Origin: Desulfomonilia bacterium
Lineage (GTDB): Bacteria; Desulfobacterota; Desulfomonilia; UBA1062
Direction: 5' to 3'
DNA: 64,000 nucleotides
Assembly (NCBI GenBank): GCA_050014195.1
Contig: JBEKDT010000001.1
Coordinates: 288,001 to 352,000 of the forward strand
Part shown: piece by piece, positions 1 through 64,000 of the stretch
Numbering within the stretch: position 1 is the stretch's first letter
How the letters are laid out: every line of letters begins with the position of its first letter
Position numbers and translations under genes: made by a program
The notes under the pieces: generated by a model
Told to the model about the DNA's origin: nothing
The model's input: the letters and a program-made list of their open reading frames with translations, nothing else
The model's database searches: none

Positions 1-327
1 TGCGCTTCCCACGACATGTACATTCAGAAACTTCAGGAGTTCCTTCGGGGCGTTTAAAAAAGAAGGCGAATCATGATTCCCTGCCGTCACAACTACATGG
101 CGGTTTGAAGAGGCCGCTACACGGCACAGAAAACTGTAATAGAGTTCCTGAGCATAATTGCTGGGTGTACTGTTGTCGAATATATCTCCTGACACAAGAA
201 GCACATCGATATCTTCGCGTTCAATAAGGTCTGCCAGCCAGTTCAGGAATGCCTCGAACTCTGCGTATCTCTTGCGTCCGTAAAGGGTGCGGCCAATATG
301 CCAGTCGGAAGTGTGGAGAAGCTTCAT
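1..327 (-). CDS. sbcD: Exonuclease SbcCD subunit D (Mre11-like metallophosphoesterase), runs off the window edge
   Basis: Not in the ORF track. Manual translation gives MKLLHTSDWHIGRTLYG...VLLVSGDIFD...VVVTAGNHDS, with the DxH, GD and GNHD motifs; purine-rich RBS (GGAAGGAG) upstream. Confidence 0.93.
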   Translation of the reverse strand, partial: MKLLHTSDWHIGRTLYGRKRYAEFEAFLNWLADLIEREDIDVLLVSGDIFDNSTPSNYAQELYYSFLCRVAASSNRHVVVTAGNHDSPSFLNAPKELLKFLNVHVVGSA

Positions 328-494
328 CTCCTTCCTTTCTGTGGAGAAATATGATTTCTCAGCCTTTCATGTTTATGAAGGGTTGGAACCTTTCACAAAG
401 GACAGAGAATATAGTATCTAATTGTTATCAAATGGACTTCCCTTAAAATCACCGTTAATACCTATTTATATTTTAGAGCTCCGTCCTACCTGAT

Positions 495-1022
495 TTAAGG
501 AATTCTGCAAGTAAGGCCTGAGTTTGGTCCTCCAGGTATGCCAATCGCAGCCTCAATTGTTACAAAATCATTAGTACGTAGGATATCTAATAGAGTATTA
601 GTAGACACCTGTGTTCCAATTTTCTGTTCAGACTCAGGCCGTGGGTTGTTTACTGCTTTGCCTCGATATACTATGAGAAAATCCTTGCCTTCCGCTTTAG
701 CACGTAAACATAAGCCTCGGAGGTAATATCGATTAAATTCGCCCTCTGCCAACTGTTGCGCTGCATTGGGTTTATTAATATTTCGTGATCTTGTAATCCC
801 ATTACGGGTATATTCTTCCTGTGACTTCATGTACCCACGTTTTAGAATTTCTTGTGCAATCCAGTCATCATTGTGACTCTTGATACCTTCTTCAAACAAA
901 GATTGCCAACGTATCTGCCCATCTTCAGTTAATCGAGGACTAATATAATGATCACCTAACTGTGACTCTTCGAGCATGTACTCTCTTGTGATTTCATCAA
1001 GGTTCTCATAGTGAATACCCAT
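495..1022 (-). CDS. Hypothetical protein (175 aa) between the RloC-like gene and sbcD
   Basis: Intact ORF with AAGGAG RBS; motif-like segments LAEGEFNRYYLRGLC and GPNSGL; no family recognised. Confidence 0.8.
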   Translation of the reverse strand: MGIHYENLDEITREYMLEESQLGDHYISPRLTEDGQIRWQSLFEEGIKSHNDDWIAQEILKRGYMKSQEEYTRNGITRSRNINKPNAAQQLAEGEFNRYYLRGLCLRAKAEGKDFLIVYRGKAVNNPRPESEQKIGTQVSTNTLLDILRTNDFVTIEAAIGIPGGPNSGLTCRIP

Positions 1023-1094
1023 ACTCTTCTCCTTAAGAGAATAAATTTCCCAGTAGTTATTTTTTACTCACTGGAATATTCAGGCTAACTTTAA

Positions 1095-3719
1095 TCATGA
1101 TTCAGCGACTACAATAGCTTGTTTCCTGCCTTTTGCAACTTCTTTACTACGTTCTTCCACACGCAATCGCCAATTATCCAGCGTATTAATGTCTACCAGA
1201 AGTGTATCAGGATCAGGGACGGAGACACCGCCCATAAGTGCCTTATCATGGGTGTAATTCGAACACCTGCTCATGCCTTGGAATACTTGGGCATAGTCGG
1301 CATCATCGACCACCACTTCTTTAAGCCTCTGAGTCTCGATACCTTTACGAAAACGCAATACAACTCTTCGCAATAATACTTCCTCTACGGCCCTCTCCCA
1401 TGTATCACGCAACATGCGATAAGCATCCATGGTCTGCTTACGATATTCCGACTCGTCTCCATCTTTATATAACTTGGCGATCTTCTGATGCTGAGCTCTC
1501 AAGGATTTAATCCGAGATAAAGTATTCATTCCCTCGAAGGGAAGATCTGATTCTGCAACACCAAAGCCCTCCGGGCATCTGACTAGACTCTGCGTTGTGA
1601 TAGGCACTCCTGTTACTCCCGCTTCCTCGATCAGTATGCATAGGAAGTAGACATCGTGAGTTAATATAATGACCTGTCGCTTTGATGCCTCTTGAACCAA
1701 CCGTCTAGCTACACGCTCTCTGAACCGATGATCTAGTGAAGAGACTGGATCATCGAAAACTATACCACCTGATCCTCCATTAATTGCAACCTCAGCCAGA
1801 AAAGCTCCGATGGCTATGGCTCGCTGTTCACCTTCACTAAGTATATTGCCAGGACTATTAACCTGAGGAAGGCTTAGTTTGAGCTTATGCAATGGTTTGC
1901 CCTTTTCCACATTGCTCTGCAATGACACATTCAGATTACCAACGCCCAACTTCTTGAATTCTGCATTAAGTGTGTTTTCCAATTTTTCCGAAACCACTTT
2001 TTCTATCACTTCATTCGTTTTATCTGAGATGGGTTTAGTCTTCACAGCCGATAGACACTTCGTTAGTTTAGTTTGTCGGCTCATTTTATCAATTGCGGTT
2101 AAAACTGCTAATTTCATTTTTGAAAGTTTAATCCTTGCATCAAACTCATTGAATTGCGTTTGCAAAGCTGAACGTGTATCTTTGTCAGCAGCTTTTTCTA
2201 ATGTCTCTACTTCTTTATTGAGCTTGACTGACAAAGCTTTAAGCTTGTCCGCGGGACTCGCCGGTATAGCTGCTACATCTCCCCACTCATGGGATATGAA
2301 AGCAGCCTTCATCTTTGCATAGCGATCACCCATTGCCGTCTCGAAAGCCCGGATTCCCTGTGCAAGAGTTTTGTCATAGGTGGCAATCTCTACAAATGTT
2401 TCTTCATCGAGTCCTAGGGAAATGTCTAGCGCAACTAAGAGGTCATAGGCATCAATCAAGTTTTTACGTCGCGTTTGAACTGTTTTTTCGGTTTCCTGTT
2501 GCACGAACTCCTCGAACTGTTTGAGGCGCAAGGCTCCCTCATCAAGGTATTGCTGGCAAAGTGGACATTGTGCCCCTTTCTCTATATGAGGGAATGGTTT
2601 TCCTGGATATGCTTCTTTAGAGAACTTGCGAGCAGCTTCAAACAGTTCTCGCCATGCTTCACCGCCAGTTCCAGGAAGTAATTGGCTATCATCCTTAAAT
2701 TTACGGGCTGCAATAGTCGCAGCGGTTTGAGCTTCAAGAAATCTTTTATCAAGCATCTTGTATTCATTTAACTTAACCTGATCAATGAATTTAAGCTTGT
2801 CTATGACATTCTGAGCAATACGGGTAATACGCCGACTTCTAAGGGTCAACTGAGCTGCTTTCTCTTTAGGGCTGCTTTCTTTGAGGCTTCTTTCTAGTGC
2901 TTCATGTTGATTTATTTCTTCCGAAGTAAGGGTTGCTAATTTCTCAACCTGTTTCGGGTCAGTCTTAGCCGATAGCTTTTCAATGAGATTCCCCACAACA
3001 GTGGCCCCATGAAGGTCGGCAAAGGGACTTAGATCGGGAGCACACTGAGCATGTTCTTGGTCAATCTTAGTTTTAAGTTGGCGACAAATGTTCGCTAATC
3101 CTTCGAAGACATCAAGACCATAGGGCACATAGGCAAAGTCATTGTCGGAATCGAGATATGCCCTCGCACATCGATGGTCGAAAATAGCAATCGTCGAGAG
3201 AGATTCAGGGGCTACTCTTCCATTAACCCACCGTTCTTCCTTAGTTTCACCATTCACAATGATTTCAAAGGTAGCTTCTGCATTTCCTACTTGCGTAACA
3301 GGCAGATATGCGTTGGGGAGTATCGGCTCACTTTGGTCGCGAGCGCGGCATGCACGCTTCAAGACTCGAGAATATCCTGATTTACCTGTTGCGTTATCAC
3401 CATAGATTACTGTCAGTCCCTTCGGCGCGAAAGTAACTCTGTGGTTGCTAGCGATTGCATTCACATTCTGAAGGTTCTTGATACCGATAAGTTCAACATG
3501 CGTGTCAGACTTAACAGGTGCAGGTATCTGATCAGCGCTTAACTTATTAGGCTTGCGACCATTAGGGTCGGGAATGCCATGACTTGCCTTGAGTAAAGCA
3601 AACAGGTCTTCGATGTCCTCTGAGCCAAGATTTTGTTTTGTTAATAATCGCGTAATCGCATCACTCTGCCAGTCAGGCAAGCCTTGAGCCCAAAGCAATA
3701 TCTCTTGAAGAATGCTCAT
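1095..3719 (-). CDS. RloC-like Rad50/SMC-type ABC ATPase with zinc hook and probable C-terminal HEPN
   Basis: Walker A GDNATGKS, coiled coil with CPLC hook, signature LSEGEQ, Walker B/D-loop VFDDPVSSLDH, H-switch LTHD, C-terminal RCSNYTH (Rx5H). Confidence 0.75.
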   Translation of the reverse strand: MSILQEILLWAQGLPDWQSDAITRLLTKQNLGSEDIEDLFALLKASHGIPDPNGRKPNKLSADQIPAPVKSDTHVELIGIKNLQNVNAIASNHRVTFAPKGLTVIYGDNATGKSGYSRVLKRACRARDQSEPILPNAYLPVTQVGNAEATFEIIVNGETKEERWVNGRVAPESLSTIAIFDHRCARAYLDSDNDFAYVPYGLDVFEGLANICRQLKTKIDQEHAQCAPDLSPFADLHGATVVGNLIEKLSAKTDPKQVEKLATLTSEEINQHEALERSLKESSPKEKAAQLTLRSRRITRIAQNVIDKLKFIDQVKLNEYKMLDKRFLEAQTAATIAARKFKDDSQLLPGTGGEAWRELFEAARKFSKEAYPGKPFPHIEKGAQCPLCQQYLDEGALRLKQFEEFVQQETEKTVQTRRKNLIDAYDLLVALDISLGLDEETFVEIATYDKTLAQGIRAFETAMGDRYAKMKAAFISHEWGDVAAIPASPADKLKALSVKLNKEVETLEKAADKDTRSALQTQFNEFDARIKLSKMKLAVLTAIDKMSRQTKLTKCLSAVKTKPISDKTNEVIEKVVSEKLENTLNAEFKKLGVGNLNVSLQSNVEKGKPLHKLKLSLPQVNSPGNILSEGEQRAIAIGAFLAEVAINGGSGGIVFDDPVSSLDHRFRERVARRLVQEASKRQVIILTHDVYFLCILIEEAGVTGVPITTQSLVRCPEGFGVAESDLPFEGMNTLSRIKSLRAQHQKIAKLYKDGDESEYRKQTMDAYRMLRDTWERAVEEVLLRRVVLRFRKGIETQRLKEVVVDDADYAQVFQGMSRCSNYTHDKALMGGVSVPDPDTLLVDINTLDNWRLRVEERSKEVAKGRKQAIVVAES

Positions 3720-4049
3720 ATGTCTCCTTATCTTACTTTATAACCCTTTCAACAGTCGCTGGAACTCCTCCATTTATCGAGAATCTCCAGCCCTGTCTTC
3801 CTCAGGTCGTCCATTTCTTCTGACGGTTTCAGGCATAGAAGGATAAAACATCCATCATACTATCTTGAGAGCCCCCTTAAGCATTGTGTCTTCACTGATA
3901 TGAAATATTAATCTGTTGAATGATTCTTTATCGTAGGTGGACAGGATGTACCCATAGACATTTCATAAGTATAATATGCTTATATTTTATTTTTATGTTG
4001 AGAATTAGTCAAGGAAATTAAAAATATAAACTATGCCGAAATGAAATTA

Positions 4050-4132
4050 TTTCGTATAGCGAGTTGAGTCTGATTTTCACCCATCTCGACCCCCTTTAAA
4101 GTATCACTTATAGCACATATCGCTATACGAAA
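4050..4132. repeat. 13-bp perfect inverted repeat with 57-bp spacer
   Basis: TTTCGTATAGCGA (4050-4062) and TCGCTATACGAAA (4120-4132). Confidence 0.7.
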
Positions 4133-4374
4133 GAGTCATCTTGTATAGACATCTATCAGGTATTACTAATGATTTTCCTGATGTCTTGGTGAGTTAAGCC
4201 TTTCTTAAATAAATCTTGTCACAAAACCTTCAATATAGGCAAAACGTTGTGCATAGCATATGATGATCACATTTTTCAAATGCCCAAAATGATAAAGTCC
4301 GTGCCAATATCGATACTCTCGATATAAGGTAAAAAAGTATACCTATCCTAAGAGAATACAAACTTAATGGAATA

Positions 4375-4405
4375 AAAAAGGCAGGGTTTTTGGCCCCGCC
4401 TTTTA
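4375..4405. terminator. Bidirectional intrinsic terminator-like hairpin
   Basis: AAAAAAGGCAGGG-tttttgg-CCCCGCCTTTT just past the stop of 4461..5450. Confidence 0.6.
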
Positions 4406-4460
4406 TGTTTGGTTCGACCCTGCCTCGTCTGCACAAAATAACCGTGAGAATAAGTACATG

Positions 4461-5450
4461 TCATTCAGGGTCAGTTTCCAATGACTCAAGTTCATGAAAT
4501 GTTATAGACATGGTCGCCTCTTCCGTGATCAAATTTGCGAATAGCATGCAGTTGTGAATGATCGTTTCAAACCCAAGCTGCTTCAAACCATTGCCAATAT
4601 CTGGATAATTCCTATATAAGCGTTTATTATATTTTGGCTCAAAAAGATTGATTAGATAGGCCTCACAGTCATTAACAGCGAACGACTCCAACTCATTAAA
4701 AGGTGTCTCCTTTATTGCTTGCTGAAATTGCTCTTGGGTTAGGATGTTTCCATCAAAGTCCACAATCTCCTCGGAGCCATCATTTTCGATAGGGAAGAGT
4801 TCCTTTGTACCATCCAGCCTCAAGAATATTAGTGAAAGTTCATAAGGACTAAATTCACCTTCAATAAAGGGATGTTCAACCGCAAGCACTTTAGAAAGCT
4901 TTTCATGGCCGGTAAGCCTGTCCCAAATATATTGATTTTTAGCTTGACCGATATAATGGACAAAATAGGTAAGAAATTCCTCTATATTTCCTATAATCTC
5001 TATCTGAAACCCCCAATTTTTAAATAGATAATCATAAATGAGTCGTTCCGGAGAAAGCCAAGCAATGAATTTTCTATCTCTATTAAAAAATTTTATGCCA
5101 GCTGCATTCATGAATGGATGCTGTGTCTGCTGTTCCTTTTTAAAGAAGTTCATTTCTGCCATGAACCTGTTATCGGGGAAATCTGGATCATCTTTCATGG
5201 GGGCTAGTTTAACCGACAACTCTCCCTCTTTATTCCTCTGCTTGATCTTAAGATGAATTATTCCTGTTTCTTCATGCGGCACTATCTCATCAAAAAAGAG
5301 CACTGGTCTTTGGCAAATGATATAAATAGAGGAATTTTTCCAATATTCTAGGACTTCTTTTTCTTCTTTAAACTGTTCAAATTCATACACCGACATAGCC
5401 GGGTATGACATAACAAATTTTGTCTGAATATTCTTCTTCAGCAAGCGCAT
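4461..5450 (-). CDS. Hypothetical protein with GIY-YIG-like nuclease motifs
   Basis: SIYII ... HYIGQA...DRL..H ... DCEAYLI..FEPKYN. Start moved to ATG 5450 because the track's extra 44 aa overlap an IS end. Confidence 0.55.
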   Translation of the reverse strand: MRLLKKNIQTKFVMSYPAMSVYEFEQFKEEKEVLEYWKNSSIYIICQRPVLFFDEIVPHEETGIIHLKIKQRNKEGELSVKLAPMKDDPDFPDNRFMAEMNFFKKEQQTQHPFMNAAGIKFFNRDRKFIAWLSPERLIYDYLFKNWGFQIEIIGNIEEFLTYFVHYIGQAKNQYIWDRLTGHEKLSKVLAVEHPFIEGEFSPYELSLIFLRLDGTKELFPIENDGSEEIVDFDGNILTQEQFQQAIKETPFNELESFAVNDCEAYLINLFEPKYNKRLYRNYPDIGNGLKQLGFETIIHNCMLFANLITEEATMSITFHELESLETDPE

Positions 5451-5491
5451 TGGGCACACTCTTCGAAGGCAACATCCAAATTCCTTAACAA

Positions 5492-5635
5492 CTACTCCAC
5501 GCCTGTCCGCACTTTCTGGTCCATGATGGTAACTCCTTCCCAGCCCATAGACACTTCCTCCTGTCTCTATGAAACTATGCATAAGTGTTACCCATATACC
5601 CAGAATATTTTGTTACCTATCTCCCCGTTCGATCA
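5492..5635 (-). mobile_element. IS481-family left-end remnant
   Basis: Minus strand begins TGATCGAACGGGGAGATAGGTAACA, with two internal TGTTACCYAT repeats (5586, 5611). Then RBS AGGAGG and MGWEGVTIMDQKVR, similar to IS481 transposase N-termini (MPW.....MDQR), stopping after 18 codons. Confidence 0.6.
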
Positions 5636-5659
5636 AAAAACATACTGTTCTAAGTTTTA

Positions 5660-6844
5660 TCACCTCGATCTAGACCTGTTTAGTTTGCTTTTAAGTGCAG
5701 TCTCTTCGGGTGGGAAGATCTGATGGAAGCCATCGTGAATATTCCGACCCATTGTTGTGATTAACCGTGTGATCTTATGAGCACTCTCAGTAGTTTCGTG
5801 TAGCATCTGCTTTGGCCTTACAGAGTTATCTCTGCTTTCTTTGATATACTTATCGTCGGCCTCTCCTCCGTTGTGTTCATAAACGTGGCGTCGGAAGAAC
5901 ATTAGGCACGCGAACTGGATGTCATCTTCTTTCATACCTTTAAAGATGTGTATGTCAAAGACTTCTCGAAGTGAATCAGCACAAGGTTTCAGATTATGAA
6001 AAAGCTTCTTTTGCCACTCTTTTTGCCGTGTTGGCGTCATGGGTACTCTAATTGCTAATTGCTTGACGATTTGCCGGGCAAAACTGTCGAAAGACGAGAC
6101 TGCATCTTTTACGCAAGCTTCGAAGTTCTCTGCTTCGGTAATTCGTTCCTGTATGATTCTCATGTCGTGTTCTAGTTCAAACACCCCATTGTGAGTACCA
6201 CAGTTTGAGCAATACCCATATCTCCCAAGGATATCGTTATAATCACCGCATGCTGGGCACTCGAATTTGTTTTGTTGAGTCTCCTCAGTGTAGTAGAACT
6301 TGGGTTTCACTCCGTCTTTTTCAACCGAATCTGTAACTGCGTCCATATTTATAATGTGTTCACCATCTTTTAAAGAGTTGATGGCATCGCGAAAAAACTT
6401 ACAGCATGCATCTACGTAGCGTCTCTGGCCAGGAGTCAGGAACTCATGCGTCTCTGTGCGAAGTCCACAATAGGGACATGTCAACAGCCATCGAGAAGGA
6501 GCAGACTTAGATCGCCAGTACCCATTACACTTCATGCATTGATGTCCGTACAACCCATGGCTATCAGAACCGATTAGGACCAAGAAGTAGGTCAAGGTCG
6601 GGGGTGGATCTGTCTGGAGTCCTATCCCACCTAAAGCGACCGTAGCCATAGGTATACCTTCCGGCAGTGCATAAATAGCAAACCATGCAGAAGGAGTGGG
6701 GCGAGAGCTTCTAACCCCGAATTGTACAGTTCGCTGCCCGTCTTCACAAGTTTCAACATGGATGCTAACTTGCCCACCACAGTGGGCAATCTCTTTGAAC
6801 TCTTCCATTTGCCCCAACATTCTATAGGCCCCTTGGACTTGCAT
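5660..6844 (-). CDS. Zn-ribbon plus HEPN domain protein
   Basis: Four CxxC pairs (CMKC, CPYC, CPAC, CSNC) and C-terminal RHVYEH (Rx4H). True start may be ATG 6808. Confidence 0.7.
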   Translation of the reverse strand: MQVQGAYRMLGQMEEFKEIAHCGGQVSIHVETCEDGQRTVQFGVRSSRPTPSAWFAIYALPEGIPMATVALGGIGLQTDPPPTLTYFLVLIGSDSHGLYGHQCMKCNGYWRSKSAPSRWLLTCPYCGLRTETHEFLTPGQRRYVDACCKFFRDAINSLKDGEHIINMDAVTDSVEKDGVKPKFYYTEETQQNKFECPACGDYNDILGRYGYCSNCGTHNGVFELEHDMRIIQERITEAENFEACVKDAVSSFDSFARQIVKQLAIRVPMTPTRQKEWQKKLFHNLKPCADSLREVFDIHIFKGMKEDDIQFACLMFFRRHVYEHNGGEADDKYIKESRDNSVRPKQMLHETTESAHKITRLITTMGRNIHDGFHQIFPPEETALKSKLNRSRSR

Positions 6845-6933
6845 CTGCGCTATTCTGCGCTCTAGCGGTGGGCATCATCGTCGTGATTCCGCGCGGGAAC
6901 CGTTGCTAGGCCATAATCTCAGCGCAATGGCTT

Positions 6934-7791
6934 CTACCTGTACAACTCCTCTAATATTCGTAATGTCCCAAAAATGGTGTCGGTGACAACCTTATGGTCA
7001 AACTGCTTCTCGGCATCCTTTGAATGCAGAACGTCATTCGCAGTCTTCCGTATCCCATGAGCGATATCAAGGCTGCCCTTTGACAATATCTTTTCCCACT
7101 TCGCCATATTGATGTATCGGTTCAGGTTGTCTTCCCTCGCCACGTTAATACTAGTGAACTTAGGTTCTTTATCCTTAAATGCACCTCTTGCCTTGAGTTT
7201 TCGATATAGCGCCATTTCCAACAAGGCGCGACATAAAGCTACACTTGCTCTGTATTGTCCAAAGGCATATGTTTCCTTGAGTTCTTCAAAGTATGACAGG
7301 AGGTAAGATGGAACTTTGAAAGACGAAATAATCGGGCCGATCTTTATTTTGGCAAAGTAATATCCAGTGACATCGAACCATGAATGAAAATCCGAAAATA
7401 AATCATCGAACTTGTCAGATAGGATATCACGGATTGACATTGCTATCTCATCAGTTCGATTCTTCGCTTTGGTGTTGAGCATTTTCCCGACATTCTCATA
7501 AAATGCGATTGAATAAAACTTGTCGTCTCTCCTGATAGAGTCGAGCAGCCGTAGTGCCTGTCTATCCTGAATTCTGAGTTCGGTCACATCCTTAAAGTCC
7601 TCAAGTATTTCGTTTTTTGCGGTGAAGGCCTCCACTGCTGTCTTCATCATTTCGCCAAGAAACGCTGATAGTTCCTCGGGACTCTGAGGTTTACTAGTCT
7701 CGTAGGTGAACTTCAGGAACTCCTTTTCAAGCCTTTCAAATTTGCGCACATTCTTGAGAACTCGCTGTTCGGTTGCTGTCATCTGGTCCAT
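6934..7791 (-). CDS. DUF4145 (HEPN-like) domain protein
   Basis: C-terminal ASVALCRALLE ... IRKTANDVLH pattern. Confidence 0.7.
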   Translation of the reverse strand: MDQMTATEQRVLKNVRKFERLEKEFLKFTYETSKPQSPEELSAFLGEMMKTAVEAFTAKNEILEDFKDVTELRIQDRQALRLLDSIRRDDKFYSIAFYENVGKMLNTKAKNRTDEIAMSIRDILSDKFDDLFSDFHSWFDVTGYYFAKIKIGPIISSFKVPSYLLSYFEELKETYAFGQYRASVALCRALLEMALYRKLKARGAFKDKEPKFTSINVAREDNLNRYINMAKWEKILSKGSLDIAHGIRKTANDVLHSKDAEKQFDHKVVTDTIFGTLRILEELYR

Positions 7792-8149
7792 TTCCTTCCG
7801 AGGACTAACAATAATTATGTTTCACTTTGGTTTCGCATAACTATTCGGAGAATAATTGCAGTATATCCAGATATTGAGAATATGACAATATCCTTAATTA
7901 ATTATCAAATTGAAGATCTTATGCCACATGTAATGGTATGGAATGAATCATCCATGGCATAGATTTCGTACCAGGAGTAACGGTTTGGCCTTATTGAATA
8001 TATCTTTTGATAATCATCAGTGCGCCGGGAGACCGTCAAGGAGTAAAGGGTGAAAGTCCCATACAGTAAAGTAAAGGAATAGCACCATGCTGACCCCGAG
8101 TCAAGCTGCATCTAGTAACTTGGCATATTGTGCTTAGGTCTACTTTCCC

Positions 8150-8614
8150 TTATTTGATTTCCTTATACCATCGAACACATGCCTTTTGATGCATCAGCCA
8201 CAATAGATTATTTCGCACATCATCTTCTTCTTCTATAACCACCACTTTGATAAGTGCCCGGTAACCCTTTGGGCTAGGGTATTGTAATAGATATTGTATT
8301 GCCACATAAACATATCGTGCATCACTTAGTTTCGAAACATATCGCGTCGTGTCCTTCGTAATTTTTGCAATGCTTATATCGTTGTCACGCTTGAGCCGAA
8401 TAGTAGTCGATGTCACCCAGTTCAGAAAAAAGTTTTTAACCATCCTGTATATTTTTTTAAAAACATATTCCAATTGTTCTAAGATAACCTTTCTCCACAC
8501 CACAATTATAATTAGTGCAATAAGAGAAATAATAAGAAGAATTGCTTGGTGCTCAAGTGATAGATACATAAATTTCCAAACCCATCCTAATACCTCTTCA
8601 ACATCTTTCTTCAA
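8150..8614 (-). CDS. Hypothetical membrane protein
   Basis: One strong hydrophobic segment (AILLIISLIALIIIVVW); directly downstream of the receiver gene. Confidence 0.55.
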   Translation of the reverse strand: MKKDVEEVLGWVWKFMYLSLEHQAILLIISLIALIIIVVWRKVILEQLEYVFKKIYRMVKNFFLNWVTSTTIRLKRDNDISIAKITKDTTRYVSKLSDARYVYVAIQYLLQYPSPKGYRALIKVVVIEEEDDVRNNLLWLMHQKACVRWYKEIK

Positions 8615-8662
8615 ATGATTCTCTCACTCATGAATCCATAGGCTTCCTAGATAAGACGCAAC

Positions 8663-9091
8663 CTACCCTTGGAGTAGTTCATCCACAGCCTCCTTTACAT
8701 CATCCGGTGTCGCATAATACTTCAAGACAAACCCAATACTTTGATCTATCTCTTTGATTCTCGCAATCTTATCTTGTTCAGTGACTACGGTTACTACTAG
8801 TATAGGTTGATTTAGACCAATACTTCTGATGTGGCGTATTAACTCAATGCCATAAAAAATATCCTCAACTCGTAAAAGTTTCTCTTTTACCTGTTCCTTT
8901 GTTATCGCTTGTTCACCACTTGGCAAGATTATGTCAACTACATACATATCGTACTGCTTTTCTGCAATCTTAGTTAAAGCATCTGAATAATCCACAGCTC
9001 GTTCCACATTATACTTTCGGCAGACCCCATTAGAAAAAGCTCTAAATTGGTCTTTTTCATCTTCTATCCACAAGATCACCTTATCCATCAA
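8663..9091 (-). CDS. Single-domain response regulator receiver
   Basis: ILWIEDE, phosphoacceptor in YVVDIILP, VVT, conserved K; overlaps the kinase stop by 4 nt. Confidence 0.88.
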   Translation of the reverse strand: MMDKVILWIEDEKDQFRAFSNGVCRKYNVERAVDYSDALTKIAEKQYDMYVVDIILPSGEQAITKEQVKEKLLRVEDIFYGIELIRHIRSIGLNQPILVVTVVTEQDKIARIKEIDQSIGFVLKYYATPDDVKEAVDELLQG

Positions 9092-10461
9092 GTCACCTCC
9101 ACTTCTTCTTGTACATAGGGAATATATAAGAAGACCTTAGTCAGATAGGGACCTTCAATACTTTGGCCTAATGGCCTGCTTTCAATTTCTGTCTTCCCGT
9201 TATGTTGCTCGTCAATTATTCTTTTTACTTGGGACAACCCTAAACCGGAACCAGTCCTGTGCCTATCACTCGATAGTTTTCCTCGGTAGCCCTCTTTAAA
9301 AATTTTGTCCATCTCGTCAGGCAAGATCCCCAGCCCAAAGTTTGCAATAGTAATCTTAACATATTTCTCCAGGCCCTCGCATGACGTCTGGATTCTTCTT
9401 GGTTTATCTTCACTCTGACCAAAGTATGAATATTTAACAGCATTGTGGTAGACATTCATGAAAGCACGCATCAACAATGCCTTGTCAGCCTCTATGTTTG
9501 GCATATCAAGATCGTTCTTCACAATAGGCTCAAAAATAACGTCTTTATCACCAGCTGGGCTTTCGAAGATTTTTTGAGCTTCCTGTAAAAGAGCAAGCAC
9601 GTTACATCTTGATACTATTAGTGCCCCAGTGTCTGCGCTTAACGTTGAGCAGATGTTCTCCACAATGGTGGAAAATAAGATGGAATTAGAGACAGCGTAC
9701 TTGATATTTTGTTGTGCATTTACGAGCTGTTGGCTGACTTCCTTAATACTTAATTGCTGATTAGAAAGTACATCAGCAAGAATATCACGTGATTCGCAGA
9801 GTATTCCACGTGCAGCTGTATTTGGCTGGTGTATTTCATGGCGCAACATTGTAATTCTATTAATTCGTCTGAGAAGGTCAGATATGATTCCAATCAAACT
9901 GTTTTCGACGGCAGCGAGTGCCTTAATCGAGTTAGCTGGAAACTCATTTATGTATTCGACTTCTGCAAATCTTGCGGTCATCTCTCCCTTGGTGACTACG
10001 TCCACTAGTCCCTCTGACTTTAATTGTTGAACTCTCCTAGTGAAACATTCTTCAGATTCCTTTGTTCTTGCTGAATCTTTGAGTTTTCGCTGGCCAGTGA
10101 TGAGAGCTCCATAGTAAACATTTTCGTGGAAAATAGGGTAAGCAAGATTCCAGAGTCCAAGGTGGCATAATCCGAGTTTTGGGTCTTGTAACTTCTCAAA
10201 GTTTCTCTGTGCAGATCGCTTAGCATGATCCTGATTACAGAGTGACCACAAGTTCGATCGGCTTCTCATATAGGAGCACAAAGGGGATAAGAGACTCTTA
10301 TGTGTCGTCCACAGCTCTCTGCCTGAATCTGTGTGCATTGCTATTACAAAATTCTGTGATGAACAGAAGAAATCTAACAGTGGGAGAATTATTGATTTTA
10401 TATCAGCACTAAAAACATCTTGAGTTGGGCTTGGCCCAATCGAGCGTCTTCTCATTTCCAT
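9088..10461 (-). CDS. Sensor histidine kinase with N-terminal PocR-like domain
   Basis: PocR-type C...C...CHLGL...PI...GALITGQ; H-box LRHEI, N-box NVYHNAVKY, G2 GSGLGLS. Confidence 0.85.
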   Translation of the reverse strand: MEMRRRSIGPSPTQDVFSADIKSIILPLLDFFCSSQNFVIAMHTDSGRELWTTHKSLLSPLCSYMRSRSNLWSLCNQDHAKRSAQRNFEKLQDPKLGLCHLGLWNLAYPIFHENVYYGALITGQRKLKDSARTKESEECFTRRVQQLKSEGLVDVVTKGEMTARFAEVEYINEFPANSIKALAAVENSLIGIISDLLRRINRITMLRHEIHQPNTAARGILCESRDILADVLSNQQLSIKEVSQQLVNAQQNIKYAVSNSILFSTIVENICSTLSADTGALIVSRCNVLALLQEAQKIFESPAGDKDVIFEPIVKNDLDMPNIEADKALLMRAFMNVYHNAVKYSYFGQSEDKPRRIQTSCEGLEKYVKITIANFGLGILPDEMDKIFKEGYRGKLSSDRHRTGSGLGLSQVKRIIDEQHNGKTEIESRPLGQSIEGPYLTKVFLYIPYVQEEVEVT

Positions 10462-11101
10462 GGAAGCGATTGTCTCCCTCCCAAAGTGAATTGAGTAAAC
10501 TCTTTTTTGATAAAAAATAACAATGCTCTACCTTTTTACAGTTAATTCACATATTGAATAAATAAGTTGTTTATTATCAGCTGTATTTGCTTGATGGGAT
10601 TCAAAGGTGTAAAATCATTCTTGGATCTAATACAATATTTTTCTAAAATAATCAAACAGGGTTTAGTTTCTTAACACAACATCTTGAGATTGCGGCCCTT
10701 ATGCATGTACTTTCTTACGTGGCATCATGAGGATCAGGTCTTATATTTTATCATTCTTTACTCTGCCCGGATAATAACAGGCCCTTTTGACTAAAGTACA
10801 TATAACTTTCCAAAACCATAATTAAACCAGTAAATTATTAATGTAAATAGTACTATAAGCACCCGACAGCCGCTGCGCAGCTGTTATTCATGCAACTAAC
10901 TAAAATATCAATCCATCCTATTATATTGATAATATTAATCTAAAAAGTAGTTAGTTAGGAGAAATGCAAGATCCGAGAAACATAACAAATCACACCGCTG
11001 TATGATATCATCTTAACTACCAGCTTCATTGTATGATCAGATCTCAACTATGATTATCAACGAAGTAGGTGACAGGCACGGTTTCCTATTTCATGATCTC
11101 A

Positions 11102-11132
11102 AAACAGGCAGCAAATTTACTGCCGCCTGTTT
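11102..11132 (-). terminator. Terminator hairpin downstream of vapC
   Basis: AAACAGGCAGCA ... TGCCGCCTGTTT inverted repeat with flanking A/T tracts. Confidence 0.6.
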
Positions 11133-11198
11133 CTTCAATCCTTTGGGCATCCATACATTTGATCATGTTTGCTGCATAAATCGCAGATGAGAAAAAAG

Positions 11199-11600
11199 CT
11201 AAGGTATTACTTGAAATCCAGCCAGCTCAAAGTGCTTATCGAAAGTAAACACTCTTTTTATCTTATATTCTTTCATCAAAACAAAGGATATGCAATCAGT
11301 ATAGCTTACCATCTGATCTGAGTATCTTTCGAAATATCGTAATGCTTCAAGCTCATGTGATTTATCGGGTCTCAAGATGGTAAAGGCATCGGATGAAAAG
11401 ATTGACTTTGCTCTCTGGGCAGCGAATTGATAACTAGCCCTTCTCCCTAAGAGGGTGAAAGTCTCATCTAAAACAAAATTGCTGGTGAAGAGCTTATCTT
11501 TATTCTTTTCCAGAGCCTTCCAGGAAGATAGAGCTTCAGCATGATAATCGTCTTTGGCAATATATCTGGCTATCAATGCTCCCGTATCAATATAGATCAT
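11199..11600 (-). CDS. vapC: PIN-domain toxin VapC
   Basis: IYIDTGAL, VLDETF, SYTDCISF, FTFDKHF acidic tetrad. Confidence 0.92.
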   Translation of the reverse strand: MIYIDTGALIARYIAKDDYHAEALSSWKALEKNKDKLFTSNFVLDETFTLLGRRASYQFAAQRAKSIFSSDAFTILRPDKSHELEALRYFERYSDQMVSYTDCISFVLMKEYKIKRVFTFDKHFELAGFQVIP

Positions 11601-11833
11601 GCCTTGCTTCCATATAGATAATCATCATGCTTCTTGGAGATATCTTTTGGTGCCGACCCGGTATATACAGCTGTGTCGGTGAAGAAAGCATCTCCCTTGC
11701 CGCCCTCGTATTTCCTTAACAAATCTTTCATCGCTTCTCTTACGAACTCAGAGAGCGAGAAGCCTTTTTTCCTCGATACATCTTCGGCCTTTGCTTTCAG
11801 GTCGTCCGGAAGCATAATAGTTGTCCGATGCAT
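11597..11833 (-). CDS. Ribbon-helix-helix (CopG-like) antitoxin
   Basis: RTTIMLPD...SLSEFVREA; SKKHDDYLYG tail; 4-nt overlap with vapC. Confidence 0.88.
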   Translation of the reverse strand: MHRTTIMLPDDLKAKAEDVSRKKGFSLSEFVREAMKDLLRKYEGGKGDAFFTDTAVYTGSAPKDISKKHDDYLYGSKA

Positions 11834-11999
11834 TTACATCACCCCCTTTATGCATAACCATATAGCCATAACCATATTAAATGTCAAGCTTCCATCCGTG
11901 GCCTCTGAGACCTTTTTATTCAAGTTATCCGTTTGATGCTAAATAATAATATAACAAATATTAATCCAATAATAACAAAATGTTATAATTAAATGAATG

Positions 12000-12029
12000 T
12001 TGACATGTTAAAAGAAATCATTATATCCT
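12000..12029 (+). promoter_or_regulatory. Sigma70-type promoter of the trb operon
   Basis: TTGACA-18-TATCCT preceded by an AT-rich tract; GAGGAGG RBS follows. Confidence 0.55.
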
Positions 12030-12054
12030 TGAGTCGTAACTGGATACGAGGAGG

Positions 12055-12363
12055 TTGGATATGAAATGTCGCTTGTTGGCGATAACACTTGTTGCTTTTC
12101 TGGCCCCATCCATGCTTCTTGCAGCAGGAAGCGGCATGCCCTGGGAAGGCCCTCTCGATCAAATCCTGAACTCTCTGACCGGCCCATGGCTCAGGTTCGG
12201 AAGCGTTGCGGCAATTATGGCCGTGGGCTTCATGCTGGCCTTCGGTGAGACAGGCGGGATTCTGAAGAGGTCCTTGCAGGCGGTGCTTGGTCTTTCCGTA
12301 GCTTGCGCTGCTACCGGGTGGGGTCTTTCATTCTTCGGGTTCAGCGGAGGTTTGGGGTTCTGA
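12055..12363 (+). CDS. trbC: Pilin TrbC/VirB2
   Basis: Signal peptide, GMPWEGPLDQILNSLTGP motif, two hydrophobic helices. Confidence 0.93.
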   Translation: MDMKCRLLAITLVAFLAPSMLLAAGSGMPWEGPLDQILNSLTGPWLRFGSVAAIMAVGFMLAFGETGGILKRSLQAVLGLSVACAATGWGLSFFGFSGGLGF

Positions 12364-12367
12364 ATTT

Positions 12368-12607
12368 ATGAAGGTCCCAATCCACCGAGGTCTCATAGAA
12401 AGGAACATGATTGCCGGAGTACCCCGGAATGTAGCGATCCTGGGGGGAACGCTAGGCGGTGCTCTGGTGCTGGGCATGCAAAATGCCTGGATGATTTTGG
12501 TTCTCATACCCGTTTATATTATTCTTGTTGTGTTATATAAATCAGATCCATACCTCCTTGAAGTTTTGGTCTCTCATGTCAATGAAGACGACTACCTAGA
12601 GCCATAG
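12368..12607 (+). CDS. trbD: TrbD/VirB3
   Basis: VPIHRGL...AGVPR, TM segments, DP motif; position between trbC and trbE. Confidence 0.88.
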   Translation: MKVPIHRGLIERNMIAGVPRNVAILGGTLGGALVLGMQNAWMILVLIPVYIILVVLYKSDPYLLEVLVSHVNEDDYLEP

Positions 12608-12644
12608 CTTTCAAAAGCTATAGCGACAGCTTTGCTTACTGCCC

Positions 12645-15071
12645 ATGGATTGGGCGGGGGAGGTATTGGTGCTGCATCTTAAGGAGTACAGGGAAACACC
12701 GAACAAACTGGCCCATAGGCTTCCCTGGGCCATAATCATTGCCCCTGGAGTCGTCCTCAACAAGACAGGCTCCTTTCAATCAACAATCATCTTCAACGGA
12801 CCTGATCTCTACTCCTCGACAGAGGAGGAACTCGACGCGGTCGCAGCACAGGTAAACAACGCACTGATGAGGCTCCCTTCTCCCTGGGCTTACTTTATCG
12901 AAGTACAAAGGCGGAAGTACAACTACTACCCTGATTCCGAGTTCCCGAATCAGGCAAGCAGCCTGGTCGATGAGGAAAGGAAGCGGATCTTTCTCGATGA
13001 CGGGCATCACTTCACGAGCACGTACTACCTGACCTTCACCTATATGTCGCCCTCTGAGCAGTCCCAGAAGATCCTCAACAAGTTCATGGATCAGCAGAAG
13101 ATCGATTACACAAAGCACCTGGAATACTTCCAGGACGAGGTGAGGAAGATCGTCGATATCCTGAAGACCATATTCCCCTATGTCGAGTATCTCGATGATG
13201 ATGCAACCCTCACTTACCTCCACTCCTGTATTTCCACAAAGTATCATCCGGTGAAGACACCAAAGACACCGGTCTTTCTGGACTATCTTCTTCCCGACGA
13301 GATCCTGATAGGTGGCTTTCAACCGAAACTCGGAGAATCCTTTCTCAAGGTTATCTCGATTGACGGTTTCCCTCTGGAGTCCGATCCCCAGATGTTGAAG
13401 GACCTGGACGGGCTAGGGTGTGAATATCGCTGGTCTACCCGGTTCATCTGCCTGTCAAAGAACGAGGCTATCAGAGAACTGAAGAAGTATTCGAAACAAT
13501 GGTTTTCCAAGAAACGTTCCCTGTGGAGCCTGGTGAAGATGTCTTTCATGAACGAGATAGACGACGGCAAGGAAGATACCGACGCGGTGAATAAGTCCTA
13601 CGATTGCGATGCAGTCGCAGAGATGGTCGCGGGAGGGCTCGTATCAGCCGGGTATTATACCTCCTGCATCGTCCTGTGGGACAAGGACCTCGACCTTTTG
13701 CATGACAAAGTCAGCAGTGTCGAGCAGATTACCAACTCTGCAGGCTTCGTTACCAGGAATGAGTCTTTGAATGTTATTCAGTCATGGTTCGGATCGCTGC
13801 CGGGTCACTGCTGGGCAAACATAAGAAGGCCTCTTGTCCATTCTCTCAATCTCACACACCTCATTCCACTCTCTTCAGACTGGGCGGGCCCGGAAAGGAA
13901 CAATCACTTGAACGGCCCGCCTCTTTTCTATGCAAAGACCCTGAGCAACACCCCGTTCAGATATTCAACGCATGTGGGGGATGTCGGACATACGATGATC
14001 GTGGGTCCTACCGGTGCCGGTAAATCCGCCCTACTGTCATTTATGGCCGTGCAGTTCCAGAGATACAGGAATGCCCAGGTTTATATATTCGACAAGGACA
14101 AGTCTGCAAGAATCACGACCCTTCTCACGGGAGGAGATCACTACGACCTGGGAGAGAATACTGACCTGGCCTTCCAGCCCCTGATGAATATCGATAAAGA
14201 GAGTGAGAGGTCCTGGGCTCTGGAGTGGGTCACTGAAATCCTGGCTCAGCAAAATGTTGTAGTAACACCGAGTTTGAGAAATGAGCTCTGGGAAGCCCTT
14301 ACGAATCTTTCTACTTCTCCGGTAAGACAAAGGACCATCACCGGTCTTGTCACTTTGGTGCAAAACAAAGAGATCCGGGAGGCCCTTTTCCTGTACACCC
14401 TGCAGGGATCATACGGTCAACTCCTGGATGCCGAGAGCGACACCCTTGAATACGGAAGATTTCAATGTTTTGAGATGAACCATCTCATGGTCTCTATGCA
14501 CAATGCAGTGCCTCCGGTACTTTCCTACCTGTTCCACCGTCTTGATCAGAGGTTCACCGGTGATCCTACCCTGCTCCTGCTCGATGAATCCTGGCTTTTC
14601 CTGGATCATCCTATCTTTTCAAACAAGATTCGCGACTGGCTCAAGACACTGCGGAAGGCCAATGTCGCTGTCGTCTTTTCTACGCAGTCTGTGGCTGACA
14701 TGGTGAAGAGCCCTATCTTTAGCACTCTTAATGAATCGTGTCCGACAAGGATCTTCCTGCCGAACCGCAAGGCTTTTGAGCCGGAGGCATATGAGCAGTA
14801 CCAGAGGTTCGGACTGAATCACCGGCAGATCGAGATTCTCGTCAATGCCATGCCCAAGAGGCAGTATTATTGCCAGTCCGATGCCGGGAACAGACTGTTC
14901 GACCTGGGGCTCGATCCTGTTTCGCTCGCGATATGTGCTTCAAGCTCTAAAGAGGACCACAGTCTCATGGATGATTTGCTGGAAGAGGGCAAAGAGGATC
15001 TTCTGAACAGATGGCTTAACCTGAAAACCGAGACAAGGGAGGTATTGCAATGCGCAAGAGCAACTTCATAA
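12645..15071 (+). CDS. trbE: TrbE/VirB4 ATPase
   Basis: LPWA, DVGHTMIVGPTGAGKS, LDESW, WLKTLRK, STQS. Likely start GTG 12669. Confidence 0.96.
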   Translation: MDWAGEVLVLHLKEYRETPNKLAHRLPWAIIIAPGVVLNKTGSFQSTIIFNGPDLYSSTEEELDAVAAQVNNALMRLPSPWAYFIEVQRRKYNYYPDSEFPNQASSLVDEERKRIFLDDGHHFTSTYYLTFTYMSPSEQSQKILNKFMDQQKIDYTKHLEYFQDEVRKIVDILKTIFPYVEYLDDDATLTYLHSCISTKYHPVKTPKTPVFLDYLLPDEILIGGFQPKLGESFLKVISIDGFPLESDPQMLKDLDGLGCEYRWSTRFICLSKNEAIRELKKYSKQWFSKKRSLWSLVKMSFMNEIDDGKEDTDAVNKSYDCDAVAEMVAGGLVSAGYYTSCIVLWDKDLDLLHDKVSSVEQITNSAGFVTRNESLNVIQSWFGSLPGHCWANIRRPLVHSLNLTHLIPLSSDWAGPERNNHLNGPPLFYAKTLSNTPFRYSTHVGDVGHTMIVGPTGAGKSALLSFMAVQFQRYRNAQVYIFDKDKSARITTLLTGGDHYDLGENTDLAFQPLMNIDKESERSWALEWVTEILAQQNVVVTPSLRNELWEALTNLSTSPVRQRTITGLVTLVQNKEIREALFLYTLQGSYGQLLDAESDTLEYGRFQCFEMNHLMVSMHNAVPPVLSYLFHRLDQRFTGDPTLLLLDESWLFLDHPIFSNKIRDWLKTLRKANVAVVFSTQSVADMVKSPIFSTLNESCPTRIFLPNRKAFEPEAYEQYQRFGLNHRQIEILVNAMPKRQYYCQSDAGNRLFDLGLDPVSLAICASSSKEDHSLMDDLLEEGKEDLLNRWLNLKTETREVLQCARATS

Positions 15072-15802
15072 GGAGCTTTATAATCATTTCGGTTCTCACC
15101 GTATCCATCACTGCTGCTTCCTACTGCTATGACACGGTATACGATCCCTGGAACTTCGTGGAAAGCTATTATAATGCCCTCCAGGCATTCGAACAGAACC
15201 AGAAGCTTTTAAATCAGCTCCAAAACCAGATGACCATGATCAATAATGAGTATCAGAATCTCAAGGCTCTCCAGGTGAATATTGGGAATACACCCATGCA
15301 GACGGCTCAAGAGATCAATACCATGTTAGGCAGGATACAAGGCGTCGGATATAACATCCAGACTCTGGACAGTAGCTATCAAAACCTCTACCAGCAGTTC
15401 GGAACAGTGATACAGGGAGCATCTCCCAGCGACATACAAACCAAGAGGTTGTCCCAGATCGTAGCAACCTCCAATGCCAATATCAATGCCATGAATGTTC
15501 AGGCACAGGAAATTCAGGGAATTAACGACGATATCATTGCTACTGACCAGGTATTGATGGGTTCCAGGCATGCTTCTGGAAATCTCGATGCCCAGCAGTA
15601 TGGAAATGAGTTAGCCGCCATGCAGATCAAACAGCAGATCAAGACCCAGCAGCTCCTGGCTGTACAAAACCATCTTGACTCAACCAGGCTCGCTGAGGAG
15701 CAGGCAAAAGATTATGAGAGGCAACAGGACTACATATACCGGATGAGGAATTGGGGTACAAAAAAATCGACGGCTGTACCCATGAATGATTTTCCTCATT
15801 GA
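15050..15802 (+). CDS. trbJ: TrbJ/VirB5
   Basis: Signal peptide, VYDPWN motif, Gln-rich coiled coil, GNLDAQQ. Confidence 0.85.
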   Translation: MRKSNFIRSFIIISVLTVSITAASYCYDTVYDPWNFVESYYNALQAFEQNQKLLNQLQNQMTMINNEYQNLKALQVNIGNTPMQTAQEINTMLGRIQGVGYNIQTLDSSYQNLYQQFGTVIQGASPSDIQTKRLSQIVATSNANINAMNVQAQEIQGINDDIIATDQVLMGSRHASGNLDAQQYGNELAAMQIKQQIKTQQLLAVQNHLDSTRLAEEQAKDYERQQDYIYRMRNWGTKKSTAVPMNDFPH

Positions 15803-15829
15803 AATAATTTCATTAACCATGAGGAGGGT

Positions 15830-15994
15830 ATGATGTTCAGACAGGCAATAGCGTTTGGTATTCTTGTATTGTTTCTTGCCGGATGCAGTGGATCGGACAG
15901 TTCAAATAAAGATCTCATGAGGAATTGGGGAACAAAGAAATCAACAGCTATACCAATGAAGGATTTTCCTGGTGGTCCTGGAAATAAAAAATGA
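15830..15994 (+). CDS. trbK: Entry-exclusion lipoprotein TrbK (54 aa, missing from the ORF track)
   Basis: GAGGAGG RBS; MMFRQAIAFGILVLFLAGC lipobox; sits between trbJ and trbL; shares the TrbJ C-terminal peptide. Confidence 0.85.
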   Translation: MMFRQAIAFGILVLFLAGCSGSDSSNKDLMRNWGTKKSTAIPMKDFPGGPGNKK

Positions 15995-16013
15995 ATGACA
16001 TCAAGGAATAACT

Positions 16014-17036
16014 ATGGATTCAGGAGTCTTGACCTCAGTATTGAACCAGTTGGCCGGTCGGCTTTCTCTCGGATATGCCAGAATACTCCCTGATGCATTG
16101 GTGCTTATGCGATATCTGGTGGCTATAGAGATCGTGGTACTGGGAGTATTCTGGGCATTAGGAAAAAGCGATGTCACAGTAACAGCCATAAAGAAGATTA
16201 CCGCCATAGGCTTATTTCTCTGGATAATAACCGGGATGCAGTCATTATCCTATGCACTTATCAGATCCTTTGCTCAGGCTGGGCTTGTGGCAGGCGGTAA
16301 TGCGATAACATTAACAAATCTTTTTGATCCGTCAGCCATAATAGACATGGGATTCAAGACCACAAAACCCATTTTTGATGCGATTGGAGGGTTCACCAAT
16401 ATAGCCAGTCACCCAGTGAATTCTGCCTTACAATTTTTAACAGGGGTGATAGGTCTTTTTGCATACTTTCTTATTGCCTGGAATCTGTTCATCGTAATCA
16501 TCGAGTTCTATCTGTTCTCGGTTTGTGCAGTTTTATTGATTCCCTTCGCAGTATTCAAGCCGACTGCATGGTTAGCAGAGAGAGCTATCGGTGGAACATT
16601 TACCATTGGAGTTAAATTGATGGTTCTGGCTCTCATCGTTAGTATCGCCTACGACATCATAGGTAGTTTGGATCTAACACCTGTAGCTGATGACAATTAC
16701 GCACTCTACTGTGGGATTTCAATAGTTTGTGCCATTGCATACCTCTGCTGGAGTGCTCCAAATTTTGCAGCCGGAATCATATCGGGAGGTCCAAATCTCT
16801 CAGGATCACACATGCTGGCTGGAGCTGCTGCCATGGGGTTCGCAGTAGATCGTACTGCGGCAACTACAGCAACCAGAAGCGTAGCAGTAGTAAAAAAAGC
16901 AGCTGGTTTCGGTAAGAAAGCTGGAAGCTGGGGTTACAACAAAGTGACTGGTGGAGGCTCTAACACAGGAAAAGCCCCCAATATCAAACCAGGGGCAGGA
17001 GGTGCAAACAACAATGGACAAGCTGGCAACAGTTAA
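16014..17036 (+). CDS. trbL: TrbL/VirB6
   Basis: Polytopic membrane protein, DPSAIIDMG, IEFYL, LAERAIG, GGPNL, Gly-rich tail. Confidence 0.92.
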   Translation: MDSGVLTSVLNQLAGRLSLGYARILPDALVLMRYLVAIEIVVLGVFWALGKSDVTVTAIKKITAIGLFLWIITGMQSLSYALIRSFAQAGLVAGGNAITLTNLFDPSAIIDMGFKTTKPIFDAIGGFTNIASHPVNSALQFLTGVIGLFAYFLIAWNLFIVIIEFYLFSVCAVLLIPFAVFKPTAWLAERAIGGTFTIGVKLMVLALIVSIAYDIIGSLDLTPVADDNYALYCGISIVCAIAYLCWSAPNFAAGIISGGPNLSGSHMLAGAAAMGFAVDRTAATTATRSVAVVKKAAGFGKKAGSWGYNKVTGGGSNTGKAPNIKPGAGGANNNGQAGNS

Positions 17037-17703
17037 AAAACTGAAGTTCGCACCGGAAGGTGAACCCGAAACACCTTACCAGAGGGCAAGACAAGAATTC
17101 GATGACTTCATCGGTGCGGCCCGGGTGCAGGCGGCAAACTGGAGGCTTATCGCATTCGGCGAGCTTGGGGTCATTATCGTTTTGCTGATCGGGTTCATCT
17201 TTCTAGCTCTGAATTCCTCTGTCGTGCCCTATATCGTCGAGGTTAACGAGCATGGAGCCGTGAACCTCATAGGCAAGGCCGACAAGCTATATAGACCAAA
17301 TGAAGCGGCAACAGAGTATTTTCTGGGTCAGTTCGTGACACAGATACGGTCCATCCCGACGGATGCGATTATTATGAGGCACAACTATCTATCCTCATAC
17401 AATTTCCTGACACCCAAGGGATCGAACACCCTCAATGCGTACGCAAAGGAATGGGACCCTTTCAAACAGCTTGGAAAGAGGGCTGTGTCAGTGGAAGTGT
17501 CGAGCGCTGTCAAGATGAGCGAGAACAGCTACCAGGTGAACTGGTATGAACAGGATTTCGAGAACAACGGTACACCTTCAACCAGACAGGCTTATACAGG
17601 CATATTCAACCTGGTCTTTCATACGCCGAAAGACGAGAAGCTGTTACGTACCAATCCGCTCGGAATCTTCATCGATTTTTTCAACATATCCAAGGTGAAT
17701 TAA
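17014..17703 (+). CDS. trbF: TrbF/VirB8
   Basis: PETPYQRARQEFDD..G.ARVQAANWR, VVPYIVEV, NPLGIFI; start at ATG 17014 after AGGAGG. Confidence 0.93.
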   Translation: MDKLATVKKLKFAPEGEPETPYQRARQEFDDFIGAARVQAANWRLIAFGELGVIIVLLIGFIFLALNSSVVPYIVEVNEHGAVNLIGKADKLYRPNEAATEYFLGQFVTQIRSIPTDAIIMRHNYLSSYNFLTPKGSNTLNAYAKEWDPFKQLGKRAVSVEVSSAVKMSENSYQVNWYEQDFENNGTPSTRQAYTGIFNLVFHTPKDEKLLRTNPLGIFIDFFNISKVN

Positions 17704-17722
17704 GACGAGGGGGAGTGAATTC

Positions 17723-18712
17723 ATGAAAAAGTATGTCATCACTGCAATCATGATCCTGTTTGTGTTCTCGGGATGTGCCCAGAACGAAAAGATCGTACCT
17801 GCCCAGCAGGTGAAAGCACCTACTCAGAAGGGGTCCACATTCGATATACCCATAGCCGATCCCGTGCCCCAGGCGAATTACAAGAAAGTGGCAAGTCCTC
17901 AGCTCAAGAAAATGGAGACAGGGTCCTCCAGGAAGAAAAATCAGGACCCGGCCAAGGTGATAGACGAGGCGAACAAGGAGGCAGCCCAGAAGCCCACTGA
18001 GGACCGATACATCAACGCCGTAACCGTTTATGACTACATGGAAGGAGCTCTCTATGAGATCTACAGTGCCCCGTTCCACGTGACAGACATCATGCTCCAG
18101 CCCGGTGAAACACTTACAAGCCCGCCTGCTGCAGGTGACACCGCCAGGTGGTCATTGGACGTTACTACAAGCGGGACTGGAAAGGACCAGAGAGTGCACA
18201 TCTTTCTGAAACCACACATTCCAAACCTTCACACTAACATCGCTGTATCTACTGACAAACATATCTATCACCTGGAATGCCAGAGCTTCAATGAGACATA
18301 CCAGGCAGGCGTGTCATGGTACTATCCAAAGGATGAGCTCGCGAACCTCACGAACAGGATCAATGCCACGAACAACACCAGAATGGATATCATTGCAACG
18401 CTGAAAGTCTCGGATCTCAACTTCAACTACACCATCAAGGGCAGCGCATCTTGGAAACCCTTGAGGGCCTTTGATGATGGAAAGAAGGTATTCATACAGT
18501 TCCCCGCCTCCATCGAGCAGGGAGAGCTGCCACCCTTGTTCATCGTGACCAGGGAGAGCGATTCTCAGCTCGTGAACTACCGCTATCAGAAGCATTACTA
18601 CATTGTGGACCGGCTCTTCGACAAAGCCTTGCTGCAGCTCGGCACTTCAAGTCCGGAGAAAGTGTACATCTACCGTAACAGTGCAAACGAGTACAGTTTG
18701 GGCTGCCGTTGA
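17723..18712 (+). CDS. trbG: TrbG/VirB9
   Basis: Lipobox-like FSGC, TDIMLQPGE, AGDTARW, WKPLRAFDDG, YYIVDRLF. Confidence 0.94.
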   Translation: MKKYVITAIMILFVFSGCAQNEKIVPAQQVKAPTQKGSTFDIPIADPVPQANYKKVASPQLKKMETGSSRKKNQDPAKVIDEANKEAAQKPTEDRYINAVTVYDYMEGALYEIYSAPFHVTDIMLQPGETLTSPPAAGDTARWSLDVTTSGTGKDQRVHIFLKPHIPNLHTNIAVSTDKHIYHLECQSFNETYQAGVSWYYPKDELANLTNRINATNNTRMDIIATLKVSDLNFNYTIKGSASWKPLRAFDDGKKVFIQFPASIEQGELPPLFIVTRESDSQLVNYRYQKHYYIVDRLFDKALLQLGTSSPEKVYIYRNSANEYSLGCR

Positions 18713-18746
18713 TCTGGAGAGTTTTGTGAACTGAAATCAACATGGC

Positions 18747-20057
18747 GTGGAGGATGAGAACATGCTTGAGAACATACGACTGAAACCGGAAGGCATCAGC
18801 AAGATAAACAAGAAGATGGTTGTAGGCCTCCTCTGCGGTGTTTTCTTCATCGCTTTTGTCCTGTTCGGTGTCGGTATCGGGCCAAAGAAAAGCGGGGCTA
18901 CCCAAACCGTACAGGCAACCACGAATCCTGAAATAACAACCGAGACACGGGATAAAGTGAACCTGGAATCTTTTGATAAACTTCCAAAGACATATGGGGA
19001 GCAGATGAGAGGGAGCAAGGCAGGCGATGTGGCACAGAATGGCCAGCCTTCCTCTTACATGGACCCGAACATGCCAGGCATGAACAATGGTCAGACAGGT
19101 CCTCAGCAGCCCTATCAATACGGCTTTAACGGTGGTGATCCACGATACGGCAAGACACAGCCATATGACCCGTACACTCAGCCCACCCAAGGGGGAGGAG
19201 GTACGCAAGACTCGAAGAAACAGGCGCTTGACGAGGCCCGGAAATCGAAGATCTTTTTTTCAGAGACAAGCACTCCCACGAGAATGCAACAGGCATCGCC
19301 TGCGGCTGCCGTAACGCAAGCGCCGAACATGCCTTCAATGCCTCCGGGTATGATGCTGGCCCAGGCCCCGTGCGGCCAGGAGCCTTATACTGACCAGGCC
19401 AGGAAAAGGGCATTCCTCGATGAATCCAAGAAATCGGATGAAGCCATATATCTGGAGCACCAGATCCAGGAGCCTGCATCCCCTTATCAGGTCATGGCAG
19501 GCACTGTGCTCCCTGCAGTCCTGATTACCGGTATAAACTCCGACCTACCCGGGCAAATCATCGCCCAGCTGAGAGAGAACGTCTATGACTCGGTATCCGG
19601 CAAGTATCTTCTGATCCCGCAGGGAACCAAGCTGATCGGAACGTATGACAACCAGATCTCCTGGGGTCAGAACAGGGTCATGCAGGTATGGACCAGGATG
19701 ATATTCCCGGACGGATCATCGATTATCCTGAATGGCATGCAGGGAACCGACCTTTCCGGATACGCCGGTGCAAGTGACCAGGTTAATTATCACTATGGAA
19801 GAATCGCAGGAGCTGTCCTGTTGAGCACGTTCTTAAGCGTCGGGGCACAGCAGGCTGGAGGAAACAACTCGGAGGGCAATTATCCAACCGTCAGACAACA
19901 GATGGCAGGGCAAGCAGCAGGAGGATTCAACCAAGCAGGACAGAAGCTCCTCGATCGGGAGCTCAATGTCGCCCCTACAATCGAGATCAGGCCGGGGTAC
20001 AAGTTCAATGTTATGGTGAACCGGGACATGATCCTGAGGCCGTATTCGCTTCAATGA
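18747..20057 (+). CDS. trbI: TrbI/VirB10
   Basis: N-terminal TM, Pro/Gln linker, AGTVLPAVLITGINSDLPG, PTIEIRPG. Confidence 0.95.
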   Translation: MEDENMLENIRLKPEGISKINKKMVVGLLCGVFFIAFVLFGVGIGPKKSGATQTVQATTNPEITTETRDKVNLESFDKLPKTYGEQMRGSKAGDVAQNGQPSSYMDPNMPGMNNGQTGPQQPYQYGFNGGDPRYGKTQPYDPYTQPTQGGGGTQDSKKQALDEARKSKIFFSETSTPTRMQQASPAAAVTQAPNMPSMPPGMMLAQAPCGQEPYTDQARKRAFLDESKKSDEAIYLEHQIQEPASPYQVMAGTVLPAVLITGINSDLPGQIIAQLRENVYDSVSGKYLLIPQGTKLIGTYDNQISWGQNRVMQVWTRMIFPDGSSIILNGMQGTDLSGYAGASDQVNYHYGRIAGAVLLSTFLSVGAQQAGGNNSEGNYPTVRQQMAGQAAGGFNQAGQKLLDRELNVAPTIEIRPGYKFNVMVNRDMILRPYSLQ

Positions 20058-20070
20058 GTGATGAGTATAA

Positions 20071-20598
20071 TTGATGTGGAGAAAAAAGGCCGAGCTGAAA
20101 CCATTGCTGTATGCTCTTCTGATTTTTGCTGGATTCATAATTGTATGCAAGGTTTTGAGCTATAAGATCATGTTCCAGATAACACCAAGTCTCCCTAAAG
20201 GAATTTATTGGATCGATCATCCGAACAGTATTGAAAAAGGAATGATCTGTGTCTTTGACATACCCCACAATGTTTATGGCCTGATGAAGACAAGAGGATG
20301 GCTCCCTGAACACTTCAGGTTTTATCTATCGAAACCATTGGTTGCAAAACAGGGGGATATAATCGAAGTCTCAGCAAACGGGCTTTATATTAACGGAAAG
20401 TATTTTGGACCTGTGAAACAGTATGATTCCCAAGGCCTCCCGTTACCCAGAATATACCGTAAATATATCCTTATGCAGTGGGAGTATTTCTTTGCCAGCT
20501 CATACACCAACAGCTTCGACAGCAGATATTTCGGAACAGTCAGGAAAGAGAATATCAGGTGGGTTGAAAAGCCTCTGCTAGTCTTCAGCTCTAATTGA
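20071..20598 (+). CDS. traF: Conjugative S26 peptidase TraF (pilin maturation)
   Basis: TPSLPKGIY (Ser), SKPLVAKQGD (Lys), SFDSRYFG. Confidence 0.88.
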   Translation: MMWRKKAELKPLLYALLIFAGFIIVCKVLSYKIMFQITPSLPKGIYWIDHPNSIEKGMICVFDIPHNVYGLMKTRGWLPEHFRFYLSKPLVAKQGDIIEVSANGLYINGKYFGPVKQYDSQGLPLPRIYRKYILMQWEYFFASSYTNSFDSRYFGTVRKENIRWVEKPLLVFSSN

Positions 20599-20622
20599 TC
20601 TGCCAAGGAGGAATGGAATGTT

Positions 20623-22404
20623 ATGAAGAGATACCCGGTACAAAGCCAGAGCTATGAAGGATTCGAGACCTGGTGGAACCAGATCCGCATGTCCATACAG
20701 ATGCACACCAAGATAGTATCAATACTATTATGCTTCCATGTTCTTCTGTTCTTTTTTGCCTGCTGGTACAAGATTGACAAAACCTCGATCCGTTCTGCCT
20801 CACAATGGCTTTTTGCTTATATTATGTGGCCGACCGCAAGACTGAGGTTCGTAAATACAAACGGTACAGTAGTATACGCTACTGCCCAGAGGATCGCAGC
20901 TTATGCGCCCCTGCGAGCCTATTCTATGTACGTATTCCATACAATGCGTAACCTCTTTTTCTGGTGTGCTTCGGTATATATCTTCTATATCCCTATCTGG
21001 ATGTTCTTCCACGATAAGGCAAAGTATCAGTCCGACCGGAGGCATATCCGTGGATCAAGGCTCAGCACGATTCAGGAATTCAATTATGAAGTGAAGAAAA
21101 GGAAAGATGAACCTGGACTTTCTGTCGGTAGCGTTCGCATGCCCAAATCTTTAGAACCCAGACACACTTTCATTATAGGAGGACCTGGAGCAGGAAAAAC
21201 AAACTGTGCGGCCCAGATCATTGAAGATTTAAAGAAGCGGAATGCACAGGCAATCATATATGACTTCAAAGGGGATTATCTCAGAAGGTTTTATAACCAG
21301 GAAACGGACATCATTTTCAATCCTCTCGATGCAAGATCCGTAGGGTGGAACCTTTTCAATGAGATCGAGACTCCGATGGATATCGATGCCATTGCTACTT
21401 CACTTATTCCCCATTCCATCTCTCAGATGGATACATTCTTCCCAGATGCGGCACGAGATGTTTTTGCCGGGATTCTTCATTATCTGTACCACGAAAACCA
21501 GAGGAGCAATCAGCATATCTGGGATACCGTTACTTCAAGGGCAGAATATGTTCTAGAAAAACTGCAGAGCATTGATGAAGGCAAGGGGGCAGCAAAGCAT
21601 ATTGAATTGCCTGAATCCACACAATCCCTGGGAGTTTTCGGCACCTTGATGGAATACGCAAAGGGTCTTAAGTACATGGCTAAAATAGATGGCCAATTCA
21701 AAATCAAGGACTGGCTGCAAAATGGGAAAGGGATGATCTACATCACGAATTACTCGATCATTCAGGAGGCCCTCCGGCCTATCCTCTCACTCTTTGTGGA
21801 TTTACTCGGGAGGCAGGTGCTGTCCCTGTCGGAATCAACAGAGAGGAGGATCTTTTTCCTCCTGGATGAGTTTGGGACTCTACAACGGCTTCCTACTATA
21901 GTAAAGCTTCTGACAATGGCTCGGAGCAAAGGAGGATGCGTATTTATAGGTATCCAGGACTATGGGCAGATCGACCAGACATACTCCGTCAATCATAGGC
22001 AGAGCATTATCAATGCCTGTGGGAACAAGATCATCTTTAATGTGGATGATCCCACATCCGCAAAGGTTAGCTCCGATATCTTGAGTGAAACGGAATACAT
22101 TGAAATGAATAAAACCCGGTCCATGGGTGTGAACGATAATCGGGACGGGACCTCCCTTGCTGAACGGACAAAGAGAGAAAGTCTCATCATGCCTGCAGAG
22201 CTCATGAAGCTTCCTGATCTTACCGCTATCGTCAGGTTCAAGGCCTTTGATCCTCTGATAAGCACATTCAAGTACAAGATTTATCCGGATAAGGCACCTG
22301 TGCTTGTTATGAGGGATGATCTCCTTTTGAAACCAAATCCCAAGGTTAAGAAGCCCTCTCCTGCTGAAGTTGAAGAAAGCATATTGCAAGCTATATCCCA
22401 ATAA
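20623..22404 (+). CDS. Type IV coupling protein, TrwB/TraD-like
   Basis: Two N-terminal TMs, HIRGS, GGPGAGKT, IYDFKG, NPLDAR, LLDEFGTL, GIQD. Confidence 0.9.
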   Translation: MKRYPVQSQSYEGFETWWNQIRMSIQMHTKIVSILLCFHVLLFFFACWYKIDKTSIRSASQWLFAYIMWPTARLRFVNTNGTVVYATAQRIAAYAPLRAYSMYVFHTMRNLFFWCASVYIFYIPIWMFFHDKAKYQSDRRHIRGSRLSTIQEFNYEVKKRKDEPGLSVGSVRMPKSLEPRHTFIIGGPGAGKTNCAAQIIEDLKKRNAQAIIYDFKGDYLRRFYNQETDIIFNPLDARSVGWNLFNEIETPMDIDAIATSLIPHSISQMDTFFPDAARDVFAGILHYLYHENQRSNQHIWDTVTSRAEYVLEKLQSIDEGKGAAKHIELPESTQSLGVFGTLMEYAKGLKYMAKIDGQFKIKDWLQNGKGMIYITNYSIIQEALRPILSLFVDLLGRQVLSLSESTERRIFFLLDEFGTLQRLPTIVKLLTMARSKGGCVFIGIQDYGQIDQTYSVNHRQSIINACGNKIIFNVDDPTSAKVSSDILSETEYIEMNKTRSMGVNDNRDGTSLAERTKRESLIMPAELMKLPDLTAIVRFKAFDPLISTFKYKIYPDKAPVLVMRDDLLLKPNPKVKKPSPAEVEESILQAISQ

Positions 22405-22417
22405 AGGAGCAACTCAT

Positions 22418-23374
22418 ATGGACTTCCGAAAACGTGAACAGCAAATGAACAGTAGAGTCTATGACATGCTCACGAGTTCCTTTGGCCCAACCATTCAGGA
22501 TCTTATGCGGGATAAAGATGTGATCGAGATTATGCTCAATCCTGATGGTTGTCTGTGGGTTGACCGGTTAAGTACAGGAAGGTCCTATACAGGTCAAGAC
22601 ATGAGCGCTGCTGATGCTGAACGGATTATACGAATAGTCAGCTCAAAGACAAATACCATATGCAATGCGGATAACCCCATTATCTCTGCAGAGCTTCCGG
22701 GATCAGGAGAACGGTTTCAAGGGATGCTCTCGCCGGTGGTGGAAAAGCCAACCATCACGATTCGGAAAAAGGCCCTCATGGTCTACACCCTGGAGGATTA
22801 CGTGAACCAGGGGATAATGACCGGGAAAGCTGCCGACTTTCTGAAAAAGGCGGTCCGGGATAAACAGAACATACTGGTTGTGGGCGGGACTGGTTCCGGA
22901 AAGACGACACTGGCCAATGCTATCCTTGCCGAGATAGCTCGATACGAGGATCGTATTGTGCTCATAGAAGATACCCTTGAACTTCAGTGCGAGGTCAAGG
23001 ATTGTGTCTCGTTAAGAACTTGTGATGCAGCGAATATCACCACCTTGCTAAAGGCAACCATGCGCTTGCGTCCTGACAGAATCATTGTTGGAGAAGTGCG
23101 GGGAGGGGAAGCCTTGGGCCTGCTGAAAGCATGGAATACAGGACATCCTGGCGGTTTATGCACTATCCATGCGAATGGTCCGAGAGAAGGGCTTATCCGG
23201 ATTGAGCAGCTCGTCCAGGAGGTGGTGCCCGGAGTGCCGCGAAGCTTGATTGCAGCAACAGTAAATGTCTTAGTATACATCAAGAGAGAAGGGCATGGGC
23301 GGAAGGTTGAGAGCATAGCCACTGTTGAGGGTTGCAGGGACGATGAGTATATGTTGAGGTTTCTGGAGGGGTAA
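22418..23374 (+). CDS. trbB: TrbB/VirB11 ATPase
   Basis: EIMLNPDG, GGTGSGKTT, IEDTLEL, RPDRIIVGEVRG, WNTGHPGG; start after AAGGAG. Confidence 0.95.
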   Translation: MDFRKREQQMNSRVYDMLTSSFGPTIQDLMRDKDVIEIMLNPDGCLWVDRLSTGRSYTGQDMSAADAERIIRIVSSKTNTICNADNPIISAELPGSGERFQGMLSPVVEKPTITIRKKALMVYTLEDYVNQGIMTGKAADFLKKAVRDKQNILVVGGTGSGKTTLANAILAEIARYEDRIVLIEDTLELQCEVKDCVSLRTCDAANITTLLKATMRLRPDRIIVGEVRGGEALGLLKAWNTGHPGGLCTIHANGPREGLIRIEQLVQEVVPGVPRSLIAATVNVLVYIKREGHGRKVESIATVEGCRDDEYMLRFLEG

Positions 23375-23755
23375 GTGGATAAGCGAGAAGGTATTGTCTC
23401 GGATGTCCGGCAGAATCTATTCAAGGTGGGTGACTGTTTTGTGAAGGTGGCATTCGGAGAACCTCCGGTTGTGAGTAATGGAGACCAAGTAGTCATTGTA
23501 GGGTTTCTTCGACGTGGGCTCATAACCCCATATGCCTGCAACAACATCACGAAGCAGCTAATGTGGCATCTGTCCTATACTCTTCATCTGTTAGCCGGGA
23601 TTCTTGTGCTTTTGTGCGGGATTTTTGTGATATTGGGTTCTACGACATGGTTGATAGTCCTTGGATGTTTGGTAAACCTCATTGGCATCTTGATGATAAT
23701 CAAAGGAGTTGTTATTCTAAGGGCAATAAGATCGGTTTCTATACCTCGCACATAA
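23375..23755 (+). CDS. Hypothetical membrane protein
   Basis: Abuts the trbB stop; two C-terminal hydrophobic helices. Confidence 0.6.
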   Translation: MDKREGIVSDVRQNLFKVGDCFVKVAFGEPPVVSNGDQVVIVGFLRRGLITPYACNNITKQLMWHLSYTLHLLAGILVLLCGIFVILGSTTWLIVLGCLVNLIGILMIIKGVVILRAIRSVSIPRT

Positions 23756-23764
23756 GAAAGGGCA

Positions 23765-23974
23765 GTGATGATCGCATTAAAATCTACATCTAGTGATGGG
23801 GCTTCATTTAAAGTTTATAAAAACAATATACTCATTGGTCATATCCATAAACAAAAGGGTTTGTCCGGCGATAAGTATCAGCCAGCAATCGATAAGGGTG
23901 GAGAAGAAGAGCGTGCCGCTAAGGTTTTTGATAGCCCCAATGATGCCTTGCAGTGGATTGAGAAACAACTATAA
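23765..23974 (+). CDS. Hypothetical protein (69 aa)
   Basis: Last ORF of the trb operon, purine-rich RBS, small beta-beta-alpha-like pattern. Confidence 0.55.
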   Translation: MMIALKSTSSDGASFKVYKNNILIGHIHKQKGLSGDKYQPAIDKGGEEERAAKVFDSPNDALQWIEKQL

Positions 23975-24209
23975 TCATAGAAATTAACAGCCCCCTGACC
24001 TGTTAACTTTTGAAGATTATCAATGTAAATATTCAGTTTAATCATAGCGTTGACTATGGTACAATAACCTATGATTATAAGTCTAATAAAGATGAACCCA
24101 AGTGGATTATTTCAGCCAATTATGCTATAGATTCTTTAGTGTGATGACTTTGCATCTTTGATTCCCACCAAGGCACAGACAAGACAGATTTGCAAGAAAG
24201 GTCATATTT

Positions 24210-25817
24210 ATGCACATAAAAAAAATTAAAATTGAAGGGTATAAGAGTTTTCGTAATTTTGAATTGGACTTAAACAAAACACTTAATGTCATTGTAGGTG
24301 ATAATGAGACTGGGAAGTCTACTTTGCTTGAGGCAATCAACCTTGTACTATCCTACCAACTTGAAGGTCGCAGCATACAGTATGAATTAAATCCCTACAT
24401 CTTTAATGGTGCCATAGTTCGAAACTACTTTAATGCCATTAAAAATGGGGAAAATCCATCCCCTCCTCAAATCCTAATAGAGGCATACCTTGATGATGTT
24501 GAAAGCGGTGAATTATCAAAGCTTAAGGGAACGAACAATACAGCTGGCGAAGACTGTCCAGGATTATACTTGAAAGTTGTATTGAACGATGATTTTACTA
24601 AAGACTTCATGGATTACACCCATGCAGATGATAATCCATGCATACTACCGACTGAGTACTACACAATTGTATGGCGATCTTTCGCAGATAATTCAGTGGC
24701 AACCAGGAATCTACCGTTTCGTGCAAAAATAATCGATACAAGTCTTGTCAGAGGATACATAGGGCCAAACAAATACCTCTCAAGAATAATCAATGATGTC
24801 TTGGAGGACGATAATCAACGGCTTTCTATGTCCCTGGCTTATAGAAAGCTTAAATATCTATTCATGAATGAGGATGGTATAAAAAAAGTAAATGCCCACT
24901 TGGCAAATAAAAAGGGCGATGTTACTGAAAAAACCCTTACCGTATCAATGGATATGTCTGCACGGTCAACATGGGATAGCAGTATAACGGCACATTTAGA
25001 TGACATACCCTTCGACCTCATTGGAAAAGGAGAACAATGCCGTGTACAAATGAAGCTTGCTATTGAAGCAGCAGGCGATTCGAATGTATTGCTGATAGAG
25101 GAACCCGAAAATCATCTATCACACTCAAACATGTGTAAATTGTTAGATGAAATCACACAAAGAGGTGCTGATAGGCAAGTGATTCTCACAACCCATAGTA
25201 ATTTTGTTTTGAATAAACTCGGAATTGATAATGTGAAACTACTTTCCTCCGGCAAAACTATGACTCTTTCCGATCTGTCTCCAGACACCAAAGACTACTT
25301 TATGAAGCTTCCTGGGTACGACACCTTAAGACTGATTCTATCGTTTAAAACGATTCTTGTAGAGGGACCTTCCGATGAGTTGATCGTACAAAAGGCATAT
25401 AAGAAACAGCATGGGAAACTGCCCATAGAGAATGGTATTGACGTTATTACAGTAGGTTCCCTTGCTTTCAAAAGATTCCTTGAGATAGGAAAATTACTTA
25501 ACCTTGATATCCGTGTTGTTACAGACAATGATGGAAATGTTGATTCAATTAAGGAAAAATATAGGGATTATCTTGGTAGACAGGCCGGGAATATAAAGAT
25601 TTACTATGATACTGATGAAAACTACCCTACATTGGAGCCTCAATTACTCAAGGCAAACTCGTTAGATGTTCTGAATGGAGTGTTGGGGAAAGATTTTACA
25701 AATGAAAATGATCTTCTTAATTATATGGACAAAAACAAAACAGATATAGCCCTCAAGATATTCAACTCTGATAAGCTCCTAACTTTTCCGAGTTATATAC
25801 AAAATGCAGTCATCTGA
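24210..25817 (+). CDS. gajA: Gabija GajA (OLD-family ABC ATPase-TOPRIM nuclease)
   Basis: GDNETGKST, IEEPENHL, TTHS, TOPRIM LVEGPSD and TDND; followed by a UvrD helicase. Confidence 0.88.
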   Translation: MHIKKIKIEGYKSFRNFELDLNKTLNVIVGDNETGKSTLLEAINLVLSYQLEGRSIQYELNPYIFNGAIVRNYFNAIKNGENPSPPQILIEAYLDDVESGELSKLKGTNNTAGEDCPGLYLKVVLNDDFTKDFMDYTHADDNPCILPTEYYTIVWRSFADNSVATRNLPFRAKIIDTSLVRGYIGPNKYLSRIINDVLEDDNQRLSMSLAYRKLKYLFMNEDGIKKVNAHLANKKGDVTEKTLTVSMDMSARSTWDSSITAHLDDIPFDLIGKGEQCRVQMKLAIEAAGDSNVLLIEEPENHLSHSNMCKLLDEITQRGADRQVILTTHSNFVLNKLGIDNVKLLSSGKTMTLSDLSPDTKDYFMKLPGYDTLRLILSFKTILVEGPSDELIVQKAYKKQHGKLPIENGIDVITVGSLAFKRFLEIGKLLNLDIRVVTDNDGNVDSIKEKYRDYLGRQAGNIKIYYDTDENYPTLEPQLLKANSLDVLNGVLGKDFTNENDLLNYMDKNKTDIALKIFNSDKLLTFPSYIQNAVI

Positions 25818-26892
25818 TAACAGGATAATTATAGCATCAGCTGGCTCTGGTAAAACAACGTTTTTGATAAAAGAAGCACTGTCTCTACCAGACAGAAAAA
25901 TCTTAATACTCACATATACCAATAACAATATTAATGAGATCAGAAACAAGTTCTATAAGATATATGGTGGCATTCCTAAACATGTTGATGTGATGACATG
26001 GTTTTCCTTTCTATTGCATGAGTGCGCAAGACCATATCAGCGTTCAGTTTATTCAAGTGATAGGGTGAAGACAATCTATTATCCAAAAGGTCGTTCAGCC
26101 CTTTATGTGCCCTACAACGAGACCGAAAGATACTATTTCAAGAATGGTGATGAGATATATTCTGATAAAATTGCACGTTTTATAATCGATTGCGAAAACA
26201 ACTCAAAGGGTCTCGTGACAAAGAGGCTGGCAGATATTTATAATGAGATTTATATTGATGAATTTCAGGACTTATCCGGTTGGGATTTAGATCTATTGGA
26301 AATCTTATTACAGGTCGGAATTCGCATGGTAATAGTGGGAGATCCTAGACAATGCACCTACACAACAAATAATTCTGCCAGGAATTGCCAATGTTGCGGT
26401 ATGGGGATGCTGGATTTGATATGTCAATGGGAAGCAAACAACCTATGTTGTATTGAAAAACTCGCAAGAAGTTATAGATGTAACCAACAGATATGTGATT
26501 TTGCCGACTTGCTGTGGCCTGACATGGAGAAAACGGTTTCTCATAACCACAAGACCACTGATCATGATGGTATATTCATTGTGTCGGAAGATTACATACA
26601 CGAATACGTTAAAACCTTTTTCCCAAAGGTTCTCAGATACAATAAAACAGCTAACACCTATGGCTATGGTGCACAGAATTTCGGGGCGGTTAAAGGCTTG
26701 GAATTTGAAAGAGTTCTGATTATTCCACATGGTCCGATGAAAAAATATCTCCATACAGGGAATTTGAATGATGTCAGAAAATCTTTAGAACTGTTCTATG
26801 TGGCTATTACAAGGGCAAAACAGAGTGTTGCTTTCCTGTATGATGAGAAATGTGGGTGCGGATGTATTCATTGGAAGCCCAAACTCAACTGA
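25804..26892 (+). CDS. gajB: Gabija GajB (short UvrD-like helicase)
   Basis: ASAGSGKT, IDEFQD, GDPRQ, SYRC, KGLEF, YVAITRA; overlaps gajA. Confidence 0.88.
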   Translation: MQSSDNRIIIASAGSGKTTFLIKEALSLPDRKILILTYTNNNINEIRNKFYKIYGGIPKHVDVMTWFSFLLHECARPYQRSVYSSDRVKTIYYPKGRSALYVPYNETERYYFKNGDEIYSDKIARFIIDCENNSKGLVTKRLADIYNEIYIDEFQDLSGWDLDLLEILLQVGIRMVIVGDPRQCTYTTNNSARNCQCCGMGMLDLICQWEANNLCCIEKLARSYRCNQQICDFADLLWPDMEKTVSHNHKTTDHDGIFIVSEDYIHEYVKTFFPKVLRYNKTANTYGYGAQNFGAVKGLEFERVLIIPHGPMKKYLHTGNLNDVRKSLELFYVAITRAKQSVAFLYDEKCGCGCIHWKPKLN

Positions 26893-27163
26893 TAGTGAAT
26901 ATTTATGTGATAACTCATCTGCCTCAATCTTTGAGTATCAACCGTTGATCCCTTCGATTTCGTCATGGTTTTGAGAAGGCGGAAAACTGAACATCATGGT
27001 TTCAAATCTATGATATCAAGGCTACAGGCTCAGAGCGCCTATCCTTTCACTCCACGTTAGAACAACCAGGAGGTCAGCTCAAAGTGGATTATTCCATAAT
27101 AATATGATATAATTATTTCAGTATCATATGACATTTCAACTGTGATTCCCTACTGACAACAAA

Positions 27164-27952
27164 GTGAGGTCAATTATGAAATATTCATCGAGAGCCATTA
27201 TAAGTATCCTTACAATACTCATTCTTTCAGCTAATGCTCAAGCATGGTCATCAATAACCCACATACTTATTGCCCAAGAGGCTGGTATTGCAAATCCTGA
27301 AACAGCATGTTTCCCTGATCTCTCCAGGAATGAAGAATATGCCTTATTAGTTCCGTATCACTGGCATGATGCTGCTCCTAATACCATTGTTACTCCGGAA
27401 TATATTGACCGGTATAAGATATCCGAAGGTACTTATCAAAAATTGGGTTCTCCAGGATCACAACCAATCAAGATTAGAGTTCCCGATTCATCCGGGGTCT
27501 TATACTGGGAGATAGTGCAGCTTTATAAAAAGCTGAAAGGGGCAAGGGGATGGGAGTATGATTATTATCTCGGTAACATAGCCCATTATGTCGGTGATCT
27601 ATCTCAACCTCTTCATAATTTCCCCTATGATAGCTCTTCTGCCGGTGATGGGAAGGTATATCCTGAAATAGGCAAGTGGAGCAAAGAACATCACGCTGAA
27701 TTTGATGATGCATTAGATTCCGTCTTACCTCTTAGCACAGAAAAGAAGCGAGCTTTTGAAAAGATGGTAACTCCGATTCAAATCAAATCCATTGATGATC
27801 TTAAGAAGGAGATTTCAAAGATAGCAAATAGCTCAATCGGCTTGGCTAATAAGTGTTACGCACAGAAGAGAATCATTACCGAGGATGAAGCTTTGAAGCA
27901 GGTGGCTATGTCGGTTTCTTTGTTAAAAGCAATCATTGACAGCACTAAGTGA
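27164..27952 (+). CDS. Secreted S1/P1 nuclease / Zn phospholipase C family protein
   Basis: Signal peptide ending AQA, then WSSITH, FPD, WHD, HYVGDLSQPLH, HAEFD zinc ligands. Confidence 0.82.
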   Translation: MRSIMKYSSRAIISILTILILSANAQAWSSITHILIAQEAGIANPETACFPDLSRNEEYALLVPYHWHDAAPNTIVTPEYIDRYKISEGTYQKLGSPGSQPIKIRVPDSSGVLYWEIVQLYKKLKGARGWEYDYYLGNIAHYVGDLSQPLHNFPYDSSSAGDGKVYPEIGKWSKEHHAEFDDALDSVLPLSTEKKRAFEKMVTPIQIKSIDDLKKEISKIANSSIGLANKCYAQKRIITEDEALKQVAMSVSLLKAIIDSTK

Positions 27953-28013
27953 AATATACCCTCCTTAACTTTGAGTATGTAAAATTGATTTAGGTGAACG
28001 AGAAGAAAGAGAA

Positions 28014-29273
28014 TTAAGCCTTTACTACCGGGATATCTGTCCATGATGTTGTGAATTGGGGAGATCGCCTTGTCTGCCTCATCCACCATGGCCGAGCGAA
28101 GCCGGAGGAGGCATGGATGAGAGTGCCTCTGCCCCATCGTCTGTTTACATCATCCACGGTTTGCATGAGTTTTAGCTCTCGTTCCCCTTCACGACTGGTG
28201 TGGAAAAGGTTCATTTGTACCTGTCCTCTTTGACATATTCCAGAGAGCATTACTCCGGCCTTCCTATATGCCGGACCTCTCCTGTATACACGTTCAAGAA
28301 GGGCCTTGGCATACCTTATGAGATCAGGGGTGTACGAGGTGGCAACAGGAATTGTAGTGGAGCAGAAATGAGTCCTTGGATGCCCATCATTGAATGGAAA
28401 CTCGATGAGCATCACTTGGATGATAGATGCGGCAGAATTCTGTTCTCTCAGCTTCTCCGATACTCTCGATGTGTAAGCAGCAACCGCCTCTTTGAGCTCG
28501 TCCAGGGTGTAGACCTTACGTCCGAAGGATCTGGAGCACATGATGGACTTTTTGGGTTGCTCTCCTTCATCAAGGGGTATGCAGGACGTACCTCTAAGCT
28601 CCATAACCGTGCGCAAGCCCACGACCGTCATGTGCTTTCTCACCCAGGAATCAGATGCATTCCTCAAGTCCAACGCCGTCAAGATCCCGTGTCGCCTGAG
28701 GAGCTTGGTATACTGCCAACCAACCCCCCATACATCTCCCACATCAATGTCGGCGAGGGTTTCTATGTGGTCTGTGATATCGAATACTCCTTGATATTCA
28801 GGCAGCTTCTTCACTAGCTTTGCAGCAGCCTTAGCAAGTGTTTTGGAGGGAGCTATCCCGATGGACACAGGAATGCCGACCCATCTTTTTACGGTCTTCC
28901 TGATAATTCTTCCATACTCAGTGAGGTTCTCAGGAATGCCGGTGAGATCTAGAAAGGCCTCATCTATTGAATAGACCTCCATCTCGGGAGTAAAGGTAGC
29001 AAGTGTCCCCATCACACGGGCAGACAGATCGCCATATAGCGGGAAGTTAGATGAAAAGACGTGCACCTTGTTTTTTGCTATGAGGGTTTGACACTGATGC
29101 AGAGGCTCTCCCATCTTGATGCCCAAGGCCTTAGCTTCGTTTGATCTGGCTATGATGCACCCATCATTGTTTGAAAGTACGACGACCGGTTTACCTTCAA
29201 TAGAAGGGTTAAAAATACGTTCGCAGGATGCATAAAAGTTGTTGCAGTCTACCAGAGCAAAGATCTGTTCCAT
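28014..29273 (-). CDS. umuC: Y-family polymerase UmuC
   Basis: LVDCNNFYASCE, LSNNDGC, YSIDEAF, SRSFG, RSPQFTTSW. Confidence 0.96.
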   Translation of the reverse strand: MEQIFALVDCNNFYASCERIFNPSIEGKPVVVLSNNDGCIIARSNEAKALGIKMGEPLHQCQTLIAKNKVHVFSSNFPLYGDLSARVMGTLATFTPEMEVYSIDEAFLDLTGIPENLTEYGRIIRKTVKRWVGIPVSIGIAPSKTLAKAAAKLVKKLPEYQGVFDITDHIETLADIDVGDVWGVGWQYTKLLRRHGILTALDLRNASDSWVRKHMTVVGLRTVMELRGTSCIPLDEGEQPKKSIMCSRSFGRKVYTLDELKEAVAAYTSRVSEKLREQNSAASIIQVMLIEFPFNDGHPRTHFCSTTIPVATSYTPDLIRYAKALLERVYRRGPAYRKAGVMLSGICQRGQVQMNLFHTSREGERELKLMQTVDDVNRRWGRGTLIHASSGFARPWWMRQTRRSPQFTTSWTDIPVVKA

Positions 29274-29276
29274 GGA

Positions 29277-29729
29277 TCACACCTTGTGGATTACGTAAGA
29301 AACGACTCCCCACACTTCCACCTGCATGCCCTCCGTTATCTCGATAGGCTTAAAATGAGGATTTTCAGCCAGGAGGAAACATCTGCCATCGATGTGGTGA
29401 TACTTTTTCACTGTAAAGTCGCCATTGACCATGGCAATCACTACATTACCCGATTTTGGTTCCAAAGCTCTGTCTACGATGAGGATATCACCGGTATGAA
29501 TACCCGCCCCGGTCATCGAATCTCCTGCAACTCGGACAAAGAATGTTGCAGACGGATGTTTGATGAGAAAATCGTTGAGGTCGAGATTCTTTTCAATGCT
29601 GTCTTCTGCCGGTGAGGGGAATCCGGCAGATATGCCTACAGAGAAGAGAGGTATCTTGAGGCTAGTCTTGCTTTCGAAGCCCCAGATTTCTGTAACACGC
29701 AATTCGTTTTTTTCTGAGTTTTTTATCAC
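29277..29729 (-). CDS. umuD: UmuD S24 autopeptidase
   Basis: SAGFPSPA cleavage site, GDSM, TVKK, WGVV. Confidence 0.95.
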   Translation of the reverse strand: MIKNSEKNELRVTEIWGFESKTSLKIPLFSVGISAGFPSPAEDSIEKNLDLNDFLIKHPSATFFVRVAGDSMTGAGIHTGDILIVDRALEPKSGNVVIAMVNGDFTVKKYHHIDGRCFLLAENPHFKPIEITEGMQVEVWGVVSYVIHKV

Positions 29730-29869
29730 AAGCAGGAGATACTAACACCACGGGAGTTGACTGTAAAGGAGAGAGGGGAAGAGATCTGGATAACCGTGCA
29801 AAGCTCCTGTGCATGGACAACTTATCATTATTTGATGTACAACCCAGTATATCAGAAGAGGAACGAATA

Positions 29870-30553
29870 ATGTGTGGCCGGTTCATCCAGATCATTGACC
29901 CAGAGCTTATCGAAGTAGACTTTTCAGAGTTGGAAGTGGACGAGGAGGCTCTGAGTCGCTTTATCCCGAGCTATAATGTCACGCCCACAAAAGATATCTT
30001 GACCGTGCTGAATACTCCCACACCAAGGCTCACCCTCACACATTGGGGACTTATACCCTACTGGTCAAAAGATAAGAACATAGGGAGCAGGATGATAAAC
30101 GCCAGGTCCGAAACGCTTATAGACAAACCTTCTTTCAAAGAGCCTCTCAAGAGAAACAGGTGTATCATCCCGGCAATTGGGTTTTATGAATGGGATACTG
30201 CGAATAAGACAAGAACGCCCTACCTCATCAGGCTAAAAAGTGGAAAGCCCCTCGCCTTTGCTGGGCTTTGGGATAGGTGGCGTGACAAGGAAACCGGAAA
30301 TACGATCATCTCAAGCACGATCATCACCACGGAAGCAAATTCACTGATCGCACAGATCCATGGCAGGATGCCTGCTATCCTATCTCCTGGTTGTTTCAAG
30401 TCATGGCTGAGTTCACAGCGAGAAGAGGAAGTTGCCTTGCTGAATTGCCTTAAACCTTATCCTGCCGAGGAGATGGAGGCATATGAAGTCTCGAAACTTG
30501 TGAACGATCCTCGGAATGATTCTCCTGAAATCATTGATCACGTTTTGAGATGA
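29870..30553 (+). CDS. SRAP/HMCES (YedK-like) abasic-site protein
   Basis: MCGRF start (catalytic Cys2), WGLIP, INARSET, GFYEW, HGRMP. Confidence 0.95.
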   Translation: MCGRFIQIIDPELIEVDFSELEVDEEALSRFIPSYNVTPTKDILTVLNTPTPRLTLTHWGLIPYWSKDKNIGSRMINARSETLIDKPSFKEPLKRNRCIIPAIGFYEWDTANKTRTPYLIRLKSGKPLAFAGLWDRWRDKETGNTIISSTIITTEANSLIAQIHGRMPAILSPGCFKSWLSSQREEEVALLNCLKPYPAEEMEAYEVSKLVNDPRNDSPEIIDHVLR

Positions 30554-30569
30554 TTATTCCCTCTTTAAT

Positions 30570-33488
30570 TTACTTCTTTTCTAGTCCCAACCCCTGATTT
30601 TTTTCAATTTTTACTGATGGAGCCTTTGCAGAATGCATCTTCTGTCCGTCATATGAAACATACCGGTGCATCTGCATCTGATCGTATTGATTATCGTAGG
30701 GCACCATATAGCGAACCCCCTTCGATTCAATCACTGCATATTTATTGCTGCCGAGTTCCTCGATCTTTGTATAATAGCCTTCCACAGCCCTTTCTCTTGG
30801 GAAGTCTACCCTAAGCCCTCTATCCTTCATTCGCTGGCAGTAATTGAATTCTTCCGGGGTAAGCTTCCGGTCGAATGCCGATATGTCTTTTCCTTCCTGT
30901 TTCTCTTGAGAAACTTGCTGCTGCATTTCTTTCTCGAGAGTTCTGCTCTTCTTTGCATATCCCATTTCCTTCCCATCATAGGCTACATAGTGGTGCATCT
31001 GCATTTGATCATATTGCTTCTCGTAGGGTATCAGGTAACGAATTCCCTTAGTCGGATTGGCGTGCATATCGATAACAGCATAACTCTTACCTCCGACTTC
31101 TTCCACTCTCTCAAAATATCCGGATACAGATTTATCTTTGGGGAATTCAACTTGAATGCCTCTTCCCTTCATTTGTTTGACATACTGTTCCTGGTCTCTT
31201 TGCTGTTGCCATTCCTGAGCCTGGATTCGTCTCTCTTCATGAGTCAGAACTTTCTCAGCTTCGATGACTCTGTTATCTACCTCGATGCCTCTCGGAATCC
31301 CATAATCCACAACCAGACTCTTTGGCCGTTCTCTGCTCATGACTCTCTGCAGATCTTCAAAATTCCTGAACTCATCCTTGCCGTAATACATGGTCACATT
31401 CTCTCTATGCCTGCTCATAGCAACGTACGCTGTATGCTTATCAAAATGACGTGAACCGAGAACAAATGTATGGTCGAGGGTTGAGCCTTGGGTCTTATGC
31501 ACGGTGGCTGCATAGCCGTGGTCGAAGTCTTTATACATGCTGGTATCGATAGCGACCCGGTCGCCTTTATCAAGCTTGACGGATATGGCTCCCCGGTTGA
31601 TGCTTTCCACCGTACCGAGTGAACCATTTCTTATGCCTAAGGAATGCTCGTTCCTGAGGAAGATAATCCGGTCTCCTGTGCAGAAATTCCTTTCTCCTTT
31701 CTCGGTCATGAAGGTGTGCTCGTAGCCTCGGAGCTCTCCGTGCATTTTTCTGTGTTCTCTTGCCCCCTGGTTCAGTTCATTTACATCCCTATTCGTGTAA
31801 GCCATCATGAGGCTGGTTTCGTGTTTCTGTTTTGAGAGTTGTTGTTGATCCGCCCACTCTTTCAGCATCTTATCCTTGGCATCCTGCCTGGTCTGGAATT
31901 CATGGATATGACCATGGTTGTGGTACATTTCCAGGGCTTTCTCTGATTGTTCTTTGTTGCCGGAGAATTCTACGGTTGCTTGTTTCTGCCAATCGATATG
32001 TTGTCTTCTCACTTCTGCAAGTTCCACGTATCCGGTTCTCTGGATGATACCTCTGAATGATCCTCCTGCTTCGATTGACTGAAGCTGTTCGTTGTCTCCC
32101 ACCAGGATCACTTTTGCTCCTGCTTCATGGGCGTGCTCTAAGATCTTGTGCATCTGTCTGGTGCCCACCATACCTGCTTCATCTATCACCAGGATCTGGT
32201 CTTTGCTGAGTAGATTTCTCTCATTTTCCCAGTCCTCCAGTTGTCTGAAGATGGTTGTGCTTTCGATCCCGCTTTCATTCTGCAGACCTTCTGCTGCTAT
32301 GCCCGAAAGGGCAAGGCCTCTTACCCGATATCCTCCTGCTTCATACGCCTCTTTTACAGCACCCAGTGTGTAGCTTTTCCCTGTTCCCGCTCGACCGATC
32401 ATCACGGAGATGTCGCCACTCGCAGAGATGTTTCTGAAGGCTTTTTCCTGCTCCTCGCTCATGGTGTAGTTCTTCGCTGTCTGGTTGATGATATCCCGTT
32501 CCAGGACGTGTTCATTTGAAGATATCATGACTCTCGCATTATCGAGCATGGTCTTCTCATTCATCATCATGGTACGGGTGGAGAACAGGTCTTCTCCCTT
32601 CTCGTTCTTCCCTATCTTGATGAGCTCGGGGCTGTTCTCAAGGGCGGATAAAACCCGGTTGAACTGATCTGCATCAGCACTGTGCCGGAATGCAAAATCC
32701 ATGATGTCTTCCCGCTTGAACACAGCATCGTAGTGTCCCACGTGCTTGAGGGCCTTCCCGGGATCTTGGATAATACGGTCTCCGTTTTCACGGCATATCC
32801 TCTGGTACTCTTCTAACCGATCAAGTCCTCGGGTTTCTTGCAAGTGGAGGTAGCCTTTGGGTAGGTATTTTGCAGCTATCCCTATCTTCGTTGTTGGTTC
32901 AAGATCAATGCCTCTTTCTTCAAAGCTCCTATGGTCAACCTGGATATCGTGACCTGACTCCAGCAATTTCCGGTTCTGGATATTCGCCCACTCTTCCCTC
33001 CAGATAAGGATATTTGCTCTATCGTTCCAGGATCTTTCCTTATTGCCGAATCCGTTTGGTGTTACTTCTCTTGTGGTAAGTAAGATATGAACATGCGGGT
33101 TCTTATCGCTCTTGTGGATACAGATATCAGCTATCATTCCTCTATCTACGAATTGTGCTTGTACATATTCTCTGACCAGCACAATCTGTTGTTCGAGGTT
33201 AAGCTCCTTGGGTAGCGCTAATTCAACTTCCCGTGCGAGCTGGGCGTCCTTCCTCTTCTCTGCTCTTTCTACTTCGTTCCAGAGGGTTTGCCGGTCTCTC
33301 ATTCTCTCCGGGGCATTTTCCGGGAGGAGGATCTCCGCATGGGCAAGGTCTTTCTTCTTCGAGTAATCAAAGGTAAGGTCCTGACGCTCATCATAGAGTT
33401 TTTCACGGCTTCGATATGCAGCAGCAGAAACTGCGCTTCTTCCTGAAGACCTGCTTACTATCTTAGTTGTGGAATGATAACACGCCAT
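30570..33488 (-). CDS. traA: MOBQ relaxase-helicase TraA (Ti-type)
   Basis: AAAYRS, LWNEVERAEKRKDAQLARE, H..NPHVH, VDHRS; RecD-like GRAGTGKS, IDEAGMV, HGYAATVHKTQG. Confidence 0.95.
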   Translation of the reverse strand: MACYHSTTKIVSRSSGRSAVSAAAYRSREKLYDERQDLTFDYSKKKDLAHAEILLPENAPERMRDRQTLWNEVERAEKRKDAQLAREVELALPKELNLEQQIVLVREYVQAQFVDRGMIADICIHKSDKNPHVHILLTTREVTPNGFGNKERSWNDRANILIWREEWANIQNRKLLESGHDIQVDHRSFEERGIDLEPTTKIGIAAKYLPKGYLHLQETRGLDRLEEYQRICRENGDRIIQDPGKALKHVGHYDAVFKREDIMDFAFRHSADADQFNRVLSALENSPELIKIGKNEKGEDLFSTRTMMMNEKTMLDNARVMISSNEHVLERDIINQTAKNYTMSEEQEKAFRNISASGDISVMIGRAGTGKSYTLGAVKEAYEAGGYRVRGLALSGIAAEGLQNESGIESTTIFRQLEDWENERNLLSKDQILVIDEAGMVGTRQMHKILEHAHEAGAKVILVGDNEQLQSIEAGGSFRGIIQRTGYVELAEVRRQHIDWQKQATVEFSGNKEQSEKALEMYHNHGHIHEFQTRQDAKDKMLKEWADQQQLSKQKHETSLMMAYTNRDVNELNQGAREHRKMHGELRGYEHTFMTEKGERNFCTGDRIIFLRNEHSLGIRNGSLGTVESINRGAISVKLDKGDRVAIDTSMYKDFDHGYAATVHKTQGSTLDHTFVLGSRHFDKHTAYVAMSRHRENVTMYYGKDEFRNFEDLQRVMSRERPKSLVVDYGIPRGIEVDNRVIEAEKVLTHEERRIQAQEWQQQRDQEQYVKQMKGRGIQVEFPKDKSVSGYFERVEEVGGKSYAVIDMHANPTKGIRYLIPYEKQYDQMQMHHYVAYDGKEMGYAKKSRTLEKEMQQQVSQEKQEGKDISAFDRKLTPEEFNYCQRMKDRGLRVDFPRERAVEGYYTKIEELGSNKYAVIESKGVRYMVPYDNQYDQMQMHRYVSYDGQKMHSAKAPSVKIEKNQGLGLEKK

Positions 33489-33530
33489 TCTTATTTCCGA
33501 TTAATCCTTATCCGGTTCTGCTTTCCGCAC

Positions 33531-33560
33531 ACGACGCTTGCGTTGTATTAGTGCGCCTTT
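33531..33560 (+). other. MOBQ-type oriT; predicted nic between 33555 and 33556 on the + strand
   Basis: Short inverted repeat ACGACGC-TT-GCGTTGT followed by ATTAGTGCG^CCTTT, matching the RSF1010/Ti core TAARTGCG^CCCT; lies between divergent traA and accessory gene. Confidence 0.8.
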
Positions 33561-33740
33561 CCTTCGTAAAGTATTTAGCCCTTCGGTCTGCTCTCGCATG
33601 GGGGTTGCCTCGTACGTTACGATAAATCCCGATACGCTATCGGGCTCATGAAAAACCTTGAAGTGCTCTCGCTTGACATCTAACCTCACATAATTTAAAA
33701 CATAACAACATTTGTATTTATATTACTTTGAGAGGGCAGA

Positions 33741-33995
33741 ATGCAACCGAAAAAACCAGATTCACTCACAAAACTTCTGCAGAAAAAACAGAAGATCGAA
33801 CAACAGATTTCAAACGCCAAGACCCGCCTAAAGAAAGTGGAACGGGCCGCAGACACGCGGAAGAAGATCCTCATCGGCGCTTACTTCCTTGAAGTCAAAT
33901 ATAAAGGCAAAGAGGAAGAGCTCACCAAGATCATGGATGGCTTCCTTATCCGTGATAATGACCGGGCTCTCTTCGGCCTTCCGCCAAAGGGGTAA
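33741..33995 (+). CDS. Relaxosome accessory protein (TraC/TraD/MobS-like)
   Basis: Coiled coil then RAADTRKKILIGA and DRALFGL; divergent from traA; TTGACA at 33673 upstream. Confidence 0.8.
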   Translation: MQPKKPDSLTKLLQKKQKIEQQISNAKTRLKKVERAADTRKKILIGAYFLEVKYKGKEEELTKIMDGFLIRDNDRALFGLPPKG

Positions 33996-34013
33996 TGATT
34001 CTCTAAAAGTTAG

Positions 34014-34529
34014 CTAGTCGAATAAAACAGCCCTTCTCGGCCTTATTCTTCCGGCTCCGGGTATTTCCCTTTTCTCGGCCTTTCTTTTATGGGTTGGGAC
34101 AGTCGAAATTTGCATACCTGCTGCGTATATTTCGTGCTTCCTGACGACGTCGAGAAGACCGTCGAGGTAGTCTTCGATGTCTTGTCCCTCTTCTGTTGAT
34201 TCATAGCGATACGTTTCTATCATATCGCCAAGGCAATCGGCTATCGCTGCCTTGATATCTAGAATGGCCAATGGTTTTAGATCACTGCTCACTTTGCTTA
34301 GGAAGTCATTGAGCTTCTGGGAAGGAATCTCATAATTGATTATCTTTTCATAGAGGTCACCGATACCGGAAACATATTCATAGGGTTCATCCTCCTTTGA
34401 GATGGAAAGGATACCCTTATATTTTTCTTCAATCTGACGGTAAAACTCGGAGAAAGGGTCCCGTGAACTTTTTGATCTGCTTGTGCAACTCTCATCGTTC
34501 TGTTCCGTCTTCTGAATGATAGCTCCCAT
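34014..34529 (-). CDS. Hypothetical acidic leading-region protein
   Basis: ATG 34529 with GAGGAG RBS; preceded by repeat copy 1. Confidence 0.7.
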   Translation of the reverse strand: MGAIIQKTEQNDESCTSRSKSSRDPFSEFYRQIEEKYKGILSISKEDEPYEYVSGIGDLYEKIINYEIPSQKLNDFLSKVSSDLKPLAILDIKAAIADCLGDMIETYRYESTEEGQDIEDYLDGLLDVVRKHEIYAAGMQISTVPTHKRKAEKREIPGAGRIRPRRAVLFD

Positions 34530-34563
34530 TGGATAACTCCTCAAACTTAAACTTTCCCAAAAA

Positions 34564-34735
34564 CATTTTTCCTGAACCCCTTCACAAAGCCCTGAGGGGT
34601 TTCAGAAAAATGATTCAAAAGACTGCGGAGCCATCCTTAGTGGGTATTGAGATCCTTGAGCCTCTGTAACGCTGCAAGCGGAATGACAATGGTTTTCCCA
34701 TTGGCGTGAGGCTTATCGAAGCGAGTGAAAGGGGC
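34564..34735 (-). repeat. Leading-region double-hairpin repeat, copy 1
   Basis: + strand: hairpin B 34564-34612, AAGACTGCGGAGCC, then TGCAAGCGGAATGACAA ... TTGGCGTGAGGCTTATC. Confidence 0.88.
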
Positions 34736-34821
34736 GATGATTTAAAGAGATCAAGACCACAAAGTTGTCCCTCATAAAGCTGCCTTAAAAAATAACAGGA
34801 GATAAGCTTCCAAGACGATCC

Positions 34822-34850
34822 GGCCTCCGGGTCCATAAGACCCGGAGGCC
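34822..34850. terminator. Strong hairpin after the DUF4942-like gene
   Basis: GGCCTCCGGGTC-cataa-GACCCGGAGGCC, 12-bp perfect stem; weak U-tract. Confidence 0.6.
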
Positions 34851-34859
34851 ACTTTGATT

Positions 34860-35636
34860 TTATACTGACTGCAGCTTGTCACATCCGGCAATCTTGTTAA
34901 TCTCACAAACTAAATCCATGCGTTTGAACCGGATATGCATGTTTCCATTTTTATGCCATGTGCATTCAAAGTATTCTGTTTCTGTTTGCCATTTCTTTTC
35001 CCTCATGGCGTCTCTGATTCTTGTGAGAAGATTACCCGGGTACTTTGGCATGCCCGCACCATCCAGCAGATGAAATATCTTGTCCATGTCCCATAAGCTG
35101 TCTTCCCTGTAGCCGGAGAGGGTTGTCCAATACTTGTTATGGTCAATCATTCCCGGGATGATGGCTTTTTCTTTCAAGGCAGTGCGCTGGTTGGTCTTGA
35201 GGCCGGTCCTCTGCGGCCTCAGGAAGTTGAACACGTCTTCAATCATCTGCTTTTTAAACTCATCCCCACGGGTGATAAAGGAAAACATCAGCTTGTGTAT
35301 ATTTTCCTCCGTAAATTCGGGTACGTTCCCATCAGAAAGCTGCTTCTCGATACTCGAAATTTCTCTGGCCGGAAGAAGGTTCTTGATTCGCGAAAAGAGG
35401 ACTTTCCAGCAGTTAATCCGTACACCCTTCCTTGAGTCCTCTTTGTCCCTTTCAGGGTCGTATAAATCCATATCATAACGCCCTATCTTGCATGGGAAGA
35501 ACCGTCCCCCTATGATCTTCTCATAGAGTCCTTTTATTCTGACGAGCCTTGCATAAGCCTCATCCAGATCGGCCAATATTTGCTGATAGGCTTTAACGAG
35601 ATCACTTGTTTTCATTTCAGTCAAAAGATCGTTCAT
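34860..35636 (-). CDS. DUF4942-like domain protein (stand-alone)
   Basis: VPEFTEENI...VFNFL...KTN...DMDKIFHLLDG...EYFECTWHKNGNMHIRFKRMDLV; ATG 35636 with GGGAGG RBS. Confidence 0.78.
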   Translation of the reverse strand: MNDLLTEMKTSDLVKAYQQILADLDEAYARLVRIKGLYEKIIGGRFFPCKIGRYDMDLYDPERDKEDSRKGVRINCWKVLFSRIKNLLPAREISSIEKQLSDGNVPEFTEENIHKLMFSFITRGDEFKKQMIEDVFNFLRPQRTGLKTNQRTALKEKAIIPGMIDHNKYWTTLSGYREDSLWDMDKIFHLLDGAGMPKYPGNLLTRIRDAMREKKWQTETEYFECTWHKNGNMHIRFKRMDLVCEINKIAGCDKLQSV

Positions 35637-35692
35637 GGATATTCCTCCCTTTGAATTATTGGCCTCCAGGGAGTTCCACCCCAGAAAACCAA

Positions 35693-35858
35693 TTTTTTCC
35701 ATGACCCCTTTCACAAAACCCTTAAGGGGTTAGGAAAAAAGGATGATAAGTTCGCGCAGCCACCTTGAATAATCCTGGGCATCCTGGATGCCTCTGGAGC
35801 ACTGCAAGCGGCATGACAACTCAGTTGGCAGGACGCTTTGAAAGCAAGAGAAAGAGGC
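35693..35858 (-). repeat. Leading-region double-hairpin repeat, copy 2
   Basis: Hairpin B 35693-35740; TGCAAGCGGCATGACAA (35803-35819) ... TTGGCAGGACGCTTTGA (35825-35841); outer GCCTCT/AGAGGC pair. Confidence 0.88.
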
Positions 35859-35897
35859 TAGGCACTATTTTCCAGGATTAAAGCTAAAAGCATAAAA

Positions 35898-35923
35898 CGG
35901 ACGCGGCGCATGCGCTGCGTCCG
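35898..35923 (-). terminator. Intrinsic terminator of ardC
   Basis: CGGACGCGGCGC-AT-GCGCTGCGTCCG followed by TTTT on the minus strand. Confidence 0.7.
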
Positions 35924-35935
35924 GGAGCAGAGGAA

Positions 35936-36817
35936 TTACCCCTGCCCTGTTTCATCTTCGTGGTCATCGTCCTCTTGCCTGCCCGTGATGTAGTTGACTG
36001 CTTTCTGGGCCTGGGCCGCCGCCAGAACAACAAGCTTTGAATCCTTGCTGATAGAGTCCCTCCACCCTTGGATATATGCTGCTGAGTTCTCAATGGTGGC
36101 ATGGGCAATGCCGGAGATCCCGCACAAGTAAGCTGCACCCATCTCGGCAACAAGCTCTTCCCGGGCGTAACTCTTCGAGCCGAAAGCCGCCGGTGTGGTC
36201 AAGGTTTCCCGGTTGAGTCGTGTTTCTGAGCCTGTGCTGTGGGTTGTCTCATGAAATAGTACACTAAAATATTTCTCCTGGTTCACAAAAGCTGACTTGT
36301 TCGGCATCTTCACCACGTCCTCGATTGGGTTATAGCAGGCCTTTGTGAATCCGTGCTTTATCTCAGGCCTTCCCTTATATCCTTCTATAATGGCCTCTGC
36401 CTCGACTATGGGGTCTGAGTGAGACTCTTCCGGCTGGTCGGGATAGGTGATCCCTTCGCACTGCAGGACATTGAATACCCGGTAATACTTCAGGAAGGGT
36501 ATGTTCTTCTTTTCCATCTCGCTCGTTGCCTCGTTGAGCTCCTCTACTTCCTTAAAGTTCCAGAAAACCACTATAGAGCTTTTCTCACCCTTCTTGATGG
36601 TCCCTCCAAGGGTCTTGGCCTGGTTGAAGGTGAGCCAGTAGGGAGAGGCATAGCTTGAAGCAAGGAGCAACCATATATTGATGCCCCGGTAAAGCTTGCT
36701 CGTTACCAGGTTACGCGGAAATAGGATCTTGCTGGTCCATGGTTTTTTCCAGGGAATGATACCCTTGTCCAAGTGCGATAAAATCTGCTCGGTCACGATC
36801 TCGAATACGTTAGCCAT
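35936..36817 (-). CDS. ardC: Antirestriction ssDNA-binding protein ArdC
   Basis: IPWKKPW, YRGIN, WLTFNQA, YRVFNV.Q, HETTHSTG, YAREELVAE, SAAYIQGW; start after AGGAGG. Confidence 0.93.
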   Translation of the reverse strand: MANVFEIVTEQILSHLDKGIIPWKKPWTSKILFPRNLVTSKLYRGINIWLLLASSYASPYWLTFNQAKTLGGTIKKGEKSSIVVFWNFKEVEELNEATSEMEKKNIPFLKYYRVFNVLQCEGITYPDQPEESHSDPIVEAEAIIEGYKGRPEIKHGFTKACYNPIEDVVKMPNKSAFVNQEKYFSVLFHETTHSTGSETRLNRETLTTPAAFGSKSYAREELVAEMGAAYLCGISGIAHATIENSAAYIQGWRDSISKDSKLVVLAAAQAQKAVNYITGRQEDDDHEDETGQG

Positions 36818-36843
36818 TTGTCTTTCCCTCCTTCTAAAAATCA

Positions 36844-37000
36844 ATTTTTTTCAACCCGTTCACTCCTGACTCATGGGTTGAGAAAAAATCGGAGAGATAA
36901 AGACTGCGGAGCCTCCTTTCATAAAACCTCTGAAGCGCTGCAAGCAGCATGACAACGAGTTCTATGTTGGCAGGATGCTTAGAAGGCGAGCGGAAGTGGC
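36844..37000 (-). repeat. Leading-region double-hairpin repeat, copy 3
   Basis: Hairpin B 36844-36889; AAGACTGCGGAGCC; TGCAAGCAGCATGACAA (36939-36955) ... TTGGCAGGATGCTTAGA (36967-36983). Confidence 0.88.
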
Positions 37001-37518
37001 GAAGGTTCTGAACATTTCAGAATTGTGTATAAAATCTGTTCACCATTAAGCCTAGGTTGCGTTCAAAGAACCGGGCAAAGGGATGGCTTTTTCGATCTTA
37101 ATATATAGAATCCACATGACTTATAGAGACCTATGATCTTTCCTGATTAAGTCGATTCTTAGATCTTCCAGAGATAGATTCATTCCCGACTGATACAATC
37201 AGGTTGCCTTATCTCAGAGTAGCTTATCTGGTTGATTATTGAAGGATGTTGAAATTCAGGATCTATTGTACTTGAGAAGCTCCTAATCATCGTATAGAAT
37301 TCAATTTAAGAAAATGCTATTATATTAATTAATGGTACACTGTATCAATTGACATCGGGCTTCTAAATCTTACTCACAATATGAAAAGAGGAGACCTGAC
37401 TTTTGTTCCCATTCACCGCTAGAGATATTCTTTTTAAAACTCTGAATCAACCTAAGAATTTCGATCATCCGGCTTTTGGAAGTGATGCTAAAACCTTCAT
37501 GGGGTTAAGATAGAAAAA

Positions 37519-38916
37519 ATGCTGACGACATTCGAGATCTATCGAAGAGCTGAGAAGTGCTTCGAGAAATGTTTACCACCTGAGTGGATTCCTACTAAAC
37601 CCAGGGATGACATCGGAGTTGATTATTGGGTGCAAATAACACGACGCGGAAGCCCAACCCCTTTAAGCTTTTTTGTCCAGGTCAAAGGCACAACAAATAT
37701 AAAGGAGACAGGGAGTTCTCTAGTTTACTCATTGTCGACGAAGAAGCTCAAGCAGTACATGAAGACGCCACTACCAGTTCTGTTTGTGCTTTGCGACATT
37801 AGAGAAGAAGAGGATGCCGATATTGCCTACTTTTGTTGGGTGCGCGAAGCCATAAGGGACGAGGTTCTTGCTGGGAGAGTGAACGAGGCAAGCTGGGCTT
37901 CCCAAGAAACGGTGTCCTTAGCCATACCTATTAAGCAGAGGTTATCTCTTGACATTTTTTTAGAAGAGATACAACCAGTCATCGATACTTTTGCAATTAG
38001 ACATGTCCAACAAGAAAATGAACATTTGGCTGTAGTAGATAAATCGAAGAAAGCCATTACATCCTTGCTGTCTTCTGGAAGGCTTAAAGAATTTGGATTG
38101 AATACCGAAGATCCAAAGACCGTAACAGCCTTAGAGTTTATGTCTGAGGGGGGCCGGTTACAGGATCAAGCCCGCCACATGGAGGCGATCTACTATTTTA
38201 AGGCGGCCGAAAAGCTTCTGCCCCATGATGAAACATTCCTTGCTGAGAGCTTCAGTTGGGAAGCATTAGGCAATTTACAAGAAGCGGTCAGTGCTTGCGA
38301 AAGAGGATTGGTTCATCATCCTGGACACCCTTATCTTTTATCACAATTAGGTGTCTATTATTTTAGAAGTGGTCAAATACATGAGGCTTTCGATCTTCAT
38401 GTACGTGCGGCACATGCAAAACCGGAGGATGGCGGTCTTTGGGCGAATGCAGGAGCAACTGCTGAGTTAATCGCTTCAACTCTTCATGGGGAAGATGCAC
38501 AAGCCGCTCTGGAGGCATCTGCCCGGTTCTTTGAGAAAGCACATCATTGCAATCCGCAGAGTGATTTTATTTTGAATGACTTTGGGCTAGTTTGCTCAAG
38601 ATTGTATCGCTTCCCTAAGGCCGTAGCTTTATTTGAAAAAGCTATAGCCATTAACCCCAAGAACATAACTGCACGCAGAAGGCTGGCCAGGGCTTATCTC
38701 TCATTGAAGCAGTATGATGAGGCTCATGCTCAAGTCCTTACAATATATGCAATGGGCGCACGAGATAAGGAGACCGAGAATATGGAAGCTTTGATAGAAG
38801 ACAACAGAGCAGGGCCTAGAAAAGACAGTTATGCCCAAATGATGAATAGTATGCGGAGATTCGAATTCGGTGCTACGAAGAAGGGACCAAAACGGAAGAA
38901 AAAGCGGAGACGTTGA
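37519..38916 (+). CDS. DUF4365-type PD-(D/E)xK nuclease fused to TPR repeats
   Basis: DDIGVD...FFVQVKGT N-terminus; several TPR units (e.g. AVALFEKAIAINPKN). Confidence 0.8.
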   Translation: MLTTFEIYRRAEKCFEKCLPPEWIPTKPRDDIGVDYWVQITRRGSPTPLSFFVQVKGTTNIKETGSSLVYSLSTKKLKQYMKTPLPVLFVLCDIREEEDADIAYFCWVREAIRDEVLAGRVNEASWASQETVSLAIPIKQRLSLDIFLEEIQPVIDTFAIRHVQQENEHLAVVDKSKKAITSLLSSGRLKEFGLNTEDPKTVTALEFMSEGGRLQDQARHMEAIYYFKAAEKLLPHDETFLAESFSWEALGNLQEAVSACERGLVHHPGHPYLLSQLGVYYFRSGQIHEAFDLHVRAAHAKPEDGGLWANAGATAELIASTLHGEDAQAALEASARFFEKAHHCNPQSDFILNDFGLVCSRLYRFPKAVALFEKAIAINPKNITARRRLARAYLSLKQYDEAHAQVLTIYAMGARDKETENMEALIEDNRAGPRKDSYAQMMNSMRRFEFGATKKGPKRKKKRRR

Positions 38917-39212
38917 TATTGGGTTTTAAATGCGCATTCTCGTTTTCGAGTTGTGCCACGGATCTTGAACAGGATACGGTACTGAAAAGAAGGTTTAAGA
39001 TCGTGGAGACAAAAGATCCCTATCCAAATCGCTTTTTCAAAGGCTTCTGAAGTAATATATACTTTTAAGTCCTTATGACTGGCGTATAGATAGTGGTACG
39101 CTAGTTATACACTCTCTTCCTGGCCTTGGAAGTTTAAAGAACATAATAAAAAATCTCTCTCCTGAAGATCGATTCTCATCTAACCAAGACTGAAAAATAA
39201 CAGAAAATAAAA

Positions 39213-39404
39213 GCCCCCTCCGCTCGCTCAGAAAGCAGCACGCCAACATTGTGACCATGTTGTCATGCTGCTTGCAACGCTACGGGTGTCTCCTATGGTC
39301 ACTATCCGTGACCACCTTCTTATATGGTGAGCCTTTCAGGCTTGCTTTTCTCCGGTCGTTCCTCCCTTCCCCTTCAGTCGTTTGTGAAAGGGGCAAGGGA
39401 GGAA
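39213..39404 (+). repeat. Double-hairpin repeat, copy 4, inverted, upstream of xis-int
   Basis: AGAAAGCAGCACGCCAA (39230-39246) ... TTGTCATGCTGCTTGCA (39260-39276); hairpin B 39359-39404. Confidence 0.85.
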
Positions 39405-39444
39405 AAGTTGGTTTTTATGTTTAAAGACTAAGGAGAGAAAGACA

Positions 39445-39693
39445 TTGGCTTCCTCTAACTCATCGGTATGGCTCACGGCAAAGCAGGCATCCGAATATGC
39501 GGGTGGTATTAACGAGAAATACATCCGAGAGTTATGGGCACGTGGCCTGATGCGATACTCAAAGCCCGATCTTGGACAGATGGTCACTAAGAGAGAATGG
39601 ATAGACGAATACTTAGAGAGCAGGGAAGTAAAGGGCGGAGTTGTACTAGACAATAAGATTGACAACATCTTGAAGGACGTTTTTAATGCGTAA
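39445..39693 (+). CDS. Excisionase-like winged HTH protein
   Basis: WLTAKQASEY...REWIDEYL; AAGGAG RBS, TTG start; overlaps the integrase. Confidence 0.78.
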   Translation: MASSNSSVWLTAKQASEYAGGINEKYIRELWARGLMRYSKPDLGQMVTKREWIDEYLESREVKGGVVLDNKIDNILKDVFNA

Positions 39694-40921
39694 AATGGGC
39701 GTAAGTGTTGTTGAACATCCAAAAGGATCTGGTGAATTATATTTATTGGTCTGCCATCAGTACAAGAAAAAGTACATCCATGTTGGCAAGAACACTAAAC
39801 CAAACCGTGTTATCGCAAACCAGAAGAAAGAGCTAATCAATCAGAAGATCAAAGAGCAGGGACATAAGGCGCTCAACAGACTCTTTGAAATCAAATCACA
39901 GGCTCCTACCCTTAAACAGTATCTAAATGGTTTTGATGATAATCCCGGCTGGCTTGCAAAGAACAAGAAGCGACTCAAATACAGCACCTATAAGGGATAT
40001 GAGAATCTTATCAATCAGAGGTTACTCCCGAGATATGGAGACAAGCCCCTGGATCAATTCGATAAGGAAGAGTTTGAAAACTATCTCTTTGAGCTCTCCG
40101 AGTTCAAGCCTAAGAGTTTAAAATATCATACACTCGCGAATATTAAGAACTGCTTATCGGGCATACTGGAATCCGCAGTACCCAAGTATATCAAATCGAA
40201 TCCTATTCATGGACTGATAATTCCCAAAGATAACCCAGATGAGAACAAGGATGAGATGAGCCCCTTCACCTGGGAAGATAGGTCGACATTTGAATCTAAA
40301 GTTAAAGAGCATAGGCCAAGATATTATGCACTTGTGGTAATGGGATTTAGATCCGGCCTCCGCATTGGTGAGATCATTGGCTTGAGGGTTTCAGATATTG
40401 ATTTTGTCCACAACTATATCAGCGTGAGGAATAACATTACCAGGGGAAGAGGCACCACTCCAAAAAGTGAAGCCGGAAGGCGTAAGGTTCGTTTGACAAA
40501 TGAATTGAAAACTATTCTCCAGAAACAGATCACTGCCGTTAAGGAAGAGGCTCTCAGCAAGGGTTGGAAGAAAGTGCCTGAGTGCGTATTTATAGGGGAA
40601 ACAGGGAACAGGATAAACTACGGCAATTTTCTTGATCGAGTATGGAATTACTGCATGGAGAAATCAAAGCTCTCTCGCAGGACCCCTCACGATATGCGCC
40701 ACACGTATGCAACCTTGAGACTCAGTCTTGGACATCCCATTCATGAGGTTTCAAAAGAGCTTGGGCATAGTTCCCCCAATATCACTTACAAGATTTACTA
40801 TCATTGGATACCCCAGATGAGCACAAGTAATATAGACGATTTAGATAGAAAACCTACTAGAGAATTACTAGAGAATAAACCTGAAAATATGGTAGAGAAT
40901 GTCTCTAGTAGCAATAGTTAA
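39686..40921 (+). CDS. Tyrosine integrase
   Basis: SGLRIGE, TPKS, HDMRHTYA, LGHSS, final Y in KIYYH. Confidence 0.95.
   Translation: MRKMGVSVVEHPKGSGELYLLVCHQYKKKYIHVGKNTKPNRVIANQKKELINQKIKEQGHKALNRLFEIKSQAPTLKQYLNGFDDNPGWLAKNKKRLKYSTYKGYENLINQRLLPRYGDKPLDQFDKEEFENYLFELSEFKPKSLKYHTLANIKNCLSGILESAVPKYIKSNPIHGLIIPKDNPDENKDEMSPFTWEDRSTFESKVKEHRPRYYALVVMGFRSGLRIGEIIGLRVSDIDFVHNYISVRNNITRGRGTTPKSEAGRRKVRLTNELKTILQKQITAVKEEALSKGWKKVPECVFIGETGNRINYGNFLDRVWNYCMEKSKLSRRTPHDMRHTYATLRLSLGHPIHEVSKELGHSSPNITYKIYYHWIPQMSTSNIDDLDRKPTRELLENKPENMVENVSSSNS
40855..40911. repeat. Probable integrase arm-type sites
   Basis: TACTAGAGAAT twice in tandem (40855, 40866), GGTAGAGAAT (40891) and inverted CTCTAGTAG (40903), 44-100 bp from att. 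Confidence 0.65.
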
Positions 40922-40954
40922 TCTATTGATATTGATTGTTATTTAATCAGATAA

Positions 40955-41004
40955 ACGGTCTGCAAAACCGTTATTCACCGGTTCAAATCCGGTTGCCGCC
41001 TCCA
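40955..41004 (+). other. attR: 3' half of tRNA-Cys(GCA), not an intact tRNA
   Basis: ACGGT-CTGCAAA-ACCGT anticodon arm, ACCGG-TTCAAAT-CCGGT T-arm, TGCCGCCTCCA; no 5' acceptor or D arm upstream. Confidence 0.9.
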
Positions 41005-41051
41005 GTTTTTTCAACGAGTTATAGCCCACCAACTTTGATCGATATCAATCA

Positions 41052-41504
41052 TTATTCTGAACTATCTGTGTCTGTACTCTCTTCCAAGACAATATCATCC
41101 ACATCTAAAGCATATTCAGCCTCGACTTCATTAACAACCTCGATCAGGTCATCCCTCTCTTCCGGGGCAGTAATGATGGGATCGGCTTTTGTCATGGTGA
41201 ACGGTCGCCGCCTTTTCTTCCGCTTGTGCAGCCCCTTTGCCTCTTCATTATTCTGGTCTTCTCCACATGAAGGGCAAAGGGGCTGTGGTCTGCCCAGGTC
41301 ATAAAACTTGGTCCCGCACTTATAACACTTGTATCGTGTCCCGAGATCGACTACAGAAAGCTCCTCTTTCTTGGGTTGAGTCTTCACGACTACAGGAGTT
41401 TCTTTTTTCTTGGGTTGCTTCTTCTCGACTGCAGCAAGCTCCTTCTTCTGGGGTTGCTTCTTCTCGACTGCAGAAATCTCCTTCTTCTTAGGTTGCTTCT
41501 TCAC
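41052..41504 (-). CDS. FYDLN-acid (TIGR02300-like) Zn-ribbon protein with Lys-rich N-terminal repeats
   Basis: LGTRYKCYKCGTKFYDL....CPSCG, acidic tail, four ~13-aa KKQPKKKE repeats. Confidence 0.82.
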   Translation of the reverse strand: MKKQPKKKEISAVEKKQPQKKELAAVEKKQPKKKETPVVVKTQPKKEELSVVDLGTRYKCYKCGTKFYDLGRPQPLCPSCGEDQNNEEAKGLHKRKKRRRPFTMTKADPIITAPEERDDLIEVVNEVEAEYALDVDDIVLEESTDTDSSE

Positions 41505-41508
41505 AATC

Positions 41509-41784
41509 TTATTTATTCACCGCGTCTTTCAATAATTTGCCTGCCCTGAAACGAGGAGCCTTGCTTGCCTTGATCTTTATCTTCTGCCTGGTCTGGGGAT
41601 TTACGCCTTCTCTGGCTGCCCTCTTGGCAACATCGAAGGTTCCAAAGCCTACTAAGGTTACCTTATCGCCTTTCTTGAGGGCACTAGCAATTGACTCTGT
41701 GAAAGCATCTACCGCTAGTTGTGCAGCTGCTTTGGATATCTTTACTTTGCCTGCCATAACATCAACTAAATCTGATTTTGTCAT
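41509..41784 (-). CDS. hup: DNA-binding protein HU
   Basis: MTKSDLV...VTLVGFGTF...REGVNPQT...PRFRAGK; GAGGAGG RBS. Confidence 0.96.
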
Positions 41785-41987
41785 AATATCCTCCTCGTAT
41801 TTACCAAACCACCTATTATCATGCTCAGCCCATTCTTCATGAGCTGAGTTCATGAAGAATGGCTCTTACTGTGGTTTGAACATTATTACTTCTATAATAT
41901 AACAATAAGACAATGTCATCTTTTTCATTATAAAACCACCTCTCGATATATATTTTTATATGATCAAACCATCAGGAGGAATGCCTT

Positions 41988-42125
41988 ATGACAACAACAG
42001 CGATTGGAGAAGAACTGCTATCCGAAATGCTTTATAACCCTGGGATCCATAGCCAGGAGATCATGGACCATATGTGCATAGCAGCGGGTATAGTTGAGGA
42101 TGATATAACCCATTCGATTGCCTGA
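41988..42125 (+). CDS. Possible small protein (45 aa), below the track cutoff
   Basis: AGGAGG RBS, then MTTTAIGEELLSEMLYNPGIHSQEIMDHMCIAAGIVEDDITHSIA. Confidence 0.45.
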   Translation: MTTTAIGEELLSEMLYNPGIHSQEIMDHMCIAAGIVEDDITHSIA

Positions 42126-42170
42126 ATCCAGGATAAGATCGGATTCTCAGCAAGGCATTGATGCATCTTC

Positions 42171-43196
42171 TCATTTGCTTTCTGTCTTGTGCTGTTCGTA
42201 TAGGTCGTAATGTACCTTGAGTATATCCGGAATCGGCAGCTCATAGGGGCAGCGGTCAACACATTCCCTACATTCCGTGCACAATGCTACGCTTTCCATG
42301 GGGATTTTAGAGAATTCGACTGCGACCTGGGGCGACATTCTGGATGCAATCACCTTGTAGCCCATGGCCGCGGTGATCATTACACCTTGAGGGCATGGCT
42401 GGCAGTATTCGCACCTCCGGCAGAACTGCTTACCAAGCTCGAGGCGATATTTTTCCATGAGCTTGAGGTCTGTTTCTGTCACCGTGTTCGGTTGCCGATA
42501 AAAAGAGACAATTTCATCAACCCTTTCTGAAGAATCGAAACCCGGCAGAGCTACAACATAGGGGTGCTCCCGCAGGAACTTGAAAGCAATTCCGGCATTG
42601 TCGATCATCCCTCCAGCAAAAGGTTTCATGGCAAGGATTCCCATACCGCGCTCGCGCGCAGCAATGTGGAGCTCGTCTTTTGCAGCATCCTCTATGAAGT
42701 TGAACGGAAACTGCACGGTGCTGAACATGCCTGTTTTAACAAGCTTCACCGCCATTGCGAGGTTGTGGGAAGTAACCCCGATGTATCTGATCTTGCCCTG
42801 TTCCTTTGCCTTGATTACAGCCTCCATCGCACCGCCTGGTCCGGTAACGATATCCCAATCTCTTTCTTGGGCTATTTGATGCAACTGGTATATGTCTATA
42901 TAATCCGTCTTCATCATGTGAAGAGAGTTCTCCAGTTGTTCAACGGCACCAGGGGCGTCTCTGCGAATCGTCTTGGTGGCAAGTATGATCTTGTCCCGCA
43001 CATCCCCCAAAGCACGTCCGATCTTCTTTTCACTATCGCGGTAGGCATTGGCCGTGTCGTATAGGGTTATTCCCGACTCATAAGCCCTACGCAGTACGGC
43101 CACGGCTGTATCTTCGTCCAAGCGGATTATGGGAATACCCCCAAAACCCACCTCGGATACCGTCAAACCCGTTTTGCCTAAGGGAATGTAACGCAT
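42171..43196 (-). CDS. Aldo/keto reductase with C-terminal Fe-S domain
   Basis: LGKTGLTVSEVGFGG, DTANAY, ATK, YQLH; CRRCEYCQPCP and CTECRECVDRCP. Confidence 0.93.
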   Translation of the reverse strand: MRYIPLGKTGLTVSEVGFGGIPIIRLDEDTAVAVLRRAYESGITLYDTANAYRDSEKKIGRALGDVRDKIILATKTIRRDAPGAVEQLENSLHMMKTDYIDIYQLHQIAQERDWDIVTGPGGAMEAVIKAKEQGKIRYIGVTSHNLAMAVKLVKTGMFSTVQFPFNFIEDAAKDELHIAARERGMGILAMKPFAGGMIDNAGIAFKFLREHPYVVALPGFDSSERVDEIVSFYRQPNTVTETDLKLMEKYRLELGKQFCRRCEYCQPCPQGVMITAAMGYKVIASRMSPQVAVEFSKIPMESVALCTECRECVDRCPYELPIPDILKVHYDLYEQHKTESK

Positions 43197-43232
43197 TATT
43201 CAACCTCCTATGGTCATGTTGCATTCTTCATG

Positions 43233-43352
43233 TTAAGCATTCTTTTGCTTATTGCAACCATTGGTTGCAGTATCATGCAAGGCTGTGCAAGCAGTTGACA
43301 TTGATATTTTTGCTTTGCCTGCAATAACATCAACTAAATCCGTTTTTGTCAT
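43233..43352 (-). pseudogene. Degenerate 5' copy of hup
   Basis: MTKTDLVDVIAGKAKIS vs [19 protein letters not shown], then divergence and a stop at codon 40. Confidence 0.75.
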
Positions 43353-44191
43353 AACTACCGCCCCGTATGTATTGAAAAAATATGGTGGGAATCTACTGTA
43401 GGCTACTTCAACTTATATTGTTATATTGCCTTTGCCCAAGCTACCACTATTTCACGAGACATCTCAAGACTCCCTGGGAGTTTTGATAGCTGATACCCTA
43501 CTCAGTCTTCTCCCTCAGCTTATATTTCCCTTTGCCCAGGTAAATCAGATAGTCCCTGCCATTGCGATAATATTTCCAGGAGGTATGTTCCGGGGCTGTT
43601 GATATGACGGTCGTGTTGAAGCTTATCTTGTTCAGGTCGGGATATTTCTTGATTGCTTGACTGTCCGTGTTCCGGGTATAGTGCAAAGAGACTAGATAAA
43701 ATATTTTTCCATGTCTATGGAAACTATTTTCTCTAAAAATTACTTTCCATATTCCCGGCGAATCATATTTCTTTAGAATCATTGGCAATTTAAAATAGAT
43801 CGCCTAGCATAAATTTTGCTTTAATATTTTGTATATGAGAAAGGGGAAATAATCATGGAACACATTATTGAGCAACAAACTCATGTCAAGCATGTCAGGA
43901 AAAGGATTTTTTCATTATTTACTATTTGCATTATAGACTATGAGAAAATAGTTACAACACCTCATCTTGTTGAAATGAGACCGACACTGCAATCCCACAC
44001 AGAGAAAGTTCAGAATGGCAGGGTTTCGTACCTCATAGACCTGCAGGTATGATTGCAACCAACGAACTCTTCTCTTACTCACGGATAGGTGTTTAAGATT
44101 TAATCAGTAAAAAATTCGAATATTGATAATAATATCGGGTATTGTAGTTTTGTCATAGAGTTGAATAATCAGGTCCAGGCTTCTTCAAAAA

Positions 44192-45742
44192 TCAATGCCG
44201 GTTTGTCGCTCTCGGTTTTATTGTCTTGAAGCGGTTTGTGTCGATATTGTATTTAGCGACCTTGTACTGCATGATGCGCTTGGTGGTTCCGAGGAGTCGA
44301 GCTGCTTTGCTCTGGTTGCCCCTGGCGGCTTTCATCGCATCCACGATTATGAAGCGCTCATAGGATGCTACGAGGCTTTCCAGTTTCCTCTGCTGCTTTT
44401 CCTCCGTGGTTACCATCTGCTTCTGCATCGAGAGGGGCAGATGTATGCCGTCGATAGTGTCACCTCTTGTGAGCAGAACGGCCCGTTCGATGCAATTCTC
44501 AAGCTCGCGCACGTTGCCAGGCCAATGGTATGCAAGCAGGAGGTCAATGGCTGGTGTGGAGATGTAATGAATGGATTTTTTGAGCTGCTTGGAGTAATTC
44601 TCCACAAAGTAATTTGCCAGCAGGATGATATCTCCACCGCGCTCCCGCAATGGAGGCATGTAAATAGGGAACACATTGAGCCTGTAGTATAAGTCCGCTC
44701 TGAACATGCCGGCGGCCACATCCTGTTCCAGGTCGCGGTTGGTGGCGGCAATGATACGCACATTGACCTTTACAAAAGTGTTCGATCCCAGAGGTTGAAA
44801 ATTACGCTGCTCGATCACCTTCAGAAGCTTAGCTTGAGCAAGCGGGGAGAGCTCCCCTATTTCATCGAGGAAGAGGGTCCCGCCGTTTGCCTCCTCGAAC
44901 CTTCCTTTCTTCTTCTTGTCAGCGCCGGTAAAAGCCCCTTTCTCATGCCCGAACAGCACACTTTCTATAAGGGTATCCGGAATGGCGGCGCAGTTCACCT
45001 CAATAAACGGGTTTTGAACCCTGGGACTATTCATATGGATGGCCCTTGCAACAAGCTCTTTCCCAGTCCCTGTCTCCCCATGGATAAGAACAGTAGTGCC
45101 GGACCCGGAAACCTGAAAGATGAGGTCGGAGACGTCTTTCATAGTCTTCGAGTTGCCGACAAGTTCCCTTGAAGGCTGCCTGCTTTTTTTAAGAATGTTT
45201 TTCAACATGATGTTCTCTTCCTCAAGAACTCTCATGTTTACGGCCTTGGCAATCAGTTCAGCTACCTCACAAAGAAGCTTCAGCTCATATTCCTGGTTGT
45301 CCGCCTCCATAGCCGCCTTATCAGCCGAGAGGACACCCACCACCTTGTCGTCATGGATGACGGGAACACAGAAAAACACAAGCTCCGACCGGTTCAACGA
45401 CCGCCTGGATCCGGTCCTGTCGAGGAAGTGCTTCTCCTCATCGAGGTTGGTAATGACTAAAGGTTTTCCGGTCTGTGCCACTTGGCCGGTGATTCCTTCT
45501 CCAGGTTTGTAGATAATCTCTCTGCTGTCTATATCCACGCCGTGGGCAACATCAAGGATGGCAATTCCACTGTCCCGGTCGAGTATGGAGATCATGGCCC
45601 TGTTCATCATGGTGCGGGTACAGAGTTCATCGAGACCTTGTTCAAGCTGATCCCTGAGGTCGAGTGGCGACGCCAGGATCTTTGCAAGATCATGGAGAAC
45701 ATCGAGATCATTGTAGGTAAAAGGCTCCATACCATATCTCAA
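44192..45742 (-). CDS. NifA-like sigma54 enhancer-binding protein (GAF-AAA+-HTH)
   Basis: GEGITG GAF, GETGTGKE, GAFTGA, LFLDEI, WPGNVREL, Fis-type HTH. Confidence 0.95.
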   Translation of the reverse strand: MRYGMEPFTYNDLDVLHDLAKILASPLDLRDQLEQGLDELCTRTMMNRAMISILDRDSGIAILDVAHGVDIDSREIIYKPGEGITGQVAQTGKPLVITNLDEEKHFLDRTGSRRSLNRSELVFFCVPVIHDDKVVGVLSADKAAMEADNQEYELKLLCEVAELIAKAVNMRVLEEENIMLKNILKKSRQPSRELVGNSKTMKDVSDLIFQVSGSGTTVLIHGETGTGKELVARAIHMNSPRVQNPFIEVNCAAIPDTLIESVLFGHEKGAFTGADKKKKGRFEEANGGTLFLDEIGELSPLAQAKLLKVIEQRNFQPLGSNTFVKVNVRIIAATNRDLEQDVAAGMFRADLYYRLNVFPIYMPPLRERGGDIILLANYFVENYSKQLKKSIHYISTPAIDLLLAYHWPGNVRELENCIERAVLLTRGDTIDGIHLPLSMQKQMVTTEEKQQRKLESLVASYERFIIVDAMKAARGNQSKAARLLGTTKRIMQYKVAKYNIDTNRFKTIKPRATNRH

Positions 45743-45892
45743 GGCTTATCTTTATACTTCGCCGTCTCCTGTTTCACCGTATTGAGATACCCATTGGGGA
45801 TGTATTTCTACGCATATCTTGTAAATATCGATTATATAGTTTCACTCCCAATAATCTAGAACCTCATAATAAGCTTATCGTTCGATGTCAGG

Positions 45893-46231
45893 CTAGACAG
45901 CGGCTTCCCCGCGTTCGCCGGTACGCACCCTCAAGGCATCGTCCACCGGATGGATGAATATTTTCCCATCCCCTATCTCCCCGGTGAAGGCTGCATCGCA
46001 GATCGTTTTGACGATCATTTCCAGTTCACTTTCTTTTACGATCACCTCAACTCTGGCCTTGGTAATCAAGTCAACTTTATAGGTATTGCCGCGAACATGG
46101 ATATTTACGCCTTCCTGATTTCCATGGCCTTCAATCTCGGAGATCATCACACCGGGATGCCCTAATTTTTTCAATGCATTGAATACCGCGCTCACCTTGT
46201 CCGGCCGAATAATCGCTTCAATTCTTTTCAT
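45893..46231 (-). CDS. PII nitrogen regulatory protein
   Basis: MKRIEAIIRP, GHGNQ, RGNTY, TGEIGDGKIF, RVRTGE. Confidence 0.95.
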   Translation of the reverse strand: MKRIEAIIRPDKVSAVFNALKKLGHPGVMISEIEGHGNQEGVNIHVRGNTYKVDLITKARVEVIVKESELEMIVKTICDAAFTGEIGDGKIFIHPVDDALRVRTGERGEAAV

Positions 46232-46276
46232 CTTGCATCTCCTTTGTCTCATTATTTAAAACCCGGAATTATTACC

Positions 46277-48208
46277 TTATAAGGCGTATACCCCTTTTTC
46301 ACCTGTTCGAATCCTCATGGCGTCTCTGGCATCCAGCACAAAGATCTTGCCGTCTCCCACATTGCCGGTAAAGAGTGCATCCCGCATGATTTCCATCACA
46401 CCCGGGACATCCCAGTCATTCACAACGAGGTCGACCCTCACCTTGGGGATGAAGGAAATCTTGTCGTTAATGGGCTCCGCATCTTTGTCCTTTTGGCCTT
46501 TTTGCCTGCCGAACCCCTTGACTCTGGTCACGGTCATCCCCAGGATGAGCTCTTCATCTTTCAGGATCTCCACGAGGACATTGAGCATATCAGGACGGAT
46601 CATGGCGGAGATCATTTTCAAGCTGTACGACCGTTTCACACCCGTCAACGCAACATAGGCAAGGCTGATCAGGGCCCAGGCGCCCGCGATAAGGAAGCAG
46701 ATATCCGCTTCTGCCTTGGAGTCGGCATTGCCGATGGAATACAGATAGACAATGGCCACAACCATAACCACATTGCCGATGATGCCGAGCACCGGGATAA
46801 TGCCGTGCTTGAGCACGCTGAAGTCGTCCCTGTTCTTGAAGGCGATGATGGTCCACACGCAGGTCAGGCCGTAGAGCACGAAGGTCCCGAAGTTCGAGGC
46901 CAGTGCGATGCCGGTGAGGCCTACCACCGAACGCACGCCGATTGCTGCGATGACTGCAGAGACGATAACCATGGCGCCGATTGCCACATGCGGGGTGCTG
47001 AATTTCTGATGGATAAAGCCCATCATGTTCGGAAGCTCGCGATCTCCTGCCATGCCGGCGCTCACCCGGATTGCGGTGTTCATGCAGCTGAGCGTCGTGC
47101 CTATGATCGCGATTACCACCGTAACCGCCATGGTGATCATCAGACCGAATCCGATGCCATGGAGCAGATTGTCGCCGATGAGCTTCGCCAGGTCGCCGAT
47201 AGGCGCGGCAGAAGCAGCGGCGGCAGCCATTCCGGTGGTAAGAGTCTTCCCGCTGCCGTTTGTCAGTTTTTCACTGATCATGGTGCCTGTTGCAAAATAC
47301 TCGATCAGGTATGCGAACAAACCCTGGATAACAAGCGAGATGATGATGGCCTTGGGAATATTCTTCTCCGGCTCCTTGGTTTCCGCAGCGAGAGCGGTGC
47401 AGCTCTCGAAACCGACCAGTATCAAAATGGCAAGGGTCGATTGGACCAGGACCCCGCTGAACGTGTGAGGACGAATAACATCCCATGCGCCGCTGAATGC
47501 CCAAGTAGCGGCCCCTTGAGGATTGCCCAGCCTGTACCATATGGCCAGACCGCTGAAAACAACAAGGGTTATGAGCTGTATCACATTGATCCAGATGGAG
47601 GTTTTGGTCGAGCCGTTCACGCCGCGATAGGCAATGTATCCGATTACAGCCGCAATGATGACGCCGATGATTGTCAGGGCTATATTGGATAACGTTCCGC
47701 CGGTGAATTGCGTATAGATGTAACCTATCATGATAGCGAACATGGCCACCATGACGCCCGGATATACCCAGTAGAACAGGTGCGCAGCCCAGCCGGTTGC
47801 AAGCTTTGACATACGGGCCATGGAATTCGGTGCGGCCCTTTTCGTGCCCGAGTTGTCGAGGAATGCCTTTTCCGCGAAATAGGTAACGCTGGCAAAGCCG
47901 GCCTCAGGATATATCTTCGCCAGTTGAGAATAGGAAAGGGCTGTGAGAAATGCGATTATCAAGGCAACCACAATCCCTGCCCATATATCGCCCGCAACCG
48001 ATGCCCCGCTTGGCGCTGTTGCGGCAGCCTGCATCTGGTACGTGATCCATAGGAACGCTCCAGGCGCGATCAGCGCCATGGCATTCACAGTTGCACCCAC
48101 CAATCCGAGTGTAGGTGTAACTAAAGACGAATTTTTACCTTCAGTCTTGGCAGAGCTTACAACTTCAAGGGTAGGTGCGGCTAAAGATGAATTAATTTTA
48201 CTGGCCAT
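46277..48208 (-). CDS. APC-family permease fused to a C-terminal PII domain
   Basis: About 12 TMs with GFES..ALAAE; C-terminal LKMISAMIRP...KGFGRQKG...TGNVGDGKIF...RIRTGE. Confidence 0.9.
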   Translation of the reverse strand: MASKINSSLAAPTLEVVSSAKTEGKNSSLVTPTLGLVGATVNAMALIAPGAFLWITYQMQAAATAPSGASVAGDIWAGIVVALIIAFLTALSYSQLAKIYPEAGFASVTYFAEKAFLDNSGTKRAAPNSMARMSKLATGWAAHLFYWVYPGVMVAMFAIMIGYIYTQFTGGTLSNIALTIIGVIIAAVIGYIAYRGVNGSTKTSIWINVIQLITLVVFSGLAIWYRLGNPQGAATWAFSGAWDVIRPHTFSGVLVQSTLAILILVGFESCTALAAETKEPEKNIPKAIIISLVIQGLFAYLIEYFATGTMISEKLTNGSGKTLTTGMAAAAASAAPIGDLAKLIGDNLLHGIGFGLMITMAVTVVIAIIGTTLSCMNTAIRVSAGMAGDRELPNMMGFIHQKFSTPHVAIGAMVIVSAVIAAIGVRSVVGLTGIALASNFGTFVLYGLTCVWTIIAFKNRDDFSVLKHGIIPVLGIIGNVVMVVAIVYLYSIGNADSKAEADICFLIAGAWALISLAYVALTGVKRSYSLKMISAMIRPDMLNVLVEILKDEELILGMTVTRVKGFGRQKGQKDKDAEPINDKISFIPKVRVDLVVNDWDVPGVMEIMRDALFTGNVGDGKIFVLDARDAMRIRTGEKGVYAL

Positions 48209-48253
48209 GGTAAATACCTCCTTTCCACAAGCTCAAGTATTGATAGTTGTTTG

Positions 48254-48270
48254 GGCAAATAACATGCCAG
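48254..48270 (-). promoter_or_regulatory. Sigma54 promoter of the permease-PII operon
   Basis: CTGGCATGTTATTTGCC, with correct GG-N10-GC spacing, about 45 bp upstream of the ATG. Confidence 0.8.
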
Positions 48271-48969
48271 TATAATGAAATGTTTCCTGATGACCGTAAT
48301 TAAATAGTTATTTCAATTTGTTAAAAGTTATTACGGAGTGGTTTGGATTTCCCTTTTAAGCCGATTGAGCTTTCTTGACATGCAAATCTATACATTATTG
48401 GATCATTGGAATATAATCTTGAATGGGTTCTTCAAGATGAAAATTGGTTGAACATATCTCCGAGATACAGGCTGGAAATCGAACCGGTTATCTCTCAAGG
48501 TGACCCGGTGGAAGTGACAATCACTCTCAAGCCTTCAACCCACCCAGGATCAAGTAAACATGGGTGATACCAGTCAATGTGCTCAAGGCACCCGTGCTTG
48601 TTATCCATCGAGAAAGCAATGCAAAAGGGTAGGTCCAGGCAGGTTCATATGCAGTATTAATGTATATATAGAATGCTACAAAAGGTACAAAATAGAATCG
48701 TTAATTATGTAAATAACCAAAATGAACCATCAAAATTAAAATAAAACATTAATAGTCCTTTTAAATGATCTTTACCTAGGATATAAAACATAATATCAAG
48801 GTGTTAAAAGTAGTTTATGGAGTTGTTTTATTAAATAACCTCTATAAACATATCGTAAGAACAGGGTAAATTCATACAAGAGTGTGATACTTGGTATGGG
48901 ATCTTTAGTTGTGGTCAGTCAGATATTAATTGAGGCAATCTATCCTACATAATAGCATAATAGAAGTGA

Positions 48970-49041
48970 CTGAGAGGGATGGATTCGAACCACCATAACG
49001 AGATCCAGAGTCTCGTGTCCTGCCAGTTAGACGACCTCTCA
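48970..49041 (-). tRNA. tRNA-Gln(CTG)
   Basis: TGAGAGG/CCTCTCA acceptor stem, CGAGA-CTCTGGA-TCTCG anticodon arm, GGTTCGAATCC; followed by TCA, so CCA is not encoded. Confidence 0.95.
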
Positions 49042-49453
49042 TCAGCTTTGATTCATTTTATGATCATTTTATACCTGATTCAAGGGCTTTTCTAGGATCA
49101 ACAACCAGGATATGATAGGGTGCTTACCATATACCTCCAACAAAAATCAGAGCTTCTAAAACGCGGTATCAGAGAAGAACTGGTCTTTGCTGTCCACTGA
49201 GTTCAGTTCCAAGGGCCTATGGAGTTTGAGCAACACCCCTAGCCTTCGGTTTGCGCCTAATAACATGCGCTTTACTTCATTCAGACTACCATGTTTAGCA
49301 GCTTATATTTTGATCTTGCAAAAATCACATAAAAGAATCGTAAATATGAAATAAAACGATAATGTGTATATACATGGCGCCTGCATATTGTTAAAGTCAA
49401 TTATATCAATAAGATAAAATGATTTATTGTTCTGGCACAGGAATTGTATTTAA

Positions 49454-50212
49454 TTGGTAGTCGGTCTTTATTTAGAGAAAGAGGTATGCCATGAGAGATG
49501 CCTATGCCGGAGACGATATATCCTTGTTCACCTCATCGCTTTGTTACTGTGTGTAACGATCCTTGTTGTCACCATAGGGGTAAAGTTCAAAGAAGGCGGG
49601 TGGATAACGCTGCTCATTACTACTTGTCTAATAGCTCTTTGCTATGTCATTCACGGTCATTACCGGAAAGTAAGAAAAGGGGTGCGTTCGCTTGATGACA
49701 TACTCATGGGGATGTACCTGGAAGGCTCGAAAGTGAATACCGACCCGTGCGATCATGAGAATTTGACGGCTATACTCCTTGTAGGTGGTTACAGTGGATT
49801 CGGCCTCCATTCCTTTCTTTCGATCATAAGGACATTACCGAACGTGTACAAGAATTTCATCTTCATCACAATCGGCGAGATCCCCCCGGGCTCTTTCAAG
49901 GGTGCCGATGAAGTGGAATCTCTGAAATGGGCTGTGAAAGACGGGTTGAAAAAATACGTGAATGTCGCACGCAAGCTCGGGTTGCGGTCAGATTATCGAA
50001 TGGATATCGGGATTGATGTGGTTGATACGGCAACAAGTCTTTGTGAGACTGTAGCGATAGAGTTTCCCAGGTCAACAGTTTTCGCGGGCAAGCTGATATT
50101 CATGAAGGACGGCATTTTTCAAAGATTTCTCCACAATGAGACGGCATTTGCCATACAGCGCCGCCTCCAGTGGGATGGCGTGGCCATGATGATCCTGCCC
50201 ATTAGGGCATGA
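49454..50212 (+). pseudogene. C-terminal fragment of an APC/KUP-like transporter
   Basis: Only the last two TMs (KFKEGGW) and the soluble tail (LHNETAFAIQRRL); the ATG with a good RBS (49491) is out of frame. Confidence 0.65.
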
Positions 50213-50536
50213 TTGTTACGGATAGCTTTTTACGCAAGTTCACCCAGAAGTATATATTACTGCGGAGATTGTTGCCCAAAAAATGGTTTGTACATTGATA
50301 AGGTTCCGGAGGTCTTGATCACTCGCTGACGTTACCAGAAGGATTCCTGATTTACTGGGTCTGACCTTCCCCCATATGACAGAACCGTTGATTCCTTTGA
50401 TTCCATATCGGGGTTTAGATGTCTGAAAACTGAACATATCGGTTTAAGATCTATGGTATTCAGCGCGTTTTTCGAAGATGACATGTGGAATAATCCAGGA
50501 TGATCAGATATAAATATATGTAGGGAGTTCACTTTC

Positions 50537-50722
50537 GTGGCAGATCAAAAGACGCAGCCATCAGAGATTAACTGTTTTACCTGTCAGCATTTCTACATCA
50601 CCTATGATCGCAACTTTCCTTATGGCTGTAGAGCGGTTGGTTTCAAGTCTCGATTAATGCCTTCTAAGGAGATGTATGTTAACTCAGGGATAGAGTGCCT
50701 GCTCTATAAGGAAAAAGATTGA
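50537..50722 (+). CDS. Small Cys-rich conserved protein
   Basis: NCFTCQHFYIT...PYGC...GFKS...P...SGIEC; AGGGAG RBS. Confidence 0.7.
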   Translation: MADQKTQPSEINCFTCQHFYITYDRNFPYGCRAVGFKSRLMPSKEMYVNSGIECLLYKEKD

Positions 50723-50939
50723 AAGCAATCTTCGCAAGCTTTCCCCTGGTTACAGCTATGCTGGTTCTAGATATTTTGAGGGACACATTTCATTTTCAAA
50801 TGACAACTTTCGGGTACATCCACGCACCGATTCCGACGAGAAGGGTTATTGAAATGAGCAATATAACCACATCTGTACCTACGCCATAGGCACTTACCGC
50901 CCCACTCACCATCAATGCACGCAATGCATCCACTTCATA

Positions 50940-51110
50940 TGTCAATGGATCACCTCCGACATTGGAAATCCGCACCTAGAAAAGCAAGTTGCTGTTGTAA
51001 CCACTCTGATGAAAATATCACCCAATTGGAAGCCATTTGAAAGGAACTTTCGAAGAGCTTTCCCCTCTGGTCCCGAGCAAATGGAGTGGATTGAAGAAGA
51101 CGATATTTAA
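50940..51110 (+). pseudogene. P63C-domain C-terminal remnant
   Basis: QWITSDIGNPHLEKQVAVVTTLMKISPNW..F...FRRAFP resembles the P63C tail; no start. Confidence 0.6.
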
Positions 51111-51124
51111 CTCAATTCGAAATA

Positions 51125-52480
51125 TTAGAAGTCGGTAATATTCCCCACTTCAAGTCCACGTTTTTTCATTGCGGCCCGGAATGTATTTTCGTCTGCTCCC
51201 GAGTTAACTAAATCCTCAATAAATTTACAGTTGCCCTTTCTAATGCCATCCATTTCTTTTTTGTGTTTTGTGCTAGCGTCTGAGTATTCTATAAATCCGT
51301 TTTTATAAATGACACGCTCAAAGTAAAAAGCTTGAGAATACTTTTTCTTTGAAGTTACATCCGTATAATGAATATAATAAAACGCATATTGATTGCCCTT
51401 GAGCTCCATCATTTTTATGCTCGGCTCATGAACAAATGTACTTCGACCAACCTGAATTTCATTTGTCCACGATTGAGGATGAGTAAGTAACGTCGGTATT
51501 GGATGAAGTTGAAAAATAAATGAGTATCCAAACATAGGCATAGCAGAACTCGTCCCAACATTAGTAATCTTAAAGTCTAATGATAGAACATTATTTAGTT
51601 TATCCATAATAAGTTTTGGCTCAGCAGTAAAAGATGGACGCCTTGCTTCGGAATTAGGCTGTTTAGGTAGTTTCTTAATAACCTCTTTTGCTATTTCTTC
51701 GGCTGATGGTGGTATTTTCTGTTCAGATTCTTTGGATTGTTCCGGGTTCCCTGGTTGTGGTAGAGGGGCCTTTAATGGTAAATTCATGCCAGGATATGGT
51801 TTAATCTGATGAGTTCTGTGTGAATGGTGCCAGTCATATTTACTTTCAATTTTATTTTCATTAATGTCGTAGCAACGCAAAACATATATAGCGGCGGTTC
51901 CCAATTGATTAGCATCATCTACCGTAAGATCATGTATAATGAATGGCAAAAATCCTACAATTTTCATCCCGCTCTTAATGGGTTCTTTCATAGTCTTATT
52001 ATATAGGGTTTCTGATTCATCAAGAACTACAGTTTCTCCGCCAATCATATCAAACATATTCTTTGGAGAAGAGCTTCTTATAATTTCTGGAGAATAACGA
52101 TGTGGAGTGGGGTTGTTTGGTAAATAAATATCAAGTTCCCAATGATCCGCAATACTTGGCTCACCATTGTTCTTAATGGCGGCACTCATGTATACAAAAG
52201 GCCTTGGTGGGACAACGTCCATATCTGCTCCCACCGCAACCTGATATACATTAAGATGAAGCCCTGGTTGAGTTTTTTTGTATTCATTCAACCACGCTAT
52301 ATAACAAGCCCAAAATAAGATCAGTAATGCAACACAAATACCCGATTTTCGTGTCATATGCTTTTCTTTGAGGACATGCCATAGCCAAATTACAGCCATA
52401 AAAATGCCCCCTGTAACATATATTGCCCAATTGGAAATGACGGACAAAAGAAAAATGGGTAAATTAGTAATGTAATCCAT
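51125..52480 (-). CDS. Hypothetical membrane-anchored protein
   Basis: N-terminal TMs, two beta-rich domains separated by a Pro-rich linker; AT-rich. Confidence 0.7.
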   Translation of the reverse strand: MDYITNLPIFLLSVISNWAIYVTGGIFMAVIWLWHVLKEKHMTRKSGICVALLILFWACYIAWLNEYKKTQPGLHLNVYQVAVGADMDVVPPRPFVYMSAAIKNNGEPSIADHWELDIYLPNNPTPHRYSPEIIRSSSPKNMFDMIGGETVVLDESETLYNKTMKEPIKSGMKIVGFLPFIIHDLTVDDANQLGTAAIYVLRCYDINENKIESKYDWHHSHRTHQIKPYPGMNLPLKAPLPQPGNPEQSKESEQKIPPSAEEIAKEVIKKLPKQPNSEARRPSFTAEPKLIMDKLNNVLSLDFKITNVGTSSAMPMFGYSFIFQLHPIPTLLTHPQSWTNEIQVGRSTFVHEPSIKMMELKGNQYAFYYIHYTDVTSKKKYSQAFYFERVIYKNGFIEYSDASTKHKKEMDGIRKGNCKFIEDLVNSGADENTFRAAMKKRGLEVGNITDF

Positions 52481-52617
52481 GAAAAAACCATGTTATCATT
52501 TCTCCAGTTTATTTAAAATATGTTTAATGACACTACCTTTAACTGGGACATTCCGAAAAAGAATGATGTAGATAATTTAACACATGAAATATTAATATTT
52601 CGATAAATTTAGAAACC

Positions 52618-52917
52618 ATGAAGAGAAAAGGGTTCACACCTTATGGTCCATCAAAGGCTGCGTTAGAATCAATGAGCATAATTTGGGCTCAAGAATTGGA
52701 AGGGAGTGGAATTAATTTGAATATATTATTGCCAGGTGGGGCAACACTAACTGGAATGATTCCAGAAAACTTTTCTCAAGAACAAAAAACATTATTATTA
52801 AAACCTGAAATTATTGGACCAGCTGCCGTTTATTTAGCCTCTGATGAAGCAGAACATATTAATGGAAAAAGAATCACCGCTACAGAATGGAATAAAGAAA
52901 ATGGAATTAATATCTAA
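52618..52917 (+). pseudogene. C-terminal fragment of an SDR oxidoreductase
   Basis: YGPSK (YxxxK), NILLPGG.T.T, YLASD..EHING; Rossmann N-terminus missing. Confidence 0.75.
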
Positions 52918-52999
52918 TTCATTAAAAGTATCTCGAATTGGATTAGGCTGTATGGAAATGTCAGAGTTTTATGGACTGAATCTCTGAATAGTTAGCAGG

Positions 53000-53257
53000 T
53001 TAATTTTCTCTTTGTATTGACTCCAACCTGAGTAAGTTGATATCGGTCTTCGGCTGATATTTGTGAATCAGTTCACCGATGGCCTCATTCACGAGAAGAG
53101 AAAGCTCTTTTCCCGTCAATGCGGAAAGAACAGTAAGGGCTTTTGCATACCGCTCTTCTATATAATAATTCCTTTTTATAAGCTTTGTATTCTTACCTTT
53201 GTTTCTCAGATCTAGTGGTTTCCTTCCTCTGGTGGCCATATTACCCTCACTTTTCAT
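53000..53257 (-). CDS. Small RHH-like DNA-binding protein
   Basis: KRNYYIE...ALTVLS....ELSLLVNEAI..LI.KY. Confidence 0.6.
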   Translation of the reverse strand: MKSEGNMATRGRKPLDLRNKGKNTKLIKRNYYIEERYAKALTVLSALTGKELSLLVNEAIGELIHKYQPKTDINLLRLESIQREN

Positions 53258-53410
53258 TATTTTAATTCTTCTCTGTTATTCTATTCACACAATTTTAGAT
53301 GAGAAACCTTAGATACTGATTCATATTTCAGTATTTTGCAAAGGGCAAGTAAGTAAAAGCCTTGCATTACTAAAACTCATACTCCTCATGGTCTACAATC
53401 GAAGATTTTT

Positions 53411-55225
53411 TTATCTCAAGGTCTGCAGGTAAGACCTCAGGTTCACCTTGCTGTTTTTCAGCCCTGTTTTTGTGCGAATCTTATACCGGTACGTATGGAC
53501 AGTATTGAGAGAAATATTCAATATCTCTGCGATATCTTTCGAGTTCTTACCTTCTTTGATCAGTGATGCAACCTGTATCTCATTTGGTGTGAAGCCAAGG
53601 AATTCTGAGGAGACATTCCTGATAAAGGGCGAAATAAGCTCTCCCAAAAGGGATTTTATCATGGAGCTGACCCTCACCTGGCCCTCTGCAAGGCCGGATA
53701 ATTCCAGTTTTTCGATGTAAGGCAGGACAGAGGTCTTGATATTCGAGATAATATTCATCTCCATGTTGACCTTGTCCTCTTCCCTCTGTTTGAGCAGGAC
53801 TTTCAGTGCAGAATTCATCTCTTGAAGCTCCTGCCGCCCCTTCTCCAGTTCGAGCTCCCTATATCTCAAAGCAATTTCACTCGTTTTCCTTGCCTCGTTC
53901 TCCTGATTCAGCTGTTCGTATGCTTTTGTGAGTTCTGCTGTTCGTTCATTGATCAGATCTTCAAGTTTTTCACGGTGCTTCTTCAATTCCATCTCAGCGC
54001 TTTTGCGGTCGGTGATATCCCTGCCGAAGCCGCAGATATACTCCCTGTCCCCCATCTGAAGATAGGCGCACTTAATTTCCTTCTGTACCAGACGTCCGTC
54101 TTTTGTCCTGTGGACAGTTTCATACAGCGGATGATCTTTTGCCTTGATCTCCAGGAAAACGTCATAATATTTATTTCCGTAGATCGGATCGAACCCTGAA
54201 ACACCGATCTGGATCATCTCATCTATGGTATATCCGAGGCTCTGTGCCGCCGCTTTGTTCACATACTCAATCGACCCGTCAGGGTTGACGAGATAGATCT
54301 CTTCACCGGTCTCCTCCACCATGAACTTGAATTGCCCGAGTATCTTTTCGGCCTGCTTGCGGTCGGAGATATCACGCGATACCCCATGGATCCCAATGAT
54401 TTTACCTGAATCGTCCCGTATTGCAGTCACAACACATTCCATCCATACGGTGGAACCATTCTTGTGGTAATATTCCAGCTCCAACTTAATACTTCTGTTC
54501 GGGTCAGTGCCTTCATCCTGATCGCGCTTGAGTTCTGCACTCCAGACTTCTAGCGCTTGTGCATAAGATTCCGGGGTCAACGTTGCGGTGGCCTTTTGTC
54601 CCATACGCTCCTGTGCCGTATACCCCAAGATCCTTTCAACAACAGGACTGTCATAGGTGACATTGAAATCCAGATCCGCCGTCCAGACGATGTCGTTCAT
54701 GTTTTCTGTAAGAAATCGGTACTTGGCCTCGCTCTTGCGCAATGCCTCCTCGGTCTGCCTGCGTTCGGTGACATCCCTGCTCACCCCACGAAATCCGACA
54801 GGTCTGCCGGAATCATCCCTGATGAGGGTAACGGACATCTCGTGAATGCGTTTAGCTCCATCTTTCATGATGATCTCATAATCCCTTAGTAGTACGGGTT
54901 CTCCAGTTTTATAAATTCGGAGAAAGTCTTTGTAAAGGACTCTTGAAGTCTGTTCGGATGTATATTGATGGTAGGTCATGCCCACCAGTTCTTCCCTTGA
55001 GTACCCAAGCATCTTCGTTTCCGCGTCATTTACGAAGGTGAACTTACCGGAAAGATCAATCTCTGTGTAACCTTCTTCCATGGTATCGAGAATAGTCCGA
55101 TGTCTCTCATCACTCCCGCGCAGAGCGTCTAAAGCATCTCTGTAAGCTCTCACCTGCCTTTGCAGATTCTTACACTCACTCATCAATTCATCGTATGTCA
55201 GCTTTTTGGTCATACCACTCCCCAT
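53411..55225 (-). CDS. PAS x3 plus LuxR-HTH regulator
   Basis: Three PAS/PAC units ending RDVTERR, RDISDRK, RDITDRK; FTPNEIQVA...HRYKIRTK-like HTH. Confidence 0.92.
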   Translation of the reverse strand: MGSGMTKKLTYDELMSECKNLQRQVRAYRDALDALRGSDERHRTILDTMEEGYTEIDLSGKFTFVNDAETKMLGYSREELVGMTYHQYTSEQTSRVLYKDFLRIYKTGEPVLLRDYEIIMKDGAKRIHEMSVTLIRDDSGRPVGFRGVSRDVTERRQTEEALRKSEAKYRFLTENMNDIVWTADLDFNVTYDSPVVERILGYTAQERMGQKATATLTPESYAQALEVWSAELKRDQDEGTDPNRSIKLELEYYHKNGSTVWMECVVTAIRDDSGKIIGIHGVSRDISDRKQAEKILGQFKFMVEETGEEIYLVNPDGSIEYVNKAAAQSLGYTIDEMIQIGVSGFDPIYGNKYYDVFLEIKAKDHPLYETVHRTKDGRLVQKEIKCAYLQMGDREYICGFGRDITDRKSAEMELKKHREKLEDLINERTAELTKAYEQLNQENEARKTSEIALRYRELELEKGRQELQEMNSALKVLLKQREEDKVNMEMNIISNIKTSVLPYIEKLELSGLAEGQVRVSSMIKSLLGELISPFIRNVSSEFLGFTPNEIQVASLIKEGKNSKDIAEILNISLNTVHTYRYKIRTKTGLKNSKVNLRSYLQTLR

Positions 55226-55594
55226 TTCATTAATTAACTTATTATATCACAAGCTGACGTCTATTCTAGCACATCCCATTCCCCCAATAGCCGCTTGGTG
55301 GCATAGATGAATTGGAATTAGAGAGTTATCTTTGGGTGGCATGTGCAGGGTCGAAGGCTTGCCCATGGAAAAGATCTTTTTAGTCAGTATAATCCCAGAG
55401 TGTATATTCCTTCGATATCTTATCGGTTTTGAGAAGGCTGAAAACTGAATATCTATTATAGTACTCTTTTCCCTGAATGAACACCTATCAGTTTACGCAG
55501 ATTAGGAGCATCATCCCCTCGATTTTGATAGCTAGTAGGGTTATAAAGTCATCAAGAATGGAGTGTTTCAGCCAATGTACTAAAGGAGGTACTC

Positions 55595-58510
55595 ATGCCC
55601 AAGCAAGGCTGGGAAAAGATGGTGAGTGATATCCCCTATGATCACTTGAAAGGGCCTTTCCAAATCATGGCTTATTCCGAATTCATGCCGGCACCACGTA
55701 TTGGGTGGCGTCCATATGGCATGAACCATCGTGCACCGCGTAATCCCGTAAACCCTTTTAACTGGCTGGTTAGTGAACGTGAACAGGCCTTTGAATTGAC
55801 ACCGGGTCTTCAGTTCATAGCAGGAGAGGTATTGCATGTTTTACAGCATCTGGAACAGGAACAGCCGGCATATGGCATCAACCGCACCAAACTCGATGGG
55901 AACTGTTATTGGCCGAAGGAGCTGGCTGAACTATCTGATAATCTCCCACATGAGCGTAATGTGATCTTCATGCCGCTGGCCCTCTCGAAAACACAAGATG
56001 ACAAGGGGCGTGTGCGCTGGACGTTCTTTGGCGGTAGTGAGCAAGGACCGGATCGCGCCTTCTGGAAGAGCTTCTATTACGCTCCCGGCCGGGAACGACC
56101 TGTCGATTATGCCCTGGATTTCGTACGCCGGTTACTGCAGGCTGCATATGGAGAGACGAAAGAGCAGCTGACCGACCTGCATCGTACAGGCTTCCGTATC
56201 ATGGAAGGTTCAGGAGAAACAGCCTGCAGACTCTGGCGGCAAGACTCCTTGCCAAGTTGGACAAAACCATTTTTGTTCAAGGAGCAGGAATCCCTCAGGG
56301 GGGTGAAATACCTGCTTACCTTCCGGCCATTCGGGACTTTACCACAAAAGGTTCGAAAGGCTTATTTAGCAGGTGATCTTCATCTTCTCCCCTGCCCCGG
56401 AAGCCTGATCTTTTGGGGTACCCCCCCTTTTATAAAGTTGCAGCGGGAACTTCCATTGGCAATGCAGATCCCTCTGCTCAACGTCTGCGAACGTCATGAA
56501 GCACTGCGCGGGTTACGAATTCCACAGTCAGGCTGGTTGCACGAACCGCGAATCGATAAATCCGAGTTAGGGCAAATTCAGGATAAGTTGCGCAACACCT
56601 ATCGGCGGACCCATCGCTGGGAGCGGGTTTATCGCTTCCAGGATGATCTTGCTGTATCCGGAGGAGAAGACCGTCTAGCACATGTGCTGTTCAGCTCTGA
56701 CCCGGGGGTTGTAGAACTTTACGGCAAGCCCATGGCACGGAACTCCCAGATCTGGAACGAACAGTATGAATTGCTTCTGGATGGGCCACGCGCCGGCCGG
56801 CAAGAGCTGATCAACGCCGCCCAGGTATTGCGCAAGGGAGGCAGGTTCGGCTACCGTTTTTATTTCCCACCGATGCGGGTTGGAAAATACGAGGTTTTCT
56901 GGCATCTCCCCCTGGCGGCCTTTCTTGACCCAAGGTCGCGCAAACCTCAACTGCTGAATGATGCACCATTAGGATACTTTACAGCTTATAACAGTGATAA
57001 ACCCGACTTGGCGAGGCCTGTTGAGCTCTGGCCCGAGTTGTTACATCGCCCAGAATATCTTGCAACTCTGAGCGGTTATGAGAGGCCTTATGAACATCAC
57101 GAACACCAGGTTGCACTGAATGCCCACAAACTCATGGAGGTCTCTGATTTTTTGGGTCAAAGTGAATTACCCAATGATTTCGCACGGGCTATTCTGAATA
57201 TCCCGAAGGATCAAACCATCAAAGAGTGGCTTGATCAGGTAGCTGCAGGGAACAGCCCGAATGCAAATGGGGATCTGCTATACCATACCCTGCGCAGGAT
57301 CATTGCTCCTCAAGTCGAAACATCTTTGCATTCATTGCCCAAACCGATAACTTTTCAATACACGGCAACCCGCGCCTTTGAGGTTGCATACTGGAAGACT
57401 ATCGCCAAGCTGGCAACAGGTCGCTTCATCAACAAGGACACTGCTGATTGTATAACCGATTCAGCCTCGCAAAAGCTTCTTAAGCACAAGAAGCGTGATC
57501 TGGGTGCACTTGGTGACTGGCTTCTTTCCTACTATCGAAGGGTCATCATCAAATACGGAATGCAAGGCAAAGCCTTGGCAGGTGATTTACCATTCCAGTG
57601 GCATACTGATTTCGATTTTTCATGGATGGGTGGTTGGAATGCCAATCAATCGGGTAAAGAGTATGAGCGCAATTTGTTAATAGTGATTCCGGGAAAGGAT
57701 CACGGACGCGCAGTAATCATGGCCGATCACTATGACACGGCTTATATGGAAGATCTTTATTATAAAAAGCTCGGGGGCACACTTGCCCGCATTGCCTCTG
57801 CCGGTGCGGATGACAACCACTCCGCAACCGCTGCACTCATGTTGGCGGCACCGGTTTTCATGCAGCTCAGCCAGGCCGGGCAATTAAATTGCGATATCTG
57901 GCTGGTGCACCTGACCGGCGAAGAGTTCCCATCGGATTGTTTGGGAGCAAGACACCTTGCACAGGGATTAGTGGAACGTTCCCTCAGGTTGCGTATGCCT
58001 GGTCAAAAGTCAGTTGATCTGTCGAAGGTTACCGTCGAAGGTGTTTATGTGCTCGACATGATCGCTCACAACCGTGATCATGACCACTACGTTTTTCAGA
58101 TTTCCCCCGGTCTTTGTCCGCAATCTTTCAGATTGGCATATCAGGCGCACAAAGCAAATATGATATGGAACACTGGGATAGAAAAGTGGAACAGACGCCC
58201 AGAACGACGCAAGAGTGGACCCTCTCATCGCAGTTCCGACGGCTTAACTATTCCAGAGCTTGCCCGGTACCCGCGCTTGCATGGAGAAGTCCGTCTTCCG
58301 CGTGATATGCGTAGTTCGCTTTATAACACCGATGGTCAGATCTTTTCTGATGTGGGAATTCCAGTGGTGCTCTTCATGGAGGATTACGACATTAGTCGAG
58401 TAGGCTACCATGACACTCATGACAACATGTCCAATATTGATCTTGACTATGGAGCAGCAGTGGCGGCCATTGCGATCGAGTCAGTAGCACGTGCTTGCAG
58501 TATATGCTGA
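55595..58510 (+). CDS. Large M28-family metallopeptidase
   Basis: C-terminal ADHYDT, GADDNHS, TGEE, LDMI, YHDTHD; about 600 aa unknown N-terminus. Confidence 0.85.
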   Translation: MPKQGWEKMVSDIPYDHLKGPFQIMAYSEFMPAPRIGWRPYGMNHRAPRNPVNPFNWLVSEREQAFELTPGLQFIAGEVLHVLQHLEQEQPAYGINRTKLDGNCYWPKELAELSDNLPHERNVIFMPLALSKTQDDKGRVRWTFFGGSEQGPDRAFWKSFYYAPGRERPVDYALDFVRRLLQAAYGETKEQLTDLHRTGFRIMEGSGETACRLWRQDSLPSWTKPFLFKEQESLRGVKYLLTFRPFGTLPQKVRKAYLAGDLHLLPCPGSLIFWGTPPFIKLQRELPLAMQIPLLNVCERHEALRGLRIPQSGWLHEPRIDKSELGQIQDKLRNTYRRTHRWERVYRFQDDLAVSGGEDRLAHVLFSSDPGVVELYGKPMARNSQIWNEQYELLLDGPRAGRQELINAAQVLRKGGRFGYRFYFPPMRVGKYEVFWHLPLAAFLDPRSRKPQLLNDAPLGYFTAYNSDKPDLARPVELWPELLHRPEYLATLSGYERPYEHHEHQVALNAHKLMEVSDFLGQSELPNDFARAILNIPKDQTIKEWLDQVAAGNSPNANGDLLYHTLRRIIAPQVETSLHSLPKPITFQYTATRAFEVAYWKTIAKLATGRFINKDTADCITDSASQKLLKHKKRDLGALGDWLLSYYRRVIIKYGMQGKALAGDLPFQWHTDFDFSWMGGWNANQSGKEYERNLLIVIPGKDHGRAVIMADHYDTAYMEDLYYKKLGGTLARIASAGADDNHSATAALMLAAPVFMQLSQAGQLNCDIWLVHLTGEEFPSDCLGARHLAQGLVERSLRLRMPGQKSVDLSKVTVEGVYVLDMIAHNRDHDHYVFQISPGLCPQSFRLAYQAHKANMIWNTGIEKWNRRPERRKSGPSHRSSDGLTIPELARYPRLHGEVRLPRDMRSSLYNTDGQIFSDVGIPVVLFMEDYDISRVGYHDTHDNMSNIDLDYGAAVAAIAIESVARACSIC

Positions 58511-58577
58511 TTCTCAAAGAATCTGACTTTCCAACTATTTTATCTATAAAGATAAGAATAAAGTTATCGTTTATGCT

Positions 58578-60068
58578 TCAGACATCTTTTAAGGTACCGA
58601 GGATCTCTTCCAGTGAGTTGATACTCACATAGAGCTCCTGAGCATCTTCAGCAAGCTTTACTGCAGAGTCGGCATTGTGCGCAACGATATCCCTAGTCCT
58701 TGATATTGCCTCATTGATATATTCAATACCTGCACTGTGCTTTCTACTGTCCTCGGCAATGTGAGATATCTTCGCAACAATCTCAGTACCCTGCTCGACG
58801 ATCATGTGAAAAAATTCTGATGTCTCTTTGGCGAGATCCACACACTTCCTGGTAGCATTGACGTCCTTATAAACGATCTCCCGGATGTCTTGGGATGATT
58901 TGATCGTCTTGCGGGCAAGATTTCGTACCTCCTCAACCACCACCCAAAACCCCATACCGGCCGCTCCGGCCCTTTGCGCTTCCACTGATGCGCTCAGGGA
59001 GAGCATATTCGCTTGGAATGCAATCTCGTTTATTACAACTACGATCTTTTCAATCTGGGTGCCCAAAGCACAGATATCCTCCATGGAATCTCTCAGAGAG
59101 TCGATGAGATTCATGCGGCCAAGGACTGCCTCATTGAACGTCTTGAGATAAGACTCTACACCTGCAACTTCCTCGGTACTGCGACCGATTATCAGGGCCA
59201 GGTCTTCAAGGGTCTTTGATGTCTCGCTGAAGGCATTATTTTGATCCAGGTTGCGCGTTACCAGCTCGGCGCTCTCGGGAATAAAGTTCTTAGATGTCTG
59301 AACAATCTTTTCTATGGAGGAGGTGAACCGCCTGAGAAAAATAATTGAGATGGTCATGGTGGATATGAAGAGGGCTGCTCCTATCAGCAGTGATTCCCTA
59401 AAGCCTTGAGCAAGCACAGCATGAATAGAGCGAATGTCAAGGTCTGCCACCATTATATAGACCTTCCCGGAAGGCATTATTACCGGGATGATGACAGAGC
59501 GGAAATCACCATATTGATCGTGCGACTCCTCGAAAGAGACCCGCCTTTTGTCAAAGGCCTGTTTCAACTGGGTGGCAGCGCCTTTGTAGACCGTAAAGAA
59601 GGGATTGAAAGTGCCTTTTTTGAGTTCCTCATCTGTAGCGCTCGTGGAGGTGAACACTATGTTCCCACCTGATTCCATCATGGTATACAGATAGGTTACG
59701 TGAGCGTATTTTGCATACCGTGAAAGCTTGTGAACATTGATCAGATGTTCCTGAGAGGAAACGGAAGCATCTGAGGTGATCCTGATGTGGTATCCCTCAG
59801 GGAGGATGTAACGGACAGCATTGGCACTTGCGAGGAGCCTGTTGTCGATATCCCTCATGGCCGAGATTTTCTGGTCCTGATAGAAATAGAGAGAGAAGAC
59901 GCCTGTGGAGATGATGTTGAACAATACCACAAGGAGAAGAGCTTTTATTTGGAAGGACAGCCTCCTTTTTACCTGTGGCCGTTTGCTTTCACTATGCTCC
60001 TGAGGCATTGCAACGCAGATCCTTTCACATTCTTTCATCATAACACCATCTCTCATACTATCGGACAA
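58578..60068 (-). CDS. Methyl-accepting chemotaxis protein
   Basis: Two TMs around a sensor domain; degenerate hairpin tip IAFQANMLSLSASVEAQRAGAAGMGFWVVVEEVRNLA. Confidence 0.88.
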   Translation of the reverse strand: MSDSMRDGVMMKECERICVAMPQEHSESKRPQVKRRLSFQIKALLLVVLFNIISTGVFSLYFYQDQKISAMRDIDNRLLASANAVRYILPEGYHIRITSDASVSSQEHLINVHKLSRYAKYAHVTYLYTMMESGGNIVFTSTSATDEELKKGTFNPFFTVYKGAATQLKQAFDKRRVSFEESHDQYGDFRSVIIPVIMPSGKVYIMVADLDIRSIHAVLAQGFRESLLIGAALFISTMTISIIFLRRFTSSIEKIVQTSKNFIPESAELVTRNLDQNNAFSETSKTLEDLALIIGRSTEEVAGVESYLKTFNEAVLGRMNLIDSLRDSMEDICALGTQIEKIVVVINEIAFQANMLSLSASVEAQRAGAAGMGFWVVVEEVRNLARKTIKSSQDIREIVYKDVNATRKCVDLAKETSEFFHMIVEQGTEIVAKISHIAEDSRKHSAGIEYINEAISRTRDIVAHNADSAVKLAEDAQELYVSINSLEEILGTLKDV

Positions 60069-60226
60069 TTACACCCATTCTCATGAGAGGAATTCCATCT
60101 ATATATCCCTGAAAGACTCAATACACTTAAGTCTTTGTTGATCCATCCCGCAGGTATGAGATTAAGAATTTGACACATCCATACCTCTGTGGCACGGTGA
60201 ACCGAGAAAGTACCATCAGGTGGAAT

Positions 60227-60643
60227 ATGTCTGAACTCGTGAGATTCGGTGTATCACTCGAAGACAGTTTGCTCATAAAATTCGACAGGCTCATCAAGAA
60301 GAGGGGCTATGCGACACGGTCTGAGGCCCTTCGGGACCTTATCCGCCAGGAGCTGGTCAAAAACGAGTGGGAGGAAGACCAGGAAGTTGCCGGCACCATC
60401 ACCTTCATCTACGACCACCACAGGCGGGGCCTTTCCAGTCAGCTCACCGACCTGCAGCATGACCACCAGGACACGATCATCTCAACCCAGCACATCCACC
60501 TCGACCATCACAATTGCCTGGAGATAGTGGCCGTGAAGGGCAAGGCCAGCGAGGTTCAGGAACTCGCCGATGCCCTAAGATCGGTCAAGGGTGTGCGCCA
60601 TGGGGCCTTAAGCATGACCAGCACCGGTAAAGAGATCGAGTAG
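60227..60643 (+). CDS. nikR: Nickel-responsive regulator NikR
   Basis: VRFGVSL, RSEALRDLIR, YDHH, QH, HIHLDHHNCLE. Confidence 0.96.
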   Translation: MSELVRFGVSLEDSLLIKFDRLIKKRGYATRSEALRDLIRQELVKNEWEEDQEVAGTITFIYDHHRRGLSSQLTDLQHDHQDTIISTQHIHLDHHNCLEIVAVKGKASEVQELADALRSVKGVRHGALSMTSTGKEIE

Positions 60644-60818
60644 TATTCTTTAGGATCTGCACGATAAAAATTAAGGTTCATCTGTAGTAATGCATACTCG
60701 GATCATTGAGGAGCACACAAGAGGGAAACCTTACCACGAAGGATGAAATTCTTATGACAAACAAGAGGTTATGCATGGGATTTCAGATGATGTACCTACA
60801 TTGTCAACGCCTTGATTC

Positions 60819-60876
60819 GTGCTACGAAACATATTTTTAATAATTTATCATGGCACTTTTATTAATTATGTGTTAC
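60819..60876 (+). promoter_or_regulatory. Candidate NikR operator half-sites
   Basis: GTGCTAC (60819) and ATGGCAC-13-GTGTTAC (60850-60876) upstream of cbiM. Confidence 0.45.
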
Positions 60877-60948
60877 TGGGTTTTTAACGGTTCCCTTCCG
60901 TGATGAATAAATGGTCGTAGATTATTATGAGAGAGGATTTGGTCGAGC

Positions 60949-61635
60949 ATGCATATCCCTGATGGCTACCTATCCCCGCAAACCTATGTGCCCTTTTACG
61001 CCGTTATGATCCCATACCTGGGTATTGCCGCCCGGAAGGTCGGTAAAGTTCTCCGATCCCGGCATGTACCCCTCCTTGCCTTGGGTGCGGCCTTCTCATT
61101 CGTGATCATGATGTTCAATGTCCCCATCCCCGGCGGCACAACAGGCCACGCAGTGGGCGGGGTGATAGTCGCCGTCATCCTCGGCCCCTGGGCAGCGAGC
61201 ATCGCCGTGTCCATAGCACTCATCGTCCAGGCGCTATTATTCGGAGACGGAGGGATCACCGCCATCGGCGCCAACTGTTTCAACATGGGGGTTGTCATAC
61301 CCTTTGTGGGCTACTACACCTACAAGCTCATTTCAGGCAGCTCCGAAATAACCTCAACCCGCCGCTGGATGGCGGGCGCCATAGCAGGGTACATAGGGAT
61401 CAACGTAGCTGCGGTTCTAGCCGGGATCGAATTAGGGATTCAGCCGATGATAGCCTCCGGCCCGGATGGCCATCCGCTCTATGCACCCTACCCGCTCTCC
61501 GTCGCTGTACCGGCCATGGCCATAGAGCATCTTATCCTTTTCGGGCTGGTGGAGGCCCTGGTCACCGCATTGATCATTAAATATCTTCAGAAGGCCGATC
61601 AATCGCTCCTTACTATCTACGGAGGTGACAGATGA
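60949..61635 (+). CDS. cbiM: ECF Ni/Co transporter S component
   Basis: MHIPDGYL, GGTTGH, QALLFGDGG. Confidence 0.95.
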   Translation: MHIPDGYLSPQTYVPFYAVMIPYLGIAARKVGKVLRSRHVPLLALGAAFSFVIMMFNVPIPGGTTGHAVGGVIVAVILGPWAASIAVSIALIVQALLFGDGGITAIGANCFNMGVVIPFVGYYTYKLISGSSEITSTRRWMAGAIAGYIGINVAAVLAGIELGIQPMIASGPDGHPLYAPYPLSVAVPAMAIEHLILFGLVEALVTALIIKYLQKADQSLLTIYGGDR

Positions 61636-61976
61636 GTAACGGGAATTCCACCATGAAAAAGATGTGGATCGGGCTTGTGGTCCTTGCCCTTTTGTCCCCT
61701 GTGGGCATCATCATCCCGGATAAAGTAAAGGCTGGATCTGCATGGGGGGAATGGGGCACGGACGAGATCCAGAAGATGGTGGGATTTGTCCCGCAGGGCA
61801 TGCAGAAGCTCGCCGATATCTGGCAGGCCCCCATGCCGGATTACGCCTTCAAAGGTTGGGACAGGATGGGCCTTGGCATGCTGAGCCTGGCCTACGTCAT
61901 CTCGGCAGCCGTGGGTATTGGCATTATCGCTGCGATTACCATGCTCTCCGGAAAAATTGTGAACAAGAAGGAATAG
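61632..61976 (+). CDS. NikN/PDGLE-like accessory membrane subunit
   Basis: Two TMs, AWGEW and APMPDY motifs. Confidence 0.85.
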   Translation: MSNGNSTMKKMWIGLVVLALLSPVGIIIPDKVKAGSAWGEWGTDEIQKMVGFVPQGMQKLADIWQAPMPDYAFKGWDRMGLGMLSLAYVISAAVGIGIIAAITMLSGKIVNKKE

Positions 61977-62915
61977 ATGATCCCTGACTGGCTTACCCAA
62001 GACTGTTCGTCAATACCGCTGCCTGCCTCGCCGCACCGGGGCAGGTCCGGTTTTGTGGAAAAGACCATAGGCAATGCCGCGCACTTTCTCAGGGACACCA
62101 TGGTCTCCGAGGCCGTTGCCAGGCGCAGCGGCCTGATGCAGGCCCTGGACCCGCGTATAAAGCTCATAACCACCCTCGCCATTATCGTAAGCGTGAGCAT
62201 CATGAGGTCTCCGATTACCATCTGGGGAGTTTATGTGTTCACGCTTCTGCTTGCTGTCGCCTCATCCATTTCCCTCATATTCTTCATCAAGCGGGTCTGG
62301 CTCTTTATCCCGTTGTTCTCTGCCGTCATCGTCGTTCCGGCTCTGTTCAATGTGGTAACACCAGGAGAACCCGTCTGGACCGTATTTCGTCTTGCACGGG
62401 GCTATGATATCGGTCCATACCACATCCCCGACACAATCGCAGTGACCCGCCAGGGCGTGCTCACTGCCGTCACATTCATCGGCAGGGTCTCGGCATCGGT
62501 CTCTCTGGCAGTGCTGCTGACGCTCACAACGCTGTGGAGCGAGTTGCTGCAAGCACTCAGTGTCCTCAAGGTACCGCGGATATTCATCCTTATCCTCGGC
62601 ATGACATACCGGTACATCATCCTCCTGGTGCATACGGTCTATGATATCCATGTGGCCCGGAAGAGCAGGACCATCCAATACGGCTCCACCGGGAGCGAGC
62701 AGCGCTGGGTGGCCTCACGCATGGGCTACCTTCTGAAAAAAACCTATATGTTGAGCCAGGACGTGCACAGCGCCATGTTGTCGCGTGGGTTTTCCGGGGA
62801 TGTGAGAACGCTGAATGCATCCTCGATAAGAGGCTACGATTATGCATGGTCGCTGTTCGTCCTATTCATCTGTGCGGTTGCGCTTGTTGCCGACCATACC
62901 ATGGTTCCATGGTAA
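61977..62915 (+). CDS. cbiQ: ECF T component
   Basis: LDPRIK, YRYI, ARKSR, AMLSRGF. Confidence 0.93.
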   Translation: MIPDWLTQDCSSIPLPASPHRGRSGFVEKTIGNAAHFLRDTMVSEAVARRSGLMQALDPRIKLITTLAIIVSVSIMRSPITIWGVYVFTLLLAVASSISLIFFIKRVWLFIPLFSAVIVVPALFNVVTPGEPVWTVFRLARGYDIGPYHIPDTIAVTRQGVLTAVTFIGRVSASVSLAVLLTLTTLWSELLQALSVLKVPRIFILILGMTYRYIILLVHTVYDIHVARKSRTIQYGSTGSEQRWVASRMGYLLKKTYMLSQDVHSAMLSRGFSGDVRTLNASSIRGYDYAWSLFVLFICAVALVADHTMVPW

Positions 62916-62925
62916 AGAGGTATGG

Positions 62926-63720
62926 ATGAGAACTCCCCTCTTTGAACTCTCGGCAGTAAGCTATCGCTATCATGCCGCCATCCCTGCCATTGAGGGGATC
63001 AACCTTTCGATCCAATATGGCGAATCCCTGGCAATACTCGGGGCCAACGGGTCGGGAAAATCAACCCTCATGCACATGCTGGACGGACTCATATTCCCGA
63101 CCACCGGGGCCGTAAGGGCATTCGGCGAGGTCCTCACTGAAGATAAACTTGAAACCGATACTTTCCGCCATTTTTTCAGGAGCAGGGTGGGCTTTGTCTT
63201 CCAGAACCCCGATATCCAGCTCTTCTGTCCCAAGGTCTATGATGAGATCGCATTCGGTCCGCTTCAGCTCGGACTTCCGGCAGGGGAGGTCATGAAAAGG
63301 ATCGATGACGTCCTTACCATGCTCGGTATCTCTTCTCTGAAAGACCGGACACCCAGCCAGCTCTCCGGAGGGGAAAAGAAACGGGTCGCTATTGCATCGG
63401 TACTATCGTTGAATCCCCAGGTCCTGCTTATGGATGAGCCCACCAGTTCCCTCGACCTCAGAACGCGCCACTGGCTGATAGGGCTCGTCAGCGAGCTCCA
63501 AAAGGCCGGGAAAACCATCATCACCACGACCCATGACATCTCCCTGGTGAAGCAGATCTCCTCACGGGTGATCGTGCTGGGGGAAGACCATAGTATCATC
63601 GCCGACGGGACACCCTCAGAGATCATCACGGACCATGAACTCCTGCACCGGGCCAATATCATACATGAACACGATCTGGACACATTCGGATATTCGAAGG
63701 AAACCCGAAGATCTGTCTAA
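62926..63720 (+). CDS. cbiO: ECF ATPase
   Basis: GANGSGKST, FQNPD, LSGGEKKR, MDEPT. Confidence 0.94.
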   Translation: MRTPLFELSAVSYRYHAAIPAIEGINLSIQYGESLAILGANGSGKSTLMHMLDGLIFPTTGAVRAFGEVLTEDKLETDTFRHFFRSRVGFVFQNPDIQLFCPKVYDEIAFGPLQLGLPAGEVMKRIDDVLTMLGISSLKDRTPSQLSGGEKKRVAIASVLSLNPQVLLMDEPTSSLDLRTRHWLIGLVSELQKAGKTIITTTHDISLVKQISSRVIVLGEDHSIIADGTPSEIITDHELLHRANIIHEHDLDTFGYSKETRRSV

Positions 63721-63779
63721 GATGAGATATTCCAGATGATAAAATTGATAATCCTGATGTTATACCTTGAGCCTGATAA

Positions 63780-64000
63780 CTATTCCCGTTCTTTCTTGAT
63801 GCACGGAAGGTAGATTGTGAATGTGCTGCCTCTGTTCGGAGCACTTTCAAGGATGATCTCGCCGTTCAGAGAACTCGCTATTCGCTGAACCGTCGCCAGG
63901 CCAAGGCCCGTGCCCTTCCCCTGTTCCTTGGTGGTGAAGAACGGCTCGAATATGTGTTTTCTGGTCTCATCATCCATGCCGCACCCGGTATCACTCACCG
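63780..64000 (-). CDS. Histidine kinase C-terminus (partial)
   Basis: [30 protein letters not shown]. Confidence 0.9.

Follow-up and report, generated by a model that had tools for sequence, protein, structure and literature searches.

The window, that is the whole stretch of 64,000 nucleotides that was analysed, carries on its − strand a relaxase gene (30570..33488) whose 972-aa product combines a MobA/MobL domain (Pfam PF03389, 7.2e-74) with an AAA_30/TraI-type helicase (PF13604, 8e-58). An inverted repeat followed by a nic-like motif, TTAGTGCGCCTT, is located 60 nt upstream of this gene and constitutes the oriT core (33531..33565, + strand; inverted repeat ACGACGC/GCGTTGT). The nic-like motif matches the MOBQ oriT consensus NWACCNNTAAGTGCGCCCTYNN (PMC3832669). 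The same arrangement, with covarying inverted repeats, is found at all five relaxase genes of this genome. With the DNA 3′ of the nick entering the recipient first, as in RSF1010, the + strand is transferred, toward higher coordinates. The inverted repeat and the MOBQ nic motif thereby support the view, taken in a preliminary description of this DNA, that the + strand is the T-strand and the template of the three leading genes, namely orf172 (34014..34529, − strand, the first of the leading genes that has a cassette, matching no family), a DUF4942 gene (34860..35636, − strand; PF13708, 8.7e-35) and ardC (35936..36817, − strand), which encodes an ArdC N-terminal domain (PF08401, 2.3e-32) and a zincin peptidase (PF18818, 9.7e-34).

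Each of these three genes is preceded by a cassette of about 230 nt made of a long imperfect hairpin (hairpin A), a second hairpin with a T-run (hairpin B) and a ribosome-binding site (RBS). The three leading cassettes (34.6-37.0 kb) are all on the − strand and less than 3.5 kb from nic. In cassette 1 (orf172), hairpin A spans 34660..34735 (− strand; match to model R1 at 34645-34746, 82.7 bits), with the gene-proximal arm TTGTCATTCCGCTTGCA as the reverse complement of 34673-34689 and the partner arm TTGGCGTGAGGCTT at 34701-34714, followed by a 6-nt bulge. In cassette 2 (DUF4942), it spans 35790..35858 (− strand; R1 match 35775-35869, 81.6 bits), with the proximal arm as the reverse complement of 35803-35819 and the partner arm TTGGCAGGACGCTT at 35825-35838. 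For cassette 3 (ardC), the corresponding positions are 36927..37000 (− strand; R1 match 36911-37011, 90.9 bits), 36939-36955 for the reverse complement of the proximal arm and 36967-36980 for the partner arm TTGGCAGGATGCTT. All six arm sequences quoted in the preliminary description, which had recognized the same imperfect hairpin before the three genes, were found at their places in the window. It had also counted four copies, and four are present, yet it left unremarked that the fourth, being on the + strand, has the reverse orientation to the other three (hairpin A at 39213..39289, R1 match 39202-39304, 91.6 bits; hairpin B at 39359..39405, + strand, from folds and covariation). This cassette 4 is located upstream of a small ORF of 82 aa (39445-39693, + strand) and a tyrosine integrase gene (39686-40921, + strand; PF00589, 7.1e-21), both of which it serves, and integrases follow the same cassette type elsewhere in this genome too.

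The repetition of these cassettes is far above chance, since an 18-mer core occurs four times in the window with at most three mismatches, against 0.04 expected, and none of 100 shuffles reached four. By using nhmmer, we found 15 full cassette copies across this genome, each with an E value of 1e-40 or better. The family comprises 31 distinct copies in seven genomes of one bacterial family; these copies share descent, so that counts over them overstate independent support. The element is restricted to this one family, no cassette being found in 70 genomes of the sister family or in 150 other genomes of the phylum, and one being present at 1 of 80 ArdC loci from metagenomes. The repeats are best explained as expression cassettes that belong to a family of MOBQ/MPF-T integrative conjugative elements.

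Hairpin A, about 70-77 nt and thus longer than first described, has arms with 2-5 mismatches and loops of 3-13 nt. Among the 15 copies of this genome, 11 of its 26 pairs have changed on both sides, and the covariation score is 0.232 compared to 0.110 in shuffles, with 0 of 500 reaching 0.232 and slid controls at 0.111 or less. RNAalifold likewise reported double changes in 8 of 18 pairs. The two compensatory changes quoted earlier are real and many more exist. Together, these data support selection on hairpin A. Moreover, the template strand folds more stably than the sense strand in 30 of 31 copies (by 4.76 kcal/mol on average, DNA parameters), and non-Watson-Crick cells are of a favourable kind (G.T or purine.purine) on the template strand in 132 cases and on the sense strand in 21, out of 775 cells, which supports the conclusion that hairpin A is written for the template strand.

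In duplex DNA, hairpin A likewise forms an inverted repeat, as would be expected if ordinary duplex promoters were combined with a dyad operator for an element-encoded repressor that is absent just after transfer, when leading genes and int alike would be switched on, and shuts off expression later, in the manner of Reg576 of p576 or of ArdK/KorA-type proteins. Four establishment promoters under one repressor are described in the available part of PMC6294495, and such a regulator would explain how one cassette type can serve leading genes and an integrase in opposite orientations. The cassettes would resemble the Reg576 system in that several establishment promoters share one design and, as we propose here, would be expressed transiently after transfer. 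However, the promoters and operators of p576 are ordinary duplex ones, whereas the cassettes show covariation, a strand bias and no recognisable duplex promoter. The spacer covaries between the arms while being free in sequence (GCTG/CAGC, GAGG/CCTC, GATG/CATC, GGCC/GGCC), which duplex recognition does not need, and a mismatch bias toward one strand is meaningless in duplex DNA. In addition, no candidate repressor was recognized among the 35 window ORFs that were scanned, several small ORFs having no family. We thus judge regulation by a repressor to be unlikely.

Every cassette unit also contains hairpin B, which covaries as well and has a conserved loop end GTGAA, followed by the T-run and the RBS. 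It sits about 40-60 nt beyond hairpin A, at 34561..34615 in cassette 1 (− strand; inverted repeat I5, folds and covariation), at 35693..35740 in cassette 2 (− strand; inverted repeat I17, folds and covariation) and at 36844..36889 in cassette 3 (− strand; folds and covariation); in the gene direction, hairpin B of cassette 1 is followed by TGTTTTTGG, the RBS and the start codon at 34529. Hairpin B shows no strand bias (9 versus 14 of 23). Its loop measures 13-17 nt and the T-run is 2-5 nt past the extended stem; with this T-run it has some likeness to an attenuator, and it was not flagged by the terminator scan. It may function as part of the mRNA leader, or else help to displace RNA from the single-stranded template.

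Conservation of the cassette starts at the base of hairpin A and the sequence upstream is not conserved. Furthermore, a G+C-rich palindrome lies between each gene and the next cassette (a terminator-like match at 34822-34850 and palindrome I11 at 35898-35923). Thus, each cassette would need its own promoter, which would have to be inside hairpin A. A promoter scan found no sigma70-type promoter in the three leading cassettes (11 sites over 6.4 kb against 8.7 ± 2.9 expected), and the only gene-direction sigma70-like site near a cassette overlaps the start codon of orf172. The TTGGCR in the non-template-like arm matches a −35 box at 4-5 of 6 positions by eye, but no TAnnnT follows at 16-18 nt, and in 5 of 30 copies the TTG begins with C or A instead of T. 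These observations agree with the earlier remark that no sigma70 −10 box lies at the right spacing, and cassettes without a recognisable sigma70 promoter count further against the action of a repressor.

A strong sigma70-like site, TTGATA-18-TATAAT, was found 320 nt upstream of the ardC cassette (37348-37319), from which hairpins A and B could be transcribed as a 5′ leader; an antisense RNA can be imagined as well. The attenuator-like and strand-neutral hairpin B with its T-run would suit such an RNA element. Yet in 30 of 31 copies the sense RNA of hairpin A would fold less stably than its complement, conservation stops at the base of hairpin A, G+C-rich palindromes that end the preceding genes precede cassettes 1 and 2, and no conserved promoter from which an antisense RNA could start was observed. 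Rfam yielded only a tRNA above the gathering threshold in the window; over 34400-39500 with E up to 1, it gave four sub-threshold matches to generic hairpin models, three of them miRNA models. The cassette hairpins thus match no known Rfam motif, a match that, according to the preliminary description, would have spoken against its proposal, and an RNA element, whether 5′ leader or antisense RNA, is very improbable.

We then compared the two arms over the 31 copies. First, the gene-proximal arm reads TGTCA-N6-TTGC with invariant spacing in all 31, with the T at the second G of −24, in a GT, that the preliminary description had noted. Second, the partner arm reads TGGC in 30 of 31, preceded by T (25), C (4) or A (1). 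The sigma54 consensus is YTGGCAC, and this variation fits it while breaking the TTG of a sigma70 −35 box. Third, the −24 position is mismatched in all 31 distinct copies (C.T in 30, T.T in 1), as also in all 15 copies of this genome. Fourth, the −12 element of the partner arm is broken, as claimed before; a bulge displaces its GC in 30 of 31 copies, the outlier L145 reading an undisplaced TTGC. GG at −24 and GC at −12 with fixed spacing come together only in the folded template strand and not in duplex DNA. Loss of the split −24/−12 pattern among homologues would have refuted the preliminary proposal by its own criterion, but all homologues found retain this pattern together with its exact spacing and the mismatch. 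For the repressor model, it is awkward that the proximal motif looks like a sigma54 element in which T replaces the near-invariant G of −24.

The bulge of the partner arm comes after CTT and measures 5 nt in 28 of 31 copies. It lets the GC of the −12 element pair (31/31 and 30/31 in its two columns), so that the mismatched zone begins at −11 and not at −13 as had been proposed. The stem spans −26 to −12, pairing deteriorates from −11 on, and around the predicted start the mismatched zone is closed by a GCCCC/GGGGC helix. The starts predicted earlier (34662, 35792 and 36928) follow correctly, by arithmetic, from the −12 C with sigma54 spacing.

In terms of known sigma54 promoters, the YTGGC…TTGC elements and their exact −24/−12 spacing are alike. 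Promoter DNA opened at −12/−11 is bound tightly by sigma54 (PMC2715252, in the part available), and hairpin A, duplex to −12 and disrupted from −11, resembles this early-melted heteroduplex. In contrast to such promoters, the second G of −24 is T in the cassette duplex in 31 of 31 copies with GG on the other arm, and a G.A mismatch and a 5-nt bulge would fall within the recognised duplex of hairpin A. This bulge, on the non-template-like arm between the −24 and −12 elements, might not be tolerated by a holoenzyme, which counts against the sigma54 reading. The cassettes end in TTGCA and canonical host sites mostly in TTGCT (24 of 28, manual count).

The earlier claim that the host uses sigma54 is borne out by one rpoN gene, 25 activator (bEBP) genes and 28 canonical TGGCAY-N5-TTGCW sites, compared to 5 for the reversed pattern. 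The sigma54 domain PF04552 was present in 5 of 5 searched genomes with the element, which all belong to one family and so do not discriminate. None of the 25 activator genes lies within the elements. For the element in the window, no activator gene was found among the 35 ORFs scanned (the largest ORFs from 495 to 52480), and the sole activator gene of the window (44192-45742) is beyond the integrase end of the element. Likewise, no conserved upstream activator site was seen 5′ of the cassettes, and the absence of an evident enhancer or activator is another difference from sigma54 promoters. According to the accessible text of PMC7057263, wild-type sigma54 depends on an activator for the remodelling of region I and not just for melting DNA; a pre-opened bubble without activator is transcribed only by sigma54 bypass mutants because region I blocks the wild-type holoenzyme. 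This agrees with the caveat raised before about activator need on pre-opened DNA. An activator may act on the cassettes from solution.

With regard to oriT, the T-strand is the template for all leading-type copies, that is 11 of 11 in this genome and 6 of 6 in a second one (G002). Where an integrase-type copy shares its contig with a relaxase match, the T-strand is the sense strand in 9 of 9 cases (4/4 in this genome, 4/4 in G002, where a fifth copy is undeterminable, and 1/1 in G043). Since the T-strand carries the sense version there, it cannot be transcribed into int mRNA, and a mechanism limited to the T-strand cannot explain the whole family. The proposal of promoters active only as single-stranded DNA (ssDNA) on the T-strand therefore fits the orientation of the leading-type copies (17/17) but not that of the nine that face the opposite way. 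All features of hairpin A, the template-strand bias among them, are retained in the integrase-type cassettes; cassette 4 shows the same invariant features and has the most nearly perfect stem among the four copies of the window. Template-strand folds range from −14 to −26 kcal/mol for 9 integrase-type copies and from −8 to −18 for most leading-type ones.

Both orientation classes would be covered, along with their template-strand bias and the more nearly perfect integrase-type stems, if hairpin A were extruded as a cruciform in supercoiled double-stranded DNA, its template-strand hairpin being active whichever strand is transferred. The hairpin promoters of the phage N4 virion RNA polymerase resemble this type of promoter. 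However, extrusion is disfavoured by the imperfections of the arms (2-5 mismatches and a 5-nt bulge) and by the loops of 3-13 nt, and the leading-type orientation to oriT (17/17) would be explained only by descent, which makes extrusion improbable. In all elements examined, the distal border of the leading region is marked by an integrase-type hairpin. Such a position would fit an ssDNA structure other than a promoter, either a roadblock that delays complementary-strand synthesis in the leading region or a priming site for this synthesis, and in the available portion of a preprint (10.64898/2026.01.09.698686) the stem of the F ssp2 promoter stalls complementary-strand synthesis and lengthens the single-stranded window. 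Against a roadblock, one structure per gene at a fixed distance upstream of the RBS is what a promoter needs, and the border copy takes its less stable form on the T-strand. Against priming, the integrase-type copy of one G002 element is about 0.4 kb from the relaxase gene, so that priming there would cover almost nothing. A structure of this kind has, in our view, only a small probability.

From these features, we infer that RNA polymerase would bind hairpin A and start transcription there, and also which sigma factor it would use. The most likely of the readings considered is that hairpin A is an ssDNA promoter which works solely in the folded, single-stranded state of the template strand, a serious candidate that we place somewhat below an even chance. 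Its sigma54-type version, in which the promoter would exist only in folded ssDNA with −24 GG and −12 GC coming from different arms, is more doubtful and is put forward tentatively. When the T-strand enters the recipient, the hairpins of orf172, DUF4942 and ardC would form and drive zygotic expression of the leading genes before complementary-strand synthesis, as Frpo/ssi do in F and ColIb-P9. The partner arm would provide YTGGC (−24 GG) on the non-template-like side and the proximal arm the −12 TTGC; the fully paired stem would end exactly at −12, as in the early-melted substrate of sigma54, with loose pairing from −11 to about −4 and a short G+C helix closing the structure at the predicted start. 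Since neither arm would be a complete promoter in the duplex form, the leading genes would fall silent after conversion. The integrase-type copies would suit the complementary strand and could fire on the retained donor strand during unwinding from oriT by the relaxase-helicase, which would couple int/xis expression to DNA processing. Accumulation of ssDNA in donors is described by Couturier et al. (PMC9849209, in excerpt).

Frpo/ssi elements are, in the parts available of PMC9849209 and PMC11541004, non-coding repeats of the leading region, one ahead of every early gene or operon, for which the T-strand is the template; their long imperfect stem-loops rebuild promoter elements by intrastrand pairing and are inactive as duplex, and they serve anti-defence and establishment genes. 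Like Frpo1/Frpo2 and ssp2, the three leading cassettes are part of the leading region and have the T-strand as their template, the fourth copy being different, and they form a long imperfect stem-loop in the single strand, as indicated by folds, covariation and template bias. Unlike in Frpo, where canonical sigma70 −35/−10 boxes are rebuilt, none fit in the cassettes, the stem is much shorter (about 75 nt), motif and geometry are sigma54-like, and there is a sister class, on the opposite strand, that serves integrase genes. A blastn search in 'distant' mode for homology to F/IncI-type Frpo, with 33400-37100 against 72,556 plasmids (PLSDB), gave one unrelated 64-nt match. The polymerase also recognises a folded single strand at the promoters of the phage N4 virion RNA polymerase and at the single-strand origins (sso) of rolling-circle plasmids, but those involve other polymerases, sizes and sequences and have no link to conjugative leading regions.

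To our knowledge, every ssDNA promoter described to date is of the sigma70 type and stems from an enterobacterial plasmid, and a sigma54-type one is undescribed. Searches for new ssDNA promoters rely on −35/−10 boxes (PMC11541004, in excerpt) and would thus miss this cassette family. If confirmed, our proposal would add integrative elements from a distant lineage to the systems in which the entering strand allows zygotic expression, and such expression could be wired to a different holoenzyme by a promoter that, being split over two arms, could be off in the duplex by construction. The cassettes would also offer a natural substrate for asking whether the sigma54 holoenzyme starts without, or with only untargeted, activator help. 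Finally, the opposite-facing integrase copies raise the idea that the retained donor strand also carries ssDNA promoters.

The window contains an integrative conjugative element, with a VirB-type T4SS at 12–23 kb, a coupling protein (20623–22404), a MobA/MobL-helicase relaxase gene on the - strand (30570–33488) and a small TraD-like gene (33741–33995). On the - strand, a unit of about 230 nt, oriented like the gene, precedes each of three genes, orf172, DUF4942 and ardC. The + strand carries a DUF4365-TPR gene and a pair formed by a small ORF and a tyrosine integrase (39445–40921), and this pair is preceded by the same unit. Each unit, hereafter the cassette, starts with a hairpin of about 70–77 nt (hairpin A), followed by a spacer that is GGCTCCGCAGTC-like in the leading-gene copies and holds two additional small hairpins in the integrase copy. 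Then comes hairpin B, with a pyrimidine-rich 5' arm, GTGAA at the loop end and a purine-rich 3' arm, and after it a T-run, the RBS and the start codon.

Also carried as cargo in the element is a Gabija-like defence pair (24210–26892): an ATPase/TOPRIM protein of the OLD family (AAA_15/AAA_21 and an OLD-like TOPRIM), then an overlapping UvrD-like helicase. Next to the relaxase gene lie umuC/umuD-like genes (IMS family; 28014–29273 and 29277–29729) and a SRAP peptidase gene (29813–30553), a block (28014–30553) kept in three sister elements. In the left part of the window, a PIN-domain gene (11199–11600) and a large AAA_13 ATPase gene (1095–3719) are possible toxin-antitoxin or defence cargo.

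The cassette repeat exceeds chance: where 0.04 copies of its core 18-mer are expected in the window, 4 are present, and a degenerate 17-mer occurs 12 times in the genome against 0 for a reversed control. By profile search (nhmmer), we found 15 full copies in the genome, all with E-values of 1e-40 or better. They are spread over contigs C1, C7, C8 and C11, in five elements (A to E) that are related to one another. A single 64-nt fragment (C1:121872-121935, E 2.8e-8) lies in sister element A, at its T4SS end. By using a covariance model, we detected the cassette in 7 of 151 related genomes, all from one family (6/51 there), and in none of 70 genomes of the sister family or of 150 other genomes sampled across the phylum. 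Among 80 metagenomic loci encoding an ArdC relative, a single one carries the cassette, and its ArdC is the closest (74% identity); unrelated structures were seen upstream of ardC in the others. In total, 31 distinct copies were collected. This number retains a degenerate copy without hairpin B (L144, from genome G007), which is the sole exception in the strand-stability and partner-arm motif comparisons, and the alignment counts leave out a reverse-strand self-match (L154:1505-1605:+) and 40-nt partial matches on the opposite strand. A match in another genome, G038 (E 0.008), was left out of all counts, since it proved to be a perfect palindrome, both arms of which contain TGTCA. A wide distribution was also rejected. 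The degenerate pattern scan of genome contigs was too loose, and in the at least 119 stretches that it matched nhmmer found no real copy, only two weak matches (E 0.003 and 0.009). Three metagenomic loci (L175, L177 and L182) have another conserved hairpin, CCCTTGCCAG...CTGGCAAGGG, then a second G+C stem, about 70–110 nt upstream of their ardC homologues; it may be that leading regions in other lineages have hairpin families of their own.

Hairpin A is backed by covariation. In the 15 copies of this genome, 81.6% of its cells are paired versus 74.7% in shuffles, 11 of the 26 pairs changed on both sides, and the covariation score of 0.232 (0.110 in shuffles) was reached by 0 of 500 shuffles, slid controls staying at or below 0.111. 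The proximal arm reads TGTCA-N6-TTGC with constant spacing in all 31 copies (CTTGCA in 28), and on the opposite strand the partner arm contains TGGC in 30. Between the conserved motifs, four bases vary freely yet complement the partner arm (GCTG/CAGC, GAGG/CCTC, GATG/CATC, and GGCC/GGCC in the most distant copy). A single position is unpaired in every copy: the T of TGTCA in the proximal arm faces a partner-arm C in 30 copies and a T in one. A second position varies (C.A in 22 copies, T-A in 9). Following the ..CTT/AAG.. pairs, the partner arm bears an unpaired A+T-rich stretch of variable sequence and near-constant length (5 nt in 28 copies, 6 nt in 2 and 4 nt in 1). Beyond this bulge, GC pairs with GC, followed by two or three short helices with 3x3 internal loops between them, and by the closing helix GCCCC/GGGGC.

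Since the Watson-Crick cost is equal on both strands, a difference between the strands must stem from mismatches, bulges and loops. The pair cells number 775: 622 are Watson-Crick, 132 form G.T or purine.purine mismatches on the template strand and only 21 form them on the sense strand. Folding with DNA parameters favours the template strand in 30 of the 31 copies, the mean advantage being 4.76 kcal/mol, although the copies share a common ancestry and do not amount to 30 independent trials; the exception is L144. The bias is present in every subfamily as well as in the most divergent copy (L145), and the antisense fold is preferred in those same 30 copies when RNA parameters are used. Hairpin B has no such strand bias in the energy comparison (9 vs 14 of 23), and its wobble-pair asymmetry was discarded as unreliable because T/A runs were misaligned in the MAFFT alignment. 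Together, the mismatch split and the stability difference indicate that the sequence of hairpin A is adapted to the template strand. They speak against a leader acting in the sense RNA, and the bias would be meaningless for a duplex operator.

Which strand is transferred can be read from the relaxase region. On the + strand, 60 nt upstream of the relaxase start, an inverted repeat is followed by TTAGTGCGCCTT, a nic-like motif that fits the MOBQ oriT consensus NWACCNNTAAGTGCGCCCTYNN as quoted in PMC3832669. Each of the genome's five relaxase genes has such a repeat and motif upstream, the repeats covarying. The five oriT regions (C1:95886, C1:321548, C7:94941, C8:159336 and C11:85859) have the nic-like motif GTGCGCCTT in common, and the repeats before it differ in sequence while keeping complementarity, that is, covariation in the relaxase recognition hairpins. 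In RSF1010, the nick falls in the strand carrying the motif, and the DNA on the 3' side of the nick is the first to enter. It follows that the + strand is the T-strand, that the leading region extends from 33.56 kb upward and that the T-strand is the template for the three - strand genes, a premise of the preliminary description that holds.

The same description had proposed a promoter that forms only in the single-stranded T-strand, and here the orientation of the copies divides the claim. Leading-type copies fit it: the T-strand is their template in 11/11 cases in this genome and in 6/6 in a second genome (G002), one of the latter lying beyond the relaxase gene and so outside a leading position. 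Integrase-type copies face the opposite way: 4/4 here, each followed by an integrase gene or by an HTH gene and an integrase gene, 4/4 in G002, where a fifth copy has no nearby relaxase match, and 1/1 in G043 (whose contig has a relaxase match at a distance of about 19 kb), the class being set outside the source genome by cassette sequence, with downstream genes scanned in part. In G002, integrase-type and leading-type cassettes also stand back to back, 50–160 bp apart (C8:3559-3810, C4:157272-157630 and C24:19456-19944), and in one element about 0.4 kb separates an integrase-type cassette from the relaxase gene, leading genes being absent from this interval. The integrase-type cassettes retain every invariant feature and also the template-strand bias while pointing away from the leading genes. 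As the T-strand is their sense strand, a T-strand-only mechanism cannot be a property of the family; what the copies have in common is that each places a hairpin on the template strand of its gene. Three readings are available for the integrase copies: extrusion of a cruciform from supercoiled duplex DNA, firing on the retained donor strand during unwinding from oriT (in F donors, ssDNA accumulates; PMC9849209), or a duplex mechanism common to all cassette copies.

The conserved block starts at the base of hairpin A, the sequence further upstream not being conserved, and cassettes 1 and 2 lie directly 3' of G+C-rich palindromes ending the preceding genes (a terminator-like match from the terminator scan, 34822–34850, and palindrome I11 from the inverted-repeat listing, 35898–35923). 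Any cassette promoter must therefore be in hairpin A. The claimed absence of a sigma70 box at the right spacing was borne out: a consensus scan found nothing in the cassettes and, with TTGGCR or TTGTCA as -35, a manual check found no -10 at 16–18 nt on either arm. A TATAAA sometimes present in the AT-rich bulge lacks conservation and is separated by just 7 nt from the -35-like hexamer, and TTGNCA as a sigma70 -35 would put the open zone in the wrong place. The consensus sequences of RpoH, ECF and FliA sites do not fit by eye. Outside the cassettes, divergent sigma70-like sites lie at 37272–37348: TTGAGA-17-TAGAAT on the + strand before the DUF4365-TPR gene, and TTGATA-18-TATAAT (11/12 matches) on the - strand towards the ardC cassette, which could allow transcription through cassette 3 in the duplex state.

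The sigma54 consensus reads YTGGCACG-N4-TTGCW. The base 5' of TGGC (T in 25 copies, C in 4, A in 1) fits it and makes a sigma70 reading of TTG less convincing. By sigma54 numbering, the stem is continuous from -26 to -12, pairing is loose from -11 to about -4, and the closing helix spans about -3 to +3. This resemblance is specific and its geometry coherent with the earlier idea of a sigma54 promoter split between the arms, -24 on one and -12 on the other, whose motifs were retained throughout the homologues, the -24 mismatch included (31/31). The host was also correctly described as using sigma54, with one rpoN gene, 25 activator genes and 28 canonical sites versus 5 for a reversed control. 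Tight sigma54 binding to DNA opened at -12/-11 is reported (PMC2715252). On the other side, the G.A mismatch and the 5-nt bulge inside the recognised duplex may count against the predicted binding, and the element has no activator gene. The original caveat that an activator is usually needed even on pre-opened DNA agrees with a sigma54 review (PMC7057263), according to which activators both melt DNA and remove the region I block, and only bypass mutants transcribe a pre-formed bubble. Overall, sigma54 is the best candidate holoenzyme for the predicted hairpin promoter, albeit a doubtful one; the alternative is another holoenzyme using the pre-opened zone. Separately, an unrelated element at the metagenomic locus L224 shows TTGGCACGGGGCTTGCT, a duplex site of canonical sigma54 type, about 80 nt before its ardC homologue. 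A match this good would arise by chance in 65 upstream regions with an estimated probability of roughly 0.17, so that it is only a hint of ardC being wired to sigma54.

As duplex DNA, the cassette is not a member of the sigma54 promoter class. It also differs from the ssDNA promoters Frpo/ssi, in that the sigma70 boxes that define them are absent from it and their sequence homology, equally defining, was not found. Published searches for new ssDNA promoters demand -35/-10 boxes (PMC11541004), a criterion that would miss this family; our literature search found no paper joining Frpo and sigma54, and the candidate Frpo list of that study, which lay outside the search, might include relatives. 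Nevertheless, the cassette is proposed to work like Frpo/ssi: our tentative reading, which we hold at somewhat below an even chance, is that hairpin A is a Frpo-like template-strand hairpin promoter, silent as duplex. The duplex form of the cassette would thus stay silent, while the entering T-strand would fold hairpin A, and the three leading genes would be driven from the T-strand itself.
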